From Polyangia bacterium (lineage in GTDB: Bacteria; Myxococcota_A; Polyangia; Nannocystales; Nannocystaceae), in contig JAUHWG010000011.1 of NCBI GenBank assembly GCA_030424595.1, forward strand, positions 193,130-257,129: 64,000 nucleotides of DNA. The letters are read 5' to 3'. The notes beneath the pieces were generated by a model, which ran no database searches, was not told where the DNA came from, and saw nothing but the letters and a program-made list of their open reading frames with translations. Position numbers and translations under genes: made by a program. The number at the start of each line of letters is the position of its first letter. Positions within the stretch are counted from its first letter, which is position 1. Below are positions 1 to 64,000 of this stretch, one piece after another.

Positions 1-597
1 ATCTACGAGGAGTCGGGCAACTACGAGGACGCGATCGTCTACTACGAGCGCTTCATCTCGGAGCCGCAGGTCGACCTCGACGCCAAGCAGGTGGCGCTCG
101 ATCGCCGCGACCTCGCGAAGGCGGTCGTCGAGATCCAGAAGAAGGACGACGAGCCGAAGCCGACCGAGACGACGCCGGTCGAGACGACGCCGGTCGAGAC
201 GACGCCGCCGGTCGAGACGACCCCTGAGGAGCCGCCTCCGGAGGAGGCCCCGCCCAAGAAGCCCCGCAACGTCCGGCCGGTCGGCTACGCCCTGCTCGGG
301 ACCGGCGCCGCGGCGCTGATCGGCGGTGCTGTCTTCGGCGGCCTCGCCAAGCGCGAGGAGACGAATTTCAAGACGGCGACCAACCGCGATGACGCTGCCT
401 TCGCCAAGGAGCGCGGCCAGAAGCTGGCGCCGGCGGCTGACGGTCTCTTCATCGCCGGTGGAATCCTCGCGGCCGCAGGGATCGTGATGCTGCTCGTGCC
501 CCAGCGCGGGAAGAAGGCGGAGCGGCGTGAGCGGGCGATGTTCGTGCCGCACGCGTCCCCCTCGCAGGTCGGCTTCGGCGTCACCGGGCGCTTCTAA
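1..597 (+). CDS. 3' part of a TPR-like membrane protein. It has an acidic/Pro-rich linker with a TPVETTPVETTPPVETT coding repeat, two TM helices, and the C-terminal motif ...GFGVTGRF. Paralog of the protein at 36368..37222.
   Basis: Open frame runs in from the window edge (IYEESGNYEDAIVYYERFISEP = TPR-like). Hydrophobic segments GYALLGTGAAALIGGAVFGGLA and LFIAGGILAAAGIVMLLV. C-terminal ...GVTGRF matches ...AISGRF of the 36368..37222 protein. GC3-biased codon usage. Confidence 0.55.
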   Translation: MYEESGNYEDAIVYYERFISEPQVDLDAKQVALDRRDLAKAVVEIQKKDDEPKPTETTPVETTPVETTPPVETTPEEPPPEEAPPKKPRNVRPVGYALLGTGAAALIGGAVFGGLAKREETNFKTATNRDDAAFAKERGQKLAPAADGLFIAGGILAAAGIVMLLVPQRGKKAERRERAMFVPHASPSQVGFGVTGRF

Positions 598-621
598 ATC
601 CACCTCAAGAGCTCATCTGTC

Positions 622-2178
622 ATGGCGCGACTTCCCCGTATGTTCACCGTGTGCTCCACCTTTCTCGGTCGCCACCGCATCGCGTTAGGGCTCGCAGGCG
701 CCCTGGTCGCGTCTGTCTCCGGCGCGTGCTCGGCCTCCCTGGACTTCTCGGAGTGCAGCAAGGACTCGGACTGCGACCGCTTCGACGGCGCCGAGCCGCT
801 GCGCTGTGAGAGCAACACCTGCGTCGCTGCGACCTGCTCGGACAACTCGACCTGTGCGAGCCTCGGCGACGATCAGCTCTGCGGTCTCGACGAGCTGTGC
901 GTGGACGCGCTCGAGGTCGACGGCTGCAAGTGGCTGGTGCTCCCTGGCGGCGAGATCAACGACAGCCTCACAGTGATCGGAGCGGTCTACGACGCCTCGT
1001 CCGCGATCGGCCCCCTCGTCCGGGCGTCCTTCGTGCTCGCGGTCGAGGACTTCAACGCCGGCGCAACTCTGGGCAACGGCAACCAGGTCGGCCTCATCGG
1101 CTGCGACAGCGGCGGTGATCTCGACCAGGCGAAGGACGCGGCGACTCACCTGGCGGAGAATGTCGGCGTGCCGGCGATCCTCGGGCCCCTCGAGGACGAC
1201 GCCTTTATCCACGTCGCGGAGAAGGTCAGCGTGAAGGCGGGCAACCTGATCTTCACCATGAGCCCGACCGCGATCGCGCCGAGCACCTTCTCCGACTCCA
1301 ACGTGGTCTGGCGGACGATCCCCGGCGCGGCCTACCACGGTCAAGCCATCGCCCAGCGGATCGCGGACGCTGGCTACGAGTCGGCGATCATGGTCTTCCG
1401 CGGCGACAACTACGGCCTCGGCCTCTACAAGGCCCTGACCGTCGAGGTCGGGGGACAGCAAGTGATCGAGGGGGTCAGCAACCAGTCGCACCTCTCGTAC
1501 AGCGTCGATGAGGACGGCTCCGGGCAGATCGAGACGCTCCTGACGGGATCTCCGAACCCGGACGTGATCGTCCTCCTCGGCGGGGATGAGGTCGGGGAGC
1601 AGCTGAAGAAGATCGTCGCCCTCGGCGTCCTGCCCAAGCGGATCCTCATCTCGCACGCGGGCCTTCGCGGGGTTCAGTCGGCGATCATCGAGGTGGGCGA
1701 CGCGGACTTCGCCGGGCGGATCGAGATGATCGCCCCCCTCTCAGCGCATCCGACCAACGCGCCGCTGCTCTACGAGCGCCTGCAGGCGACCAGCAACGTC
1801 GTCCTCGGGGCAGAGGCTCCGCTCGCCTACGACGCGGCGATGACGACATTGCTGGCGATGCGGGCGATCGACGGCGGCACGGCGATCACCGGGCCGACGA
1901 TCGCTCCGAGGATGAGCAAGCTGACCGCGGGCTCGCCGATCTCCTTCGGAGAGATCGAGGGCTACAAGTTCGTCAAGGCGGCCGCGGATGCGCTCGGCCT
2001 CGGCAACTCGATCGACGTCATCGGCACTAGCGGCGACCTGAGCTTTGTGCCGGAGTTTGGTCAACCCTGCGGTCCCTTCGTCGCCTGGGGCTTTGATGAT
2101 GTCGCGGTGCCGTTGCCGGTGCTTCGCAGCAGCTTCACGGTGAACTGCCCCGATACGACGGGGTCCTGGAGCTCCTAG
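622..2178 (+). CDS. Secreted/lipoprotein periplasmic-binding protein type I (ANF-receptor / Leu-Ile-Val-binding-protein-like fold) with a Cys-rich N-terminal module
   Basis: Signal peptide with a possible lipobox (ALVASVSGACSAS). Cys-rich segment CSKDSDCDRFDG...CVAATCSDNSTC. Core LIGCDSGGDLDQAKDAATHLAENVGVPAILGP...IFTMSPTA typical of Peripla_BP_6. No ABC permease or ATPase genes adjacent. Confidence 0.7.
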   Translation: MARLPRMFTVCSTFLGRHRIALGLAGALVASVSGACSASLDFSECSKDSDCDRFDGAEPLRCESNTCVAATCSDNSTCASLGDDQLCGLDELCVDALEVDGCKWLVLPGGEINDSLTVIGAVYDASSAIGPLVRASFVLAVEDFNAGATLGNGNQVGLIGCDSGGDLDQAKDAATHLAENVGVPAILGPLEDDAFIHVAEKVSVKAGNLIFTMSPTAIAPSTFSDSNVVWRTIPGAAYHGQAIAQRIADAGYESAIMVFRGDNYGLGLYKALTVEVGGQQVIEGVSNQSHLSYSVDEDGSGQIETLLTGSPNPDVIVLLGGDEVGEQLKKIVALGVLPKRILISHAGLRGVQSAIIEVGDADFAGRIEMIAPLSAHPTNAPLLYERLQATSNVVLGAEAPLAYDAAMTTLLAMRAIDGGTAITGPTIAPRMSKLTAGSPISFGEIEGYKFVKAAADALGLGNSIDVIGTSGDLSFVPEFGQPCGPFVAWGFDDVAVPLPVLRSSFTVNCPDTTGSWSS

Positions 2179-2196
2179 CGCGGGGAGCACCGCGAG

Positions 2197-2233
2197 CAAG
2201 AGCGCCCAGGGGCCTGGCCTCTGGGCGCTCTTG
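2197..2233. terminator. Perfect 13-bp inverted repeat (CAAGAGCGCCCAG ... CTGGGCGCTCTTG) with an 11-nt loop, lying between two convergent genes. Candidate bidirectional terminator hairpin with no U-run.
   Basis: Read directly: 2197-2209 is the reverse complement of 2221-2233. It sits between the stop of the + gene (2178) and the stop of the - gene (2263). Confidence 0.4.
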
Positions 2234-2262
2234 CGTGGGGGGCGGGGGCTGCTAGCTCATGG

Positions 2263-4072
2263 CTAGGAGAAGAGGTCGGGATCCATGCAGGTCTCGTCGC
2301 CGCTTTGGATGATCTTGCCGAGGGCGATCGCCTGCGGCAGCAGCGAGGTGATGTAGAAGTCGAGGTTGAGCAGCTTGCCGCGGAGGTAGGGGCTCGCGCC
2401 CTCGGCCTCGATCTTGCGCTTGGCGATGACGGCTTGGTCGATCGCCTCGACGCCGAGGAGGACGATGCCGAACATCCGCAGGAAGGGCGTCGCCTGGATC
2501 ATCGCCGTCTCGACCTTGCGAGTGCGGCCGAGGTTCGCCAGGTGCATGGCCGTCGCGGCGAGCATCTGGACGACCTTGGAGAGCGCCGCCGACTGGGGGA
2601 TGAACCCGGCCTTGGCGGCGTCGCGGAGCATCGACTCGGTGGCCTGCATCCAGTCGATGAAGAGGGCGCCGGAGCCGACCCGCATCTTCCGGCCGAGCAG
2701 GTCCATCGCCTGAATGCCGTTGGTCCCCTCGTAGAGCGACATGATCTTGGCGTCGCGGACGAGCTGCTCGACCGGGAACTCCTGGGTGAAGCCGTAGCCG
2801 CCGTAGACCTGGACGGCGATCGTCGCCATCTCGTAGCCGACGTCGGTGCAGAGGCCCTTGAGGATCGGCACCAGGAGATCGACGCGACCGCTGAGCCGCT
2901 TGGCCTCGTCGGGATCCTTGCTGTGCTCGGCGAGCTCGGCGTAGAGCGCGAGGCGGGTGCAAAGCGCCCGCATCGTCTCGGCGTGCACCTTCATGAGCAT
3001 CAGGTTGCGGCGGACGTCCGGGTGCTCGACGATGGCGACGCGCTTGGCGTCGGGGTTCTTCAGGTCGCGGAGCGAGGTGCCCTGGATCCGCTCGTTGGCG
3101 TAGGCGCGGGCGAAGTTGTAGGCCGAGGTCGCGATCCCCATGCCCTGGACGGCGACGCCGATCCGGGCCTCGTTCATCATCATGAACATCAGCTCGATGC
3201 CTTGGCGCTCCTGACCGATGAGCCAGCCGCGGCAGGGCGCCTTGGTCCCGAGCCCGAGGGTGCAGGTCGCCGAGCCGTTGATCCCCATCTTGTGCTCGAT
3301 GCCGAGGACGTGGGCGCCGTTGCGCTCGCCGAGGGTGCCGTCCTCGCCGATCCAGAACTTCGGGACGATGAAGAGCGAGAGCCCCTTGGTGCCGGCGCCG
3401 GCGTCCGGTGTCCGCGCGAGAACGAGGTGGAGGATGTTCTCGGTGAGGTCTTGGTCGCCGCCGCTGATGAAGATCTTCTCGCCCTCGAGGAGGTACACGC
3501 CCTCCTCGTCGGTCGGGGTCGCCTTGCAGCGGTTGTCGCCGACGGAGGAGCCCGCGCCGGACTCGGTGAGGCACATCGTCCCGCCCCACTCACCGGCGAA
3601 GAGCTTGCCGGCGAAGAGCTCGCGCTGGCCCTCGGCGCCGTAGTGGAGGATCACACGCGCTGCGCCGGCGGTCAGCCCCGGGTACATCGTGAAGGCGGTC
3701 GCAGACCCGCAGAACATCTCGCTGATCGTCGTCGCGATCGGGAAGGGGAGACCGCCGCCGCCGTGCTCGACGGGGGCCGAGACGGCGACCCAGCCGCCCT
3801 CGGTGATGGTGTTCCACGCCTCTTTGTAGCCCTTGGGGGTGGTGACGTTGCCGTCGCTGTCGACGGTGCAGCCCTCGCGATCGCCCGGGCCGTTGATCGG
3901 TCCGAGCACCTCTTCGGCGATCCGCTTGGCCTCGCTGAGGGTGGCCTCGTAGATCTCTCGGTCGAGCTCTGCGTAGGGGGCAAGATCCCCCATCGCTTCG
4001 TGGAGCTTGAACTGCTCAAAAAGGACGAAGCGGATGTCGTTCAGATCGGCTGTGTACCTGGTGCTGCTCACG
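2263..4072 (-). CDS. Acyl-CoA dehydrogenase, long ~600-aa form (FadE/AidB-like)
   Basis: Motifs GWVAVSAPVEHGGGGLPF, MYPGLTAGAARVILHYGAEGQRELFAGKLFAGEWGGTMCLTESGAGSSVG, and YGGYGFTQEFPVEQLVRDAKIMSLYEGTNGIQAMDLLGRK (C-terminal ACAD signature). Start chosen at GTG 4072, preceded by AGGAGG 4 nt upstream. An ATG at 4153 (MPAGRY...) is an alternative start. Confidence 0.85.
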
Positions 4073-4227
4073 CGGCCTCCTGACCCGGCTTGCGGGTCCG
4101 TAAGCTTCCATACTTCGATGTCGGCGTAGCGTCCAGCGGGCATCGCCGGCCCAGGTTGTCGCAGGCCGCGCGAGCGGCGATAGAATCGCCAGCGCGCCCG
4201 CCTCTCCCCGCGCGCTTGCGCCCCCTG

Positions 4228-4839
4228 ATGCCCGTCATTCTCCTCAACAAACCCTTCCAGGTGCTGACCCGCTTCACCGATCCGAAGGGGCGGGCGACAC
4301 TGGCGGACTACGTCGATCGGCCCGGCTTCTACCCCGCCGGGCGCCTGGACTTCGACAGTGAGGGGCTCCTCGTCCTCACGGATGATGGGGCGTTGCAGCA
4401 TCGAATCAGCGATCCGCGGCATAAACTGCCGAAGATCTATTGGGCGCAGGTGGAGGGGGAGCCGAGCGCGGAGGCGCTCCGAAGGTTGGCGGAGGGGGTC
4501 GAGCTCCGTGACGGCCGAAGCGCGCCCGCGGAGGCGCGACGCCTGCCTGCGCCGACTGTGTGGGAGCGAGACCCACCTATCCGCTACCGAGCCTCCATTC
4601 CGACCACCTGGCTTGAGATCATCCTCCGGGAGGGGCGGAACCGTCAGGTGCGAAGGATGACCGCTGCGGTTGGGCACCCGACGCTGCGGCTCATCCGCCA
4701 GGCGGTGGGGCCGTGGAGCATCGCCGGTCTCGCGCCCGGAGAGTGGCGTGACGCGGCTCCCGAGACGCTCGCGGCGGTCATCCGCGGAGGGGGGCGACGG
4801 AGCCAGCAGCGGCGACGCAGGAGCCCTCCACGTCGCTAG
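4228..4839 (+). CDS. rluE: 23S rRNA pseudouridine synthase, RluE/RsuA family
   Basis: MPVILLNKPFQVLTRFTD...AGRLDFDSEGLLVLTDDGALQHRISDP...KIYWAQVEG matches the RluE consensus (FNKPF.VL.QFTD; GRLD.DSEGLL.LT..G.LQ). ATG at 4228. Confidence 0.75.
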   Translation: MPVILLNKPFQVLTRFTDPKGRATLADYVDRPGFYPAGRLDFDSEGLLVLTDDGALQHRISDPRHKLPKIYWAQVEGEPSAEALRRLAEGVELRDGRSAPAEARRLPAPTVWERDPPIRYRASIPTTWLEIILREGRNRQVRRMTAAVGHPTLRLIRQAVGPWSIAGLAPGEWRDAAPETLAAVIRGGGRRSQQRRRRSPPRR

Positions 4840-4927
4840 GAGGGGGCGCTGTTCATGCGTCGTCCTCGTCGCGGCCTTGGCGGGGTGAGGTTTGCTTTTA
4901 CCGTTTTCTCGGCCGTGATAGCGTCTC

Positions 4928-7627
<2,700 letters not shown>

Positions 7628-7670
7628 GGCCCGTCGTCTCTCGCCGTTCGTGGTAGGAGAACCGGCGACG

Positions 7671-8978
7671 ATGCGGGTCGCGATCACCACCCACGGCTGT
7701 CGCCTCAACCAGTCGGAGGGCGACTCGATGGCCCGCAGCGCTCGCGAGGCGGGCCATGAGATCGTCGAGCTCGACGACGCTCCTGAGGTCGTGGTCGTCA
7801 ACACCTGCACGATCACCCACAGCGCGGACGCCGACGCGAGGCAGGCGATCCGTCGGGTCGCAGGCCGCTGGCCCACGGCGAAGATCGTCGCCACCGGGTG
7901 CTACGCCAACGGCGACCCGGAGGCGTTGCGAGCCCTGCCGGGCGTCGCGGTGGTCGTCGGCAACCGGGAGAAGGAGTCCTGGCTCGATCACCTCGGCCGT
8001 GCGGACGACGGCGAGGTGGACGTCGTGGTCGGCGATCTCAGCCGTCGCGTGCGCCTCGCTCGTCTCCGTCCGGCGATCGATCCGCGACGAGCCCGGGCGT
8101 TCCTGAAGATCCAGGACGGCTGCAACTACCGCTGCGCCTTCTGCATCGTCCCCAAGGTTCGCGGGCGGAGCACCAGCGTCGGCTCCTCCGTGCTGGTAGA
8201 GCAGCTGCGCGAGCTCGTCGAGGCGGGCGCTCCCGAGGTGGTGCTCACCGGCGTCCACCTCGGGACCTACGGCTGGGACCTGCGGCCGCGGATCGATCTT
8301 CGGGAGCTGGTGCGGCGCCTCTTGAGCTCCTCGCCGAGCGCCCGTCTGCGCCTCGGCTCGATCGATCCGCACGAGCTCGATGACCGGCTCATCGAGCTGC
8401 TCGCCGCGTCGCCGAGGATCTGTCGCCACCTGCACCTGCCCGTCCAAAGCGGCGACGATCGGGTGCTTCGGCGGATGCGGCGGGCCCACCGGGTCGCGCA
8501 CCTCGAGCGTCAGGTGCCGCGGGCGGCCGCTGCGATCCCCGGCGTGGCGATCGGCACCGACGTCATCGTCGGCTTTCCCGGGGAGGATGAGGTGGCCTTC
8601 ACCAACACCTACGAGCTGCTCGAGGCCTTGCCGATCGACTACGCCCATGTGTTCAGCTACTCGGCGCGCGCGGGCACGGAGGCCGCGTCGATGCCGGATC
8701 CGGTGGCGCCCGAGCGGATGGCTGAGCGCTCTCGACGGCTGCGGAAGCTCTCCTCCGACAAGTGGCTGAGCTTCACCCGGCGGGGGATCGGTGAGCGTGC
8801 GTCCGCGGTGGTCTACCGCCGTCGTGATCGTCGGACGGGGCAGCTCATCGCCCTGACGGACAACTACATCAAGGTGCAGGTGGACGGTGCGGACGCCCTG
8901 CTCGGTCGGCGGGTCGAGCTCGAGATCGAGGAGGTCTCGGCCGAGGGTCGCGCTCGCGGACGGATCTGCGAGGGATAG
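7671..8978 (+). CDS. mtaB: MiaB-like radical-SAM methylthiotransferase, probably the tRNA (t6A37) methylthiotransferase MtaB
   Basis: MTTase N-domain (MRVAITTHGCRLNQSE...VVVNTCTITHSAD). Radical-SAM CxxxCxxC (QDGCNYRCAFCIVP). TRAM-like C-terminus. Length 435 aa. Confidence 0.75.
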   Translation: MRVAITTHGCRLNQSEGDSMARSAREAGHEIVELDDAPEVVVVNTCTITHSADADARQAIRRVAGRWPTAKIVATGCYANGDPEALRALPGVAVVVGNREKESWLDHLGRADDGEVDVVVGDLSRRVRLARLRPAIDPRRARAFLKIQDGCNYRCAFCIVPKVRGRSTSVGSSVLVEQLRELVEAGAPEVVLTGVHLGTYGWDLRPRIDLRELVRRLLSSSPSARLRLGSIDPHELDDRLIELLAASPRICRHLHLPVQSGDDRVLRRMRRAHRVAHLERQVPRAAAAIPGVAIGTDVIVGFPGEDEVAFTNTYELLEALPIDYAHVFSYSARAGTEAASMPDPVAPERMAERSRRLRKLSSDKWLSFTRRGIGERASAVVYRRRDRRTGQLIALTDNYIKVQVDGADALLGRRVELEIEEVSAEGRARGRICEG

Positions 8979-8993
8979 ATCGAGGCACCCCGG

Positions 8994-9023
8994 CGGACTC
9001 AGAGGTCGATGAACATGCCGTCG
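8994..9023. repeat. 30-bp near-identical direct copy of the MBL-fold gene's 3' end (9066..9095), placed 72 bp downstream of that gene
   Basis: GGACTCAGAGGTCGATGAACATGCCGTCGC versus GGACTCAGAGGTCGATGATCATGCCGTCGC (1 mismatch); read directly. Confidence 0.6.
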
Positions 9024-9069
9024 CCACGCTCTCCGAAGGACCGCGTGGAGCCGGGGACGTGCGGGGGAC

Positions 9070-9885
9070 TCAGAGGTCGATGATCATGCCGTCGCGAGCG
9101 GCGACGAGGCCCGGCATCTCGCGCTTGGCGGCGTTCTCGATCGCCAGGAGCATCTCGTCGTCGTGGCCGGGATCGTGGCTATAGAGGACCAAGCGGCCGA
9201 CGTTGGCGGCGCGGGCGAGCTTGATCGCCTCCATGTACGTCGAGTGACCCCAGCCCTGCTTGCCGGCCTTGTACTCCTCGCTGGTGTACTGGGCGTCGTA
9301 GATCAGGACGTCGGCGTCTCGAGCGAACTCGGCGAGGGTCTCGTTGATCCCCTCGGCGTGGTGCTCAGTGTCGGTGGCGAAGACCACCGAATGTCCGTGC
9401 TCGTCGATCCGAAACGCTGTCGACTCCTGCGGGTGGGGCAGGGGGATGTTGCGGACCGTCGCCTCGCCGAGCGGCACGCCGGCGTCGCTGGAGAGGAGGT
9501 GGAAGCCTCGCTTGGCCAGCATCGCGTCGAGCGTCACCGGGAAGAAGGGCGGCCGCATCTGGTTTTGCAGGATCGCCTTCGCGTCCTTGGTGCAATAGAT
9601 GTCGAGGCTGAAGGTCGGGATGTACGAGGGGACGAAGAAGGGGAAGCCCTGGATGTGATCCCAGTGCGCGTGGGTCAGGAAGAGGTGAACCGCGCGCGAG
9701 TGGAGATCCGCCGTCCGGGCGAGCTGCAGGCCGAGCTCACGGATCCCGGAGCCGGAGTCGATGATCATCGTGTCCGTGGTGCTCGCCAGCTTGATCTGGA
9801 GGCACGGCGTATTGCCACCGAACTCGGTGTACTTCGGCCCTGAGACCGGAATGCTGCCTCTAGTGCCCCAAAACACTACCTGCAT
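9070..9885 (-). CDS. MBL-fold metallo-hydrolase (metallo-beta-lactamase superfamily)
   Basis: HxHxDH motif (LFLTHAHWDHIQGFPFF) and overall beta-lactamase-fold pattern (VVFWGTRGS...IIDSGSG). Confidence 0.8.
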   Translation of the reverse strand: MQVVFWGTRGSIPVSGPKYTEFGGNTPCLQIKLASTTDTMIIDSGSGIRELGLQLARTADLHSRAVHLFLTHAHWDHIQGFPFFVPSYIPTFSLDIYCTKDAKAILQNQMRPPFFPVTLDAMLAKRGFHLLSSDAGVPLGEATVRNIPLPHPQESTAFRIDEHGHSVVFATDTEHHAEGINETLAEFARDADVLIYDAQYTSEEYKAGKQGWGHSTYMEAIKLARAANVGRLVLYSHDPGHDDEMLLAIENAAKREMPGLVAARDGMIIDL

Positions 9886-10063
9886 GGGGCCCTGTCCTTC
9901 GTGGGCTGCATGTTTGGCGATGATAGCCCGTGAAGAAATCGCGGCGCAAGGGCGGGAGAAAGACAGAGGGGCTCTCTGGAGGCGTTTTGCTGGCCCTGCG
10001 AAAACGCTCCCTCACAGCGCGGAGCTGCGCACGGGGGGGCGGACCTGGCCTGTGTCCTGGCGC

Positions 10064-11275
10064 TCATCCGATGATCATGTCCTCTCGGCGGCGGCCGGGC
10101 GGGTGCTGGCTGCGAACGGGGTCCCAGCGGCTCAGCATCGGGTGCGATTCGCCGCACAGGAGCCAGCGGGCGACCAAACCGGTCACGGCGGGGGCCATCA
10201 TGAAGCCGTGGCCCGTAAACCCGCACAGTTGGACGAGATTGGGGTGCCCGGGCGTCGAGCCGACATAGGCGTCCCCGTCCGGGGACACGTCGTAGAGACC
10301 GCTCCATTGGCGGAGGATCTTGAGCGAGCGTGTGATCGGCATGAGCGCGGTGAGGCGCGCCGAGAGGACGCTGAGGAAGCGGAGCGACGAGTGCATCGAG
10401 AGCGATTCGTCGTCGTAGCCGGCGAGATCGGGGAGAGAGATCCCGGTCACCAGCTCGCCGCGGGTGCTCTGGGAGAAATAGAGGCCGCTGTCGAGATCGA
10501 CGACCAGCGGATCGAGGAAGGGGCGGAGGGGCTCCGACGAGAGGATCTCGTGGCGGTGGGGGCGGTTGGGCAAGGAGATCCCGAGCTCGCGGTGGAGCTC
10601 GTTGCTCCACGCGCCCGTCGCGTTGACCACCCGCGCGGCCCGGAGCCGTTCGCCGGTCGACAGCCTCAGCGTGTAGCCCTCGCCTGTCAGCTCGAGCTTG
10701 TCGACCCGGGTGTGGGTCCGGACGAGGACGCCGCGGCGGATCGCCTGCGCCGCGTAGCCCCAGACGAAGGGCCAGGGGAAGACGACGCCGTCGTCGGGGT
10801 TGAAGGTCGCGACCTGGACCATCGACGGGTCGAGGTGGGGGACGACCGCCAGGGCCTCGGCGGGCGAGAGGAGGCGGGTCGGCGCGCCGACATCGCGGTG
10901 GAGCTCGGCGTTGCGGTAGAGGCGCTCGCTCGCCGCCTCGGAGCGGGCGATGAAGAGGTAGCCGCCCTGGCGAAACCACAGGTTGATCCCGAGCTCCTGC
11001 GCGAGGCCGCGGCAGAGATCGATGCTCTCCATCATCAGGGCGACGTTGCCGGCGTCGGCCCATTGCATGCGCAGCCCGCCGCCGTTGCGACCGGAGGCGC
11101 CGCTGACGAGATAGGAGCCCTCGAGCACCGCGATCGAGGGCCGCTCCGATCCCCGCTTGGCGGTCTTGCCGATCTTCGCGAGGTGGTAGGCGAGCCCGAG
11201 GCCCATCACGCCGCCGCCGACGATGGCGATGTCGACGGCCTCTGGGAGCGGCGTGCTCGGGCTGCCGAGGCTCAT
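10064..11275 (-). CDS. FAD-dependent oxidoreductase, DAO family. Beta-like subunit of the HcnC / LhpB / sarcosine-oxidase-beta type.
   Basis: N-terminal Rossmann fold DIAIVGGGVMGLGLAYHLAK. Length 403 aa. 4-bp ATGA overlap with the upstream 2Fe-2S gene. Confidence 0.8.
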   Translation of the reverse strand: MSLGSPSTPLPEAVDIAIVGGGVMGLGLAYHLAKIGKTAKRGSERPSIAVLEGSYLVSGASGRNGGGLRMQWADAGNVALMMESIDLCRGLAQELGINLWFRQGGYLFIARSEAASERLYRNAELHRDVGAPTRLLSPAEALAVVPHLDPSMVQVATFNPDDGVVFPWPFVWGYAAQAIRRGVLVRTHTRVDKLELTGEGYTLRLSTGERLRAARVVNATGAWSNELHRELGISLPNRPHRHEILSSEPLRPFLDPLVVDLDSGLYFSQSTRGELVTGISLPDLAGYDDESLSMHSSLRFLSVLSARLTALMPITRSLKILRQWSGLYDVSPDGDAYVGSTPGHPNLVQLCGFTGHGFMMAPAVTGLVARWLLCGESHPMLSRWDPVRSQHPPGRRREDMIIG

Positions 11276-11616
11276 GGGTCGGGCTCCTCAGCGGCGGTGT
11301 CCGGATCCCTGTGGACGGTCCAGTCGGCGGACGAGTCGGCGAAGAAGGGCGGCTGGGTCCCCGCGAGGGCGCCGAAGGTCACGGGCTCGGCCGGCGGTCT
11401 CGCGGTGAAGGGCTGGATCGTCGACGGGTCGGCGAGGCCGCGGCGGACGAGCAGGCAGGCGAGGGGACCGATGCACTCGCGGCCCTGGCAGGGGCCGGTG
11501 CCGAGCCCGGTGTAGCGCTTGATCTCCTCGACGCTCGTGAGGTCCTCGTCGATCGCGTGATCGATCTCGGAGAGCGTGACATCCTCGCAGCGGCAGAGAA
11601 AGACGCGGTCGGTCAT
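11272..11616 (-). CDS. Small BFD-like [2Fe-2S]-binding protein (HcnA / LhpF-gamma-like)
   Basis: Cys pattern CRCEDV...GPCQGRECIGPLAC. 114 aa. Overlaps both neighbours by 4 bp, which suggests translational coupling. Confidence 0.7.
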   Translation of the reverse strand: MTDRVFLCRCEDVTLSEIDHAIDEDLTSVEEIKRYTGLGTGPCQGRECIGPLACLLVRRGLADPSTIQPFTARPPAEPVTFGALAGTQPPFFADSSADWTVHRDPDTAAEEPDP

Positions 11617-12932
11617 CGCTCGGCTCCGGCTGAAGGCGCTCGCTCGAGCTCGGCCCGGATCGTGGCCCCGATCGCCGCTGCGGTGGTCTCACCGTCTGCT
11701 GCCGAGGCGGCGGGGCCTCGCCAGCCGCGGACATCGCCGCAGGCCCAGAGGGTCCACGGCGCCGCCTCCCTTGCCCCTCCTTCGGAGCTCTCGACGCGGC
11801 CGACGTCGTCGGTGACGACGGCGAAGCCGTGACCGTCGAAGCGGAGGCGCCCGCCGGCCTGGGCGGCGAGCTCGTGGACGGGGGCGGGCGTCGGCGCGAG
11901 GGCGACGAGGCGACAGGGGACCCTGCGATCGGCGAGCTCGACCCCGTCGACCGTATCGCCGCCGGTGATCCTCCGGACCTCGTCGCTGGCGAAGCGTTGG
12001 GCTCCGAGCTCCTGGGCGAGGGCCTCGGCATGATCGCCGTCGCCGATCACGATCACCGGCGCGGCGGCTCGGACCTCCCCGCGGCGGAGCAGGTGGACGA
12101 GCCCGCGGGCGGAGACCACCCCGGGAAGGTCATTGTTGGCGATCGGCAGCATCGGCTCGCGGCCGCCGACGGCGAGGATGACGTGCTGGGGGCGGATGAT
12201 GTGGAGGGCGAGGTCGCCGGCCGCGGTGCTGAGGGGCGCGGCGGCGGCGGCCCAGAGACCCTCCTGCGGATAGGCCGCGAAGACCCCCACACCGCTCAGG
12301 AGCCCCGCCGGCAGCGCTCCGGGGCTCGTCTCCAAGGTCCTTCGATCGAGCCGGTCGATCGTCAGCGCTTCGATCCCAGCGCGCTCAAGGGCGCAGGCCG
12401 CAGCCCGGCCCGCCGAGCCGGAGCCGACGATGAGCACCTGGGGTCGGTGCTCGTGGCTCGTGGCGGGGGCGGTCGACGCTGCGTCCGGGAGCACGCCGAA
12501 GCCGGTCATCGTCCGGGCGACCCGCTGCATCACCGCGTTGGCGAGGCGCGGCCGGACCACGAGGTGGTGGTGATCGATGCCGTCGCGGAAGAGGCTGTCG
12601 ACGATCGGCGTCGGGTCGAGCCCCGCCGGGCCCCACTGGTTTTGCGCCTCGACCTTGAGGCCGTCGCGGACCGGCGTCGTGCAGGCGCGGATGTTCGGCT
12701 CTCCGTCGATCCGGACCTGGCAGGAGCCACACTCGCCGCGCAGGCAGTAGGGGCCCCGCGGGCGCCGGTACTTCGGCGAGCGCGTGGTCGCCAGGATCCC
12801 AGCCCGGAGGAGCGCCGATGAGAGCGGCTCGCCGGCGAGGGCGTGCAACGTCTGGCCCCCGTACTCGATGGTCACCGCATCGCTGTCAGCGATCGGCGCG
12901 CGGAGTTCGAAGAGGGGCCGAACCTTGCGCAC
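11613..12932 (-). CDS. NAD(P)/FAD-binding oxidoreductase with an N-terminal [2Fe-2S] ferredoxin-like module (HcnB / OoxA / LhpE-alpha-like)
   Basis: N-terminal CLRGECGSCQVRIDGEPNIRAC. Dinucleotide-binding VLIVGSGSAGRAAACALERAG. Second Rossmann segment near VIVIGDGDHAEALAQEL. Confidence 0.75.
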   Translation of the reverse strand: MRKVRPLFELRAPIADSDAVTIEYGGQTLHALAGEPLSSALLRAGILATTRSPKYRRPRGPYCLRGECGSCQVRIDGEPNIRACTTPVRDGLKVEAQNQWGPAGLDPTPIVDSLFRDGIDHHHLVVRPRLANAVMQRVARTMTGFGVLPDAASTAPATSHEHRPQVLIVGSGSAGRAAACALERAGIEALTIDRLDRRTLETSPGALPAGLLSGVGVFAAYPQEGLWAAAAAPLSTAAGDLALHIIRPQHVILAVGGREPMLPIANNDLPGVVSARGLVHLLRRGEVRAAAPVIVIGDGDHAEALAQELGAQRFASDEVRRITGGDTVDGVELADRRVPCRLVALAPTPAPVHELAAQAGGRLRFDGHGFAVVTDDVGRVESSEGGAREAAPWTLWACGDVRGWRGPAASAADGETTAAAIGATIRAELERAPSAGAER

Positions 12933-12971
12933 ACAAGCCTGTTAGCACCGGTCTCACGCCTCGACAATCAC

Positions 12972-13682
12972 TCAATAGGGGCGCGGTCCGAAGATCGCGG
13001 TCCCGACCCGGACCAGGGTCGCGCCCTCTTCGATGGCGACCTCAAAGTCCGAGCTCATGCCCATTGACAAGTGTTCGAGATCGACGCCTGGGCGCCCTTC
13101 CTCCGCGAGCTGTCCGCGAAGCGCGCTGAGCCGGGCGAAGACCCCTCGGGTGACCTCCGGCGGGGCCGGCGGGGGGATCAACATCAGGCCGACGCAGCGG
13201 ACGTGCGGGGTGGCTGCGAATCGGTCGAGGAGCGCCGGTAGCTCGGCCTCGGAGACGCCGGCCTTGTGGGACTCGCCGCCGAGGTTGACCTCGACGAGCA
13301 CCTCTTGGAGGAGCTCTTCGCGGGCGGCGCGGGCCTCGATCGCGTCGAGGATCGAGCGCGTGTCGACGGTGTGGATCAGCGCCTTGCCGACCACGTACTT
13401 GACCTTGTTGCGCTGGAGCGCGCCGATGAAGTGCCAGCGCGGCGGATCGTTCTCGAGCGCCGCCGCCTTGTCGCGGAATTCCTGGGCGTAGTTCTCGCCG
13501 AAGTCCTCGAGGCCAGCGGCGCGGGCCTCGGTGATCGCCGCGAGCGGATGGCGCTTCGACACGCCGATGAGCCGCGGCGCAGGTCCGGGGCCCCTGCGGG
13601 CGACCGCAGCGGCGACTCGCTCGCGGATCCGGGCGAGGTTGTCGGCGAGGTCGGCAGCCGCTGGCGTGGCCGCGGAGTTCAT
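12972..13682 (-). CDS. yggS: YggS-family pyridoxal-phosphate homeostasis protein
   Basis: LIGVSKRHP...HFIGALQRNKVKYVVGK...LSMGMSSDFEVAIEEGATLVRVGTAIFG is the characteristic YggS/PROSC pattern. ATG 13682 preceded by GGAGG. 4-bp overlap with maf. Confidence 0.8.
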   Translation of the reverse strand: MNSAATPAAADLADNLARIRERVAAAVARRGPGPAPRLIGVSKRHPLAAITEARAAGLEDFGENYAQEFRDKAAALENDPPRWHFIGALQRNKVKYVVGKALIHTVDTRSILDAIEARAAREELLQEVLVEVNLGGESHKAGVSEAELPALLDRFAATPHVRCVGLMLIPPPAPPEVTRGVFARLSALRGQLAEEGRPGVDLEHLSMGMSSDFEVAIEEGATLVRVGTAIFGPRPY

Positions 13683-14305
13683 CGTCTCGCCTCCGGCGAG
13701 GGGGCTGGATCGAGGGCGTCGAGGGCGTCGAGGGCGTCGAGGGCGTCGAGAACCTCCGCTACGGGGAGCCCGACCACGCCGGTGTACGAGCCCTGGATCG
13801 CCCGGACCAAGCCCGCGGCCTGGCCCTGGATCGCGTAGCCGCCGGCCTTGCCGCGCCACTCCTCGGTGTCGAGGTAGCGCTCTAGGAGCGCGTCTCGTCG
13901 GGCACCGTCGAGCCTCCGCATCGACACGATCGTCGTGGTCGCCCCGTGATGCCAGCGGGGCTCGGCGCCGCGGGTGTCGACGAGGGCGAAGGCCGTGGTC
14001 ACGCGATGGTCACCGGCGTCGAAGAGCGCCCTCAGGAAGCTGCGCGCCTCGTCGCGGTCCGCGGGTTTGCCGAGCGGCTCCGCGTCGCGCCGGATCCAGA
14101 CCGTGGTGTCGGCGGCGAGGATCCTTTGGTCAGGGCGGAGCGCGAGGGCGGCCTTGTCGGCGGCGATGCGACGGGCGTAGCGCTCGGGCGTCTCCCCCGG
14201 GCGCCAGGTCTCGTCGCAGTCGACGGGGGCGATCTCCAGCGCGACGCCGGCGGCGCGGAGGAGCTCGGCGCGGCGCGGCGAAGCGGAGGCGAGGAGCAGG
14301 GTCAC
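13679..14305 (-). CDS. maf: Maf-like nucleoside-triphosphate pyrophosphatase with a C-terminal (DAL)n repeat
   Basis: LLLASASPRRAELLRAAG...GKAGGYAIQG pattern. GTG start at 14305. The 3' end carries 4 x 9-bp tandem units (GACGCCCTC, 13715-13755) encoding DALDALDALDALD. Confidence 0.75.
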   Translation of the reverse strand: MTLLLASASPRRAELLRAAGVALEIAPVDCDETWRPGETPERYARRIAADKAALALRPDQRILAADTTVWIRRDAEPLGKPADRDEARSFLRALFDAGDHRVTTAFALVDTRGAEPRWHHGATTTIVSMRRLDGARRDALLERYLDTEEWRGKAGGYAIQGQAAGLVRAIQGSYTGVVGLPVAEVLDALDALDALDALDPAPSPEARR

Positions 14306-14373
14306 ACTAGGCCTTGTGGCCGATCGCCGCAGGCAACGCAACTGCGATCGGGGCTGCGCTATCCTAGCCGGCG

Positions 14374-15369
14374 ATGACGACGACACCGACGCTTCGCGGA
14401 TCCACCTGCGCCTCCTGGGGAGGTCTGGTCTTTCTTCCCCTGGTGCTCGGTCTCGGTGCGGCAGACGCCCTCTCGCCCGAGATGGGCGAGCCCGCGCAGG
14501 CGCCGATCCTCGAGGTCGAGGCCAGCTCGCTGAAGCTCGGCGCTGCGGTCATCGACGGCGAGGTCGGCTGTCAGGGGGGCTCGCTCGCGGTCGATGTCGA
14601 CGATGAGGCCATCGCCGGTGATCCGCTGGTCGGCGTCTGGCAGCGCTTCGCGGCCCACGCCGAGGGGGACACCGTCCGCTTCTATTACTTCCACGGCGAC
14701 GGAAACGGCCTCTACCGCTACGGCAAGGTCGGCCTGACCAACACCCACGCCTTCGACTACCGCGTCGCTGAGGGGCGCGTCCGGCTGCGCTTTCGCAAGA
14801 CCGGCGAGGAGGCGTCGATCCCCTTCACGATCACCGCCGATCCGGAGCGTGAGGGTCGCTCGTGGCTGACCCTCGACGGTGATCCGCGGGACGGTGAAGG
14901 CCGCTACTTCCGCGACCCGCGGACGGCCGCAGAGTCCTGCGAGATCAGCGACGCGGCGACAAACGACGCGCCCCGGGGCATCGGCAACCGCCTGTGGAGC
15001 GAGGAGCGGAGCTTCGCCGCCGGCGGCATGGGCTTCGCGATGTATCAGCTCCAACCCCAGACCATCGACGGGCGCGGCGTCGGCTGGTTCCACCGCGGCG
15101 ACTTCGACGAGTGGACCACCGAGGCGCTCACCTACCGCCGCCAGGGGGACACCCTGACCCTCCACTTCATGCTCAGCGGCGAGTCCCTGTCGACGCCGAT
15201 GTCGCTCGTCGCCGGCAGCGGCGGCCGCGGTGAGGAGACGCGGACGCTCGAGCTCGCGGATGATCCGAGGAACTACTGGCATCGCCAACGCTATCTCGAC
15301 CGCGGGCCCTCGTTCGCCGCGGTTCAGGAGCTGGGCGGCGGGATCCTGCCGGGTCTCTGCGCTCCCTGA
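14374..15369 (+). CDS. Hypothetical secreted protein
   Basis: N-terminal signal-like hydrophobic segment GGLVFLPLVLGLGAADA. GC3-biased frame. No recognisable motif. Confidence 0.5.
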   Translation: MTTTPTLRGSTCASWGGLVFLPLVLGLGAADALSPEMGEPAQAPILEVEASSLKLGAAVIDGEVGCQGGSLAVDVDDEAIAGDPLVGVWQRFAAHAEGDTVRFYYFHGDGNGLYRYGKVGLTNTHAFDYRVAEGRVRLRFRKTGEEASIPFTITADPEREGRSWLTLDGDPRDGEGRYFRDPRTAAESCEISDAATNDAPRGIGNRLWSEERSFAAGGMGFAMYQLQPQTIDGRGVGWFHRGDFDEWTTEALTYRRQGDTLTLHFMLSGESLSTPMSLVAGSGGRGEETRTLELADDPRNYWHRQRYLDRGPSFAAVQELGGGILPGLCAP

Positions 15370-15439
15370 GCGCTGCGCGTTGCAGCGGCGGATCGCGGAG
15401 GTCCTGCAACGAGTCTGAGGGGCGGACGATCCCCCGCCC

Positions 15440-17398
15440 ATGTCCTGTGCTCCTGCGCTCTGCCGTGCGCCTACCGTCCTGTCGAAGCCCGAGCGGAGCG
15501 GCCGCATGGGCGTCCCGTCGGGGAGGCTGTCGAGGGGTCTGTCGACTGCCGAGCGGAGCGACCGCCCGGGGGGGTTGTCGAACGCCGAACGGAGCGGCCT
15601 GTCGAGCGGCCTGTCGAGCGCCCCGTCGGGCGCCTGCTCGCGTTCTCCGTCGAGCGTCCCCTGGACCCGGTCCATCGCTCCCTCGGGCCTCCGGTCGTTC
15701 GCGCCGTCGGTCGTTCGCGCTTGCGCCGGCGTCGGAGCCTGCCTCGCGCTCATCGGCTGTACGGAGTGGTCGCCGAGGGCGGACCTCGAGGGGCCGCGGG
15801 TGCTCAGCGCCAGCCTCGTCGGCCCTCGATCGGTCGAAGTCGGGGTCGCGGAGATCTTGGAGGTCAGCTTCTCGGAGCCGCTCGATCCGGAGAGCCTCAG
15901 CGCAGGCTCCGTCGCGATCGTCCCGTGGGTCGAGGTCGGCCGCTGCGATCGGACACCGCATTGCGACATAGGCTCCTGCGAGCGCGGTCGTTGCCAGGTC
16001 GATCCGCTCAGCACGGGAGACCTCGGGCGGCTCGATCGCGGCGTCTACGAGCCCGAGGTCGCCCTCCAGTGGTCGCTCGGTCCCTCCGCTGCGGGTCCTT
16101 CGTCACGCTTAGAGATCTGGCCGGAGGCGGCGCTCGCCGGGGGCTGGCGCCACTCGCTGATCCTCGGGGGCGCTCTGCGAGATCGCTCGGGGGCGCCCTT
16201 GGTCGACGATGAGGGCGAACGGTCTGGTTGGCGGCGGGACTTCGTCACCGCGCCGCCCGGCTCGTCGGGACCGGAGGCGAAGCTCGTCACCCCGGCCAGC
16301 GGCGAGCTGGTCCCCCGCAACCTCGCGCGGGTCGTGACGGAGTTCACCGCGCCGGTCGACGACGCGCTGCTCGGGGCGAGCCTCGATCTCCTGGGCGAAG
16401 ACGGTTCGCGCGCCCTCTTGGAGGAGCCGGTCCCCTGCGCCGGGTGGGTCCCCGGATATTGCCTCGAGTGGTCCCTCTCCGCGCCGCTGGAGCCGGGCGT
16501 CGCCTATCGGATCGGCGGGGGGTCTCTGCGGGATCGCCGAGGCCGGAGCGCCGTCGTGCCCCACCTCTTCGAGTGGTTCGCCGCGTCGCCTGTCGCCGAT
16601 GAGGAGCCGCCGGATCCCGGTCAGGTGAGGGTCGAGCGGCGCGGAGGTTGCGTGCACGCGGTGCTCGAGGGGGACGAGCCGCTGACGCTCCAGCTCGAGC
16701 TCGACGGGAGGGTCGCGACCGCAGGCGGCGCAGCAGGGGAGCGCCTCGAGGTCGCCATCAGGATCGACGGATCGCCTCCCCAGGGGTCCCTGACCGCCTC
16801 GCTGACGCTCGAGGACCGCGCTGGGAACCGCGCGAGCGACTCCCGCGACGTCGACCTCTCGGGCGCTGACATACCCCCGCTCGCGCTCGTCGAGGTGCTC
16901 GCCAACCCCGCGGGGCGCGAGCCAGATCAGGAGATGGTCGAGCTGGTCGACGTCCGCGTCGACGGGCCGACCCTCGAGGTCGAGGGCCTGTGGTTCGCCG
17001 ATCTCGCCTGGTCGGAGGTCGCGGCCGCCCTCATCGCCGGAGACCCGCCGGGGCGGCCCCTGCCGAGCTTTCTGAGCGTGCCTGGGCAGCGGACCGTGGT
17101 CGTCGGTGATCGCTATGTCCTGGGTGATCCCGCCGATCCCGACCCCGACGCGGAGACGACGCTCGTCGTCCTCGATGGTTCCCTCGGCGCCGGCGGCCTG
17201 GGCAACGGCGGCGAGCCGATCGTGATCTACGAGCCGCTGACGGCGACGCTGGTCACCTCCTACGAGCGGCCGCTCGAGGTGCGCGGGGCCGCAGATCAGG
17301 GCCGGAGCGCGGTCAATTCGCACCCCTCGGCCTGTGACGTCGGGGCGGCCTGGGAGGTCCATCCGCTGGGCGTGTCGTCGCCGGGGTGGGCGCCCTGA
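15440..17398 (+). CDS. Lipoprotein with Ig-like (BIG/SbsA-like) domains and a C-terminal lamin-tail domain (LTD). Start uncertain.
   Basis: Lipobox RACAGVGACLALIGCTEW. Repeated ~100-aa beta-rich modules. C-terminal LALVEVLANPAGREPDQEMVELVDV matches the LTD consensus (INEVLANPAG...E[FW]VEL). The n-region upstream of the lipobox is unusually long and repetitive. Confidence 0.6.
   Translation: MSCAPALCRAPTVLSKPERSGRMGVPSGRLSRGLSTAERSDRPGGLSNAERSGLSSGLSSAPSGACSRSPSSVPWTRSIAPSGLRSFAPSVVRACAGVGACLALIGCTEWSPRADLEGPRVLSASLVGPRSVEVGVAEILEVSFSEPLDPESLSAGSVAIVPWVEVGRCDRTPHCDIGSCERGRCQVDPLSTGDLGRLDRGVYEPEVALQWSLGPSAAGPSSRLEIWPEAALAGGWRHSLILGGALRDRSGAPLVDDEGERSGWRRDFVTAPPGSSGPEAKLVTPASGELVPRNLARVVTEFTAPVDDALLGASLDLLGEDGSRALLEEPVPCAGWVPGYCLEWSLSAPLEPGVAYRIGGGSLRDRRGRSAVVPHLFEWFAASPVADEEPPDPGQVRVERRGGCVHAVLEGDEPLTLQLELDGRVATAGGAAGERLEVAIRIDGSPPQGSLTASLTLEDRAGNRASDSRDVDLSGADIPPLALVEVLANPAGREPDQEMVELVDVRVDGPTLEVEGLWFADLAWSEVAAALIAGDPPGRPLPSFLSVPGQRTVVVGDRYVLGDPADPDPDAETTLVVLDGSLGAGGLGNGGEPIVIYEPLTATLVTSYERPLEVRGAADQGRSAVNSHPSACDVGAAWEVHPLGVSSPGWAP
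15485..15720 (+). repeat. Degenerate ~21-24-bp tandem repeats (CTGTCGANNGCCGAGCGGAGCG..., about 5 units) at the 5' end of, or upstream of, the following lipoprotein gene
   Basis: Read directly. The repeat translates as LSKPERSG / LSTAERSD / LSNAERSG / LSSGLSS. No start codon exists between the repeats and the lipobox. Confidence 0.5.
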
Positions 17399-19770
17399 TG
17401 GCGACGGGGCAGGGCGGCGCGGGTGAGCGAGCGCGTGCCGGGGGGCTTTCGCCGCAGCCAGAGCTGTCGCATGCTGCGGCGGGTATGGCCATCTCCGGCG
17501 ACGCCCTCCTCGGCCGCGATGGAACGCCTGAGGTTCGCCTCGAGGGCCGCGTCCTCAGCATGGTCTTCCACTCGCCGAAGACCCGGTACACGGTGCTCAA
17601 GGTCTACATCCAGGGAACCCTGGATCCGACGACCTGGGTCGGCCGCTCGCTCGGCGTCGAGGAGGGGGCGCAGGTGTCGGCCGCCGGCGAGTGGGTGATG
17701 CACCCGGAGCACGGCCGCCAGTTCTCCTTCGCCCGCCTGGTGGTCAAGGCGCCGACGACCATCGCCGGGATCCAGCGCCGCCTCGAGAAGTACCCGGGCC
17801 TCGGCAGGGACAAGGCGGAGAAGATCGTCAAGCGCTTCGGCGCCGACACCTTCGCGATCCTCGACAAGGAGCCCCGTCGTCTGGTCGAGGTCGAGGGGAT
17901 CGGCCCCAAGACCCTAGAGCGGGTGGTCGAGTATCACGCGAGCCGCTCGGGGCCGGTCGCAGAGGTCGAAAACCAGCTCATCGAGCTCGAGCTGCCGACC
18001 TACCACGCCGACGCCCTGGTCCGCTGCTTCGGCAACGACGCGCTGATGGTCCTCCGGAATCACCCCTATCGCCTCGCCCGTGAGGTCCGCGGGATCGGCT
18101 TTCTCACCGCCGATCGGATCGCCCGGGCCCTCGGCGTCGATATGGACAGCGACGACCGGGTCGACGCGGGTCTCCTCTACGTGCTCGAGCAGGCGGAGAG
18201 CGACGGCCACTGTGCGCTGCCCCGGGACCGCCTGCTCCACACGGCGATCAGCCTCCTCGCGCTTCCCGGCAGCCGCGAGCTCGACTCCAGCGTCCACAGC
18301 GACCGGATCGATCCGATGCGCCTGGACGCCGGGATCGAGCGCCTCTTGAGCTCCGCCGAGCTTGTCGCCGAGGAGCGGGTGAACGCGCCGCCGCTCCTCT
18401 TCCTCGCCGATCTCTACGCGGCCGAGGAGAACGTCGCCCGGGTTCTCGGCGACCTGACGACGACGGCCCACGAGCGCTGGAACCCGGGCGAGCTGCCGGC
18501 GAACCTCAGCCCAGGCCAGGTCCAGGCCGTCCGGGCGATCGCCGACGCCGGCCTGGTCGTGCTCACGGGCGGGCCCGGCACCGGCAAGAGCACGGTGATC
18601 CGCCAGGTGATCGAGATGGCGCTCGCCCACGAGTGTGACCTCATGCTGGCCGCGCCGACCGGGCGCGCGGCGAAGCGCCTGGCCGAGGCGACAGGTCAGG
18701 AGGCGAAGACGATCCACCGCCTCCTCGAGATCCAAGGGAGCAGCGGCGCCTTCACCTACCACGCCAACAACCCGCTCCCGGGGCCGGCGCTGGTCGTCAT
18801 CGACGAGGCGTCGATGCTCGACATCAGCCTCGCCGACGCGCTCTTCTCGGCGCTGACGACCGAGCATCGGCTGATGCTCGTCGGCGACGTCGATCAGCTC
18901 CCCTCGGTCGGCCCGGGCAACGTGCTGCGTGACGTGCTCGCGGCCGCGGAGCGCCCTGGATCGCCGATCCCGGTGGTCCGGCTGCAGCAGATCTTTCGCC
19001 AGGCGGAGGGCTCGTCGATCATCGTCAACGCGCACACGATCCTCGAGGGAGGGCGCCTGGTCCCGGACAGCGGCGGCGAGGGGCAGTTCTTCGTCGTCAA
19101 CGCCCGCGACGCCGAGCGGGCCCACGAGCTGATCATGAAGGCGGTCTGTGAGCGGGTGCCGGAGACCTACGGCCTGGATCCGCGGACCGACGTCCAGATC
19201 CTCTGCCCGATGCACAAGGGCAAGGCGGGGACCACAGCGTTCAACCGGGCGCTCCAGGAGCGCTTCACCGCGGGGGAGCCGGAGGTCGTTCTCGACGGCG
19301 GCGGGCGGATGCAGCCGCGGCGCTTTCGCGTCGGCGACCGGGTCATGCAGACCCGCAACGACTACGACCGCAACGTCTTCAACGGCGACATCGGCCTGGT
19401 GAGCAGCGTCAACGAGGGCAAGCAGAGCCTAGTCGTCGAGATCGACGGGATCCCGGTGGCCTACGAGAACAAGCAGCTCGTCGCGCTCCAGCTCGCCTAC
19501 GCGGTGACGATCCACAAGAGCCAGGGCAGCGAGTTCCCGGCGGTGATCATCCCGCTCCTCGGCGAGCACCACGTCATGCTCCGGCGAAACCTCCTCTACA
19601 CCGCCGTGACCCGGGCCCAGCGCCTCTGCCTCGTGGTCGGCGATCCCCGAGCGATCGCCAGGGCGATCCGTCAGGCGGACGCGTCCCGTCGCTTCACCGG
19701 CCTGGGCAACCGCCTCGCGGGGACGCTCCGCGAGGCGATGGGGGAGAGCGAGATCGTCTATGTGGATTGA
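17398..19770 (+). CDS. recD2: RecD2-type ATP-dependent DNA helicase (SF1B, RecD-like)
   Basis: N-terminal OB-like domain and HhH region (YPGLGRDKAEKIVKRFG). Walker A VLTGGPGTGKST. DEAS-type motif (VIDEASMLD). YAVTIHKSQGSEF C-terminal motif. ATG overlaps the upstream stop (TGATG). Confidence 0.85.
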   Translation: MATGQGGAGERARAGGLSPQPELSHAAAGMAISGDALLGRDGTPEVRLEGRVLSMVFHSPKTRYTVLKVYIQGTLDPTTWVGRSLGVEEGAQVSAAGEWVMHPEHGRQFSFARLVVKAPTTIAGIQRRLEKYPGLGRDKAEKIVKRFGADTFAILDKEPRRLVEVEGIGPKTLERVVEYHASRSGPVAEVENQLIELELPTYHADALVRCFGNDALMVLRNHPYRLAREVRGIGFLTADRIARALGVDMDSDDRVDAGLLYVLEQAESDGHCALPRDRLLHTAISLLALPGSRELDSSVHSDRIDPMRLDAGIERLLSSAELVAEERVNAPPLLFLADLYAAEENVARVLGDLTTTAHERWNPGELPANLSPGQVQAVRAIADAGLVVLTGGPGTGKSTVIRQVIEMALAHECDLMLAAPTGRAAKRLAEATGQEAKTIHRLLEIQGSSGAFTYHANNPLPGPALVVIDEASMLDISLADALFSALTTEHRLMLVGDVDQLPSVGPGNVLRDVLAAAERPGSPIPVVRLQQIFRQAEGSSIIVNAHTILEGGRLVPDSGGEGQFFVVNARDAERAHELIMKAVCERVPETYGLDPRTDVQILCPMHKGKAGTTAFNRALQERFTAGEPEVVLDGGGRMQPRRFRVGDRVMQTRNDYDRNVFNGDIGLVSSVNEGKQSLVVEIDGIPVAYENKQLVALQLAYAVTIHKSQGSEFPAVIIPLLGEHHVMLRRNLLYTAVTRAQRLCLVVGDPRAIARAIRQADASRRFTGLGNRLAGTLREAMGESEIVYVD

Positions 19771-19809
19771 TGCTGCGGCGCAGGTTCGGCATCGCGGAGG
19801 AGCGCGCCG

Positions 19810-20526
19810 TTGAGCCAGCGCCTCCGCACGATCGCGCAGAAGCTCTTCGAGCGGCCTTCGCTCGGCCTCCTCGCCGCGGGGGGCTGCACGCGGATGGTCG
19901 CCTGCCGCCTGCCGCCGGAGCATCGCGCCCCCTTTGACGAGCTCCACGCGGCGCTCCGGCAGTGGCTCCCCGGCGAAGATCGGGCGGCGATCGTCGATCT
20001 CTACTGGCGCCTCTTCCCGGCCTGCATGCAGGTCTGTCTGCACTACAACAAGCGCAGCCATCCCAGCGACGCGACGATGAGCGCCGCGTATCTGCAGTTC
20101 CGCTGCCTCCTGCCGATGCTCGGGCGGGTGCTCCCCGCGGACGGCTTCTACGACATGGGCTTCGAGGACTTCCTTTCGACCGCGAAGCGCACGGCGAAGC
20201 CCGGCACCTCCGCGACCGTCCTCGCCCGCCGTTTCGAGCGGATCCTCGAGCTCGAGGCGCGCCCCTGGTCGGAGCAGTGCGGGGCGGTCGATCGCATGCT
20301 CTGGGAGGTGCCGGTCAAGGAGACCGCCTTCGCGCCCCGTCTGCGGCGGCTGGTCCTGCACCTCTCGGTGGGGGGCGCCTGGAGTTGGCGCGAGGTGTCC
20401 GGCGCTCGCCTCCTCCACTTTCAGGGGGAGGGCGGTGCGGTCTCGCTGGTGCTCTCCGCGGAGGAGCGAGCGGCCCTCGCAGCGCTCTGCCCCCCGCTCG
20501 CGGCCGCTGACGAGGCCCCTCGTTGA
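19810..20526 (+). CDS. Hypothetical cytoplasmic protein
   Basis: GC3-biased ORF between recD2 and a convergent gene. No recognisable domain. Non-ATG start. Confidence 0.4.
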   Translation: MSQRLRTIAQKLFERPSLGLLAAGGCTRMVACRLPPEHRAPFDELHAALRQWLPGEDRAAIVDLYWRLFPACMQVCLHYNKRSHPSDATMSAAYLQFRCLLPMLGRVLPADGFYDMGFEDFLSTAKRTAKPGTSATVLARRFERILELEARPWSEQCGAVDRMLWEVPVKETAFAPRLRRLVLHLSVGGAWSWREVSGARLLHFQGEGGAVSLVLSAEERAALAALCPPLAAADEAPR

Positions 20527-20683
20527 TGGCCGGCATCGCAGACGAAGTCGAGACCGCGACCCTCCGCGCAGAGCCGCGGCCCTCGCGGCGAGGGAGCGCC
20601 TAGCTCTTCAGACCTCGCACCCCAAAGAGAGGAACCGCCGCGCCGACGTGCCTGTCGGGTGGCGGTCCTCTGCCACGACCGGC

Positions 20684-22543
20684 TCAGCGCTTGAGCTTGT
20701 AGCGGAACGAGACGCTCAGCGCCTCGTCGAGGGCGAGGAGCTTCTCAAAGTTCGTCGCCTTGCCCTGGAGCGGGAGGCTGACGGGGACCGGGACGGCGCC
20801 CTCGCCCAGGGAGCCGTTGTCGGCCTGGCTCTGGCCCTGCTGGGCGACCTCGGGGGAGGCGGTCTCGATGACGTAGACGTCGCCCTCGGGGATCGGATCG
20901 GATAGGTAGCGGACCTTGCGGAGGTCGCCGTCAAAGCTCCACTTGCGGATCTTCGTCCCGGTCGGCGAGTAGACCGTCCAGGCGACGTAGGTGCTCGGGG
21001 CGTCGGCGCGGGGGAGCTCGGCCTTGAAGGAGCCGCGCCCGTTCTTCGGGGTCTTCTCGCCGCTCTCGACGTAGACGACCTCGACGTTAAAGGCCGCCAG
21101 CGAGCCGCCTGAGGTCTGCGAGCGCAGCAGCGGGATCATCACCCGACCGTCGCCGGCCTTCGCCGGCTGGACCGCTCGGCCGCCGACCGAGACGCTCCAC
21201 AGCTCAGCCCCGCCGGGGAGCTCCAGGCGGAGGAACTGCCGCCGGTTGTTGCGGATCTGGTAGCGGACGGAGGTGATCCGCCGGCCCTCGGGGGTCCACA
21301 TCGTCCGCGCCCGGATCTGGTCCAGGATCGTCACCAGGACGTCGATGTCGTCGTGCTCGGCGATCTCGAGCGGCACGTCGACGTCGGCGCCGAGGTACTT
21401 GTAGCCGAGGAGCACGGGCTTGCTGGTGATCCCGAGGATCGCCGCCGGCAGCGAGCGGACGTCGACGGTCGTCGCCCCCTTCACCTTGCCGGCCGAGATC
21501 TCGTGGTTGCCGCGGGACTCGACGCCGATGTAGCCCTTCGAGCGCTCGACGTTCTGCGGGACGATGACCGGCGCCTCGAGCTTCTTGGAGCCCTCGCCGA
21601 TCACCTTCTCGAGCTCGATCCCGAGGCTGTAGCTGCCCTCGGCGGCGTAGTTGAGGACGACCCGGAGCTCCTCGCCCTCGAGCTTCCAGTCGCGGATACC
21701 GTTGCCGGTGACCGCCAGGATCGTCATCCCCTTGGGGACCTTGAGCCGAAGCTCGGACTGACCGGCGAAGAGGATCGTGTAGGCGACGCTGGCGTTCGCC
21801 TTCATCAGGCCCTCGCCGAGGCTGACGAGGGTGTAGACCTCGGAGTAGACCCGCGACTTCTGCTTGGCCGCCTCGGGGATCTCGCGCTGCCACTCGATCA
21901 CGAGCGAGCCGGTGGCGGGGAGGGTCGCCTCGACCAGGCGCTTGTCGCCCTCGATGCGGTCGGACTGGAGGCGGGCGTTCGCGACCGTGAAGTCGAGCTC
22001 GTCGCTCGCCGGCACCGCGAGGGTGACGGTCGTCGCCCCGGAGGGCACGAGCTCGAAGTTGACGTTGCTCTTGCCGGCGCTGGTCGAGATCCCGGCGGCG
22101 AACTCGAGCTCGAGCTCAAAGGCGCCAGGGCGCTTGGTGACGAGGGTGTAGTAGTCGTTCTCGATGACGACGGCGGCCTCCGCCCCGCCGACCGTCGCCG
22201 ACTGGAGGGCGACCGTCGCCGGCAGGATCGGCACCCGCACCCAGCCGTCCTTCTTCAGGTTCTCGATCCGCATCGTGGTCTTAAAGACGGCAGAGGTGGG
22301 ATCGCCCTCGGCGACCAGGACCTCGCCGGAGTAGCGCGCCGAGGCGATCGCGTAGTCGCGCGGGGACTTCTCGGCCTGGGCCAGCGCCTTGTTCGACTCG
22401 TAGAGCTTGAGGAACTCACCCAGCTTCATCACCACCCGCTCCGGTTCTTCGGCGTGGGCGAGGGTCGGGGTGAGCACGGCCCCGGCGGGGCTGAGGAGGG
22501 CGAGGGCGAGCACGAGGCTGCGGGTGGGGCTGAGCGTGTTCAT
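20684..22543 (-). CDS. Large secreted protein, paralog A of the tandem pair (distal gene of the three-gene envelope cluster)
   Basis: Signal peptide LVLALALLSPAGAVLTPTLAHA. Shares blocks with the 1044-aa neighbour: VTGNGIRDWKLEG / LTGNGIREWRRVG; SVRYQIRNNRRQFLRLELP...GRVMIPLLRS / RAHYEVRNERAAFLRVTPP...GAWLIPLRRS. Confidence 0.7.
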   Translation of the reverse strand: MNTLSPTRSLVLALALLSPAGAVLTPTLAHAEEPERVVMKLGEFLKLYESNKALAQAEKSPRDYAIASARYSGEVLVAEGDPTSAVFKTTMRIENLKKDGWVRVPILPATVALQSATVGGAEAAVVIENDYYTLVTKRPGAFELELEFAAGISTSAGKSNVNFELVPSGATTVTLAVPASDELDFTVANARLQSDRIEGDKRLVEATLPATGSLVIEWQREIPEAAKQKSRVYSEVYTLVSLGEGLMKANASVAYTILFAGQSELRLKVPKGMTILAVTGNGIRDWKLEGEELRVVLNYAAEGSYSLGIELEKVIGEGSKKLEAPVIVPQNVERSKGYIGVESRGNHEISAGKVKGATTVDVRSLPAAILGITSKPVLLGYKYLGADVDVPLEIAEHDDIDVLVTILDQIRARTMWTPEGRRITSVRYQIRNNRRQFLRLELPGGAELWSVSVGGRAVQPAKAGDGRVMIPLLRSQTSGGSLAAFNVEVVYVESGEKTPKNGRGSFKAELPRADAPSTYVAWTVYSPTGTKIRKWSFDGDLRKVRYLSDPIPEGDVYVIETASPEVAQQGQSQADNGSLGEGAVPVPVSLPLQGKATNFEKLLALDEALSVSFRYKLKR

Positions 22544-22567
22544 CGGCGGGTTGCCTTTCTTTTAGAG

Positions 22568-25500
22568 CTATCGGCTCTTGCGGCTCTTGCGGCGCTTGCG
22601 GGGCTTGCGGCCCGTGCGGCGCGGCAAGAGCGGCTCGCGGGCGGTGATCTCGACGCTGTAGGCGGCGTCAGGGGGGAGCAGGAGGCGTTGGTAGCGGATG
22701 GCCTCGCCGGCGGCGGGGATGACGACGGACATCGCCGAGGCTTGGACCTCGGGGGCGGCGAGGCGACCGAGCCCGCCTCGTCCCTCAGTCGCGTCGGGCT
22801 CGTCCGGGACGCCGTCGCTGTCGCTCTCGCCCTCTTCGTAGCTCTTCATCGCGACGTCGGCGGGGGGCGGCGCGGAGTCCTTGTCGGCCCGTCGCATGCT
22901 GCGGCTGCGGCGACGCTCCGCGCGGGATCGGATCTTGAGCACGGAGCTGCGACCGCTCGTCGAGGAGATCGCCGGGCGCTCGAAGAGCGAGGTCGTCGGG
23001 TCGGTCGTATCCTCGACGTACTCCTGGACGATCGCGGCGCGGGCACTGCCGAAGGCGGGCGAGCTGACGTTCGCGCCATCGACGGCATACTTGGTCTCGG
23101 CGCCGGTCGTCCCCGCGAGCTTGATCCCCGCGCTGTCGCGGCTCGCTGTCGGCGCGATGTCGACGACGCTGGAGAAGTCGCTGGTAGAGCCTACCGGGAT
23201 GTTGCGCGCCTCATCCCTCGAGACCCGGACGCCGTTGCTTGACGTGTTGGGGCTGGCGTCGCCATCGATGGGCGGCTCCGCGGTGACGCCGGGCGTCGAG
23301 GCTACGGGCGCTGGTCCGCTCAGCTGGGGCGGCTGGGTCGGCTGGGTCGGAGGCACCTCGGCGAGCTCCTCGACCGCGCCGACGCTCTGACCGTCGGGGC
23401 GGAGGAGCACGCCGTCGATGTTGTCGTCCTCGAAGCTGTAAAGGATCGTACCGCTGCCGCTGCCGTTGGGAGGAGCGCTACTACCACCACCGCCAGCGCC
23501 AGCGGCGTCAGCGGAATTCCCGTCACGAACGCCACCAGCGCGAGCGCCGAAGCTCGCGGGCGCCCTCTGCTTGTACGCCGGCTCCATCTCCTGCTCCAGC
23601 TCCTTCCGCTTCTTCTTGCTGCTGAAGCGGGAGCGGCGGGCCTTGGTCTTCTGCACGGAGGCGTAGCTGCGCTGGAGCTCGTCGTTGGTCGACCGCTGCT
23701 CGACCGACTCCTCCTGCTCCAAGAGGGCGAGGCGCTCGCCGAGCTCGATCGCCTGGGTGTACTCCGCCTCGGCCTTCTCGTAGTCGCCGGAGCGGCTGTA
23801 CTCCTCGGCCCTCTTCTTGCTGAGCTCCTGCCGCTGGATGTCCTCGGCGGCCCGGGCTTTGGCCTGCTCCTTGATCCGGCGCTCGATCGCCGCATCCCCG
23901 CCGGAGCTGCTCTTGTTCTTGTCCTCGCCGCCCTGGATCACGTCGAGGTTCGCCTGCAGACGCTCGATGTTCTCGTTCGACGCGCCGAGCTCGCGGAGGG
24001 CGTCGAGCTCCGCCTGCGCCCCCGCAAAGTCGTTGTTCATCCAGCTGCCGACCGCGTTTTGGAAGCGGGCGTCCGCCTCGGCGACGCCGACCTCGCCGAT
24101 GCCCATGCCGTAGTTGATCCCTTCGCCGCGGGTGAACTCGTCGACGACATCACCGTCGCCGGCCTTGACCCGGCTGGAGTAGCCGGGCGGCAGGTGGAGG
24201 GTGAGGCGGGTGACCGCGACCGGAGCGCTGACCGTCGGCAGCGGGAGGTCGCGGCGCTCCCGCCTGGCCCAAGCGGTCGACTCCCCCAAAAGGGTGACCT
24301 CGACCGGGAAGGAGAGCGCCCCCTTGACGGTCTCGATCGACCGCCGGAGCGGGATCAGCCAGGCGCCGTCCTCGTCGCGGGCGGGCAGGGCCGTCTCACC
24401 GGAGACCTGGGCCCCGAGGATCCGCATGCGGGGGGGCGGGGTGACCCGGAGGAAGGCGGCGCGCTCGTTGCGGACCTCGTAGTGGGCGCGCATCAGCGTC
24501 CGCCCCTCGCGGCTGGTGGCGACCGTGATCCCAGCGACGTCGACGACCACCGGCGGGCTCTCGACGGGGACGAAGCGGAGCAGCGAGAGCTCGCCGCCCT
24601 GGCCCTCGTTGGCCGTGTAGGCCGCGGTCGGCGTGCCCTCCACCAGGCCGCTGCCCCAGCTCGGGAGATCGGCGCTGGCGACCGCGGTCCAGGCCTTCAT
24701 CGTCGGGATCACCTCGATCTCGCTGTCGCGGGCGATCTGCACCGAGTGGGCCCCGCGGAAGACCTCCACGGGCGTGAGCCGCGGGATCGGCTGGCTGGAC
24801 TCGGTCGCCTTCGCCAGCGCCTTGGTCCAGCGGAGGTCGATCGCGACGCGGTCGCGGGTCGGCGCCTGGAGGTCGACCTCGATCCTGTCGCCGACCCGCC
24901 GCCACTCGCGGATCCCGTTCCCCGTGAGCTCTAAGTCCTCGCCGAGCTCGCGGGCCTCAAAGCTGACCCGATCGATCGCGCCGCGGAGGACGGTCCAGGT
25001 GAGCTGAGCCCGGCCGCGCAGATCGGAGTCGCCGACGGTGAGGCCGATCCCGGTGGTGGCGGTGACCAGGGCTGTGGTGTCCGCCGGCTGCCTCGGACGC
25101 TGGCTGATCGCGAGCCTGCCGGCGCCGGAGAGGATGACATCGCCGGCGCGGGCGGGCGGAAGCTCCGGCGTCTTCGGATCCTCGACGTGGAGGCGCTGGT
25201 CTTCGGGGGCGGGAGGGAGCGTGACGCGGCCGCTGACCGCGGCCATCAAGTCCAGCGTGAGCGGGGAGTTGGCCGGGTCGCCGACGACGAACGCCTCGAC
25301 CTCGAGCGTCGCTCGGTCGCGGACGTAGCCGGCGACGATCGTCATCTCATCGCTGCGGTCGATCGCCGCGGGGCGGCCGTTCCAGGTCGCCGAGCGGATC
25401 TCGACCCCGGGCCCGAGGAGGTCGCCGAGGAACCATCCGGGCTTGGCGCTGCGGATCCTCCAGCGCCCGCGGATCCGCAGGCCGTCCCCCTCGCGGAGGA

Positions 25501-25702
25501 GCTCGACGTCGCGGTCCGCGACCCACGGCCCGGGAGGGGCCATCTCTTCGGCGCCGGTCTGCACGTCCTGCCAGCGCGCCCCGTCGATCTCGACGGTGCC
25601 GCGAGGGGACGCGAACACGAGGACGCTGAGGAGGAGGGAGGGCAGCACGGTCGGAATCACCCTAGCGGGCCCAGGAGACGGCCGCGCCTGGGGGGTATTC
25701 AA
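22568..25702 (-). CDS. Large secreted protein, paralog B. Adds a long coiled-coil/low-complexity C-terminal extension and a highly basic tail.
   Basis: Signal-like N-terminus PTVLPSLLLSVLVFASP. Paralogous core to 20684..22543. Lys/Glu-rich coiled-coil region (KEQAKARAAEDIQRQELSKKRAEEYSR...). TonB-box-like VVDIAPTASRD. C-terminal RKPRKRRKSRKSR. Confidence 0.7.
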   Translation of the reverse strand: MNTPQARPSPGPARVIPTVLPSLLLSVLVFASPRGTVEIDGARWQDVQTGAEEMAPPGPWVADRDVELLREGDGLRIRGRWRIRSAKPGWFLGDLLGPGVEIRSATWNGRPAAIDRSDEMTIVAGYVRDRATLEVEAFVVGDPANSPLTLDLMAAVSGRVTLPPAPEDQRLHVEDPKTPELPPARAGDVILSGAGRLAISQRPRQPADTTALVTATTGIGLTVGDSDLRGRAQLTWTVLRGAIDRVSFEARELGEDLELTGNGIREWRRVGDRIEVDLQAPTRDRVAIDLRWTKALAKATESSQPIPRLTPVEVFRGAHSVQIARDSEIEVIPTMKAWTAVASADLPSWGSGLVEGTPTAAYTANEGQGGELSLLRFVPVESPPVVVDVAGITVATSREGRTLMRAHYEVRNERAAFLRVTPPPRMRILGAQVSGETALPARDEDGAWLIPLRRSIETVKGALSFPVEVTLLGESTAWARRERRDLPLPTVSAPVAVTRLTLHLPPGYSSRVKAGDGDVVDEFTRGEGINYGMGIGEVGVAEADARFQNAVGSWMNNDFAGAQAELDALRELGASNENIERLQANLDVIQGGEDKNKSSSGGDAAIERRIKEQAKARAAEDIQRQELSKKRAEEYSRSGDYEKAEAEYTQAIELGERLALLEQEESVEQRSTNDELQRSYASVQKTKARRSRFSSKKKRKELEQEMEPAYKQRAPASFGARAGGVRDGNSADAAGAGGGGSSAPPNGSGSGTILYSFEDDNIDGVLLRPDGQSVGAVEELAEVPPTQPTQPPQLSGPAPVASTPGVTAEPPIDGDASPNTSSNGVRVSRDEARNIPVGSTSDFSSVVDIAPTASRDSAGIKLAGTTGAETKYAVDGANVSSPAFGSARAAIVQEYVEDTTDPTTSLFERPAISSTSGRSSVLKIRSRAERRRSRSMRRADKDSAPPPADVAMKSYEEGESDSDGVPDEPDATEGRGGLGRLAAPEVQASAMSVVIPAAGEAIRYQRLLLPPDAAYSVEITAREPLLPRRTGRKPRKRRKSRKSR

Positions 25703-25764
25703 ACGTGGCGATGCTTGGGTCGATCTGCGACATCGGAGATCGGCAGAGAGAGCCCTCTAGGACG

Positions 25765-25807
25765 CCCTTTGAGGCCGAATCACGAAGTGAAGGGCGGCCT
25801 CAAAGGG
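25765..25807. other. Perfect 13-bp stem (CCCTTTGAGGCCG / CGGCCTCAAAGGG) with a 17-nt loop, between two co-oriented genes
   Basis: Read directly. No U-run on either strand, so it is not a canonical intrinsic terminator. Confidence 0.6.
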
Positions 25808-25895
25808 GGGCTGGTGGCGGGCTGGTGGGGCGCTGCGAGGAGCGTCGGCACTGGCCGGGTGTGAAGGACATCAGACTTGGCGCGCTCCAGAGGCC

Positions 25896-25943
25896 GGTCC
25901 TGGTCCTGGTCTTGGTCCTGGTCCTGGTCCTGGTCCGGGTCCG
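25896..25943. repeat. Hexanucleotide microsatellite (GGTCCT)n, about 8 units, intergenic
   Basis: ggtcctggtcctggtcttggtcctggtcctggtcctggtccgggtccg; read directly. Confidence 0.9.
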
Positions 25944-25990
25944 GGCGGTGACCAGGAGCTCGCCCGACAGGGTCCTTAGGGCGCAGCTCG

Positions 25991-28435
25991 CTAAAAGTGC
26001 AGCTTGAGGCGCTGCTTGATCAGCTTGCCGCGCGTCTTCGGGACGAAGGAGGCCTTCTTGAACTGGCGGTTCACACACTGGCGAAGGTTGCGGTCCATGC
26101 TGGAGTCGCCGACCCAGACCTCAGGGACAGTGCCGGTCGGCTCGTCGATCTCGACCTTCACCCGGACTAGGAGGCCTCGCTCGGCGAGCGGGCGGCACTC
26201 CTTGAGGGCGAGGAGCTCGGGCTGCGGGCTCTCTGGGGTGAGGGTCGCGACGCCGTAGAAGTCGCGGTCAGCGGCCACCGCAGGCTCCGCAGCGTCGTCC
26301 TCGGCCTCGGCCGAGTCCTCGTCATCACTACCGGGGAGAGGGGCCTCGCTGCCGATCGCGGCCGGGACCATCGACGCCTGGCTCGCCTTGATCTCGCTCG
26401 CCATCTCGGCGAGGGGGGCGGTGAGGCCTGCGCCGTCGCTGGCGGCGGGATCGGTGTTGACGCTGGCGACGTCGCCGGGGAGCGCCCAGTAGATGAGCAC
26501 GGCGACCGTCATCAGAGCCGCGGCGATGGCCATCGTCGGCCGACCGCGGCTGGAGCCGAGGCGGCGGCGATTGACGCGAGGACGACCGCTGCGGGTCCTC
26601 CTGCGGTCGAGGAGACGATTGGCGGCGACTCGGGCTCGGCCGACTGCGGCGGATGCCGCGGTCGCGGTCGCGGTCGCGGCCGTCGACGCAGCCGATGCCG
26701 CGGCGGTGGCCGAACGCCGGGCGCCCTTGCTCCATCGGGGATCGAGGCGTCGCTTCGGGTGTGGCCGGTTGATCGGGGCCTCCTCGAGCTCGTCACGATC
26801 GGGGGTCTCCGCCGGTGGGACGGCGGCGGCCGGGGGGAGGATCGCTGGGGCCGGAGCGGCAGCCCGCTTGACGGCGGTTGGAGCCGCGTTCGCGGGCTTC
26901 GCGGACCGGGTTGAGGCGGCGGTCGCAACGGTCTGCGGAGCCGCGTGGAGCGGAGCGGACGGCGTGCGATCGAGCGGAGGTGCGACCGGCGTGCCGGTGG
27001 GGCCTGTCCGCGGGCTCTGCGGTCCCGCCTCGACGCGCCGAGAGGGGGTCTCGGGGACCATCCGCCGCCGGCGACGTGCGGGCGTGTCCTCGCTCGTCGG
27101 CGGGACATGACGGTCGAAGAACTCCGCGAGGGAGACGTCCTCGGTGTGACCGTCGCTGTCGCTGCGGAGCTTCGATCCTCCGCCGATCGCCTCGGGGCTG
27201 GGCAGGTCGTCGAAGTTGAAGCGCATCGCGGCTCGCGGGGCCGGCGTGGTCACCTGGGCGGTGGCGGCGGGCCGGAGGGGCTGGGACGGGGCCGCGGGCG
27301 TCTGCGGCTTGGCGACGACCCGGGGCGCCTCGGGCTTGGCGATGGCCTCGGTCGCGCTCGTCGGCCGCGCGGGCTCCGGCGGCGGGATCACAGCCGCGGG
27401 CCGCATCGCCGCCTTCGGCGGCTCCTCTGCGCTCGGGAGCTCGAAGTCGGCGAAGGCCTCATCGATGTCGACGGCCAGGGACTCCTCGTCGCTGGAGGGT
27501 GCGTCGTCGAAGTCGACCGGAGGAAGGTCGCCGAGCTCCGGCTCGTCGCGCCCGCGACGGAGGGAAGAGGCGGCGCTGCGGAGCGAGGCGGCGGCGCCTC
27601 GGAAGCTCGCGGCGATGTCACGGACCGAGGAGGCGAGGGGGCCCGGGCGGGGCGTCTCGTCCTCGAGGTCGATGTTGAGGTCGTCGAGGTGGTCGAGCGG
27701 GTCGTCGTCGTCGTCGAAGGGAGCGCCGGCGAAGTCATCGGAGGCCTGCGGCTCGGAGGCTGCGGCGAAGGCGTCGCGGAGGTTGGTGGTCGGCCGCCAG
27801 GGCTCGGGAGCGGCGGGGGTCTCGGGGACCGGCGTCGGGGCGGCCGCGAGCGGCTCCGGGGCGTCGGCCTCAGGGGCGGTCTCCACGGCGGCGGGAGTGG
27901 CCGTGCGCTTCGCGGCGCGGGGCTCCACCGGAGCGGCTGCGGGTGTCGCCGTGCGCTTCGCGGGGAGGGGCTCCGTGACGATCTCGACGGGAGCAGCCAC
28001 AGCGGACGTGCTCGCGGGGGCCGCTGCGGTCTCGCTCGGCTCCTCGTCCTCGTCCTCGTCGAGCTCGATCTCCAGGCTGTGCTGCCCGGGCTTCACCGCT
28101 GAGATCAGCGCGAGCACGGTCGCGACCTCCTTCGACGAGACCTCAAAGCAGGTCGGCTCGCCGCGGGTGGGGAGGCTGAGCTGGACCGACCAGCTCTCGG
28201 CGAGGAGCATCGCCCGCTCGTTCGGATCGAGGTCGAGGCGACGGTAGGCCGCCCTCGCCGATCCGCGGGTCAGGACGATCAGCTCCCCGTGAAAGAGGAG
28301 GAGGTGGGTCTCCCCGAGGAGGCCGTCCGGGCCGCCTCGGAGGGGCACGTGGTGGGAGATCTGGGACTGATCGATCCCACGGGGCAGGTGCTCGAGCAGC
28401 TCCCCTGGCAGCGGGCGTATCGCCATAGCGGGCAC
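25991..28435 (-). CDS. Proline/alanine-rich single-pass membrane protein with a C-terminal AgmX/PglI-like (TonB-C-like) periplasmic domain. First gene of the envelope cluster.
   Basis: Cytoplasmic N-domain of about 120 aa. Long P/A/E-rich region with the repeat AKRTATPAA x2. TM helix MAIAAALMTVAVLIYWALPG. C-terminal about 80 aa LKECRPLAERGLLVRVKVEIDEPTGTVPEVWVGDSSMDRNLRQCVNRQFKKASFVP, with the same two-Cys architecture as the kinase C-terminus at 7350..7620. Confidence 0.65.
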   Translation of the reverse strand: MPAMAIRPLPGELLEHLPRGIDQSQISHHVPLRGGPDGLLGETHLLLFHGELIVLTRGSARAAYRRLDLDPNERAMLLAESWSVQLSLPTRGEPTCFEVSSKEVATVLALISAVKPGQHSLEIELDEDEDEEPSETAAAPASTSAVAAPVEIVTEPLPAKRTATPAAAPVEPRAAKRTATPAAVETAPEADAPEPLAAAPTPVPETPAAPEPWRPTTNLRDAFAAASEPQASDDFAGAPFDDDDDPLDHLDDLNIDLEDETPRPGPLASSVRDIAASFRGAAASLRSAASSLRRGRDEPELGDLPPVDFDDAPSSDEESLAVDIDEAFADFELPSAEEPPKAAMRPAAVIPPPEPARPTSATEAIAKPEAPRVVAKPQTPAAPSQPLRPAATAQVTTPAPRAAMRFNFDDLPSPEAIGGGSKLRSDSDGHTEDVSLAEFFDRHVPPTSEDTPARRRRRMVPETPSRRVEAGPQSPRTGPTGTPVAPPLDRTPSAPLHAAPQTVATAASTRSAKPANAAPTAVKRAAAPAPAILPPAAAVPPAETPDRDELEEAPINRPHPKRRLDPRWSKGARRSATAAASAASTAATATATAASAAVGRARVAANRLLDRRRTRSGRPRVNRRRLGSSRGRPTMAIAAALMTVAVLIYWALPGDVASVNTDPAASDGAGLTAPLAEMASEIKASQASMVPAAIGSEAPLPGSDDEDSAEAEDDAAEPAVAADRDFYGVATLTPESPQPELLALKECRPLAERGLLVRVKVEIDEPTGTVPEVWVGDSSMDRNLRQCVNRQFKKASFVPKTRGKLIKQRLKLHF

Positions 28436-28699
28436 AGTGTAGCGGAGGCGTCTACGACGGGAAGGTGGATTGCGTGGTGCGAGGATCGAGGTTGAGGCCG
28501 AGGTCGGCTCACCCTGCGGCGCCGGTGAAGCGGACGTCGCTCACCACTTGACCGACATGCCACGTCCTCCCCCCATCGCCAAATTTTTGCGTAGAGGCGA
28601 GAAACATGCCTCGGAGGGCCCTCTGTGGATCGTCTAGCGCCTCGCCGCAGGGTCTCGGAGGAGCCGCGGATCGGGGCCTGTGCGGCAGCTCTACAGGTT

Positions 28700-28800
28700 T
28701 TCACCGAGATCGGTTCATTGAGATCGGCTCAGGGAGATCGGCGCCTGGATCGAAAGCGCCGAGATCGGCCCGGGTGAGATCCGAGAGATCGAAGTCCTGG
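28700..28800. repeat. Array of about 6-7 degenerate 14-bp tandem repeats (core GAGATCGG) about 270-370 bp upstream of the cluster's first gene
   Basis: GAGATCGG at 28706, 28720, 28734 and 28761, with degenerate copies at 28747, 28786 and 28794. No credible ORF spans the 28436..29066 gap. Confidence 0.6.
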
Positions 28801-29066
28801 ATCAAGCAGATTTTTCTTCGGAGGCCCGGTCGCCCCGGGTGCAGGGCTGGGTGGCAGCCGCGACGCGCGGTGAGTCATCCGTGATCCATAGAGGTCGTGG
28901 GTATGGCGATGGCCGACGAGGCGTCCGAGCCGAGCGAGGTCACCTAGCCGGCGTGGGTGTGCCCGGAGACGACCGGACTCCTCGCCGACGAGCGAGGGCC
29001 CGAGCAGACGATGGGGGGACTGCTTCCCCGATGAGCAGGGGCATGCGCAGATCCGCGCGCAGCGCC

Positions 29067-30593
29067 TCAGGGGGCGTGAGCAGGCCTCTTCGGCGCCTTC
29101 TGCCGTCCTCGCAGCGCCGGCTCGGCCCGTCGCCAGCCGCCGGAGCTCTCCTCCAAAGCCTCGGCGACCGCCAGGGTGAGGTGGTCGGCGCCGCGGCGGC
29201 CGATCACCTGGACCGCGAGGGGGAGCCGGCGATCAAAGCCCATCGGCACCGTCGTCGACGGGAACTCGAGGACGTTGAAGAGCCCGGTGCAGACGAAGTC
29301 GAAGGGGGTCAGCAAGGGACCGTGATGCCGCGGCGCCGGCCTCGTGTAGGGCGGGAGGAGGAGCACTCCGTTGGACCCGAGGATGTCCTCGAGCTCCGCC
29401 TGCAGCACCTTGCCGGCGTCGACCATCGCCTGGACCTGGGAGGGGATCCAGCGGGTGAGCCCCTCGGCGGCGACGACCAGGAGCGCGGGCAGGGTGTGGT
29501 GCGAGCGGCCGACGAGGGCCTTCATCAGCTCCCGCACGGTCCTCAGCGGGACGCCGCCGCCGAGCAGCTCCGAGTAGCTCGGGCCCCCCGCCGCGGTCAT
29601 CATCGACGACCAGATCATGAAGGCCCGCCGCAGCGCGGCCTTGGGCAGCTCGGCGATCGTCGCCCCGCGATCGGCGAGGGCGTCGGCGGCGTTGCGGACC
29701 GCGAGGCGCATCGACGGCCGGACCCGAGGCCCCGGATCCTCGACCGGGAAGGCGACGACATCGGCGAGGTCGACCTCCCCCGGCTGGCCGAGCGACCAGG
29801 GGCGGGCGACCGGATCGACGCCGTCGGGGCCCGCGAGGATCCGCATCAGGGGCATCACGTCCCGGACTCGGCGGGTCAGCGGTCCGCAGACCAGGTAGGC
29901 GCTGAGCTCTCCCTCCGCCTCCGGCCAAAAGCCGGTGTTGGGGACCATGCGACCTGTCGGCTTGTGACCGACGACGCCGCAGAAGGCCGCCGGGATCCGG
30001 ATCGAGCCGCCGACGTCCGCGCCCAGGGCGAAGGGCACCCCGCCCGCGGCGACGATCGCCCCGTCGCCGCCGGAGGATCCGCCGCAGGTCCGGCTGATGT
30101 CCCAGGGGTTGCAGGTCCGCCCGTAGACCCGGTTGTAGGTCTCGAGCCAGAGGCCTCCCTCGGGCACGTTGGTGGTGCCGACGAGGATCGCCCCGGCGTT
30201 GCGGAGGCGGCGGATCGTCTCCGCGTCGGTCGTCGAACGAACATGTCTCCGCGACCAGACGCCGCCGGTCAGCGGCATGCCCTCGGCGGCGATGTACTCC
30301 TTGGCGGTGAACGGGATCCCGAGGAGCGGGGGCAGGGCGTCGGGATCGTCGGCGCTCATGATCCGCCGCTCGGCGGCGACGGCCTCGTGGCGCGCAGTCC
30401 CGTAGCGCTCGGCGATCACCGCGTTGATCAGCGGATTGACGGCTTTGATCCGTCGAATGTGATGGTCGAGCACCTCGACGGGCGAGACCTCTCGGCGGCG
30501 GATCTTGTCGGCGAGATCGGGGAGTGCACTGTCGAGAAGATCGTCCACGGAGGCCAATGTAGCGGACTTTCTGCGCCCGTTGTCATGGGCCAT
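29067..30593 (-). CDS. Amidase (amidase-signature family; Asp-tRNA/Glu-tRNA amidotransferase-A-like fold)
   Basis: AS signature GGSSGGDGAIVAAGGVPFALGADVGGSIRIPAAFCGVVGHKPT with the Ser-cisSer-Lys context. ATG at 30593. Confidence 0.85.
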   Translation of the reverse strand: MAHDNGRRKSATLASVDDLLDSALPDLADKIRRREVSPVEVLDHHIRRIKAVNPLINAVIAERYGTARHEAVAAERRIMSADDPDALPPLLGIPFTAKEYIAAEGMPLTGGVWSRRHVRSTTDAETIRRLRNAGAILVGTTNVPEGGLWLETYNRVYGRTCNPWDISRTCGGSSGGDGAIVAAGGVPFALGADVGGSIRIPAAFCGVVGHKPTGRMVPNTGFWPEAEGELSAYLVCGPLTRRVRDVMPLMRILAGPDGVDPVARPWSLGQPGEVDLADVVAFPVEDPGPRVRPSMRLAVRNAADALADRGATIAELPKAALRRAFMIWSSMMTAAGGPSYSELLGGGVPLRTVRELMKALVGRSHHTLPALLVVAAEGLTRWIPSQVQAMVDAGKVLQAELEDILGSNGVLLLPPYTRPAPRHHGPLLTPFDFVCTGLFNVLEFPSTTVPMGFDRRLPLAVQVIGRRGADHLTLAVAEALEESSGGWRRAEPALRGRQKAPKRPAHAP

Positions 30594-30662
30594 ACGCAGA
30601 GTGCAGAGGAGAGGGCTTCGCGCGACGTTTCGCCTGGGTCTGGCTGCGGCTAGGTTGCGGCC

Positions 30663-32732
<2,070 letters not shown>

Positions 32733-32869
32733 AGCGTAGAGCGCTTCGAGAGGGGGGGCGGATCCGCCATCCGCGATCCCCCTGCCTCGCCGAACCATGG
32801 GCCTAGAAGGAGGGTCTCCACGTCGCGGAGGCTCTCTTTCGGTTCTCCGGTCTGTCACCGGAGGATGTA

Positions 32870-32945
32870 CGACGGTTAAGTTAAATGAATTAAGTTGGTT
32901 TTGTTAGTTGAGATCGGAAGGGTAGTTATGTAGCTTTTGTGTGTG
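32870..32945 (+). promoter_or_regulatory. Low-GC islet (about 30% GC) with sigma70-like TTGTTA-16-TAGTTA elements upstream of the Cys-rich lipoprotein gene
   Basis: ttaagttaaatgaattaagttggttttgttagttgagatcggaagggtagttatgtag stands out against a roughly 70% GC background. Direct repeat TTAAGTT x2. Confidence 0.45.
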
Positions 32946-32996
32946 GCCGATCGCGGTGAGCGTCAGGGCCCCTTCACTTCCAAAGAAAGCGATCTC

Positions 32997-33944
32997 ATGG
33001 ACAGCAAACAGGTCTTCTCATGCCTCCTCGGAGCAACTTTGACCCTCTCGTGGGCAGCTTGTGCGGGCGGTGGCGGCGGCGATGACGAGAGCGGGACGAC
33101 CGGGGGCGTGACAGCGACGACCTCCTCCGGGGAGACCGACAGTGTCAGCGGCAGCAGCACCTCCGACGGTCCGACCGGCATCTCGGGCACCGACACCAGC
33201 GAGAGCGGGACGACGGGTACGACAGGTACGAGCGGCACCGACACCGACTGCTCGTTCCTCGAGTGCGACACCGGAGGGGACGACGGCGGCCTCTGCGACG
33301 TCTGGGCCCAGGACTGCCCGGACGGCGAGAAGTGCATGCCCTACGCCGCCGACGGTGGGAGCGCCTGGGACGCGAACAAGTGCACGCCGATCGATCCGGC
33401 GCCGGACAGCGTCGGCAGCGAGTGCACGGTCGAGATCAACGGCGTCAGCGGGATCGACAGCTGCGGTCCGCGATCGATGTGCTGGGACGTCGATCCGGAG
33501 ACCAACATCGGCATCTGCGTCGCGATGTGCGAGGGGTCGATGGAGAGCGCGACCTGCCAGGCCGGGACCTCCTGCGCGATCCTCAACGACGGCGTCCTGA
33601 TCCTCTGCTTGCCGAACTGCGATCCGCTGGTCCAGGACTGCGCCGGCGACGACACCTGCCTGCCGAGCGACGAGTCCTTTATCTGTGTTCTCGACGCGAG
33701 CGGTCCCGAGGTCGGCGCCTACGGGGATCCCTGCGAGTACGCCAACGGCTGCGACCCTGGCCTCTACTGCCTGCCGCCCGAGTACATCGCCGACTGCCCG
33801 GCCGCCGGCTGCTGCACGCCCTGGTGCGACATCGAGGCGCCGAACGACTGCCCGGGGGGGACGCAGGAGTGCATCCCCTGGTTTGAGGAGGGGACCGCCC
33901 CGCCCGGCTACGAGACGGTCGGTATCTGCGGGATCCCGCAGTGA
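32997..33944 (+). CDS. Cysteine-rich secreted lipoprotein (about 30 Cys, Thr/Ser/Gly-rich linker)
   Basis: Lipobox LTLSWAACAGG after MDSKQVFSCLLGA. ATG at 32997. Cys-rich body CSFLECDTGGDDGGLCDVWAQDCPDGEKCMP... Confidence 0.7.
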   Translation: MDSKQVFSCLLGATLTLSWAACAGGGGGDDESGTTGGVTATTSSGETDSVSGSSTSDGPTGISGTDTSESGTTGTTGTSGTDTDCSFLECDTGGDDGGLCDVWAQDCPDGEKCMPYAADGGSAWDANKCTPIDPAPDSVGSECTVEINGVSGIDSCGPRSMCWDVDPETNIGICVAMCEGSMESATCQAGTSCAILNDGVLILCLPNCDPLVQDCAGDDTCLPSDESFICVLDASGPEVGAYGDPCEYANGCDPGLYCLPPEYIADCPAAGCCTPWCDIEAPNDCPGGTQECIPWFEEGTAPPGYETVGICGIPQ

Positions 33945-33949
33945 GCTCG

Positions 33950-34195
33950 GCTTGAGCTCGGCTTGAGCCCGGCCTGAGCCCGGCCTGAGCCCGGCCTGAG
34001 CCCGGCCTGAGCCCGGCCTGACCCGACGCTGCGCCGACGCTGCGCCGAGCAGGTCTGGGCCCGCCCTCGGCTCCCGTTGGTCGGGAGCCCAGGGCGGGCC
34101 CGGTGCATCTCCGTGCGAGGATAGGGGCCTGCGCTGGGGGGCCTGCGCTGGGGGCCCTCGGAGGGCCTTCGGAGGGCCTTCGGAGGGCCTTCGCC
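33950..34195. repeat. Intergenic tandem repeats: (GAGCCCGGCCT)x5, (GACGCTGCGCC)x2, (CCTGCGCTGGGGG)x2 and (GGAGGGCCTTC)x3
   Basis: Read directly between 33944 and 34280. Confidence 0.8.
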
Positions 34196-34279
34196 GCACT
34201 CTCCCCGCCGCCCGCCGTCGGGCCTCGATCGTCCTCCCCCCCATGTTCCTCGGCGGGGGCCTGTGGTACCTACTGGCCG

Positions 34280-35026
34280 ATGTCCGGCCACAGTAAATGG
34301 TCCACGATCAAGCGGAAGAAGGCCCTGGTCGACGCCAAGAAGGGCAAGATCTTCACCAAGCTGGCGCGCGAGATCACGATCGCGGCCAAGGAAGGTGGCG
34401 GCGACCCTGACGGCAACCCGCGCCTGCGCCTCGCCCTCTCCCAGGCCCGCGCGGCGAACATGCCGAAGGACAACCAGGAGCGGGCGATCCAAAAGGGCAC
34501 CGGCGAGCTCGGCGACGTGACCTTCGAGAGCTTCGTCTACGAGGGCCGCGGTCCCGGCGGGAGCTGCTTCCTCCTGGTCGGCGACACCGACAACCGCAAC
34601 CGGACGGTCGCCGAGATCCGCCACATCTTCTCCAAGCACGGCGGGGAGCTCAGCGCTCCCGGCGCTGTGACCTGGATGTTCGACTACAAGGGCGTCGTCG
34701 AGATCGAGAAGGACGCGATCAGCGAGGACGCGCTGATGGAGCGGGCGCTCGGCGCTGGCGCGGAGGACATCCAGGACTGGGACTCCTCCTGGGGAGTGCT
34801 CGCGGATCCCTCGGACTTCAGCGCGGTCGAGGAGGAGTTTCGCGACCTCAACCCCGACGCCGAGGTCCGCTACCTCCTCAAGCCGGAGAACGAGCTGGCC
34901 TTGGAGGGCGCGCTCGCGATCCAGGTCGCCAAGTTCTGGGCCCTCCTCGACGACAACGACGACGTCGCCAAGAGCTACGCCAACGTCTCGATCGCCGACG
35001 AGATCCTCGACGAGCACGGACCCTGA
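34280..35026 (+). CDS. yebC: YebC/PmpR-family transcriptional regulator
   Basis: MSGHSKWSTIKRKKALVDAKKGKIFTKLAREI... is the near-universal YebC N-terminus. Conserved synteny with ruvC-ruvA. Confidence 0.9.
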   Translation: MSGHSKWSTIKRKKALVDAKKGKIFTKLAREITIAAKEGGGDPDGNPRLRLALSQARAANMPKDNQERAIQKGTGELGDVTFESFVYEGRGPGGSCFLLVGDTDNRNRTVAEIRHIFSKHGGELSAPGAVTWMFDYKGVVEIEKDAISEDALMERALGAGAEDIQDWDSSWGVLADPSDFSAVEEEFRDLNPDAEVRYLLKPENELALEGALAIQVAKFWALLDDNDDVAKSYANVSIADEILDEHGP

Positions 35027-35085
35027 GGTGCTCGGAGCGGGGACAGGATCGGGCCCCGTCGCGGCCGTGATGGCGCAGGCTGCCG

Positions 35086-35604
35086 GTGGTTGACGGTCCG
35101 GTCCGCGTGCTCGGGGTGGATCCCGGGACTCGAGTGGTGGGCTATGGGCTCATCGACCTCGCAGGTCCGGTGATCCGCTATGTCGAGTGCGGCGTCCTCA
35201 AGCTGCCGACGGACGAGGCGATGCCGCTCCGTCTCCACCGCCTGAGCGTCGGCCTCAGCGAGGTGGTCACCGAATTCAGCCCGACCGTGATGGCGATCGA
35301 GGCGGCCTTCCACGGGGTCAACGCGATGTCGGCGCTCAAGCTCGGGCAGGCCCGCGGAGCGATCATGGCGATGGCCGTCGGTCGCGGTCTCGAGGTCCAC
35401 GAGTATCCGCCCGCGACCGTGAAGAAGGCGGTCGCCGGGCACGGTCGGGCGACCAAGGCGGAGATGCAGGCGCGTGTGCGGCTGCTCTGCCATCTTCAGC
35501 GCGAGCCGAGCTCGGACGCCGCGGACGCGCTGGCGATCGCGCTCTGCTACGGGCACACTGGGCGCGGCGTCGCCCCGGGGCGATCGCGGAAGAGACGACG
35601 ATGA
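35086..35604 (+). CDS. ruvC: Holliday-junction resolvase RuvC
   Basis: VLGVDPGTRVVGYGLID... catalytic N-terminus, 172 aa. Stop overlaps the ruvA ATG (ATGA). GTG start at 35086 or 35107. Confidence 0.85.
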   Translation: MVDGPVRVLGVDPGTRVVGYGLIDLAGPVIRYVECGVLKLPTDEAMPLRLHRLSVGLSEVVTEFSPTVMAIEAAFHGVNAMSALKLGQARGAIMAMAVGRGLEVHEYPPATVKKAVAGHGRATKAEMQARVRLLCHLQREPSSDAADALAIALCYGHTGRGVAPGRSRKRRR

Positions 35605-36227
35605 TCGGATGGCTTTCAGGACTGGTCCTCGTGCGGGAGCCCCGACGCGGGACCGTCACCCTGAACGTCGGCGGCGTCGGCTACGAGGTGCGGGTCTCGA
35701 TCCAGACGATGGGCGCGGTGCCCGAGGAGGGGACGCCCTGCGAGCTGTGGATCCACACCCACGTGCGCGAGGAGGTGCTCGCGCTCTACGGCTTCACCTC
35801 GCCGGCGGAGCGCGAGCTCTTCCTCCTCCTCTTGAGCGTCCCCAAGGTCGGGCCGAAGAACGCGATGGCGGTGCTCGGCGGTCTGCCGACCGAGGAGCTG
35901 CTGCGCTGCATCGCCGGCGGCGAGCAGGGGCGGCTGGAGAAGATCCCCGGGATCGGCAAGAAGACCGCCGATCAGATCCTCCTCTCGCTCAAGGACAAGG
36001 TGCTCGCGTTCCTGAGCCCCACGGACGAGGCGCCGCCGGTCTCCGCCGAGGGCCGCGCCGAGTCGATCATCGACGAGGCGAAGAGCGTGCTCGTCGAGCT
36101 CGGCTGGCGGGCGAAGCAGGTCGACAAGGCGGTCGCGACCGTCACCGCCTCCGCGGCCTGGGAGAGCTCCTCCGGCGGCCTCGACGAGCTGGTCCGCAGG
36201 ACCTTGGCGCAGCTCATGGAGCGCTGA
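35601..36227 (+). CDS. ruvA: Holliday-junction branch-migration protein RuvA
   Basis: MIGWLSGLV...VGGVGYEV...FGF....ERELF..L..V.GVGPK.A...L is the RuvA pattern. No ruvB follows. Confidence 0.9.
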   Translation: MIGWLSGLVLVREPRRGTVTLNVGGVGYEVRVSIQTMGAVPEEGTPCELWIHTHVREEVLALYGFTSPAERELFLLLLSVPKVGPKNAMAVLGGLPTEELLRCIAGGEQGRLEKIPGIGKKTADQILLSLKDKVLAFLSPTDEAPPVSAEGRAESIIDEAKSVLVELGWRAKQVDKAVATVTASAAWESSSGGLDELVRRTLAQLMER

Positions 36228-36367
36228 GCGCTGAGGTGCGCTGGGGTCAGCGCATCAACGTTGACCCCCCACCCCCATGAAGGCGAAGGCGAGGGCGTCG
36301 AGGCGATGCCGCGAGGCACAAGCGCGACGTCACGACCGGCTCGACCCGAGCGGCGAGACGTAGCCCG

Positions 36368-37222
36368 CTAGAAGCGGCCGCTGATCGCGAGCCCGCCGAA
36401 GGTCGGCAGGACCTGGATATGCGCGTGCTCGGCCCGCCAGACCGCGGTCTTGCGCTTGCCCTTCGAGAAGACGACGCCGCCGGTGACCGCAAGGATCGCA
36501 CCCACACCGGCGAGCCCCCAGCCGACGCCGGTCAGCAGGTTCGTCCGCTCACCCTCCTTGAGGGTCGTGTCGATGTCGTTCTCGATGTCATCGCACTGGG
36601 CCGTCATCATGCCCTCGCACATCGCCTCGTTGTAGTCGGTGCGCAGGGCCTTGATGTCGTCGCTCAGCCCGCTGCCCTTGACGCCGAAGGCGATCCCGAC
36701 CGCGGCGCCGCTGATCAGCAGGGCACCGCCGGCGCCCAGGAGAACCGCCCCGGCGATCTTCTGCCCCTTGCCGGGGTCGGCCTCGGGGAGCGGCGGCGGC
36801 TCGGGCTCGAGCTCGGGCTCGGGCTCGGGCTCGGCCTTCTCAGCCTCCTCGATCAGGGCCTCGATCTCGTCGACCTTCGGCTTCACGTCGGCGGGGTCGC
36901 CGAGGGTCGGATCGGCCTGCAGCGCGACGATGAATTTTTCGAAGGTGATCTTCGCCTCGTAGAGGTGCTTCACCTCCTTGCTCTCGTCGTACCAGTCTCT
37001 GTAGGCCTGGCCGATGTAGTAGAGCATCAGGGGGTCGCCGGAGCGCTCGTACGCCTCATCCATCTTCTCGACGGCGCTGCCGAAGAGACCGTTGGCGTAG
37101 TCCGCTTGTCCATCTTTGTAGAGCTGCTCGGGGTCCGGAGCCTCCGCCTGCGCGGCCGAGGGCATGGCGAGGCCGCCGGTGCTGATGGCCGCTGCGAGCG
37201 CGAGATGAAGTGGGGATCTCAT
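36368..37222 (-). CDS. Secreted TPR-like/membrane protein with an (EP)n linker, two TM helices, and a C-terminal ...AISGRF. Paralog of the protein at 1..597.
   Basis: Signal peptide LALAAAISTGGLAMPSAAQA. EPEPEPELEPEP from (GGCTCG)n. Shares the C-terminal G-x-x-G-R-F motif and overall architecture with the first gene. Confidence 0.65.
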   Translation of the reverse strand: MRSPLHLALAAAISTGGLAMPSAAQAEAPDPEQLYKDGQADYANGLFGSAVEKMDEAYERSGDPLMLYYIGQAYRDWYDESKEVKHLYEAKITFEKFIVALQADPTLGDPADVKPKVDEIEALIEEAEKAEPEPEPELEPEPPPLPEADPGKGQKIAGAVLLGAGGALLISGAAVGIAFGVKGSGLSDDIKALRTDYNEAMCEGMMTAQCDDIENDIDTTLKEGERTNLLTGVGWGLAGVGAILAVTGGVVFSKGKRKTAVWRAEHAHIQVLPTFGGLAISGRF

Positions 37223-37251
37223 ACGACGGCCGCAGCTTACGGTGAAAGGAC

Positions 37252-38145
37252 GTGGTTAGCCTAGGGGCCGATGCCACTTGCGTCGCTCCCGCGCGGCCTC
37301 GAGTCCGGTGGTATCGGCCGCGGCTTCGCGATAATCTCCGCCGCCGGAGGCCCTCCTTGCTCAAACGTTGGCTAGAAAAAGCGCAGGAAATCGCGGATCG
37401 ACATCTCCCCGAGGAGGTTCGCGCGGAGGGCAAGCGGATCGCCGAGCGCGTCCTCGAGCACACTCCAGGACGCATCAGGAGCGCCGCAGAGGCCCTCTTC
37501 GCCGACGAGGAGGGGGGGGCGACGGTCCCCCGGGCGGGAGCGCCGGCCGAGTCGGCGGCGAGCGTCCGCCGCGAGATCGACGAAGACAAGACCGAGCCCA
37601 AGGTCGTGGTCTTCGGCTACCCTGAGGACCCCACCACGCAGCGCGTGTGGGACCTGCTTGACAGCCAGAGGATCGCCAATCGGCGGATGAACCTCCACGA
37701 GCAGCCGACCGCCGCCCGCCAGATCGCCAGCCTGACGGGGGTGATGGTGCCGCCCTACGTCTACATCAGCGGTCGGTACTGGGGCGGAGAGGGGGAGATC
37801 GTCAGCCTGATCGCGATGGGCGATCTCGCGGCGATCGTCGCCGGTGATCTCGCCTCGATCAGCGAGGACGCTCGCCGGATCGGCGGTCTACACGAGCAAT
37901 TTGACGACGCGATGACCGCGGAGAACATCGTCGCTCGGCTGAGGCTCGGCCATATCGTCGCGATGGAGGATCTCGACTGCTGGTGCGAGCCTCACCCCGA
38001 GACCGGCGAGAATCGGGTGATCTACGAGGGGACTCCGCGCTCGATGGGCGAGATCGACGACATCGCCGGCGAGATCGCACGCCTCGTCGACGAGGGGGAG
38101 ATCGAGGCGCGTTGGCTCCTGGAGCCCGAGGTCTCGACCTTCTAG
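37252..38145 (+). CDS. Glutaredoxin-like-domain protein (thioredoxin fold) with a C-terminal acidic domain. Start uncertain; a TTG at 37357 with an upstream GGAGG is an alternative.
   Basis: KVVVFGYPEDPTTQRVWDLLDSQRIANRRMNLHE...PYVYISGRYWGGEGEI resembles the Grx fold but has no CxxC motif. A G8 homopolymer lies at 37512-37519 inside the frame. Confidence 0.5.
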   Translation: MVSLGADATCVAPARPRVRWYRPRLRDNLRRRRPSLLKRWLEKAQEIADRHLPEEVRAEGKRIAERVLEHTPGRIRSAAEALFADEEGGATVPRAGAPAESAASVRREIDEDKTEPKVVVFGYPEDPTTQRVWDLLDSQRIANRRMNLHEQPTAARQIASLTGVMVPPYVYISGRYWGGEGEIVSLIAMGDLAAIVAGDLASISEDARRIGGLHEQFDDAMTAENIVARLRLGHIVAMEDLDCWCEPHPETGENRVIYEGTPRSMGEIDDIAGEIARLVDEGEIEARWLLEPEVSTF

Positions 38146-39056
38146 TTTCGGCCTGGGTCCCGGCCTGGGGTCCCGGCCCGGGATCCCGACCTGAGGACCG
38201 GGCGATCTGCCTCGCTGGGCTGGCTCGGCGTCCGCGTCGCGGAGGGCTGAAGCGAGCGCTCGAAGACCAGGTGACCGTCGATCTCGCGCAGCTCGACGGC
38301 GAAGATGGGTCCGAGGACCGACGGCGTCAGGAGCGAGGCCGCGGCGCCTGCGATCGCCGCGCCGCCCTCCGAGCCGAGAACGATCGCCGCGTCGGCGGAG
38401 CTCCGGGCGAGGTCGAGATCGTGGAGGGCTGCGATCACCGTCGTCCCGGCCGCTGCGAGCTCGCGGCAGAGGTCCATGAAGGCGAGGGCGTGGCCGACGT
38501 CGAGGGAGGCGGTGGGCTCGTCGAGGAGCAGGAGAGGGGCCTGGGTCGCGAGGAGGCGGGCGAGCATCACCCGCTGACGCTCGCCGCCGCTGAGGCTCGA
38601 GACCCGTCGCTCGCCCGCGTCTGCGAGGCCGACCCGGCGCAGCGCGTCGGCGACGTGCTGATGGTCGCCGGGAGAGGGGGCGGCGAAGCGCGGGAGGAAG
38701 GGGCTGCGGCCGAGCATCACGACCTCACGGGCCGGGAGATCGTAGGCGAGGGGGGTGGTCTGGGGCAGGTAGGCGAGGGCCCGGGCGCGCTCGGCGGGGC
38801 GTCGGTCGGCGAGCGAGGCTCCGCCGAGGGTCACGCTGCCTTCGGCGGGGCGGCGCAGCCCTGCGAGATCGCGCAGGAGGGTGGTCTTGCCGGAGCCGTT
38901 GGGGCCTACGATCGCCGTGACGGTCGCTGGCGCGAAGAACGCGTTGAGCTCGCGGTAGAGCCATCGTCCGCCGATCCGGCGGCCGAGGCCGCTCGCCCGC
39001 AGCTCCGCCGCGTCGGCGCGCTCTTCGATCAGCGACGGGGAGGGAGCGAGATCCAC
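38142..39056 (-). CDS. ABC transporter ATP-binding protein (FecE/FepC/HmuV-like). Orphan: no permease or SBP adjacent.
   Basis: Walker A GPNGSGKTTLL, signature LSGGERQRV, Walker B LLLLDEPTASLD, H-loop ALHDL. GTG at 39056 with AGGAAGGA upstream. Its stop overlaps the convergent gene's stop (CTAG). Confidence 0.8.
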   Translation of the reverse strand: MDLAPSPSLIEERADAAELRASGLGRRIGGRWLYRELNAFFAPATVTAIVGPNGSGKTTLLRDLAGLRRPAEGSVTLGGASLADRRPAERARALAYLPQTTPLAYDLPAREVVMLGRSPFLPRFAAPSPGDHQHVADALRRVGLADAGERRVSSLSGGERQRVMLARLLATQAPLLLLDEPTASLDVGHALAFMDLCRELAAAGTTVIAALHDLDLARSSADAAIVLGSEGGAAIAGAAASLLTPSVLGPIFAVELREIDGHLVFERSLQPSATRTPSQPSEADRPVLRSGSRAGTPGRDPGRN

Positions 39057-39263
39057 GAGCGTTCCTTCCTGGGGGCGAGCTCGGGGCCGCTCGCGCATGT
39101 GTGGCTGTCGATGAAGCGCCTCTGTCGGGGCATCGCGGTCCCTGCCGATTCGCTGCTGGCCGAAGCCGCTGGGCTCCGGCGATGGGAGGCTGCCGCGGGC
39201 TCTAGGGATCGTCAAGCGGGGGCCTGGGCTCGAACGCGCGCGAGCGCTACCCTGCACCCCGCC

Positions 39264-41285
<2,022 letters not shown>

Positions 41286-41289
41286 AGCC

Positions 41290-41345
41290 GCGCAGGGGTC
41301 ACTTTTGTGATCTTTGATATCGATAATTCTGCCGGTATAACAGTG
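41290..41345 (+). promoter_or_regulatory. Low-GC promoter-like islet (TTGATA-16-TATAAC) upstream of a lipoprotein gene
   Basis: tcacttttgtgatctttgatatcgataattctgccggtataacagtgtg stands out against the GC-rich surroundings. Confidence 0.4.
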
Positions 41346-41363
41346 TGCAGGTTGTTTGAGACG

Positions 41364-42155
41364 ATGATCCAACGCTCGTGCTCCGGTCGACGGGGAGGCC
41401 TCACCGGCGTCCTCGTGGCCTCCGCCCTCGTCGCCGGCAACGCTGGCTGCGGCCTCTTTGACACCTCCAACCCGGTCGACATCAACGTCTTCGCGGCACA
41501 CCACGCGCGGCGTGACATGGACGGTCTGTTGCCGAGCTACGGCTTCAACAATTCGCCGCGGACTTGGGTCAACGACCTCGGCTGGCAGATCAACGTCACC
41601 GAGGGCTACATCGTCATCACCGGGGCCAGCATCGTCTCCTGCGACGGCGAGGCCTTCGATCTCGACCTCCCCTTTGGACCTGTCCCCGAGTACCTGAACG
41701 CGACGGATCTCGACGTGATCGTCGTCGGCAGCGCGGAGATCCCGGAGGGCGATTACTGCGAGCTGGACGTCCAGTACGGGCCCTACCGGGCTGAAGAGGC
41801 CGCGATGGCCTCTGAGGGGGCGCACCCGGTGCCGACAGGTCGGGACCTCGAGGGACAGACGATCTTTATCGCCGGTCGAGCGTCGAAGGACGACGTCGTC
41901 GTCGACTTCGCGCTCATCAGCGGCGAGAGCAGCGAGATGCGGCTCAAGCTCCGCGAGGGGGACGGTACGCCGACCACCTACGAGGCTATCGCGGGCGGCG
42001 GCGCCCCGAAGGCGACGGTCGGCAAGACCTACGATCGCTTCTTCGACGGGATCGACTTCTCGACCTACGAGGCAGAGGCCGAGGCGATAAACGCCGGCTT
42101 GATGGAGATCTTGGTCGACGAGACCCGCGCCTACCGCGGGACGACGATCTACTGA
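41364..42155 (+). CDS. Hypothetical lipoprotein
   Basis: MIQRSCSGRRGGLTGVLVASALVAGNAGCG (lipobox VAGNAGC). No recognisable domain. Confidence 0.6.
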   Translation: MIQRSCSGRRGGLTGVLVASALVAGNAGCGLFDTSNPVDINVFAAHHARRDMDGLLPSYGFNNSPRTWVNDLGWQINVTEGYIVITGASIVSCDGEAFDLDLPFGPVPEYLNATDLDVIVVGSAEIPEGDYCELDVQYGPYRAEEAAMASEGAHPVPTGRDLEGQTIFIAGRASKDDVVVDFALISGESSEMRLKLREGDGTPTTYEAIAGGGAPKATVGKTYDRFFDGIDFSTYEAEAEAINAGLMEILVDETRAYRGTTIY

Positions 42156-42411
42156 GCTTCGCTGAGGTGGAGCGCTCAGGACTCATGCCACGGCCTCCGA
42201 GGGGGTCGTCGCAGAGATCCAACGGATCACCTGGTTCTCAGGGCGTCGCGTCGCGCTCGCACTCTCGCAGGGCGCTGCCGCAGAGCGCCAACGAGCAGCC
42301 CCGGGTGCTCAGGGCGCCGCCGAAGAGCGCCCATGACTCACCCCCGCGACTCCCAGCCGAAGCGGCGGAGAGGCGAGGGGGCGCAAGGCGTAGCGTCGAA
42401 GCTTGCGAGCT

Positions 42412-44271
<1,860 letters not shown>

Positions 44272-44567
44272 GGGGGCCAGCCGCCGCAACTTTCCCCGCC
44301 TGCGCCCGCGATGCAAGGGCTCTTCGAAGATTTGCTGGGCCCGCATCGGCGGAGGCACCCACGACCGCGGCGGCCCCGACCGAGCGACCTGCGTCCCGGC
44401 CGCTCCCCTACGAGAAGACCGGCGCAGCGTTCGCGGGCGGAGGCGAATGCCGAGGCGCGCGCCGCGATCGTCGAGCTCGTCGAGTCCGTAGCTCGGTCCC
44501 TGGCGCCGCGGAGCGACGAGCGCCGACGAGGGCTGAGGCCGCGTCCTCTTCCCGCGTGATGCGGCTC

Positions 44568-44774
44568 CTAGGCGGCTGAGAGGGCTTCATCGTCGACTCC
44601 TTCGTCACCGTCGGCGGGCTTGTCGGTCTTGGGTCGGCGCTCCTTGGTCCCCGGGACCGGCGGCCGCTCGGACTCTGGCGGGCTGGTTTCAGCGGAGTTG
44701 GGCAGGTCTGGATCGTCGGGCGGAGGGACGATCTTCGAGGACCCTCGCTCGAGGCGAAGCTTGGGCTTTTTCAT
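44568..44774 (-). CDS. Hypothetical small basic/disordered protein (68 aa) directly downstream of a LexA-box-containing promoter
   Basis: ATG at 44774 ([21 protein letters not shown]...). Promoter-like TTGACA-17-GACGAT immediately upstream. Composition is low-complexity, so coding status is uncertain. Confidence 0.35.
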
Positions 44775-44786
44775 GATTTCGATCGT

Positions 44787-44806
44787 CACTGAACGCGCGT
44801 TCAGTG
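44787..44806 (-). promoter_or_regulatory. Candidate LexA (SOS) box of the Myxococcus/Deltaproteobacteria type (CTRHAMRYBYGTTCAGS). A 20-bp perfect palindrome CACTGAACGCGCGTTCAGTG, plus an extra half-site GTGTTCAGTG at 44826-44835.
   Basis: CTGAACGCGCGTTCAGT matches 16/17 consensus positions. It lies exactly in the 17-bp spacer between TTGACA and the -10-like hexamer, 13 bp upstream of the ATG. Confidence 0.5.
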
Positions 44807-45299
44807 TCAATCGATGACTGGTGAAGTGTTCAGTGTAGCGGCGTGATTCTCCCCCAGATCGACAAAATTCCGCGCGACTACGCCCGTGGCGAGCGGCCTC
44901 GCGCACGCGCTGAGCGGCATCGCGCTCGGGGGGTTGTGACGCCAGCGGAGGACCTCGTCATGCGGCTCCTGAGCGCTTCGCTGCCGAGGAGGAACCCCGG
45001 ACTTCGGGCGGCGAGGATACGGACCATGCGTGTGTAGTCATGGACCTGCCCAAACAGTCATATGACTGAAGAGACATCTTTAAGGGGAGTCGGTATCCGT
45101 CGTCGGCGGCTCGCGGTCGACCCATCCGGGCTGCGACAGATCCGCGGAGCGGAGCGGAGGCTGAGCGGGCGCGTCCGGGCGCGAGTCGTCTCGCCCGCGA
45201 GAGACCCAGGCCGCGAGGTGGGCTCGGCACGGTAGACCCGCCGAAGCGCGATGGTTCGACGACCTGCGGGGCGAAGCGGGGCCGTGTTGGCGATCCGCG

Positions 45300-45520
45300 C
45301 GGCGAGCGGTCGCGAGGGAAAGGGCGCCGGTCGTGGCTCGTAGAGTCAGACGGCGAGGAAGCGACGGCTCGCGGGTTGGGCACGTCTCGCGAGGGAGGTG
45401 GCTCGCGAAGCAGAGAGTGCTCGCGCTGGAGAAGCGGCTCGCGAGAACGGGGCCGCCCGTCGGAGCGAGGCCGCTAGCGAGGAGACGCCTCGCGAAGACG
45501 GGGCCTGCCCCTTGGCTGTG
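45300..45520. repeat. Degenerate repeats with core GGCTCGCGA(G/A), at least 6 copies, including a ~45-bp unit repeated twice. They sit inside a ~700-bp region (44907..45605) without a convincing ORF.
   Basis: Copies at about 45362, 45395, 45414, 45432, 45476 and 45491. Also a 12-bp perfect palindrome AGTCATATGACT at about 45067. Confidence 0.6.
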
Positions 45521-45605
45521 TCAGCCCTATCATCGGTCGATCACGAGGCGGAGAGCGCCCGCGTCGCGAGCGACGGGGAGCTGGGACGAGGGGGGGCGCC
45601 GGCGC

Positions 45606-46220
45606 CTATTCCGTGACGCGGGTCTTGAGCCCGCGGCCGATCAGGTACTGCTCGATCGACGACGACCGGGTGTTCTTCGCGTGGTAGGCCCGGCCCTCCT
45701 GGAAGACCCCGCGGAGCTCGCGGAGGATCGCCGGGAACTCGCCGCCTTGGAAGATCTTGGCGACGAAGTGGCCGCCGGGGCGCAGCGCTCGCTGGGCGAT
45801 CGCGAGGGCGCGGCGGACGAGCTCCTCGCTGCGAAACTGATCGGTGTGACGGTCGCCCGTGGTGTGCGGCGCCATGTCGCTGAGGACGACGTCGAAGGGG
45901 CTGTCCTGCGGCGGCTCCCAGTCGTCGACATCGCCGACGATGGTCTCGACGTTCGGGGGGAGGGTGATCTCGACCTCCTTGAGGTCGATGCCAAGTAGAT
46001 AGCCTTCGTCGCCGATCCGGGTCACGGTGTACTGCATCCACGAGCCCGGCCAGCAGCCGAGGTCGAGGACACGGCTGCCGCGGCGGAGGAGTCGATACTT
46101 CTGATCGATCTCCTGGAGCTTGTAGATCGCGCGACCCGCATAGCCGTCGGTCTTCGCCTGTCGGTAGGCGCGGTCGTGACGATTGGAGCGGTCGCTCAGC
46201 TTGCTGCTTCGACGGGGCAT
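45606..46220 (-). CDS. rlmE: 23S rRNA (uridine-2'-O)-methyltransferase RlmE (FtsJ)
   Basis: YRQAKTDGYAGRAIYKLQEIDQKYRLL..G..VLDLGCWPGSWMQY...DVVLSDMAP matches the FtsJ motifs (K-D-K-E context, SAM-binding DLG). Confidence 0.85.
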   Translation of the reverse strand: MPRRSSKLSDRSNRHDRAYRQAKTDGYAGRAIYKLQEIDQKYRLLRRGSRVLDLGCWPGSWMQYTVTRIGDEGYLLGIDLKEVEITLPPNVETIVGDVDDWEPPQDSPFDVVLSDMAPHTTGDRHTDQFRSEELVRRALAIAQRALRPGGHFVAKIFQGGEFPAILRELRGVFQEGRAYHAKNTRSSSIEQYLIGRGLKTRVTE

Positions 46221-46334
46221 CGGCGGCTCGCAGGGTAGCAGAGGGGCGACGGCGAGAGACGAGCCCCACAATTGAGCGAGCCGCGTCCTCCCGAGAGAGT
46301 CCGCGGCCCGTCGTTCGCAAGAACGGGGAGGGGG

Positions 46335-47006
46335 CTAGCCCTTGTTCTTGCCGGCGCGGATCGCCGTCTTGACCGAGCGACGGATGGTCACGTAGCCGTT
46401 GTTGGCGCCGGGGATGGTGCCGCGGACGAGGATCAGGCCCTCGTCGCTCATGATCTTGGCGATCTTGAGGTTCTGCTGGGTGACCCGAGCGTTGCCCATG
46501 TGACCCGCCATCCGCTTGCCGGGCATAACCCGACCGGGGGTCTTGCGGCAGCCGAGGGAGCCGCCGTGACGGTAGACCTCGTGCTGGCCGTGGGCGGCCA
46601 TCTCGCCGCGCATGTTGTGGCGCTTGATGACGCCCTGGAAGCCCTTGCCCTTGCTGGTGCCGGTCACGTCGACGACCTCGCCCTCGCCGAAGATCGACAG
46701 GGGGATATCGCTACCGACGGGGTGCTCGCCGAGAACCGCCTCGGCCACGCGCAGCTCACGGACGCAGTAGCGGGGGGTCACCCCGGCTGCGCGGAACTGG
46801 CCGGCGTCCGGCTTGTTGGTCCGTCGGGGCTGCTTCTCGCCAAAACCGAGCTGGATGGCCACGTAGCCGTCTCGCTCAGAGGTTCGGTGAGCAGTCACCG
46901 TATTGCCAGCTGCGGCGAGGACCGTCACCGGAATCCGGGTGCCGTCTTCGTCGAAGATCTGGGTCATTCCAATCTTTTTGGCGATGAGCCCGAGCTGAAA
47001 GTTCAT
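46335..47006 (-). CDS. rplC: Ribosomal protein L3, located outside an S10-operon context
   Basis: MNFQLGLIAKKIGMTQIF...VTGTSKGKGFQGVIKRHN...PGKRMAGHMGNARVTQQNL aligns with E. coli L3 (GKKVGMTRIF...TGTSKGKGFAGTVKRWNF...GKKMAGQMGNERVTVQSL). Confidence 0.85.
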   Translation of the reverse strand: MNFQLGLIAKKIGMTQIFDEDGTRIPVTVLAAAGNTVTAHRTSERDGYVAIQLGFGEKQPRRTNKPDAGQFRAAGVTPRYCVRELRVAEAVLGEHPVGSDIPLSIFGEGEVVDVTGTSKGKGFQGVIKRHNMRGEMAAHGQHEVYRHGGSLGCRKTPGRVMPGKRMAGHMGNARVTQQNLKIAKIMSDEGLILVRGTIPGANNGYVTIRRSVKTAIRAGKNKG

Positions 47007-47081
47007 TGTCCGCTTCTCCACACAAGATGGCGGGATTGACCCGCCGGGGGACGGGACTATGGGACACCGAGGGGCGATTCG

Positions 47082-47972
47082 TCAACCGCCGGTCGAATCC
47101 GCTTCGGGACGTTGCTCACGCCCGCCGATGTCGGCGATCGCGGGCAGTCCGAGGGCTCGCTCGGCGTTGGCCGCCGCCTGCGACGCCAGCGCTGCGGGGT
47201 CTTCTCCGCGCAGCGCCGCCAGGTTGGCGCAGGTGAAGGCGACGTAGGAGGGCTCGTTCTTCCGGCCCCGCATCGGCACGGGCGCGAGGTAGGGGGCGTC
47301 GGTCTCGAGGAGAAGGCGATCTCCAGGGCAGGTCCGGGCCGCCTCCCGCAGCGGTTTGGCCGAGGGAAAGGTAGAGATCCCGGAGAAGGAGAGGAAGAAG
47401 CCGCGCTCAAGCCAGCCCCGGGCCTCGTCGGGATCTCCGGTGAAGCAGTGGATGATCCCGGGGCGGGAGGGCGGACGTCGGTCGATGATCGCCATCGCGT
47501 CGGCGTGGGCGTCGCGAATATGGAGGATGATCGGCTTGCCGAGGCGCTCAGCGAGCTCTAGGTGGCGATCCATCGCCTCCTTCTGCACCTCGGGGGGGGA
47601 CCGGTTGTAGTGGTAGTCGAGCCCTGACTCGCCGATGCCGACGACCTTGGGGCTCGCCGCGAGGGCGGTGATCTCGGCGATCGCCTCGTCGTCGACGGTG
47701 GTCGCCTCGTGGGGATGGACGCCGATCACGGCGTAGACCGGCGGCAGTCCCGGGCGCTCGGCCTCGGCGATCGCCACAGCCCGGGCCATCGACGTCCGCG
47801 AGCAGCCGATGTGGACCACTCGCGTCACCCCGGCGGCCGCAGCCCGGGCGAGCGTCGCCGGGAGATCGTCGACCATCGGGCTGTAGTCGAGGTGACAGTG
47901 GGTGTCGACCAGGCCTGGGAGGGTCGGCGGGGTCTGCTTCTTCTTGCTGCTCACGGCGCGGCAGCGTAGCAA
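47082..47972 (-). CDS. tatD: TatD-family metal-dependent hydrolase/DNase
   Basis: LVDTHCHLD...AIGESGLDYHY...QKEAMDRHLELAERLGKPIILHIRDA...HCFTG...LLETDAPYL are the TatD signature blocks. Confidence 0.8.
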   Translation of the reverse strand: MLRCRAVSSKKKQTPPTLPGLVDTHCHLDYSPMVDDLPATLARAAAAGVTRVVHIGCSRTSMARAVAIAEAERPGLPPVYAVIGVHPHEATTVDDEAIAEITALAASPKVVGIGESGLDYHYNRSPPEVQKEAMDRHLELAERLGKPIILHIRDAHADAMAIIDRRPPSRPGIIHCFTGDPDEARGWLERGFFLSFSGISTFPSAKPLREAARTCPGDRLLLETDAPYLAPVPMRGRKNEPSYVAFTCANLAALRGEDPAALASQAAANAERALGLPAIADIGGREQRPEADSTGG

Positions 47973-48044
47973 AGCTTCGCCCTCGGCGAGGGTCCGGGCG
48001 AAGGAGGATCCCTCGCGGGCTCGCTCCGGTGGCCGGGCGACGGC

Positions 48045-49043
48045 TCAGCCGCGGGCCGCGAGGGTCGCGAGGGCCGCGCGGGCGTCGGCGACGGCCTCCT
48101 GGACCGCGGGGGAGCGGCTCTTGCTGAAGCGATCGAGCAGGCGCTGGCCCTCCGCGGGCCGGATCCGGGCCAGGGCATAGGCCGCGCGGACCCGGGTCAC
48201 CCGCGGCTTGAGCCAGGAATTGGCGAGGGCGCGGATCGGCGAGATCGCCTCCTCCGGCGCCTCCGGCCCGAGGACGGCCAACGCTTCGAGGGAGCGGTCG
48301 CGCAGCTCCGGCTTGGCCAGCGCCCGGAGGAGGATCGGCGCGGCGTCGGGATCCCCGGCCGCCGTCAGGCCGATCGCGGCGGCGAAGAGGGTGTCGAGGT
48401 CGATCCCCGGGTCCGCGAGGACGGCCTGGAGGCGCTCGACCGTGGTCGGCGAGGGGTTGTCGATCCTGGCCAGGCCCTCGCAGAGGCCGCGGCGGACCTC
48501 AGGCTCCTCCTCTTTGGCGAGGGCGTCGGCGAGGGGCTCCTCCGCGTCGTTGCCGAGGACGTCGACGAGGGTCCCAGCGCACTGAAAGCGGACCTCGGGG
48601 TGGGGGGACTTGAGGCCGGAGGCGAGCGGCGCGGCGATCGCGGGGACCAGCGCCGCGGCGGGGTCTTCGAGGGCGGCGGCGGCCAGCTCGGCCAGGCCGA
48701 TCGCGGCGCACTCGCGGCGAAAGGCGGGCTCCTCACCGTCGCCCTCGGTCGTCAGCGCCTCCCGCAGGAGGGGGAGGGCGAGCGGATCGCCGAGCTGTCC
48801 CAGGGAGATCGCGGCGAAGCCCTGGAGCACCGGCGAGGGATCGTCGTGGGCGGCCTTGGTCAGGAGCTCCAGGACCTGGGCGCCCTTGGGGTGGCGGTCG
48901 GCGGCGCGCCAGCGGGCGGGCTTCGGCCCGAGATCCGCGAGGAGAGCGTCCCCCATGTGGCGCAGGGCCTTGTCGCGGACCCGAGGATCCTCGTGCTGGG
49001 CGTCGCGGATCGCCGCGGCGAGGGTGATCGGGGGGCCAGCCAT
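48045..49043 (-). CDS. HEAT/PBS-lyase-like repeat protein
   Basis: Repeated ~30-aa units with D/E...VR..A..ALG.LGDP periodicity throughout. Confidence 0.65.
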   Translation of the reverse strand: MAGPPITLAAAIRDAQHEDPRVRDKALRHMGDALLADLGPKPARWRAADRHPKGAQVLELLTKAAHDDPSPVLQGFAAISLGQLGDPLALPLLREALTTEGDGEEPAFRRECAAIGLAELAAAALEDPAAALVPAIAAPLASGLKSPHPEVRFQCAGTLVDVLGNDAEEPLADALAKEEEPEVRRGLCEGLARIDNPSPTTVERLQAVLADPGIDLDTLFAAAIGLTAAGDPDAAPILLRALAKPELRDRSLEALAVLGPEAPEEAISPIRALANSWLKPRVTRVRAAYALARIRPAEGQRLLDRFSKSRSPAVQEAVADARAALATLAARG

Positions 49044-49052
49044 CGGCGCTCC

Positions 49053-49415
49053 TCAGCTGTGGGTGCGCAGGGGTGCATCCGGGGGCGGGTTGGGGCTGCC
49101 GTAGAGGCGGGTGACCTCCGCGGCCATCTGTCCCCGCAGGGCCAGTCCGAGCATCTTGAAGTCGGCGATGAAAGACCAGCGCGGATACTTGAAGGTGGCG
49201 GGTCGGTTGTTCTCGACGAAGAAGTGGCCGATCCAGGCCGGGCCGTAGCCGGCGACGAAGCCGAGGAGGATCAGCGCCGGGCGGCCGGTGACGATCGCCG
49301 CGGCGAGCAGGCTGAGCGCGCAGGAGGTGCCGAAGTAGTGGAGCCCGCGGCAGACAGGGCTGCGATGCTCGCCGACGTAGTACGGCCAAAACTCGCGAAA
49401 AGAACGGATCTCCAT
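49053..49415 (-). CDS. DUF962 (Mpo1/YGL010w-like) small membrane protein
   Basis: FREFWPYYVGEHRSPVCRGLHYFGTS...two TM segments...HFFVENNRPATFKYP is the characteristic DUF962 pattern. Confidence 0.6.
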   Translation of the reverse strand: MEIRSFREFWPYYVGEHRSPVCRGLHYFGTSCALSLLAAAIVTGRPALILLGFVAGYGPAWIGHFFVENNRPATFKYPRWSFIADFKMLGLALRGQMAAEVTRLYGSPNPPPDAPLRTHS

Positions 49416-49836
49416 GGTCTCTGAGCCCTCTCTCTGGCCCCGGAAGAGTGCCGAAGGGGCGACTCTCGGTCAATCATGCACGAAGGCGGAGGGGAGCTGA
49501 CATTCCCCGGCCTGCGCGGCGAGCGAGTCATCCCCACACCCGCAAGCGGAGCCGCGAAAGACCTGCTCGGGCGAGCGAGGGGCGACGGGTGGGGCGACGG
49601 GTGGGGCGCTGCGGGAGGACCCCGTGCCTCGCGCGGAGACACGCGTATCCTGTCTCTCCAAGCAGAGGATCCCTACCCGTGGCGAGCACGTGGGATGGGA
49701 GGACCCGCGTCGCGAGCAGTTGTGTCGCGAGTCAAGCCCTAAGCGGACCGTAGATGCGGCCGAAGTGCGAAATCCGTGACGTCAGCGGTTCTATGCTGGG
49801 TTGTGAGGGGGCCTTACACCAGCGCCTGCTTCAGGC

Positions 49837-50982
49837 CTAGTGCGCCGCGCTGAGATCGAGGAGCGTCTGCTCGAGGATCAGGCGGACGTTGGCGTTGCGG
49901 CTGATCCGTTGGGTGAGGCGCTGGAGGACGGCGATCCGGGCGACGAGCTCGGCGGGGCTGGGAGTACGGCCCGTCGGCGCGCCCGGCAGGCCGGCGCGGC
50001 CGCGGATCTGCTCGCGGAGGTGGAGGATCCACAGCTCGGCGAGGCGGCTGGCCACCCACCGCTGCTGGGCCGCGCTCGCCTTCGCCTTGCCCGCGCTCTT
50101 GGACTTCTTCTTGCTGGCCCGCTTCTTCTTGCCGGCGACGGCGGCCTCTTCGGCGGCCTCTTCGGCGGCCTCCTCGGCCTGGATCGCGACGATCTCTTGG
50201 GTGGCCGCGCTGTAGGCGCTCCAGAGGGGGCTTCGATCGCCGGCGAAGATCGCCGCCGGGCCGGCATCGGCGGCGCGGATCGCCTCGCGGACCAGGTCGA
50301 GGCAGCGGTCGAGCGCCGGGTCGAGGGCGAGCTCCACCGCGACCCCGGCGCTGCCCTCCGCGAGGAGCGCGGCCATCTGTCGCCGATCGACATCGGCGTC
50401 CTGCGCCTTCTCCGCGATGATCGCCGCGACGTCGTCGTCGGCGAGGCGGCCGAGGCGGATCGGCATCGTCCGCGAGAGGATCGTCGGCAGCACCCCCTGC
50501 ATGTTGGTGGTCAGGAGGAGGAAGTGGATCCCGGGGCGCGGCTCCTCGATCGCCTTTAGGAGAGCGTTGCCGGAGTACTCGTTGAGGGCGTCGGCGGGAT
50601 CGACGACGACGACGTAGCGCTCTGACTCGTAGGGGCCGTTGGCCTGGCGGACATGGCAGGCGCGGGCGCTGTCGATCGTGATCTGGCCGGCCTTGCCGGT
50701 GGGGAGGAGCCAGTCGACGTCGGGGTGGGTGCCGCTGGCGACCCGGTGACAGACCGAGCACGCACCGCAGCCGCGACCCGGGGCCACCGTACAGAGGAGC
50801 GCTGAGGCGAGCCCGCGGGCGAGCGTCGCCTTGCCGATCCCGCGGGGGCCGACGAACATCAGCGCGTGGTGGAGGTGGCCGCGGGCGAGCGCCCTCGCGA
50901 GCATGGTCTGGGCGTCGCGGTGACCGCGGACGCCGACAAAGCCGTCGCTCGAGTGGCTCGCGCCCTGGGCCTCCGCGTCCAT
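49837..50982 (-). CDS. holB: DNA polymerase III delta-prime subunit (HolB)
   Basis: HLHHALMFVGPRGIGKATLARGLASALLC...GCGACSVCHRVASGTHPDVDWL (Zn module) and SRT motif (LPTILSRTMPIRL). AAEEAAEEAAEEAA coding repeat. Confidence 0.8.
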   Translation of the reverse strand: MDAEAQGASHSSDGFVGVRGHRDAQTMLARALARGHLHHALMFVGPRGIGKATLARGLASALLCTVAPGRGCGACSVCHRVASGTHPDVDWLLPTGKAGQITIDSARACHVRQANGPYESERYVVVVDPADALNEYSGNALLKAIEEPRPGIHFLLLTTNMQGVLPTILSRTMPIRLGRLADDDVAAIIAEKAQDADVDRRQMAALLAEGSAGVAVELALDPALDRCLDLVREAIRAADAGPAAIFAGDRSPLWSAYSAATQEIVAIQAEEAAEEAAEEAAVAGKKKRASKKKSKSAGKAKASAAQQRWVASRLAELWILHLREQIRGRAGLPGAPTGRTPSPAELVARIAVLQRLTQRISRNANVRLILEQTLLDLSAAH

Positions 50983-51095
50983 CGTCCGCAGTGTTGGCGA
51001 AAGCACGCGCGCGGGCAAGTCCGCGCGGCGAGACAGGGGGGGGCAGGTCCAGTACACTCCCTGGCGGCCCGACGAGGGCCGTCTGGAGGCGAACG

Positions 51096-51800
51096 ATGAG
51101 CGACAAGCCAGGGATTCTGAGTCGTATGCGCAGGTCGATCTCTTCCGCGTTGAGCGACGCGGTCGAAGCTGTCTCGGACCCGGGGCAGGAGATCGCGCTG
51201 ATGCTCGATGACCTCGCCGACCAGATCAAGCAGTCCGAGCGCGACCTCCACCAGTCGATCGTCGACCAGAAGATGATGGAGAAGAAGGCCGCCTCGCTGA
51301 AGAAGTCCGAGGAGGACTGGGACAAGCGGGCCGAGCAGGCGGTGCGCCTGGGCGATGAGACCCTGGCCCGCGCGGCCCTGGAGCGACGGGTCGAGATCGC
51401 CGACGAGCGCAAGGCGACCGAGGAGACGCTGGTCGAGCAGCGCAAGCTCATCGAGGACATGCGCCGCGGGATCGCCGAGGCGACGAAGCGGCACAAGAGC
51501 CTGAACAACCGGCGCGGGACGCTGATCGCCCAGGCTCGGGCGGCGAAGAAGGGGACCACCCCGAGCGGGGCGATCAACGCCAGCGGAGCGCTCGGACGGA
51601 TGGGCGCCATCGAGGATCGGATCGCCCAGATCGAGGCGCTCAACGAGGTCCACGCCGAGGGGCTCGACGCCCGCACCGAGGAGGCGGCGATCGACGCCAA
51701 GCTCGCGGCGCTCGAGGGCAACTCCGAGGTCGACGACGCCCTCGAGGCCCTGAAGGCGAAGATGGCCGGGCAGCGCCAGCTCAAGGGCGCCGACGAGTAG
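51096..51800 (+). CDS. pspA: PspA/IM30-family protein (phage shock protein A / Vipp1-like)
   Basis: MSDKPGILSRMRRSISSALSDAVE...coiled-coil...DDALEALKAKM pattern. GGAGG 6 nt upstream of the ATG. Confidence 0.85.
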   Translation: MSDKPGILSRMRRSISSALSDAVEAVSDPGQEIALMLDDLADQIKQSERDLHQSIVDQKMMEKKAASLKKSEEDWDKRAEQAVRLGDETLARAALERRVEIADERKATEETLVEQRKLIEDMRRGIAEATKRHKSLNNRRGTLIAQARAAKKGTTPSGAINASGALGRMGAIEDRIAQIEALNEVHAEGLDARTEEAAIDAKLAALEGNSEVDDALEALKAKMAGQRQLKGADE

Positions 51801-51870
51801 GTGTCCCGCCGCGGTGCAGCGCCCGCCCAAGGGCTTGACCGCGGCGTCGCCCGGCAGTAGGCCGGCGTAG

Positions 51871-53499
51871 GTGCCTGATCACCGCCAGGGCGCTGAGACG
51901 GGGGGGCGCAAGGCGAGCCTCCTCCTCGGCCTTGTCGCCCTGGCCCTGGCCTTGGGTGTCCCCTACTTCGAGGCGGTCCGCAACGCCAACGAGCGCCCCC
52001 GGCTCCTCCAGGGGATGGCCCTGGTCGAGTGCGGGGAGTGGGCGATCGACGGCCCCAGCGCTCGCCGTCTCTCCCCCGGACCGGACATCAGCCGCTCCCC
52101 GATCGACGGTCGCCTCTACCCCAACAAGCCGCCGGCGACGAGCTTGGTCGCGGCGGCTGCCTATCGTCTGGGGCAGGTCGGCGAAGCGCCGACGCTGCGC
52201 TCCTACACCCTGTGGGCGCGGCTCCTCGGCGGTTGGCTGCCGACGATGCTGCTGGTCCTGTGGATGTGGCGGCGCTTCGCCCCGAGCCTCGGTCCGGCGC
52301 CGGTCGCCGCCGCCCTGACGATCTACGCCCTCGGCACGCCCGCTGCGTCCTATGCCCATCTCCTCTACGGGCATCAGCTCGCCGCCGCCTTCCTCGCCGT
52401 CGGCTCGCTCCTGATCGTCGACGGAGCGGTCGGCGGGCGCCGGCGCTGGGCCGCGGTCGGCGGGGTGATGGCGTCCCTCAGCATCACCGTCGAGTACGGG
52501 GCGGCCTTCGCCGGCCTGCCGATCGCGGTGTTCCTCGTCGCCGCGCTCCGCAGGCGGGGGAGGGCGGCGCTGCCGTCGATCATCGCCGCCGTCGCGGCGG
52601 CCCTGGTCCCGGTGATCCTCCTCGGGGCCTATCACGCGGCGGTCTACGGATCGCCCTGGGCGACCGGCTACCACCACGTCATCAACCCCGACTTCGCGGC
52701 GAAGCACGGGCAGGGCTTTCTCGGGCTCGGGCTGCCGACCGTCGCCGGGATCCGCGAGCATATCCTCGCCGCAGACACCGGCCTCCTGTGGTGGGCGCCC
52801 CTCTCTGTCGCCGGCCTGGTCGGCCTTGTCGGCCTCGGGCGGACAGCGGAGGAGCCGAGGCTGCGGGCGCAGGCGTGGCTGCTCTGCGGGATCCTCGGCC
52901 TCTTCTTCCTCCTCACCGTCAGCCTCTCCTTTACCGGGGGTTGGCGGGTCGGTCCTCGCTATGTGGTGGTCGCCTTGCCGGCGATGGTGCCGGGCCTCGC
53001 GTGGGTTCTCGCAGAGGCCCGCCGGCGGCCGGTCGTGCTGACCGGCATCGTCGCCCTCGGGACCTGGTCGACCGTGGTGAACGGGCTCGCGGCGAACCTC
53101 TGGCCCCACATCGATCCGACCAACGTAGACTTCCCAGTCGGGGAGGTGTTGGTCCCGCTCGCCCGGACGGTCCAGCCCTACAACCTGCTCTCCGCCGCTG
53201 GATCGGGCGATCTTCCGGCGATGTCGCTGGTCGCCGTGATGACCGCGGTGGCCCTCCTCGGCGCGCTCCTTTGGCTCATCCGAGGTGCGCGCCAGGCGTA
53301 CGGCGCAGTCGTACTCGGGGTCGGGATCGGGCTTGTTAGTTTTGCGCTCTCGCTCCGGCTGCCGGCGCATCCACGGGCCGAGGCTAACCTTCGCTACATC
53401 GAACGGGTATGGGAGCCGCGAGAGGGGGCTCCAGGCCCCTCTGTGACCTTGGATAGGCTCCCCGAAGGCTCGCGGCGTTGCGGACACCACACTCGTTAG
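51871..53499 (+). CDS. Polytopic integral membrane protein, about 12 TM, possibly a GT-C-fold glycosyltransferase (PMT/ArnT-like)
   Basis: Multiple hydrophobic helices across the whole protein and a periplasmic loop after TM1. No diagnostic motif, so the function is an inference. Confidence 0.55.
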   Translation: MPDHRQGAETGGRKASLLLGLVALALALGVPYFEAVRNANERPRLLQGMALVECGEWAIDGPSARRLSPGPDISRSPIDGRLYPNKPPATSLVAAAAYRLGQVGEAPTLRSYTLWARLLGGWLPTMLLVLWMWRRFAPSLGPAPVAAALTIYALGTPAASYAHLLYGHQLAAAFLAVGSLLIVDGAVGGRRRWAAVGGVMASLSITVEYGAAFAGLPIAVFLVAALRRRGRAALPSIIAAVAAALVPVILLGAYHAAVYGSPWATGYHHVINPDFAAKHGQGFLGLGLPTVAGIREHILAADTGLLWWAPLSVAGLVGLVGLGRTAEEPRLRAQAWLLCGILGLFFLLTVSLSFTGGWRVGPRYVVVALPAMVPGLAWVLAEARRRPVVLTGIVALGTWSTVVNGLAANLWPHIDPTNVDFPVGEVLVPLARTVQPYNLLSAAGSGDLPAMSLVAVMTAVALLGALLWLIRGARQAYGAVVLGVGIGLVSFALSLRLPAHPRAEANLRYIERVWEPREGAPGPSVTLDRLPEGSRRCGHHTR

Positions 53500-53719
53500 G
53501 GCGACTCCTGTGGGCTGTGAGTGGGGGGGCGTGCCCCCTCTGCGCGGCGTGCAGAAGTGAGCCAGGGCAGAGCCGGCTCGGCCGCCAAGGCCGAACGCCG
53601 CGGCCATGCGTTGGCGCTGATCCGGCGGCGATTGACGCCGCTGTGATACCTTTCGGCGGTACGCTGGCGCCTCAGCGCGGGCTGAGGTCGGGTCTGCCGG
53701 TCGGGCCCCACGAGATCGC

Positions 53720-55774
53720 ATGACGAGCAGATCACCAACCTCCCCAGACCTGATGATCGGGCGCACCGTCGGCACCCACTATGTGGTCTCGAAGCTGCTC
53801 GGTCGCGGGCTGCGGAGCGCGACGTACCTCGCAGAGCACCGAAGCCTGCACCGCGACGTCGTCGTCAAGCTGCTGGACAACCCGTGGGGATCCGACACCG
53901 CAGCTGCCGCACGCTTTGATCAGGCGGCGCGCTCCCTCAGCACCCTCGAGGCGCCGAACATCGCCGCGCTGATCGACTCGGGGCGGGATCCCGGGCGCGG
54001 TCTCTTCGTCGTCACGGAGTTCATCGTCGGCGACTCGCTCGAGACGTTCCTCGGCGATCGGGGGGCGCTGAGCCTCGAGGAGTTTGTCCCCCTCGCGGCC
54101 CAGATCCTGAAGGGGCTGGGGGCTGCGCATCTGCGGGGCCTCCTCCACCTCGACATCACCCTCGACAACATCTACCTGAGCCGGGACGACGCGGACCCGA
54201 GCCGAGGTCTCGTCCGCCTCCTCGATCTCGGGCTCGTCCAGCTGGTCGAAGGGCACGTGCAGGGGCATGTGCAGGGCCTCGAGGCGCCGACCACCGGGGA
54301 CACCCGCTACCTCGCGCCGGAGCAGATCAGCAACAAGCCGCTGGACACCCGGACCGACGTCTACGCCCTCGGAGCTCTCTTCTATCAGATGCTCGCGGGG
54401 CTCCCTCCCTTCTCGGGGACGGACGCTCAGATCATCTACAAGCACGTCAACGAGGTGCCGCCGCCGCTCGCCGATCAGGTCGACGAGCCGCTGCCCTCGG
54501 AGCTCATCGAGCTCATCGAGCAGTGCCTCAGCAAGGATCCGAACGAGCGCCCCGTCGACGCCAACGAGATCGTCGAGCTCCTGATCGACAGCGTCCCGGC
54601 GGCGCTCTTCCGCGGCTACGTACCGCCGCCCAAGGCGGTCGTCGCGGCCGCCGCTGCGGCCGTTACGAGCGCTGGGACCGTGGCGGACGACGATGCCGAG
54701 GACCTGAGCGACGCTCTCGTCGACGACGACGACGACGACGACGACATCGCGAACCCTGCGGCCTCCGCGGACGCCCGCGTCGCTGCGCCTCTCCTCGGCG
54801 TCGGCCTGACCGAGACCCAGGACGAGCAGCGGCCGGAGCCCGTCGATCCGAGCAAGCGCAAGCCTTCGATCGGCGAACTGTCGATCTCGGAGCCCAAGTC
54901 CTCGTCGAACTCCTGGACGGTCACCGACGAGGCCGTGACGAGCGCCTCCGGGGCGTCGCTGACGGTGGACGAGCCGGTCGCGACCCCTGCCGAAGAGGAG
55001 AAGAAGGGGGGAGGCACGGGCTTCTTCGTCTTCCTCCTGCTGGTCGGGATCGTCGTCGGCGCGATCTTTGTGGTCAAGCCCGAGCTGCTCGGCCTCGGCC
55101 CCAAGCCTGTCCCCCTGCAGCCAGCAGCGCCCCCGCCCGCGACCACGGTCGAGGCGCCGGTCGAGGATGTACCGACGCTCCTCGCCAAAGCCCAGGCCCT
55201 CGAGGCCAAGGGCGACGTCGTCGGGGCGAGCGCGGTCTACCACCAGATCCTCGCCGAGGACCCGACCCACGAGGATGCGACCGCACGCCTCGCGGCGCTG
55301 ACGGGGACCGACTCGGACGCCTCCTCGACGACGACCGGGACGACCGGGACGACCGGGACGACCGGGACGGAGACGACCGACGGCGGCACGACGACCGGCG
55401 GTGACGGGACCGAGAGCGACGGGACGACGACCGGGACCACGGGCGACGCGACGACCGGGACCACGACCGGCGGTGACGTCGACGCGGGGACGGTCGAGGT
55501 CGAGTTCGACGTCAAGCCCCGCGGCACCCTCTACGTCGACGGCAAGAAGCTCGGCAAGGTGCCCGGGACCCTGAGCCTCCCGCTCGGCAAGCACACCCTC
55601 AAGATCGACGGGGGCAGCCGCCACAAGCCGTGGGAGGAGAGCGTCGACATCGCCGTCGGCATGGCGCCGATGGAGATCAAGCTCAAGCGCAAGCCGAAGG
55701 ACCTCTCCGGCGAGAACATCGACATCGATCCGATGGCCGAAGGGCCCGCGACCGAGTTCAAGTTCAAGAAGTAG
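53720..55774 (+). CDS. Atypical/degenerate Ser/Thr-kinase-like protein (probable pseudokinase) with a TM helix, a TPR-like segment, a (TTG-T)n linker, and a C-terminal PEGA domain
   Basis: Kinase fold is recognisable (VVVKLL, LAPEQI, DVYALGALFYQML). The catalytic loop is HLDITLDN instead of HRDLKPEN, and DLG replaces DFG. TM segment GFFVFLLLVGIVVGAIFVV. PEGA-like C-terminus (VEVEFDVKPRGTLYVDGKKLGKVPGTLSLPLGKHTLKI). Confidence 0.7.
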   Translation: MTSRSPTSPDLMIGRTVGTHYVVSKLLGRGLRSATYLAEHRSLHRDVVVKLLDNPWGSDTAAAARFDQAARSLSTLEAPNIAALIDSGRDPGRGLFVVTEFIVGDSLETFLGDRGALSLEEFVPLAAQILKGLGAAHLRGLLHLDITLDNIYLSRDDADPSRGLVRLLDLGLVQLVEGHVQGHVQGLEAPTTGDTRYLAPEQISNKPLDTRTDVYALGALFYQMLAGLPPFSGTDAQIIYKHVNEVPPPLADQVDEPLPSELIELIEQCLSKDPNERPVDANEIVELLIDSVPAALFRGYVPPPKAVVAAAAAAVTSAGTVADDDAEDLSDALVDDDDDDDDIANPAASADARVAAPLLGVGLTETQDEQRPEPVDPSKRKPSIGELSISEPKSSSNSWTVTDEAVTSASGASLTVDEPVATPAEEEKKGGGTGFFVFLLLVGIVVGAIFVVKPELLGLGPKPVPLQPAAPPPATTVEAPVEDVPTLLAKAQALEAKGDVVGASAVYHQILAEDPTHEDATARLAALTGTDSDASSTTTGTTGTTGTTGTETTDGGTTTGGDGTESDGTTTGTTGDATTGTTTGGDVDAGTVEVEFDVKPRGTLYVDGKKLGKVPGTLSLPLGKHTLKIDGGSRHKPWEESVDIAVGMAPMEIKLKRKPKDLSGENIDIDPMAEGPATEFKFKK

Positions 55775-55904
55775 CCGCTCGCTCTATCTGTCCCTCGGGA
55801 CATTAGGGGGCGCTCTCTGGGGACACGGGGGGAGAGGCCGCCGTGACCTCGCGTCCCGTCGTGCCAGGACGAGGGGCGGAGCGCGGGACCCTCGCCGCGG
55901 GCTG

Positions 55905-56915
55905 CTAGAGCAGGCCGAAGCGGATCAAGTAGCGGTGACATCGACCGAGCAGGTGGTCGATGATCGCCGCGGCTGCGGTGTCGAGCTCGTCGGCGTTCGC
56001 CCGAAGAGCGCGGTAGATCGTCGAGCTGTGCCGCGCCTCGTGGGCGAGCGCGTCGAGGTGGGCGCGGGTCTCGGGGGCGGCGATCGCCGCGAGGAAGCGC
56101 TCGTAGGCGAGGAAGAGCGGCCCCGCCAGCGGCGCTGCGCCCATGGCCGCGAGACCGTCGGCGATCCGGACGAGCGGAGGCCGTGGGAGCTGGGAGCCGA
56201 GCAGGCCTTCGCGGGCGTCGTCGTCGAGCTCGGAGGCCCAGCAGAAGAGCACGAGGTTGGCCAGGTGCCAGACCTTGCGGGAGTGGCGGAGCTTGAGGTT
56301 GCGCAGGGCCCAGCCCTTGCCGGCGACCTCGACCTTGAACCGGTAGTCGACACAGATCGTCCGGTAGTAGCGGTGGAGGTCGTTGCCCAGGGCGCTGAAG
56401 AAGCGCCCGCTGGCGATCGCACCCTCGGTGTAGGCGCGGAAGATCGTCTCGCGGATCGCCCCACAGGCCGCAGGGGCGTGGAGGTAGGCCCCCTCGGTGA
56501 GGATCAGCGCGCGGTAGGTGAGGTGCCCGCTGGTGTCCATCTGGCCGCCGATGTCACCGACGAGGGCGCCGACCTCGAGGGCGCGGGCGAAGGTCTTGTC
56601 GGCGACGGCGAAGTCGAGCTCGCGGAGGAGGGCGGCGGCGGCGGCCCGTCGCTCGGCGGCCCGCAGCGCCGAGGTCTCGGAGCCGCGGTAGACGACCGCG
56701 AGGTCGAGGTCGCTGGCGGCGGAGGCCTCGAGGCGGCCGAGGGAGCCGAGGGCGAAGAGCGCGACGGAGCCGTCGTCGGCGAGGGTACGGAGCTGCTCTC
56801 GGGCCTGGAGGAGCCGTCGCCACGATCGATCGGCGCTGTCGATGATGGTCGGCACCCGCGCAGGATCGAGGCCGATCGCGACGGCCACCGCCCGGTAGTC
56901 GACCCCTTCGGTCAC
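55905..56915 (-). CDS. Nucleotidyltransferase-fold protein (DUF294 / GlnD-GlnE-like NTase plus substrate-binding domain)
   Basis: GS...DxD NTase motif (ALFALGSLGRLEASAASDLDLAVVY). GTG start at 56915 overlaps the upstream HD gene's stop (GTGA). Confidence 0.6.
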   Translation of the reverse strand: MTEGVDYRAVAVAIGLDPARVPTIIDSADRSWRRLLQAREQLRTLADDGSVALFALGSLGRLEASAASDLDLAVVYRGSETSALRAAERRAAAAALLRELDFAVADKTFARALEVGALVGDIGGQMDTSGHLTYRALILTEGAYLHAPAACGAIRETIFRAYTEGAIASGRFFSALGNDLHRYYRTICVDYRFKVEVAGKGWALRNLKLRHSRKVWHLANLVLFCWASELDDDAREGLLGSQLPRPPLVRIADGLAAMGAAPLAGPLFLAYERFLAAIAAPETRAHLDALAHEARHSSTIYRALRANADELDTAAAAIIDHLLGRCHRYLIRFGLL

Positions 56916-57976
56916 AGCTCGGGCGCCTCCGACGGGCTGAGGCTCGCGTCGAGCGGCAGGCTCAGCTGATCGCCGTCGCGCTTGGCGACGAGGACCATCT
57001 CTTGCCGCTCGTGGCGGTAGCGCGAGGACCACAGCCGCAGCGGCAGGCCGACCTCATCACCGAGGGTCCTGCGGTCGACGTAGTAGCGCTTGCGGGTCCG
57101 CCGGAGGAGCACTCGCCGGTCGCTCTGGGCGAGGAAGTGGAAGCGCTCGTCATCGCCGCGGTCGAGGCCGCTGTCGCGGACCTGCTCGCGGACCAGCGCG
57201 TCGATCGAGGTGTCGTCGAAGCGGTCGAAGCGGTCGAAGATCCCCCGGTCAAAGCGCTCGGCGACCGCCGACGAGAGGGCCGCCTCGCAGAGGATGTTGG
57301 AGGGGAGGGTGATGACGTCGCCGTAGACCCGGTCCTTGAGGGTCCAGAAGCGGTCGATCACCGGGAGGGCGGCGCTTCGCAGGCAGATCTCACCGTCGTC
57401 GCCGGCCGCGAAGAGGGCCTCCGGCAGGCGAAGCCCGCGGATCCTGAAGCAGCGGGCGGCGCGGACGATCCCGTCGAGGGTGTCGAGGTTGATCGGCGCC
57501 CGCATCACCGCCGCGAGCGAGGCGAAGTCGGGGTCGTCGACCTCGCCGCAGATGAGCCCCCAGGTCAGCTCCGGATCGATGCCGGCGGCCTCGAGGTCGG
57601 GGCGCAGCGTCCTCCCGCGGTCGATGGCCCCGTTGCCGCGGACCAGCCACTCCGAGACGCCGTGGTGGGCGACCCCGAGGGCGCGGGCGAAGCCGGGCTC
57701 GGCCGCGTGGGAGAGGGGGAAGTGGCCGATGTCGTGGAGGAGACAGGCGGCCAAGAAGGGGCGGCTGCGGGCCGGGTCGAGCCCCAGGTCGTCGCAGAGG
57801 CGGAGGCCGAGCGCGGCGACGCCGAGGGAGTGCTCGAGGCGGCTGGAGGAGCGGCGGCTGCCGGGGTGGTAGTCGAGGGTGCCGAGGAAGGAGACGCGGT
57901 CCAGGCGGCGCAGCCAGGGGGAGTCCATGAGGCGCTCGCCGAGGGCGGAGCGGAGCTTTGCGACGACGGCACGCAC
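56912..57976 (-). CDS. HD-domain phosphohydrolase-superfamily protein
   Basis: HSLGVAALGLRLCDDLGLD...LLHDIGHFPLSH (H..HD motif). Confidence 0.7.
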   Translation of the reverse strand: MRAVVAKLRSALGERLMDSPWLRRLDRVSFLGTLDYHPGSRRSSSRLEHSLGVAALGLRLCDDLGLDPARSRPFLAACLLHDIGHFPLSHAAEPGFARALGVAHHGVSEWLVRGNGAIDRGRTLRPDLEAAGIDPELTWGLICGEVDDPDFASLAAVMRAPINLDTLDGIVRAARCFRIRGLRLPEALFAAGDDGEICLRSAALPVIDRFWTLKDRVYGDVITLPSNILCEAALSSAVAERFDRGIFDRFDRFDDTSIDALVREQVRDSGLDRGDDERFHFLAQSDRRVLLRRTRKRYYVDRRTLGDEVGLPLRLWSSRYRHERQEMVLVAKRDGDQLSLPLDASLSPSEAPEL

Positions 57977-58065
57977 AGCGCGGTGAGGCTAGCAGCCAGG
58001 GGCGACGGGCGACACGGCGAAGAAGAGCCGCCGAGGTCCGCACGCGGGGCCACGGCGGCTCTACC

Positions 58066-58104
58066 GCGGACCCTCGCCGCGGACCCTCGCCGCGGACCCT
58101 CGCC
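58066..58104. repeat. Intergenic 13-bp tandem repeat (CGCGGACCCTCGC)x3
   Basis: Read directly. Confidence 0.8.
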
Positions 58105-58230
58105 GCTTTTGGCGAGCGCCCCGCGGCCCTCGCGGGCCCTCTCCGCTCCGCCGAGACCTGGGCGAGCCTGGCACTGCGGAGCTTCGTCGGGGGGACCCAC
58201 GCGGACCCCCGGGGCGCGCGAGCTCTCGCC

Positions 58231-59727
58231 CTACTTGTGGGTGATCATGTAGTTCATCAGGCTCGCGGTGTAGGCGAAGGGGTAGTTCTCGTTGTCCTGC
58301 CAGTCGTAGTCGGTCAACCAGAGGCGACCTGAGCCGAGGTCGCGGTATCCGATCGAGACGTTGACGTTGGTCCAGCCGGCGAGCGGGGTGATCCCTGGGA
58401 AGTTCTGGATCCCGCGGCCGCAGCCGGTGTCGCCGGGGGCGATCGCCGTCCAGGTGTTGTCGCTCCAGAAGGGATCGTCGACCGAGTACTGGAAGACGGT
58501 CGGCGCGACGTCGCGGCAGGATCCTTGGCTCGGCCCCTCGGCGACGGCCGAGAACGCCTTGGTGAAGATATCGTCGCTGTTGCTGTACTCGGTGAGGACG
58601 ATCCCGCCGTCTTGCAGGTAGGTCTTGAGGGTGTTGGCGTCGACGCTGTTGTGACCCGAGCGGGTGACGAGCATCGCCTGGTGGGTGTTGTTCGGGGAGC
58701 AGCCGACCTGGAGGGTCAGGTTGAGGCCGACCGCCATGGTCATCACGTCACGGCTCGAGCTGCCGCAGCGCAGGAGGTTCGGCCGGAGCTCCTGCGTGCA
58801 CTCGGCGGAGCAGCCGTCGTTGTCCTCGTTGTTGCCGTCGTCACACTCCTCGACGCCCTCCTGGACGATCCCGTCGCCGCAGGCCGCGGCCGCGCAGGCG
58901 TTGGTGCACTCGTCGGTGTCGACGTCGTTGCCGTCGTCACAGTCCTCGACGCCCTCGTAGACGATCATGTCGCCGCAGACCGCCGCGACGCAGGCGGCGG
59001 TGCACTCGTCGGTGTCGACGTCGTTGCCGTCGTCGCACTCCTCGACGCCCTCTTGGACCACCAGGTCGCCGCACTTGGCGTTCATGCACATGTTGGTGCA
59101 CTCGTCGGTGTCGACGTCGTTGGCGTCGTCGCACTCCTCGGCGCCCTGGAGCTCGCCGTCGCCGCAGGTCGCGGGGATGCAGGCGTTAGAGCAGCCGTCG
59201 GCGTCGTCGTCGTTGCCGTCGTCGCAGCCCTCGACGCCCTCGTAGACGTAGCCATCGCCGCAGACGGCGGCGACACAGGAGAGGCAGGCGTCGCTGTCAT
59301 CATCGTTGGCGTCGTCGCACTCTTCGACGCCGGCCTGGACCAGGCCATCGCCGCAGGTGGCGGCCTTGCACGTGGAGGTGCAGGCAGCGTCGTCGCCGTT
59401 GTCGGCCCCGTCGTCGCACTCCTCGTCGTCCTGGTTGACCTCGCCGTCGCCGCACTCGCCCATCGGCGGATCGACCATGGTCGTGCTGCCTGTCTCAGAG
59501 TCGGAGTCGGAGTCGGAGTCGGAGTTGCTGCCCGAGGGGTCAGTGTCGGTCCCCGTGGTCGTCGAGGTCGTCTCCCCTGTCGTGGTCGTGAGACCGACCG
59601 TCGTCGTGCTCGTCTCGGTGGCCGTGCCGACGCTCGTCGTCACGCTGTCATCGCCGCACGCTGTCATCGAGAGTGCGACGAGAAGGCCGCTAATCTGCCC
59701 TGCAAAGCTGATCTTCGATCGTGTCAT
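58231..59727 (-). CDS. Lipoprotein with a Thr-rich/(SD)n linker, 7 Myxococcus cysteine-rich repeats, and a C-terminal ~190-aa globular domain
   Basis: Lipobox [23 protein letters not shown] from (GACTCC)n. Seven [24 protein letters not shown] units. C-terminal domain without a recognisable motif. Confidence 0.8.
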
Positions 59728-60023
59728 GATCCTGAGAGTGTAGGAGGAGGGCCTCGCCGGCCCCCGGGAATGGGCAGCACGCTGTCGTCGCCGACCGCGA
59801 CTCGGGGCCTCGGCGGTCAGGCGTCGACGCCCGCGGAGATCGCCCGAGACGGCGCAGAGCGGGCCTGGATGGGATCTGCACGGCGACGCTCGGAGGGGTC
59901 GACGAACGCCGCTCGCGCCCGGCCGGCGAGACGTGCGGGGCCTCGCACAGGGGTCCTCTGTCCGTGCGCTCGCAGCTCTGCGCGGTCTTGCCCAGGGCGC
60001 GAGAACGGGCGAGGGTAGGGCGG

Positions 60024-60899
60024 ATGGCTGAGACGACGTCCGATCATCCGCGACCTCTCCTGTGGCTGATGAAGAGCGAGCCCGACGTCTTCTCGATCGG
60101 GGATCTCGAGCGCGAGGGGAGCACCCCCTGGGACGGGGTCCGCAACTACCAAGCCCGCAACTACATGCGGGACATGATGGCCGCAGGCGACCTGGTGCTC
60201 TTCTATCACTCGAACACGTCGCCGCCGGGGATCGTCGGGGTCGCGAGGGTGGTCCGCGAGGCCTATCCCGATCCGACCGCCTTTGACGAGACGAGCGAGG
60301 TCTTCGATCCGAAGTCCTCCCCCGCCGCTCCGCGCTGGTTTTTGGTGGACGTCGGCTTTGTCGAGCGCTGGCCGAGGACGGTCCCCCTCGACGAGCTCAA
60401 GGCCGATCCTGCGCTCGCGGAGATGCTCGTGGTCCAGCGTGGTCAGCGGCTGAGCATCCAGCCGGTGGAGCCCGTCCACTTTCGCCACGTCCTGGCGCTC
60501 GGCGGCGGGCGTTGCCGTGTCCCTGAGGGGGCTGGATCGGTCGTCGGCGTCCTGACTGCGGGGTCGAAGGCGACGGCGAAGAAGGCGACGGCGAAGAAGT
60601 CGGGGACGAAGGCGTCGGCGACGACGACCGCGAAGAAGGCAACGAAGGCGCGGGCGAAGAAGTCGGGGGCGACGGCGAAGAAGTCGGGGACGAAGGCGTC
60701 GGCGCAGGAGCAGGCAACGAAGGCGCGGGCGAAGAAGTCGGGGACGAAGGCGTCGGCGAAGAAGAAGGCTACGAAGGCGACGGCGAAGAAGTCGGGGACG
60801 AAGGAGTCGGCGAAGAAGAAGGCTACGAAGACGAAGGCGAAGAAGAAGACCGCGACCGCGACGGCGACCGCGAATACGACCGCGAAGCAGACCGCGTGA
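60024..60899 (+). CDS. EVE (PUA-like) domain protein fused to a histone-H1-like Lys/Ala-rich C-terminal tail
   Basis: EVE motifs [15 protein letters not shown]...[28 protein letters not shown]. Tail with [17 protein letters not shown]-type repeats of about 90 aa. Confidence 0.7.
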
Positions 60900-60930
60900 C
60901 GCCGCGGCCGAAGAAGCGTCGGAGAACCAG

Positions 60931-61452
60931 ATGAAGCAGAACCTCGAGATCAAGGCGCGCCTCGTCGACAGGCAGGCGGCGAGGGCTGGAGCGCTGAAGC
61001 TGGGCGCGAAGGCGTCCCATGTCGAAGCCCAGCGCGACACCTTCTTTCACGCTCGCCACGGGCGCCTCAAGCTGCGCGTGGTCACGGGCGAGGGCGAGGG
61101 CGCGTGGCTCATCGGCTACGACCGCGGCGATCACAGCGAAGCGCGGATCAGCAGCTATACGCTGGTCGAGACCGCCGATCCCGACGGGCTGCGCGAGGCG
61201 TTGGCGGGGACCCTCGGGATCCGCGGCGAGGTGATCAAGACCCGCGAGATCCTCCACTGGCGTAACGTCCGGATCCACCTGGACGAGGTCGAAGGGCTCG
61301 GCGACTACCTCGAGTACGAGGCGGTGCTCAGCGACGCTGAGGGGGCGGACCGTGAGGGATCGGAGGAGTCGCTGCGGATCCTCTGCGGGGCGATGGGGAT
61401 CGAGGGCTCGGAGCGGGTCGCCGTCGCCTACGCCGACCTGCTCGGGATCTAG
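60931..61452 (+). CDS. CYTH-domain protein (class IV adenylate cyclase / triphosphate-tunnel metalloenzyme, CyaB-like)
   Basis: N-terminal ExK motif (NLEIKARL), RLKLRV, and the overall ~170-aa CYTH pattern. Confidence 0.7.
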   Translation: MKQNLEIKARLVDRQAARAGALKLGAKASHVEAQRDTFFHARHGRLKLRVVTGEGEGAWLIGYDRGDHSEARISSYTLVETADPDGLREALAGTLGIRGEVIKTREILHWRNVRIHLDEVEGLGDYLEYEAVLSDAEGADREGSEESLRILCGAMGIEGSERVAVAYADLLGI

Positions 61453-61539
61453 CAGGCTGGGGTGAAAGCCCGGCGCTGTGTGTGGGGGCTCGCGTCATGT
61501 GACAGGGCGTTCGTCGCCAGCTGACGCACCGACAAGGAG

Positions 61540-61790
61540 CGGACCTACAAGCTCAGCGAGGAGGAAGAGGACCTCTCCGTAGATCGGGACTACGAGCAGG
61601 ACGTCGGCAAGACGGTCGGGTCAAGGTCGACAAGCACACGGGACTTTCGCCGCGGGCTGCTTGGAGGCTGAGGCAAAGCTCTCGCTCGCTCTCGCTGGCC
61701 GCTCCGTCGAGACCTGCGGTCTGACCCGGTGCGGTGGGGGCGGTGGGTATCGAGGGCTCGGAGCGGTCGCCGTCGCCTGCGCGGACCTGC
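61540..61790. pseudogene. Coding-like remnant (GC3-biased frame DKERTYKLSEEEEDLSVDRDYEQDVGKTVG...) followed by a ~48-bp degenerate copy of the CYTH gene's 3' end (61743..61790 versus 61397..61446)
   Basis: GGGTATCGAGGGCTCGGAGCGGTCGCCGTCGCCTGCGCGGACCTGCT versus GGGGATCGAGGGCTCGGAGCGGGTCGCCGTCGCCTACGCCGACCTGCT. No intact ORF. Confidence 0.45.
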
Positions 61791-62323
61791 TAGGCCGTGG
61801 TCGGCTCCGCGGCGAGCGAGCGGCCGTAGACGAGGTGGCCGCAGGTCTCGCCGTGGACGGTCGCGATCCCGGGAAAATGCCCCCAGCGGGCCCAGCCGAG
61901 CTTCTCCAGGAGGCGCACGCTGCCGGCGTTGGTGTCGAGGAGGAGCGCGTAGCCGTGGCGAAAGCCGAGGCTCCGCGCCGAGCTCTCGGCGTGTCGGAGG
62001 AGGGCCGTACCGAGGCCGCGGCGGCGGTGTTCGCGGGCGACGTAGTAGCTGATCTCGACGGTGGTGCGGACCGCCGGGCGTCCTTCGCGGTACTTGCTGA
62101 GGGTCGCGTAGGCGACCACCTCGTCGCCCATCTCGGCGACGTAGAGCGGGTAGTGCGGGTCTCGGTGGGCGTCGAACCAGCGCTGCCGCTCGGCGACCGT
62201 GGTGGCGACGGTGTCTGCGGTCGTCCCGTCCTCGATCGCCTGGTTGTAGATCCTCGTCAGCGCCGGAAGGTCCTCCTGGCGGGCCTCGCGAATGTTGACG
62301 TCGTCGATCACAACGCGCTCCAA
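61790..62323 (-). CDS. GNAT-family N-acetyltransferase (phosphinothricin/MSO acetyltransferase-like)
   Basis: IREARQEDLPALTRIYNQAIEDGTTA...acetyl-CoA-binding motif A (RRRGLGTALL). Confidence 0.8.
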   Translation of the reverse strand: MERVVIDDVNIREARQEDLPALTRIYNQAIEDGTTADTVATTVAERQRWFDAHRDPHYPLYVAEMGDEVVAYATLSKYREGRPAVRTTVEISYYVAREHRRRGLGTALLRHAESSARSLGFRHGYALLLDTNAGSVRLLEKLGWARWGHFPGIATVHGETCGHLVYGRSLAAEPTTA

Positions 62324-62374
62324 GTCCTGCGGCCGCGGGGGGGCGGCGCCCTCGAGACTAGCGGAGAGCGGGGC

Positions 62375-62662
62375 TCAGCGGTGGAACTCGACGAAGAGCT
62401 CGACCTGTCCCCGGAGCTCTAGGTGATGGGGCACGGTCGGCTCGACGATCCCGGGGACGCCAGGGCGGAGCAGGCGCTCCTCGGCCGCGGTCGAGCCCTC
62501 GGGCGCGAGGATCCGGTAGAGAACCTCGCCGCGGAGGACATGGATCACCCCCCAGGTGCCGGCGCGGGTGCGGTGCTCGCCGAGGAGCCCTGCGGGGAGG
62601 GTCGCCTCGGTGAAGGTCGCGGTGCGCTTGTAGGCCTCGAGGCCGTCGGGGAGCGTCTTCAT
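62375..62662 (-). CDS. DUF1971-domain protein (small cupin-like; TehB-N-terminal-like)
   Basis: LP.GL..Y.RT..F......P.GLL..H.T..G.WG.I.VL.G.L.Y pattern. 95 aa. Confidence 0.55.
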   Translation of the reverse strand: MKTLPDGLEAYKRTATFTEATLPAGLLGEHRTRAGTWGVIHVLRGEVLYRILAPEGSTAAEERLLRPGVPGIVEPTVPHHLELRGQVELFVEFHR

Positions 62663-62674
62663 CGTCCGCTCGGG

Positions 62675-63766
<1,092 letters not shown>

Positions 63767-63830
63767 GGTCGAGCGCTGGGATGGTACCTTGTCGGCGGTC
63801 TCCGGCCCGCGCAAGGTCGGCCCCGGGGTG

Positions 63831-64000
63831 ATGCGGACGCCAGCGATCGAGTTAGGGCAGGGGGAGATCCACGTCTGGGAGATCGACCCGACCGCCGTAG
63901 GGGCGCCGGAGCAGCTCGCCCGCTACGCCGCCTGGATGACCGAGGACGAGGCCGCCCGCCAGCAGCGCTTCCTCTTCGAGCGCCATCGCCACGCTTTTCT
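63831..64000 (+). CDS. 5' part of a 4'-phosphopantetheinyl transferase (Sfp/EntD type), truncated by the window end
   Basis: IHVWEIDP...LARYAAWMTEDEAARQQRFLFERHRHAF matches the N-terminal PPTase pattern (HVW...L..L...E..R..RF.F..DR..F). Confidence 0.55.
   Translation, partial: MRTPAIELGQGEIHVWEIDPTAVGAPEQLARYAAWMTEDEAARQQRFLFERHRHAF

Follow-up and report, generated by a model that had tools for sequence, protein, structure and literature searches.

The TonB C-terminal domain (TonB-C) has a compact alpha/beta fold, with a short helix and a beta-beta-alpha-beta arrangement, and binds the TonB box by strand addition. GltG and GltJ are laid out with a cytoplasmic N-terminal domain, a transmembrane (TM) helix and a periplasmic tail. 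DUF4139/DUF4140 (MuiA-like) and BatD-like proteins are large, all-beta, secreted or membrane-anchored proteins of unknown function which sometimes carry a coiled coil between beta regions. GltG and GltJ have been described as inner-membrane proteins with predicted TolA-like folds (PMC9946355). The literature on the TonB box in Glt proteins and on CglF/GltF, a small gliding component of Myxococcus xanthus, gave background on GltG/J and GltA/B, and nothing on the protein family or the short motif described below.

The locus considered here lies in a 64 kb stretch of DNA (the window) from a genome of the myxobacterial family Nannocystaceae and consists of a gene for a putative bitopic membrane protein (gene 1) followed by two paralogs, B and A. 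Its initial annotation was a three-gene, Glt/Nfs-style trans-envelope device. Like AgmX(GltJ), GltG and PglI, gene 1 encodes a single-pass protein whose last ~60 residues align in register with TonB-C models, at scores below the cut-offs, and its tail carries two conserved Cys residues. It differs from TonB in that the Pro-rich spacer of TonB is periplasmic, whereas the long Pro/Ala-rich region of gene 1 is predicted to be cytoplasmic. Compared with the TonB and Glt systems, there are no ExbBD/TolQR/AglRQS motor or Glt outer-membrane genes near gene 1 in the window and, unlike the TonB-C and Glt proteins used for comparison, gene 1 occurs in a single small clade only. A and B resemble DUF4139/DUF4140 and BatD-like proteins in layout, but match none of their Pfam or NCBIfam models.

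Organization of the locus

The three open reading frames (ORFs) run in the same direction on the minus strand, as first described, and both their coordinates and their coding signal were confirmed. Third-position GC is 0.97, 0.92 and 0.88 for A, B and gene 1, respectively, in a genome of 70% GC, so the ORFs look like real genes. The features referred to in the text are as follows.

20684..22543, minus strand: paralog A, 619 aa, with a signal peptide (AHA/EE), one helix and a beta-sandwich chain; the family's conserved core member
22568..25702, minus strand: paralog B, an ORF of 1044 aa, A-like at aa 80-520 and in the C-terminal strands at aa 981-1020, with a ~450-aa insertion between
23375..23449, minus strand: YxFEDDx[ILV]xGxhLxPxG motif (B aa 752-776) in the variable part of the insertion, resembling a GltF/CglF segment
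23663..24145, minus strand: helical part of the B insertion (aa 520-680), TPR-like or coiled-coil, conserved
25765..25807, no strand assigned: hairpin in the spacer between gene 1 and B, with a stem of 13 perfectly paired bp, lacking a U-tract on either strand
25896..25942, no strand assigned: microsatellite of 7.8 GGTCCT copies, likewise between gene 1 and B (TRF period 6, 92% matches, score 80)
25991..28435, minus strand: gene 1, 814 aa, a clade-restricted bitopic membrane protein, neighbour of B-A
25994..26269, minus strand: C-terminal tail of gene 1 (aa 723-814), with two Cys, possibly TonB-C-like
26480..26536, minus strand: TM helix of gene 1 (aa 634-652), preceded by an Arg-rich stretch and followed by an acidic linker
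28085..28426, minus strand: N-terminal domain of gene 1 (aa 4-117), near-invariant in alignment A3 and predicted to be cytoplasmic
28556..28611, minus strand: invariant leader block upstream of gene 1, AGGCATGTTTC ... CTACGCAAAAATTTGGCGA ... GACGTGGCATG
28706..28791, minus strand: group of five directly repeated CGATCTC cores, of which three are spaced by exactly 14 bp, ~280-365 nt upstream of gene 1

The probable true start of paralog B is a GTG at 25660 in CTAGGGTG context, and this context is kept in relatives (loci L005 and L010). For gene 1, an alignment of homologs (A3) places the most likely start at an ATG at 28426. A fourth co-oriented gene, encoding an amidase (29067-30593, minus strand), lies upstream of gene 1. 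What had been called a 630-bp leader of gene 1 is thus intergenic, with the amidase on its far side. The gap between B and A measures 24 nt here, and at L006 and L013 the two genes overlap. Gene 1 and B are separated by a 330-bp spacer which contains a strong hairpin.

Anatomy and predicted fold of A and B

BLASTP aligns 450 aa of A and B at 26% identity (5% gaps, E=1e-16), which upholds their description as tandem paralogs. N-terminal Sec-type signal sequences are present in both, and the sequence blocks on which the earlier comparison had rested (TGNGIR[DE]W, RxxYxxRNxRxxFLR and GxxxIPLxRS) were all recovered, together with the VVDIAPTASRD segment of B and its basic tail, which follows the conserved C-terminal strands at the end of the protein. 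A conservation profile of 45 homologs, with the C-terminal strands placed by local alignment, locates the B insertion in the loop preceding the last two strands. A conserved, helical, TPR-like part comes first, with column identities of 0.4-0.6 among B homologs at aa 520-680 and matches to TPR_1, TPR_2 and TPR_8 at aa 630-654 that are all sub-threshold; it is followed by a variable, disordered part that carries the GltF/CglF-like motif.

The predicted model of A is a chain of beta-sandwich domains, the largest of which resembles the luminal domain of ribophorin I (OST1), the VIT domain of inter-alpha-trypsin-inhibitor heavy chains and the non-catalytic N-terminal domain of M1 aminopeptidases. 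Foldseek aligned the model with yeast and human OST1/RPN1 at E=6e-9 over ~420 columns; sequence identity in the structural alignments is only 7-15%, and TM-scores are ~0.2. Other structural neighbours include integrin legs and carbohydrate-binding and cohesin-like sandwiches. Like ribophorin I/OST1, the M1 N-domain and VIT, A and B are predicted to be extracytoplasmic and all-beta and have no recognisable catalytic site, and the similarity is one of predicted fold, without a relation at the level of sequence. Unlike the proteins that contain these modules, A and B are not joined to a vWA, peptidase or OST partner domain, and they occur as paired or fused repeats. One B ortholog carries the UniRef label 'VIT domain-containing protein'.

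Identity of A across Nannocystineae is 59-89%, and its conservation is unusually high for a passive scaffold. In 29 sequences at 26-46% identity, the polar residues R334, D361, N432, Q436, E488 and Y491 are invariant, and E312, E348, H397 and S475 are near-invariant. The invariant residues could form a catalytic or specific ligand site.

A large family without database representatives

The main result of this analysis is a very large family of putatively exported beta-sandwich proteins, spread over several phyla, which includes A and B and has no Pfam, NCBIfam or structural representative. The family was defined by a profile of alignment A1, with A as the seed. At E<=1e-3 it comprises 4,922 representative clusters (50% identity), and 1,653 representatives remain at E<=1e-30. 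A and B fall within it by full-length profile matches that include W286, R334-G337, N432-Q436-F437, P471-L472-S475 and E488-Y491. Many members are 1,400-2,600 aa long and contain 2-8 matched stretches, i.e. fused modules; in Acidobacteriota, one protein consists of two A-like modules and a third is encoded by the next gene. The distribution spans several phyla, among them Verrucomicrobiota and Acidobacteriota, along with metagenome-assembled genomes labelled as archaeal.

In Pfam, neither A nor B matched DUF4139/DUF4140, VIT, VIT_2, BatD, Ribophorin_I or Peptidase_M1_N at E<=1. Likewise, 29 diverse relatives gave no Pfam match at E<=0.1, and seven long, multi-copy relatives gave none at E<=0.01. 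NCBIfam contained no match for A, B or the 29 relatives, and the PDB no sequence relative of A, B or the members tested. Assignment of A and B to DUF4139 (MuiA), VIT, BatD or Ribophorin_I is therefore ruled out at the profile level. The initial annotation had tied the paralogs to no characterised family, which the profile searches of A, B and the 29 relatives bear out, and a MuiA/DUF4139 or BatD-like match, which it had named as grounds for abandoning its proposal, was sought and did not appear. Gene neighbourhoods in Acidobacteriota, Verrucomicrobiota, Edwardsbacteria and one unassigned contig contained nothing conserved, and no functional hint was found in them. In Nannocystineae the family takes the form of two paralogs that are tightly linked and strongly conserved. 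A definition of the family, with its localisation and its partners, would clear many 'hypothetical proteins' from the genomes of myxobacteria, PVC bacteria and acidobacteria.

Short motifs in the B insertion

A 51-aa segment of B matches the NCBIfam model for GltF/CglF (NF033764) with E=9.3e-5 and 22.4 bits, the full-length cut-off being 90, and within it aa 752-776 (YSFEDDNIDGVLLRPDG) align to model positions 37-62. With a strict regular expression, the GltF-like motif was found in 40 of 120 B homologs; among the loci compared it is confined to the B gene, at L001-L004 and L010, so that B orthologs from several genera carry it. What B shares with GltF/CglF amounts to ~25 residues of an 88-position model and, unlike in GltF/CglF, the motif sits in a loop that varies, within a protein of 1,030 aa.

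A second segment of B, 'IPVG..DF..VVD..PTA..AGI.LAGTTGAE..Y.VDGANV', was considered as a plug-like piece of Oar-type TonB-dependent receptors, and this was rejected. It has no match in Pfam, NCBIfam or the PDB; an irrelevant bL21 (E=0.23) scored best. Covariation of the VVD..PTA..YxVDGANV segment with gene 1 was also considered and set aside; in the carriers at L014 and L015, B is preceded by VgrG or BtpA and gene 1 is missing.

The B-A pair is retained without gene 1

B and A are kept together across Nannocystineae, as well as at a locus whose A has an identity of only 43%. Gene 1 lies beside them in only five loci (window/L001, L005, L009, L010 and L011), all of which retain the order amidase-gene 1-B-A; wherever such a locus includes A, A is 87-89% identical. 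Flanking genes in common with the window include the amidase (L001, L005), YebC and RuvC (L005), and RecD2 (L001). A word-indexed search of 5.8 billion proteins returned four homologs of gene 1, and scans of genomes and of metagenomes added two loci and one locus, respectively; all are close relatives. At seven other B-A loci (Plesiocystis L002, Nannocystis pusilla L003, Paraliomyxa L004, and L006, L013, L014 and L015), gene 1 was not found within 7-10 kb of the pair, or within the shorter distance available at contig ends. Outside the gene 1 loci, the pair always stands behind unrelated upstream genes. Comparison of gene order thus divides the proposed cluster: B-A is conserved as a unit, but the linkage of gene 1 is limited to close relatives.

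Among the ~40 ORFs of the 64 kb window there is no member of the ExbB, ExbD, TolQ, TolR or MotA families, and no TonB-dependent receptor or outer-membrane barrel family. The combination that marks a Glt/Nfs-type complex, namely a TolQR-like motor, TPR/periplasmic proteins, outer-membrane beta-barrels and a cluster conserved as a unit, was not found.

Gene 1 and its C-terminal tail

The bitopic layout first proposed for gene 1 is evident in its translation, with an N-terminal domain, a Pro/Ala region, one TM helix and a two-Cys tail. The middle of the protein consists of long, variable Pro/Ala-rich regions, next to which come a basic stretch and the single hydrophobic helix, which alignment A3 shows to be conserved. 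By the positive-inside rule, the topology would be N-in/C-out, with the ~630 residues that precede the TM helix, the Pro/Ala-rich region included, on the cytoplasmic side. The N-terminal domain has no match in Pfam or NCBIfam, and Foldseek returned only PH-like matches which were non-significant (best E=0.28; model pLDDT 50-68 in this region).

The 92-aa tail is conserved, and four homologs all keep both of its Cys residues, C747 and C787. It had been likened to the TonB-C domain of AgmX/PglI, and three models and hhalign do align with it in the expected register, but all fall below threshold. TIGR01352 gives E=0.0039 and 17.5 bits (cut-off 27.1), NF033768 gives E=0.018 and 15.2 bits (cut-off 40), and PF03544, searched with the isolated tail, gives E=0.05 and 14.5 bits (cut-off 24.6). 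In the NF033768 alignment, aa 757-807 correspond to model positions 35-84 of 92, which covers only C787, the second of the two Cys residues. With hhalign, comparison of the tail with the C-terminal domain of E. coli TonB gives E=0.028 at a probability of 1.8%, and a profile of the tail found no match among PDB sequences at E<=10. The AF2 model of gene 1 has a mean pLDDT of 40, with values below 50 in the tail that are too low to judge its fold by; there, the low-confidence order of elements (H739-752, E760-764, H782-793, E809-813) is compatible with TonB-C; with this model, Foldseek found nothing at E<=0.001 and no TonB match. The tail may, on these alignments, be TonB-C-like.

Elements of the gene 1-B spacer

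Folding confirmed the 13-bp-stem hairpin reported at 25765-25807, with a dG of -28.4 kcal/mol (z=-4.6); none of 200 shuffled sequences folded equally well. It occurs once in the window, which argues against a REP-like repeat, and it is not kept in L005, L009 or L010. An intrinsic terminator was rejected since the hairpin lacks a U-tract and was not among the calls of the terminator scan, and no Rfam family matched. The microsatellite, counted earlier as (GGTCCT)8 and by TRF as 7.8 copies, is present here and missing from the equivalent spacers of L005, L009 and L010.

Models for the function of the locus

The reading towards which we lean, by a modest degree, takes the B-A pair (25660..20684, minus strand) as the functional unit, a secreted, heteromeric scaffold or binding platform, and gene 1 as a separate neighbour. 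Once exported, A and B would line up next to each other in a pseudo-repeat array. In the periplasm or at the cell surface, this array would act as a scaffold or binding platform without enzymatic activity, and the B insertion would supply docking sites for other envelope proteins. Gene 1 would be a separate inner-membrane protein with an N-terminal domain and a long disordered region in the cytoplasm, a single TM helix and, in the periplasm, a short tail that may be TonB-C-like. Its position next to B-A is most simply explained by the shared ancestry of closely related genomes; it is regarded as a neighbour and not as an established partner because B-A stands alone in seven loci and because the gene 1 loci share general synteny. 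The gene order in five loci and the CGATCTC copy near B would still allow co-regulation of gene 1 and B-A within the gene 1 clade. Several observations argue for a closer connection, in which a single trans-envelope device is built from gene 1, B and A: the tail segment aligned in register by three TonB-C models and hhalign, its two conserved Cys residues, the GltG/GltJ-like layout of gene 1, the match of the B motif to a GltF/CglF model segment (E=9.3e-5), the gene order held in five loci, and a CGATCTC copy upstream of gene 1 and of B alike. The tail would then dock by beta-strand augmentation onto a motif of B, either the GltF-like YxFEDDxIxGxLxxPxG or VVDIAPTASRD, and couple a cytoplasmic sensing domain to the A-B scaffold. 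We consider this quite improbable. None of the tail matches reaches its curated threshold, pLDDT in the AF2 tail is <50, and Foldseek returned nothing significant; B-A, its GltF-like motif included, occurs in many genomes without gene 1 within 7-10 kb, and the B homologs that carry VVD..PTA..YxVDGANV have VgrG or BtpA upstream in place of gene 1. Moreover, the five gene 1 loci belong to close relatives with general synteny, the Pro/Ala-rich region is, unlike that of TonB, on the predicted cytoplasmic side, the window encodes no ExbBD/TolQR/AglRQS-type motor or outer-membrane component, and gene 1 and B lie 330 bp apart, with a strong hairpin in between. With gene 1 missing from the 7-10 kb or less around B-A at seven loci and no motor or outer-membrane partners in the window, the three-gene, Glt/Nfs-style device is unsupported by comparative evidence and should not spread as an annotation. 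A more specific version, which we regard as very unlikely, would have the tail be a highly diverged TonB-C/GltJ-type domain that grips the GltF-like motif of B and, in this Nannocystaceae clade, couples a cytoplasmic PH-like sensor mechanically or allosterically to the periplasmic A-B array. If true, the locus would represent a minimal relative of the Glt focal-adhesion machinery that has no motor or is powered remotely, and would give a first functional handle on an unannotated, cross-phylum family of thousands of clusters.

The high conservation of A, the persistence of invariant and near-invariant polar residues in 29 sequences at 26-46% identity, and the presence of carbohydrate-binding and cohesin-like sandwiches among the structural neighbours suggest instead that A and B might be enzymes or specific receptors for an envelope polysaccharide, peptide or lipid, with the invariant polar residues as the site. 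This is unlikely; the nearest neighbours in fold (M1 N-domain, ribophorin I, VIT and integrin legs) are accessory domains without catalytic function, sequence searches matched neither a catalytic family nor a solved enzyme, and no conserved substrate-related genes lie nearby. We give little credence to a regulatory reading, in which the hairpin, microsatellite and repeat array would act as a phase variation or attenuation system controlling whether transcription continues past gene 1 into B-A. The hairpin is strong and stands out statistically, a hexanucleotide repeat of ~8 copies is slippage-prone in principle, and CGATCTC repeats are conserved upstream of gene 1; but the hairpin and microsatellite are missing from the equivalent spacers of L005, L009 and L010, the hairpin has no U-tract, terminator call or Rfam match, an intergenic microsatellite cannot shift a reading frame, and the sole conserved element, the CGATCTC cluster, lies upstream of gene 1 and not of B.

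A conserved leader upstream of gene 1

Gene 1 has its own conserved leader with CCGATCTC repeats. The leader block is identical in nucleotides in a four-genome alignment (A5) in which gene 1 itself is only 52-68% identical. A sigma-54 promoter (GGCATG-N4-TCGC) was rejected because the -12 GC is not kept in L005 or L010. A short upstream ORF (MF..ATQKFG..TWH) was also set aside: its codons CAA AAA TTT are A/T-ending and show no synonymous change which, in a genome with a GC3 of ~0.9, makes a nucleotide-level element the more likely interpretation. Together, the CCGATCTC repeat cluster and the invariant block offer a clean candidate transcription-factor binding site in a poorly studied clade.

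The 14-bp tandem array noted earlier in this region is present but smaller than described, with 2.6 copies by TRF at 28706-28742. In each of L005, L009 and L010, three CGATCTC copies stand as far upstream of gene 1 as they do here, and the cluster is probably a cis-regulatory site. The background is 71 copies of CGATCTC in 64 kb, counting both strands, and one copy, with CTCTCTC before it, lies ~80 nt upstream of B.

Gene calls and genomic setting

The three ORFs that the initial annotation had described are present on the minus strand, and their third-position GC values (0.97, 0.92 and 0.88), in a window with a G+C content of ~70%, identify them as real genes in this genome. With their upstream neighbor, they are arranged as follows:

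29067-30593 (-), amidase gene, co-oriented with gene 1 and upstream of a 630-bp spacer
25991-28435 (-), gene 1, 814-aa bitopic membrane protein with a putative TonB-C-like tail
22568-25702 (-), B, 1,044-aa ORF
20684-22543 (-), A, 619-aa paralog of B

The probable start codon of gene 1 is the ATG at 28426, and that of B is the GTG at 25660. The gap between B and A is 24 nt in the window; in L006 and L013, two of the loci from other genomes and metagenomes with which it was compared, the two genes overlap. Gene 1 and B are separated by ~330 nt, with a strong hairpin in between. The closest homologs of the studied genes are found in Nannocystaceae MAGs, Paraliomyxa, Nannocystis and Plesiocystis, which places the source of the window in the Nannocystineae (Myxococcota).

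A and B belong to a large undescribed family

A and B are tandem paralogs, as had been claimed, aligning at 26% identity across 450 residues with gaps of 5% (E=1e-16), and the conserved blocks quoted in support are common to both. Neither protein matched Pfam or NCBIfam models at meaningful E-values. A profile built from 26 A orthologs and searched against 1.84 billion cluster representatives retrieved 4,922 proteins at E<=1e-3, of which 1,653 also passed E<=1e-30. Among the named sources are Verrucomicrobiota, Acidobacteriota, Candidatus Edwardsbacteria and MAGs labelled Altiarchaeales or Pacearchaeota, and relatives from such sources are called "hypothetical protein" throughout, with the exception of one generic pseudopilin label. 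No curated family was matched by seven long relatives searched against Pfam or by 29 diverse single-module relatives searched against Pfam and NCBIfam, nor did the family profile match any solved structure among PDB sequences. A and B therefore represent a large undescribed family, as opposed to a small myxobacterial oddity, and the label "undescribed" was correct.

Tandem duplication and fusion is a recurring theme in this family. Many of the profile matches have 1,400-2,600 residues and contain 2-8 matched stretches each, and Verrucomicrobiota members reach 2,300-2,600 aa with 6-8. In an Acidobacteriota MAG (L007, 10001-16917), a 1,476-aa protein with two A-like modules is followed by a 788-aa gene carrying a third.

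Predicted fold of A and anatomy of B

The AF2 model of A (mean pLDDT 75.5; >=70 at 444 of 619 residues) consists of a signal peptide and a single helix followed by a chain of beta-sandwich domains. Its best Foldseek matches in the PDB were OST1/ribophorin I (E=6e-9, ~420 columns), integrin alpha legs and the M1 aminopeptidase N-domain, all at identities of 7-15%, which indicates fold resemblance and not family membership. A and B are regarded as predicted exported proteins made of several beta-sandwiches, linked to ribophorin I, the M1 N-domain and VIT at the level of fold.

In a conservation profile of 45 B homologs, an A-like core (aa 80-520) and a helical, TPR-like block (aa 520-680) are conserved, aa 680-980 are variable and of low complexity, and aa 981-1020 are again conserved and align to the last two strands of A. 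This profile shows that B is an A-like body with an insertion of ~450 residues in the loop corresponding to A aa 554-590, which is short and of low confidence in the AF2 model. Within the variable part of the insertion lies a motif, YxFEDDx[ILV]xGxhLxPxG, which a strict regular expression finds in 40 of 120 B homologs and which, in the loci examined, is confined to the B gene across several genera. Against the 88-position GltF/CglF model, the motif aligns to positions 37-62 with E=9.3e-5, falling far short of the full-length cut-off. The "TonB-box-like" VVDIAPTASRD is part of a longer block carried by 14 of the 120 homologs; a resemblance of this block to the plug region of Oar-type receptors was supported by no tool.

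Architecture of gene 1

An alignment of four homologs divides gene 1 into a nearly invariant N-domain (aa 4-117), and a variable Pro/Ala-rich middle with several short conserved blocks. Next come a stretch rich in Arg, a single TM helix and an acidic linker, and the protein ends in an invariant tail of 92 residues that includes two Cys. By the positive-inside rule, the N-terminal 630 residues would be cytoplasmic. The tail had been likened to TonB-C and AgmX/PglI domains, and it does match TIGR01352 (E=0.0039), NF033768 (E=0.018), PF03544 (E=0.05) and, by hhalign, the E. coli TonB CTD (E=0.028; TonB sequence identical to PDB 1u07) in one shared register; all four matches, however, are sub-threshold, and the AF2 model of gene 1 (mean pLDDT 40) is unusable and gave no significant Foldseek match. 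A TonB-C identity for the tail is plausible but unproven. In contrast to TonB, the membrane anchor lies away from the N-terminus and the Pro-rich region on the predicted cytoplasmic side, an architecture nearer to the GltG/GltJ layout. GltG and GltJ are described as proteins of the inner membrane whose predicted folds are TolA-like (PMC9946355).

Proposed role of the B-A pair and alternatives

That A and B are paralogs conserved as a pair is shown by the analysis, as are their signal-type N-termini, the predicted beta-sandwiches, the insertion in a loop of B and the multi-copy fusions elsewhere. The proposed role goes further: both proteins would be exported and would line up next to each other as an array of pseudo-repeats, making a scaffold or binding platform of the envelope that is not an enzyme, and the helical and disordered insertion of B may recruit partners. 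We give this reading slightly better than even chances. Invariant polar residues suggest that A and B could be enzymes or specific-ligand binders; OST1/ribophorin I, integrin alpha legs and the M1 N-domain, to which the likeness of A is one of fold only, are non-catalytic accessory folds, and we regard such a role as unlikely.

It is a little less likely still that gene 1, B and A constitute one three-gene device. Gene 1 lies upstream of B-A solely in the window/L001, L005, L009, L010 and L011. In those of these loci that cover A, its identity is 87-89%, and flanking genes are shared with the window (the amidase in L001 and L005; YebC, RuvC and RuvA in L005; RecD2 in L001), which points to ordinary synteny by descent as the reason for the adjacency of gene 1 to B-A. 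From 5.8 billion proteins, 185,579 species genomes and the JGI metagenomes, searches for gene 1 recovered only four proteins and three loci. In seven loci, the B-A pair is preceded by unrelated genes:

Plesiocystis pacifica: isonitrile-synthase genes
Nannocystis pusilla: carboxylesterase
Paraliomyxa miuraensis: genes without any Pfam match
L006, deltaproteobacterial MAG: unrelated upstream gene(s)
L013: unrelated upstream gene(s); A identity only 43%
L014: VgrG and BtpA
L015: BtpA

At L014 (6658-13604 of a large metagenomic contig), the VgrG-type gene, with Phage_GPD, Phage_base_V and Gp5 domains, is directly upstream of B-A and co-oriented with it. At these seven loci, tblastn detected neither gene 1 nor its N-domain or tail within 7-10 kb of B-A (less at contig ends), and ExbB/D, TolQ/R, MotA, TonB-dependent receptor and outer-membrane barrel families are absent from the ~40 large ORFs of the window. 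The initial observation holds, as does the part of its interpretation concerning an undescribed A/B family, but the envelope-spanning, Glt/Nfs-style module is unsupported.

A regulatory function for the hairpin and microsatellite between gene 1 and B appears more doubtful than either of these alternatives. Both elements are real: the hairpin (25765-25807) has a perfect 13-bp stem with a dG of -28.4 kcal/mol (z=-4.6), and GGTCCT is repeated 7.8 times at 25896-25942. The hairpin is without a U-tract and has no match in Rfam, neither element is conserved in the equivalent spacers of relatives, and we regard them as strain-level features of uncertain significance.

The gene 1 leader

The "14-bp array" reported upstream of gene 1 comprises just 2.6 tandem copies (TRF, 28706-28742), but five same-strand CGATCTC cores do occur within 86 bp; the background, counted over both strands, is 71 in 64 kb. 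L005, L009 and L010 each retain three copies, as far upstream of gene 1 as in the window and with the 14-bp spacing partly preserved. The leader is conserved at the nucleotide level in four genomes, whereas gene 1 is only 52-68% identical:

Window, 28556-28791 (-)
L005, 9757-10180
L009, 9586-10009
L010, 9586-10009

It contains repeated (GAG)CCGATCTC units followed by an invariant AGGCATGTTTC..CTACGCAAAAATTTGGCGA..GACGTGGCATG block (window 28556-28611) with an A/T-rich run, unusual at 70% GC. Interpretations of this block as a sigma-54 promoter or an upstream ORF were rejected. As judged from sequence, the likeliest reading of the leader is a putative binding array for a transcription factor or other regulator, together with a promoter. 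A lone CGATCTC preceded by CTCTCTC (25736-25742, -), located ~80 nt before the probable start of B, echoes CTCTCGGATCTC at the start of the leader array and hints that gene 1 and B may share a regulator; neither L005 nor L010 conserves this copy.

Other genes in the window

Three ORFs well supported by GC3 and without a Pfam match (14374-15369, 15440-17398 and 19810-20526, all +) flank a RecD2-type helicase (17386-19770), whose start is overlapped by the 652-aa ORF; L001 shares all four. DUF4215 Cys-rich repeats occur in two proteins (30663-32732, +, and 58231-59727, -), one of which also carries DUF7453; the former gene lies just past the amidase and is divergent from the studied cluster. A radical-SAM ORF (Radical_SAM_N/DUF3362; 37983-41285, +) overlaps the preceding ORF (37252-38145) and has its first domain match ~446 residues after its start; as mechanically called, its 5′ end is probably over-extended. 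EVE-domain and CYTH-domain genes adjoin at 59964-61452 (+). Two Ser/Thr protein kinases are encoded at 4928-7627 (+) and 53720-55774 (+); the former is extended at its N-terminus by a long stretch, and its C-terminal region is repetitive and rich in Pro.

Follow-up and report, generated by a model that had tools for sequence, protein, structure and literature searches.

The locus lies in a 64-kb window (the whole stretch of DNA analysed here) with a GC content of 70%. On the minus strand the gene order is tatD, an L3 gene (46335-47021), a methyltransferase gene of the rlmE/ftsJ type (45606-46271), about 830 bp of non-coding DNA, a small ORF and typA/bipA. The ATG of typA is at 44271, 296 nt past the stop of the small ORF and in agreement with the roughly 300 bp given in an earlier note on this DNA. 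The TypA of the window was 100% identical to P0126, a 625-aa TypA call, and its next relatives were from a Nannocystaceae bacterium (82%), Nannocystis (70-74%) and Enhygromyxa, Plesiocystis and Pseudenhygromyxa (about 68%). Exact look-up of the window TypA and of the window small protein found neither on record. The L3 gene encodes a full-length ribosomal protein L3 (TIGR03625, above cutoff); it is a solitary gene flanked by tatD and rlmE and does not belong to an S10 operon. This solitary L3 arrangement was also seen in loci L001, L305 and L307. L3, rlmE and typA make up a cluster of 50S-related genes. The features between the conserved upstream block and typA are listed below.

44843-44852, minus strand: conserved upstream block GGAGAATCAC, nearly invariant in close orthologs
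44818-44835, minus strand: O2, auxiliary box-like element 29 bp upstream of O1, with one arm (CACTGAAC) perfect and the other degenerate
44805-44810, minus strand: -35 hexamer TTGACA, 6/6, last 2 nt inside the palindrome
44787-44806, minus strand: O1, LexA-type box, 20-bp perfect palindrome CACTGAACGCGCGTTCAGTG; its 17-nt core (44789-44805) is the promoter spacer
44782-44787, minus strand: -10-like hexamer GACGAT, 3/6 against TATAAT (A2, A5, T6), behind a 17-nt spacer
44568-44774, minus strand: 68-aa CDS starting 7 nt past the -10, proline-rich and predicted disordered
44289-44316, minus strand: typA promoter-like block (TTGCAT-N16-GAAAGT, then GTTGCGGCGGCTGGCCCCCATG) that hardly varies among six loci and lies outside the putative SOS unit

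The window was searched for perfect palindromes with arms of at least 10 and O1 was the only one found. A first-order Markov simulation gave an expectation of 0.24 such palindromes per window, making O1 on its own only mildly unusual. The core of O1, CTGAACGCGCGTTCAGT, matched the M. xanthus SOS box consensus CTRHAMRYBYGTTCAGS at 16 of 17 positions, the consensus being that of M. xanthus and the host a member of the Nannocystaceae, and no other site in the window came within one mismatch of it. Both the perfect palindrome and the 16/17 match had been claimed in the earlier note and both were confirmed, the consensus being checked in PMC9705874, which covers the boxes of recA2, lexA and pafBC that were tested by gel shift and where the LexA consensus is credited to Campoy 2003 (cited here through that paper). 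Compared to the gel-shift-proven M. xanthus recA2 box (CTAAAAGCGCGTTCAGG), the O1 core shared 14 of 17 positions including the GC-rich centre, with GCGCGTTCAG as the core in common. In the M. xanthus lexA promoter the box comes immediately after a TTGACT -35 (PMC9705874); the box described here abuts its -35 just as directly, and GTTCAG is the conserved arm in both cases. Unlike the M. xanthus boxes, the putative site in the window is perfectly palindromic over 20 bp and has additional conserved flanks (CA...TG), and unlike lexA and recA2 the gene that it serves, in the family Nannocystaceae, is a small orphan rather than a repair gene. Gram-positive bacteria have GAAC-N4-GTTC as their classical LexA core.

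Read along the minus strand the promoter region consists of TTGACA, CTGAACGCGCGTTCAGT (17 nt), GACGAT, CGAAATC and then the ATG at 44774. The box exactly fills the 17-bp spacer between the two hexamers (44789-44805), as had been proposed, and the palindrome overlaps the -35 by two bases and the -10 by one. A consensus promoter scan of the window called no promoter here because the -10 matches TATAAT at only three of six positions. The ATG lies 12 nt past the palindrome, against 13 bp in the earlier note, and 7 nt past the -10, and no Shine-Dalgarno sequence was found ahead of it, and therefore the mRNA of the small gene is probably leaderless. An ATG or GTG followed the -10 at a distance of 6-8 nt, with no purine-rich stretch, in each of the 11 orthologs described next.

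Conservation of the unit was assessed in an orthologous set of 11 loci ranging from close MAGs to the cultured Nannocystis sp. ILAH1, with TypA identities from 100% down to 70%. The layout of -35, a spacer of 16-17 nt filled by the box, -10, 6-8 nt and ATG or GTG was found in all 11 loci, and the box was kept in the same register in every one of them. In ten loci the -35 kept its register and read TTGACA or TGGACA, in L306 it read TTGAGC and was one nt out, and the -10 varied between GACGAT, GACACT, GATGCT, TACCCT and ACAAAT. Within the box the right arm G(T/A/C)TCAGT was nearly invariant, the left part began with CTG in 10/11 loci and with CTGA in 9/11, and the four central bases varied (GCGC, TTGT, GCAT, ATAC, ACTC, ACTT, ATCC, GGGT). 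This asymmetry mirrors the M. xanthus consensus, in which the GTTCAG arm is conserved and the CTRHAM arm is degenerate. Box, promoter geometry and small ORF were thus all kept in related genomes, and this comparative evidence supports the main reading of the earlier note, a Myxococcus-type LexA box in a sigma-70-like promoter of a small protein gene.

The extra upstream half-site of the earlier note, said to lie 20 bp away, was located at 44826-44835 (GTGTTCAGTG), 19 nt beyond the palindrome, and was kept in 9/10 further orthologs. The distance from O2 to O1 was 29-31 bp, and 40 bp in Nannocystis ILAH1. A fuller box occupies the O2 position in L306 (CACTGAAC-ATCA-GATCAG) and L308 (CTGATCAAGAGTTCAGG), 31 and 40 bp from O1 respectively. 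We infer that O1 and O2 lie roughly on the same helix face, an arrangement that would give tight repression. Upstream of O2, GGAGAATCAC and the following CGCTACACTG were almost invariant in close orthologs, in contrast to the diverged non-coding DNA on either side. The GGAGAATCAC block may bind an activator or act as an UP-like element; a sigma-54 or second sigma-70 promoter in the GGAGAATCAC/TACACT block was rejected by eye as there was no consistent spacing.

Genome contigs were also scanned with CACTGAACNNNNGTTCAGTG, giving at least 119 matches, mostly a Nostocales repeat plus chance matches. Among the matches listed only one was informative, an imuA-imuB locus (L192) in a MAG of 73% GC. 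There CACTGAACATTAGTTCAGTG, with arms identical to those of O1, is placed 10 nt upstream of imuA (RecA fold) followed by imuB (IMS family), and the relatives of this ImuB are named Myxococcales or Myxococcota. A further match (L153) was rejected as a hairpin at a gene end. We fetched 55 metagenome loci encoding ImuB relatives, of which 45 were usable. In 33 of the 45 loci the 1.6 kb ahead of imuB contained GAAC-N4-GTTC, as compared to about one expected by chance, and the extended arms (A/C)CTGAAC-N4-GTTCAG(T/G) were found in about 30 of the 45, in Myxococcota-like loci and always directly before imuA or imuB. A PSSM was built from the imuA/imuB sites, the training sites being chosen by requiring GAAC-N4-GTTC, and used to rank sites in the 64-kb window. 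O1 ranked first (17.9 bits) and O2 second (10.4 bits). The O1 score equals that of the lowest training site, and about 16 bits was reached by 2 of 20 shuffles; O1 falls at the bottom of the training range because the centres of the imuA sites are A/T-rich and that of O1 is GCGC.

The imuA-imuB(-dnaE2) cassettes, which encode SOS mutagenesis functions, and the small gene have the extended-arm motif in their promoters in common, and differ in where it sits. In the Myxococcota-like imuA/imuB promoters the CTGAAC-N4-GTTCAG box lies over the -10 (TAATGT, TAGTGT or ATATGT), whereas the box of the small gene fills the spacer, and the product of the small gene is unrelated to DNA polymerases. Tandem boxes were seen at imuA/imuB in L250, L251 and L287, with some pairs overlapping at 17 bp apart. 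The imuA/imuB ATG follows the box/-10 by 4-7 nt in L252, L260, L265, L294, L273 and L295, and these genes are apparently leaderless. Leaderless box-controlled SOS genes appear to be common in the Myxococcota-like group, which supports the leaderless reading of the small gene. A tblastn search of all fetched loci with E. coli and B. subtilis LexA returned phage repressor-like matches only and no lexA, and a comparison of protein accession ranges matched no ImuB with any genome in which the small gene occurs.

The arms of O1 also occur in two repeats unrelated to the small-gene finding. The first is a cyanobacterial dispersed repeat, GTTTAAGACCCC-CACTGAAC-N4-GTTCAGTG-GCTCCAAGTCAG, with many copies per Nostoc or Tolypothrix genome, which accounts for loci among L131-L249 (for example L149, L165 and L202, all Nostocales). 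The second is a repeated haloarchaeal 44-mer from Natrinema and Haloterrigena (L133, L140, L147, L215, L233, L241).

The same operator could serve a different protein. O1 would then be bound by a dimeric repressor other than LexA, for example a damage or stress regulator that also controls imuA-imuB, with the same regulatory logic answering to a different signal. We regard this as unlikely: O1 is the palindromic form of a gel-shift-proven M. xanthus LexA box with the GTTCAG arm kept, it contains the Gram-positive LexA core, and no regulator gene was linked to the locus in any ortholog. What speaks for another repressor is M. xanthus imuAB, whose damage response is reported to be independent of LexA and of DdiA, with further regulators postulated (PMC12288472), and for this reason the motif at imuA elsewhere is not automatic proof of LexA binding. 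LexA is the binder that we favour for O1 in what follows.

The small ORF has a GC content of.71/.52/.77 at codon positions 1/2/3, as compared to a GC3 of about 0.88 in the neighbouring genes. A word-indexed search with its product found seven homologs of 62-79 aa, and when 1.84 billion representative proteins were searched exhaustively with a profile, only the small-protein family itself came back. In codon alignments of eight orthologs dN/dS was 0.06-0.43 in all 28 pairs, and all indels in the ORF were multiples of three. Homologs that had gone unrecognised came to light when the typA loci of distant relatives were inspected. Their genes lie immediately ahead of typA: L305, from a Nannocystaceae MAG, encodes a protein of 68 aa, L306, from a Nannocystis MAG, one of 63 aa, and the cultured Nannocystis sp. 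ILAH1 (L307, L308) one of 105 aa. All 11 proteins share the invariant core L-R...P-x-P-D-D-P-x-L-P within the N-terminal motif [KR]LR[LI]-x7-[VIL]P[PS]PDDP[DG]LP. Together the dN/dS values below 1, the in-frame indels and the invariant peptide motif indicate that the 68-aa ORF is a real protein-coding gene under purifying selection. A longer ORF of 112 aa starting at GTG 44906 was rejected; 1-nt indels among the orthologs break the frame, and these occur only upstream of the ATG, excluding the longer frame. The gene family is new but narrow, being restricted to Nannocystaceae.

The protein was described in the earlier note as small, basic and disordered. Disorder was also predicted here, AlphaFold2 giving a pTM of 0.17 and no secondary structure. 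Basic character was found at the N-terminus only: the net charge is +4 over the first 20 residues and -3 overall, with an acidic C-terminal third. Proline makes up 19% of the window protein and 19-25% across the family, and the short forms have no aromatic residues. No transmembrane or hydrophobic segment was found (maximum Kyte-Doolittle value -0.49 over 15 residues), and searches of Pfam, NCBIfam, PHROGs and PDB with the small protein gave no match. Most orthologs end in ...SAA, ...PAA or ...AAA, from which we infer a possible resemblance to ClpXP-type degrons.

The small gene and typA are close neighbours, and the promoter could in principle serve mainly typA. The transcript induced by damage would then be that of typA, with the small ORF as a cistron ahead of typA or as its leader, and the peptide would be of little importance. 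Two observations are in keeping with this: no terminator-like site was predicted on the coding strand between the two genes, and their adjacency is kept in L306 despite different upstream neighbours and the absence of rlmE there. In that locus (321-2881 of L306, Nannocystis MAG GCA_016712315.1) a 705-aa protein without a Pfam match and an M18 peptidase replace L3 and rlmE. On the other side typA is preceded by the almost invariant CTTGCATC-N14-GAAAGTTGCGGCGGCTGGCCCCCATG, and the spacer from the small-gene stop to this typA block is poorly conserved and varies from 103 to 348 nt, or from 124 to 348 nt among the six loci in which the block was compared. An almost invariant block behind a variable spacer indicates that typA has its own promoter, and the peptide itself is under purifying selection with a motif that is invariant across distant orthologs. 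We therefore disfavour the alternative raised in the earlier note, that the transcript is the 5' leader of typA, and give a promoter devoted to typA only a small chance. With no terminator predicted and the adjacency kept, transcription induced by damage may run on into typA, or the two genes may be functionally linked.

The other alternative of the earlier note was a LexA-regulated non-coding sRNA, with the ORF an accident of a 70%-GC genome. Spurious ORFs are frequent at such GC, and the GC3 of the ORF is below that of its neighbours. Against this stand the dN/dS and indel patterns and a peptide motif that persists in L306 and L308 despite strong DNA divergence, and an Rfam search of the small gene region returned no family even at E <=1, leaving an sRNA very improbable. 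That the inverted repeat is a structural hairpin (a terminator or attenuator, for which an 8-bp stem with a 4-nt loop could form) or a chance palindrome of the kind counted in the simulation can practically be dismissed, since one arm alone is changed in 7 of the 11 orthologs, in no case with compensation in the opposite arm, as expected of a protein-binding site and not of an RNA or DNA hairpin, and since the element lies between a conserved -35 and -10, upstream of the likely start site, with no T-run after the repeat. O1 is on this evidence a protein-recognised dyad.

The locus is best explained as an SOS-type transcription unit specific to Nannocystaceae. We consider it likely that the unit comprises a LexA-repressed promoter, in which O1 occludes and O2 assists, a damage-induced leaderless mRNA, and a disordered effector with an N-terminal linear motif. 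A LexA dimer on O1 would cover the whole 17-bp spacer between TTGACA and the weak GACGAT, probably assisted by the weaker O2 about three helical turns upstream, and its binding would block RNA polymerase. Upon DNA damage, RecA-stimulated self-cleavage of LexA would free the promoter. Transcription is predicted to start about 7 nt past the -10, at or beside the ATG, giving a leaderless mRNA that ribosomes would translate from its 5' AUG. The product would be a proline-rich, intrinsically disordered protein of 62-105 aa, and its invariant RLR[LI]-x7-[VIL]P[PS]PDDP[DG]LP would most likely bind a partner protein.

The predicted protein was compared to the known small SOS proteins. Like SulA, YneA, ChiZ, DivS, SidA and SosA it is small and lineage-restricted and has a promoter that is predicted to be repressed by LexA. 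In contrast to these checkpoint proteins it has no match to the SulA family or any other Pfam family, no transmembrane segment and no LysM, and it is predicted to be fully disordered and proline-rich. The type I toxins TisB/IstR and DinQ likewise have a very small ORF behind a LexA box (LexA-type in the present case), but those are hydrophobic membrane peptides with an antisense or regulatory RNA, whereas the protein described here is hydrophilic and no partner RNA was evident. DinI and YebG are small and soluble, and the acidic C-terminus of DinI has a counterpart in the acidic C-terminal third of the small protein; however, there was no similarity in Pfam or PDB, and DinI is folded while the small protein is predicted to be disordered. 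Because it has no SulA domain, transmembrane segment or hydrophobicity, the small protein falls outside all known classes of SOS division inhibitors and toxins, though it might still act like one. A soluble SOS checkpoint or translation-brake factor, with RLRL...PPPDDPDLP docking on the divisome, on the replisome, or on the ribosome and TypA, is a tentative and rather doubtful proposal for its action. If this docking were true, the persistent position next to typA, beside rlmE and L3, would be a sign that ribosome biogenesis and the response to DNA damage are linked in Nannocystaceae.

Very little is known of the SOS regulon of Myxococcota. The locus offers a conserved dual-operator promoter of the LexA type in a different myxobacterial family, and a palindromic refinement of the LexA motif of the phylum that is backed by the imuA-imuB promoters. 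The proposed regulatory mechanism is a textbook one, and the interest lies in the orphan protein and its fixed place beside typA. This conserved orphan effector is also present in cultured Nannocystis, making it directly testable.

The gap between rlmE and the small gene (44907-45605 in the window) showed no coding-like GC3 signal and gave no Rfam match, and at about 830 bp it is longer than the approximately 385 bp in L001. A few conserved islands occur in it, such as GCGCGATGCCGCTCA, which lies about 160 nt ahead of the ATG. An A/T-rich island lies in this spacer at 45020-45095 and includes a 14-bp palindrome, CAGTCATATGACTG, at 45055-45068. In relatives the A/T island contains perfect inverted repeats, GGGACATGTC-N6-GACATGTCCC, with two copies in Nannocystis ILAH1, and the copy in the window is degenerate. 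The repeats were located at 4742-4778 in L001, at about 1595-1660 in L308 and, in L009 and L305, 280-325 nt ahead of the small gene, and they could be an rlmE terminator hairpin or the site of another regulator.
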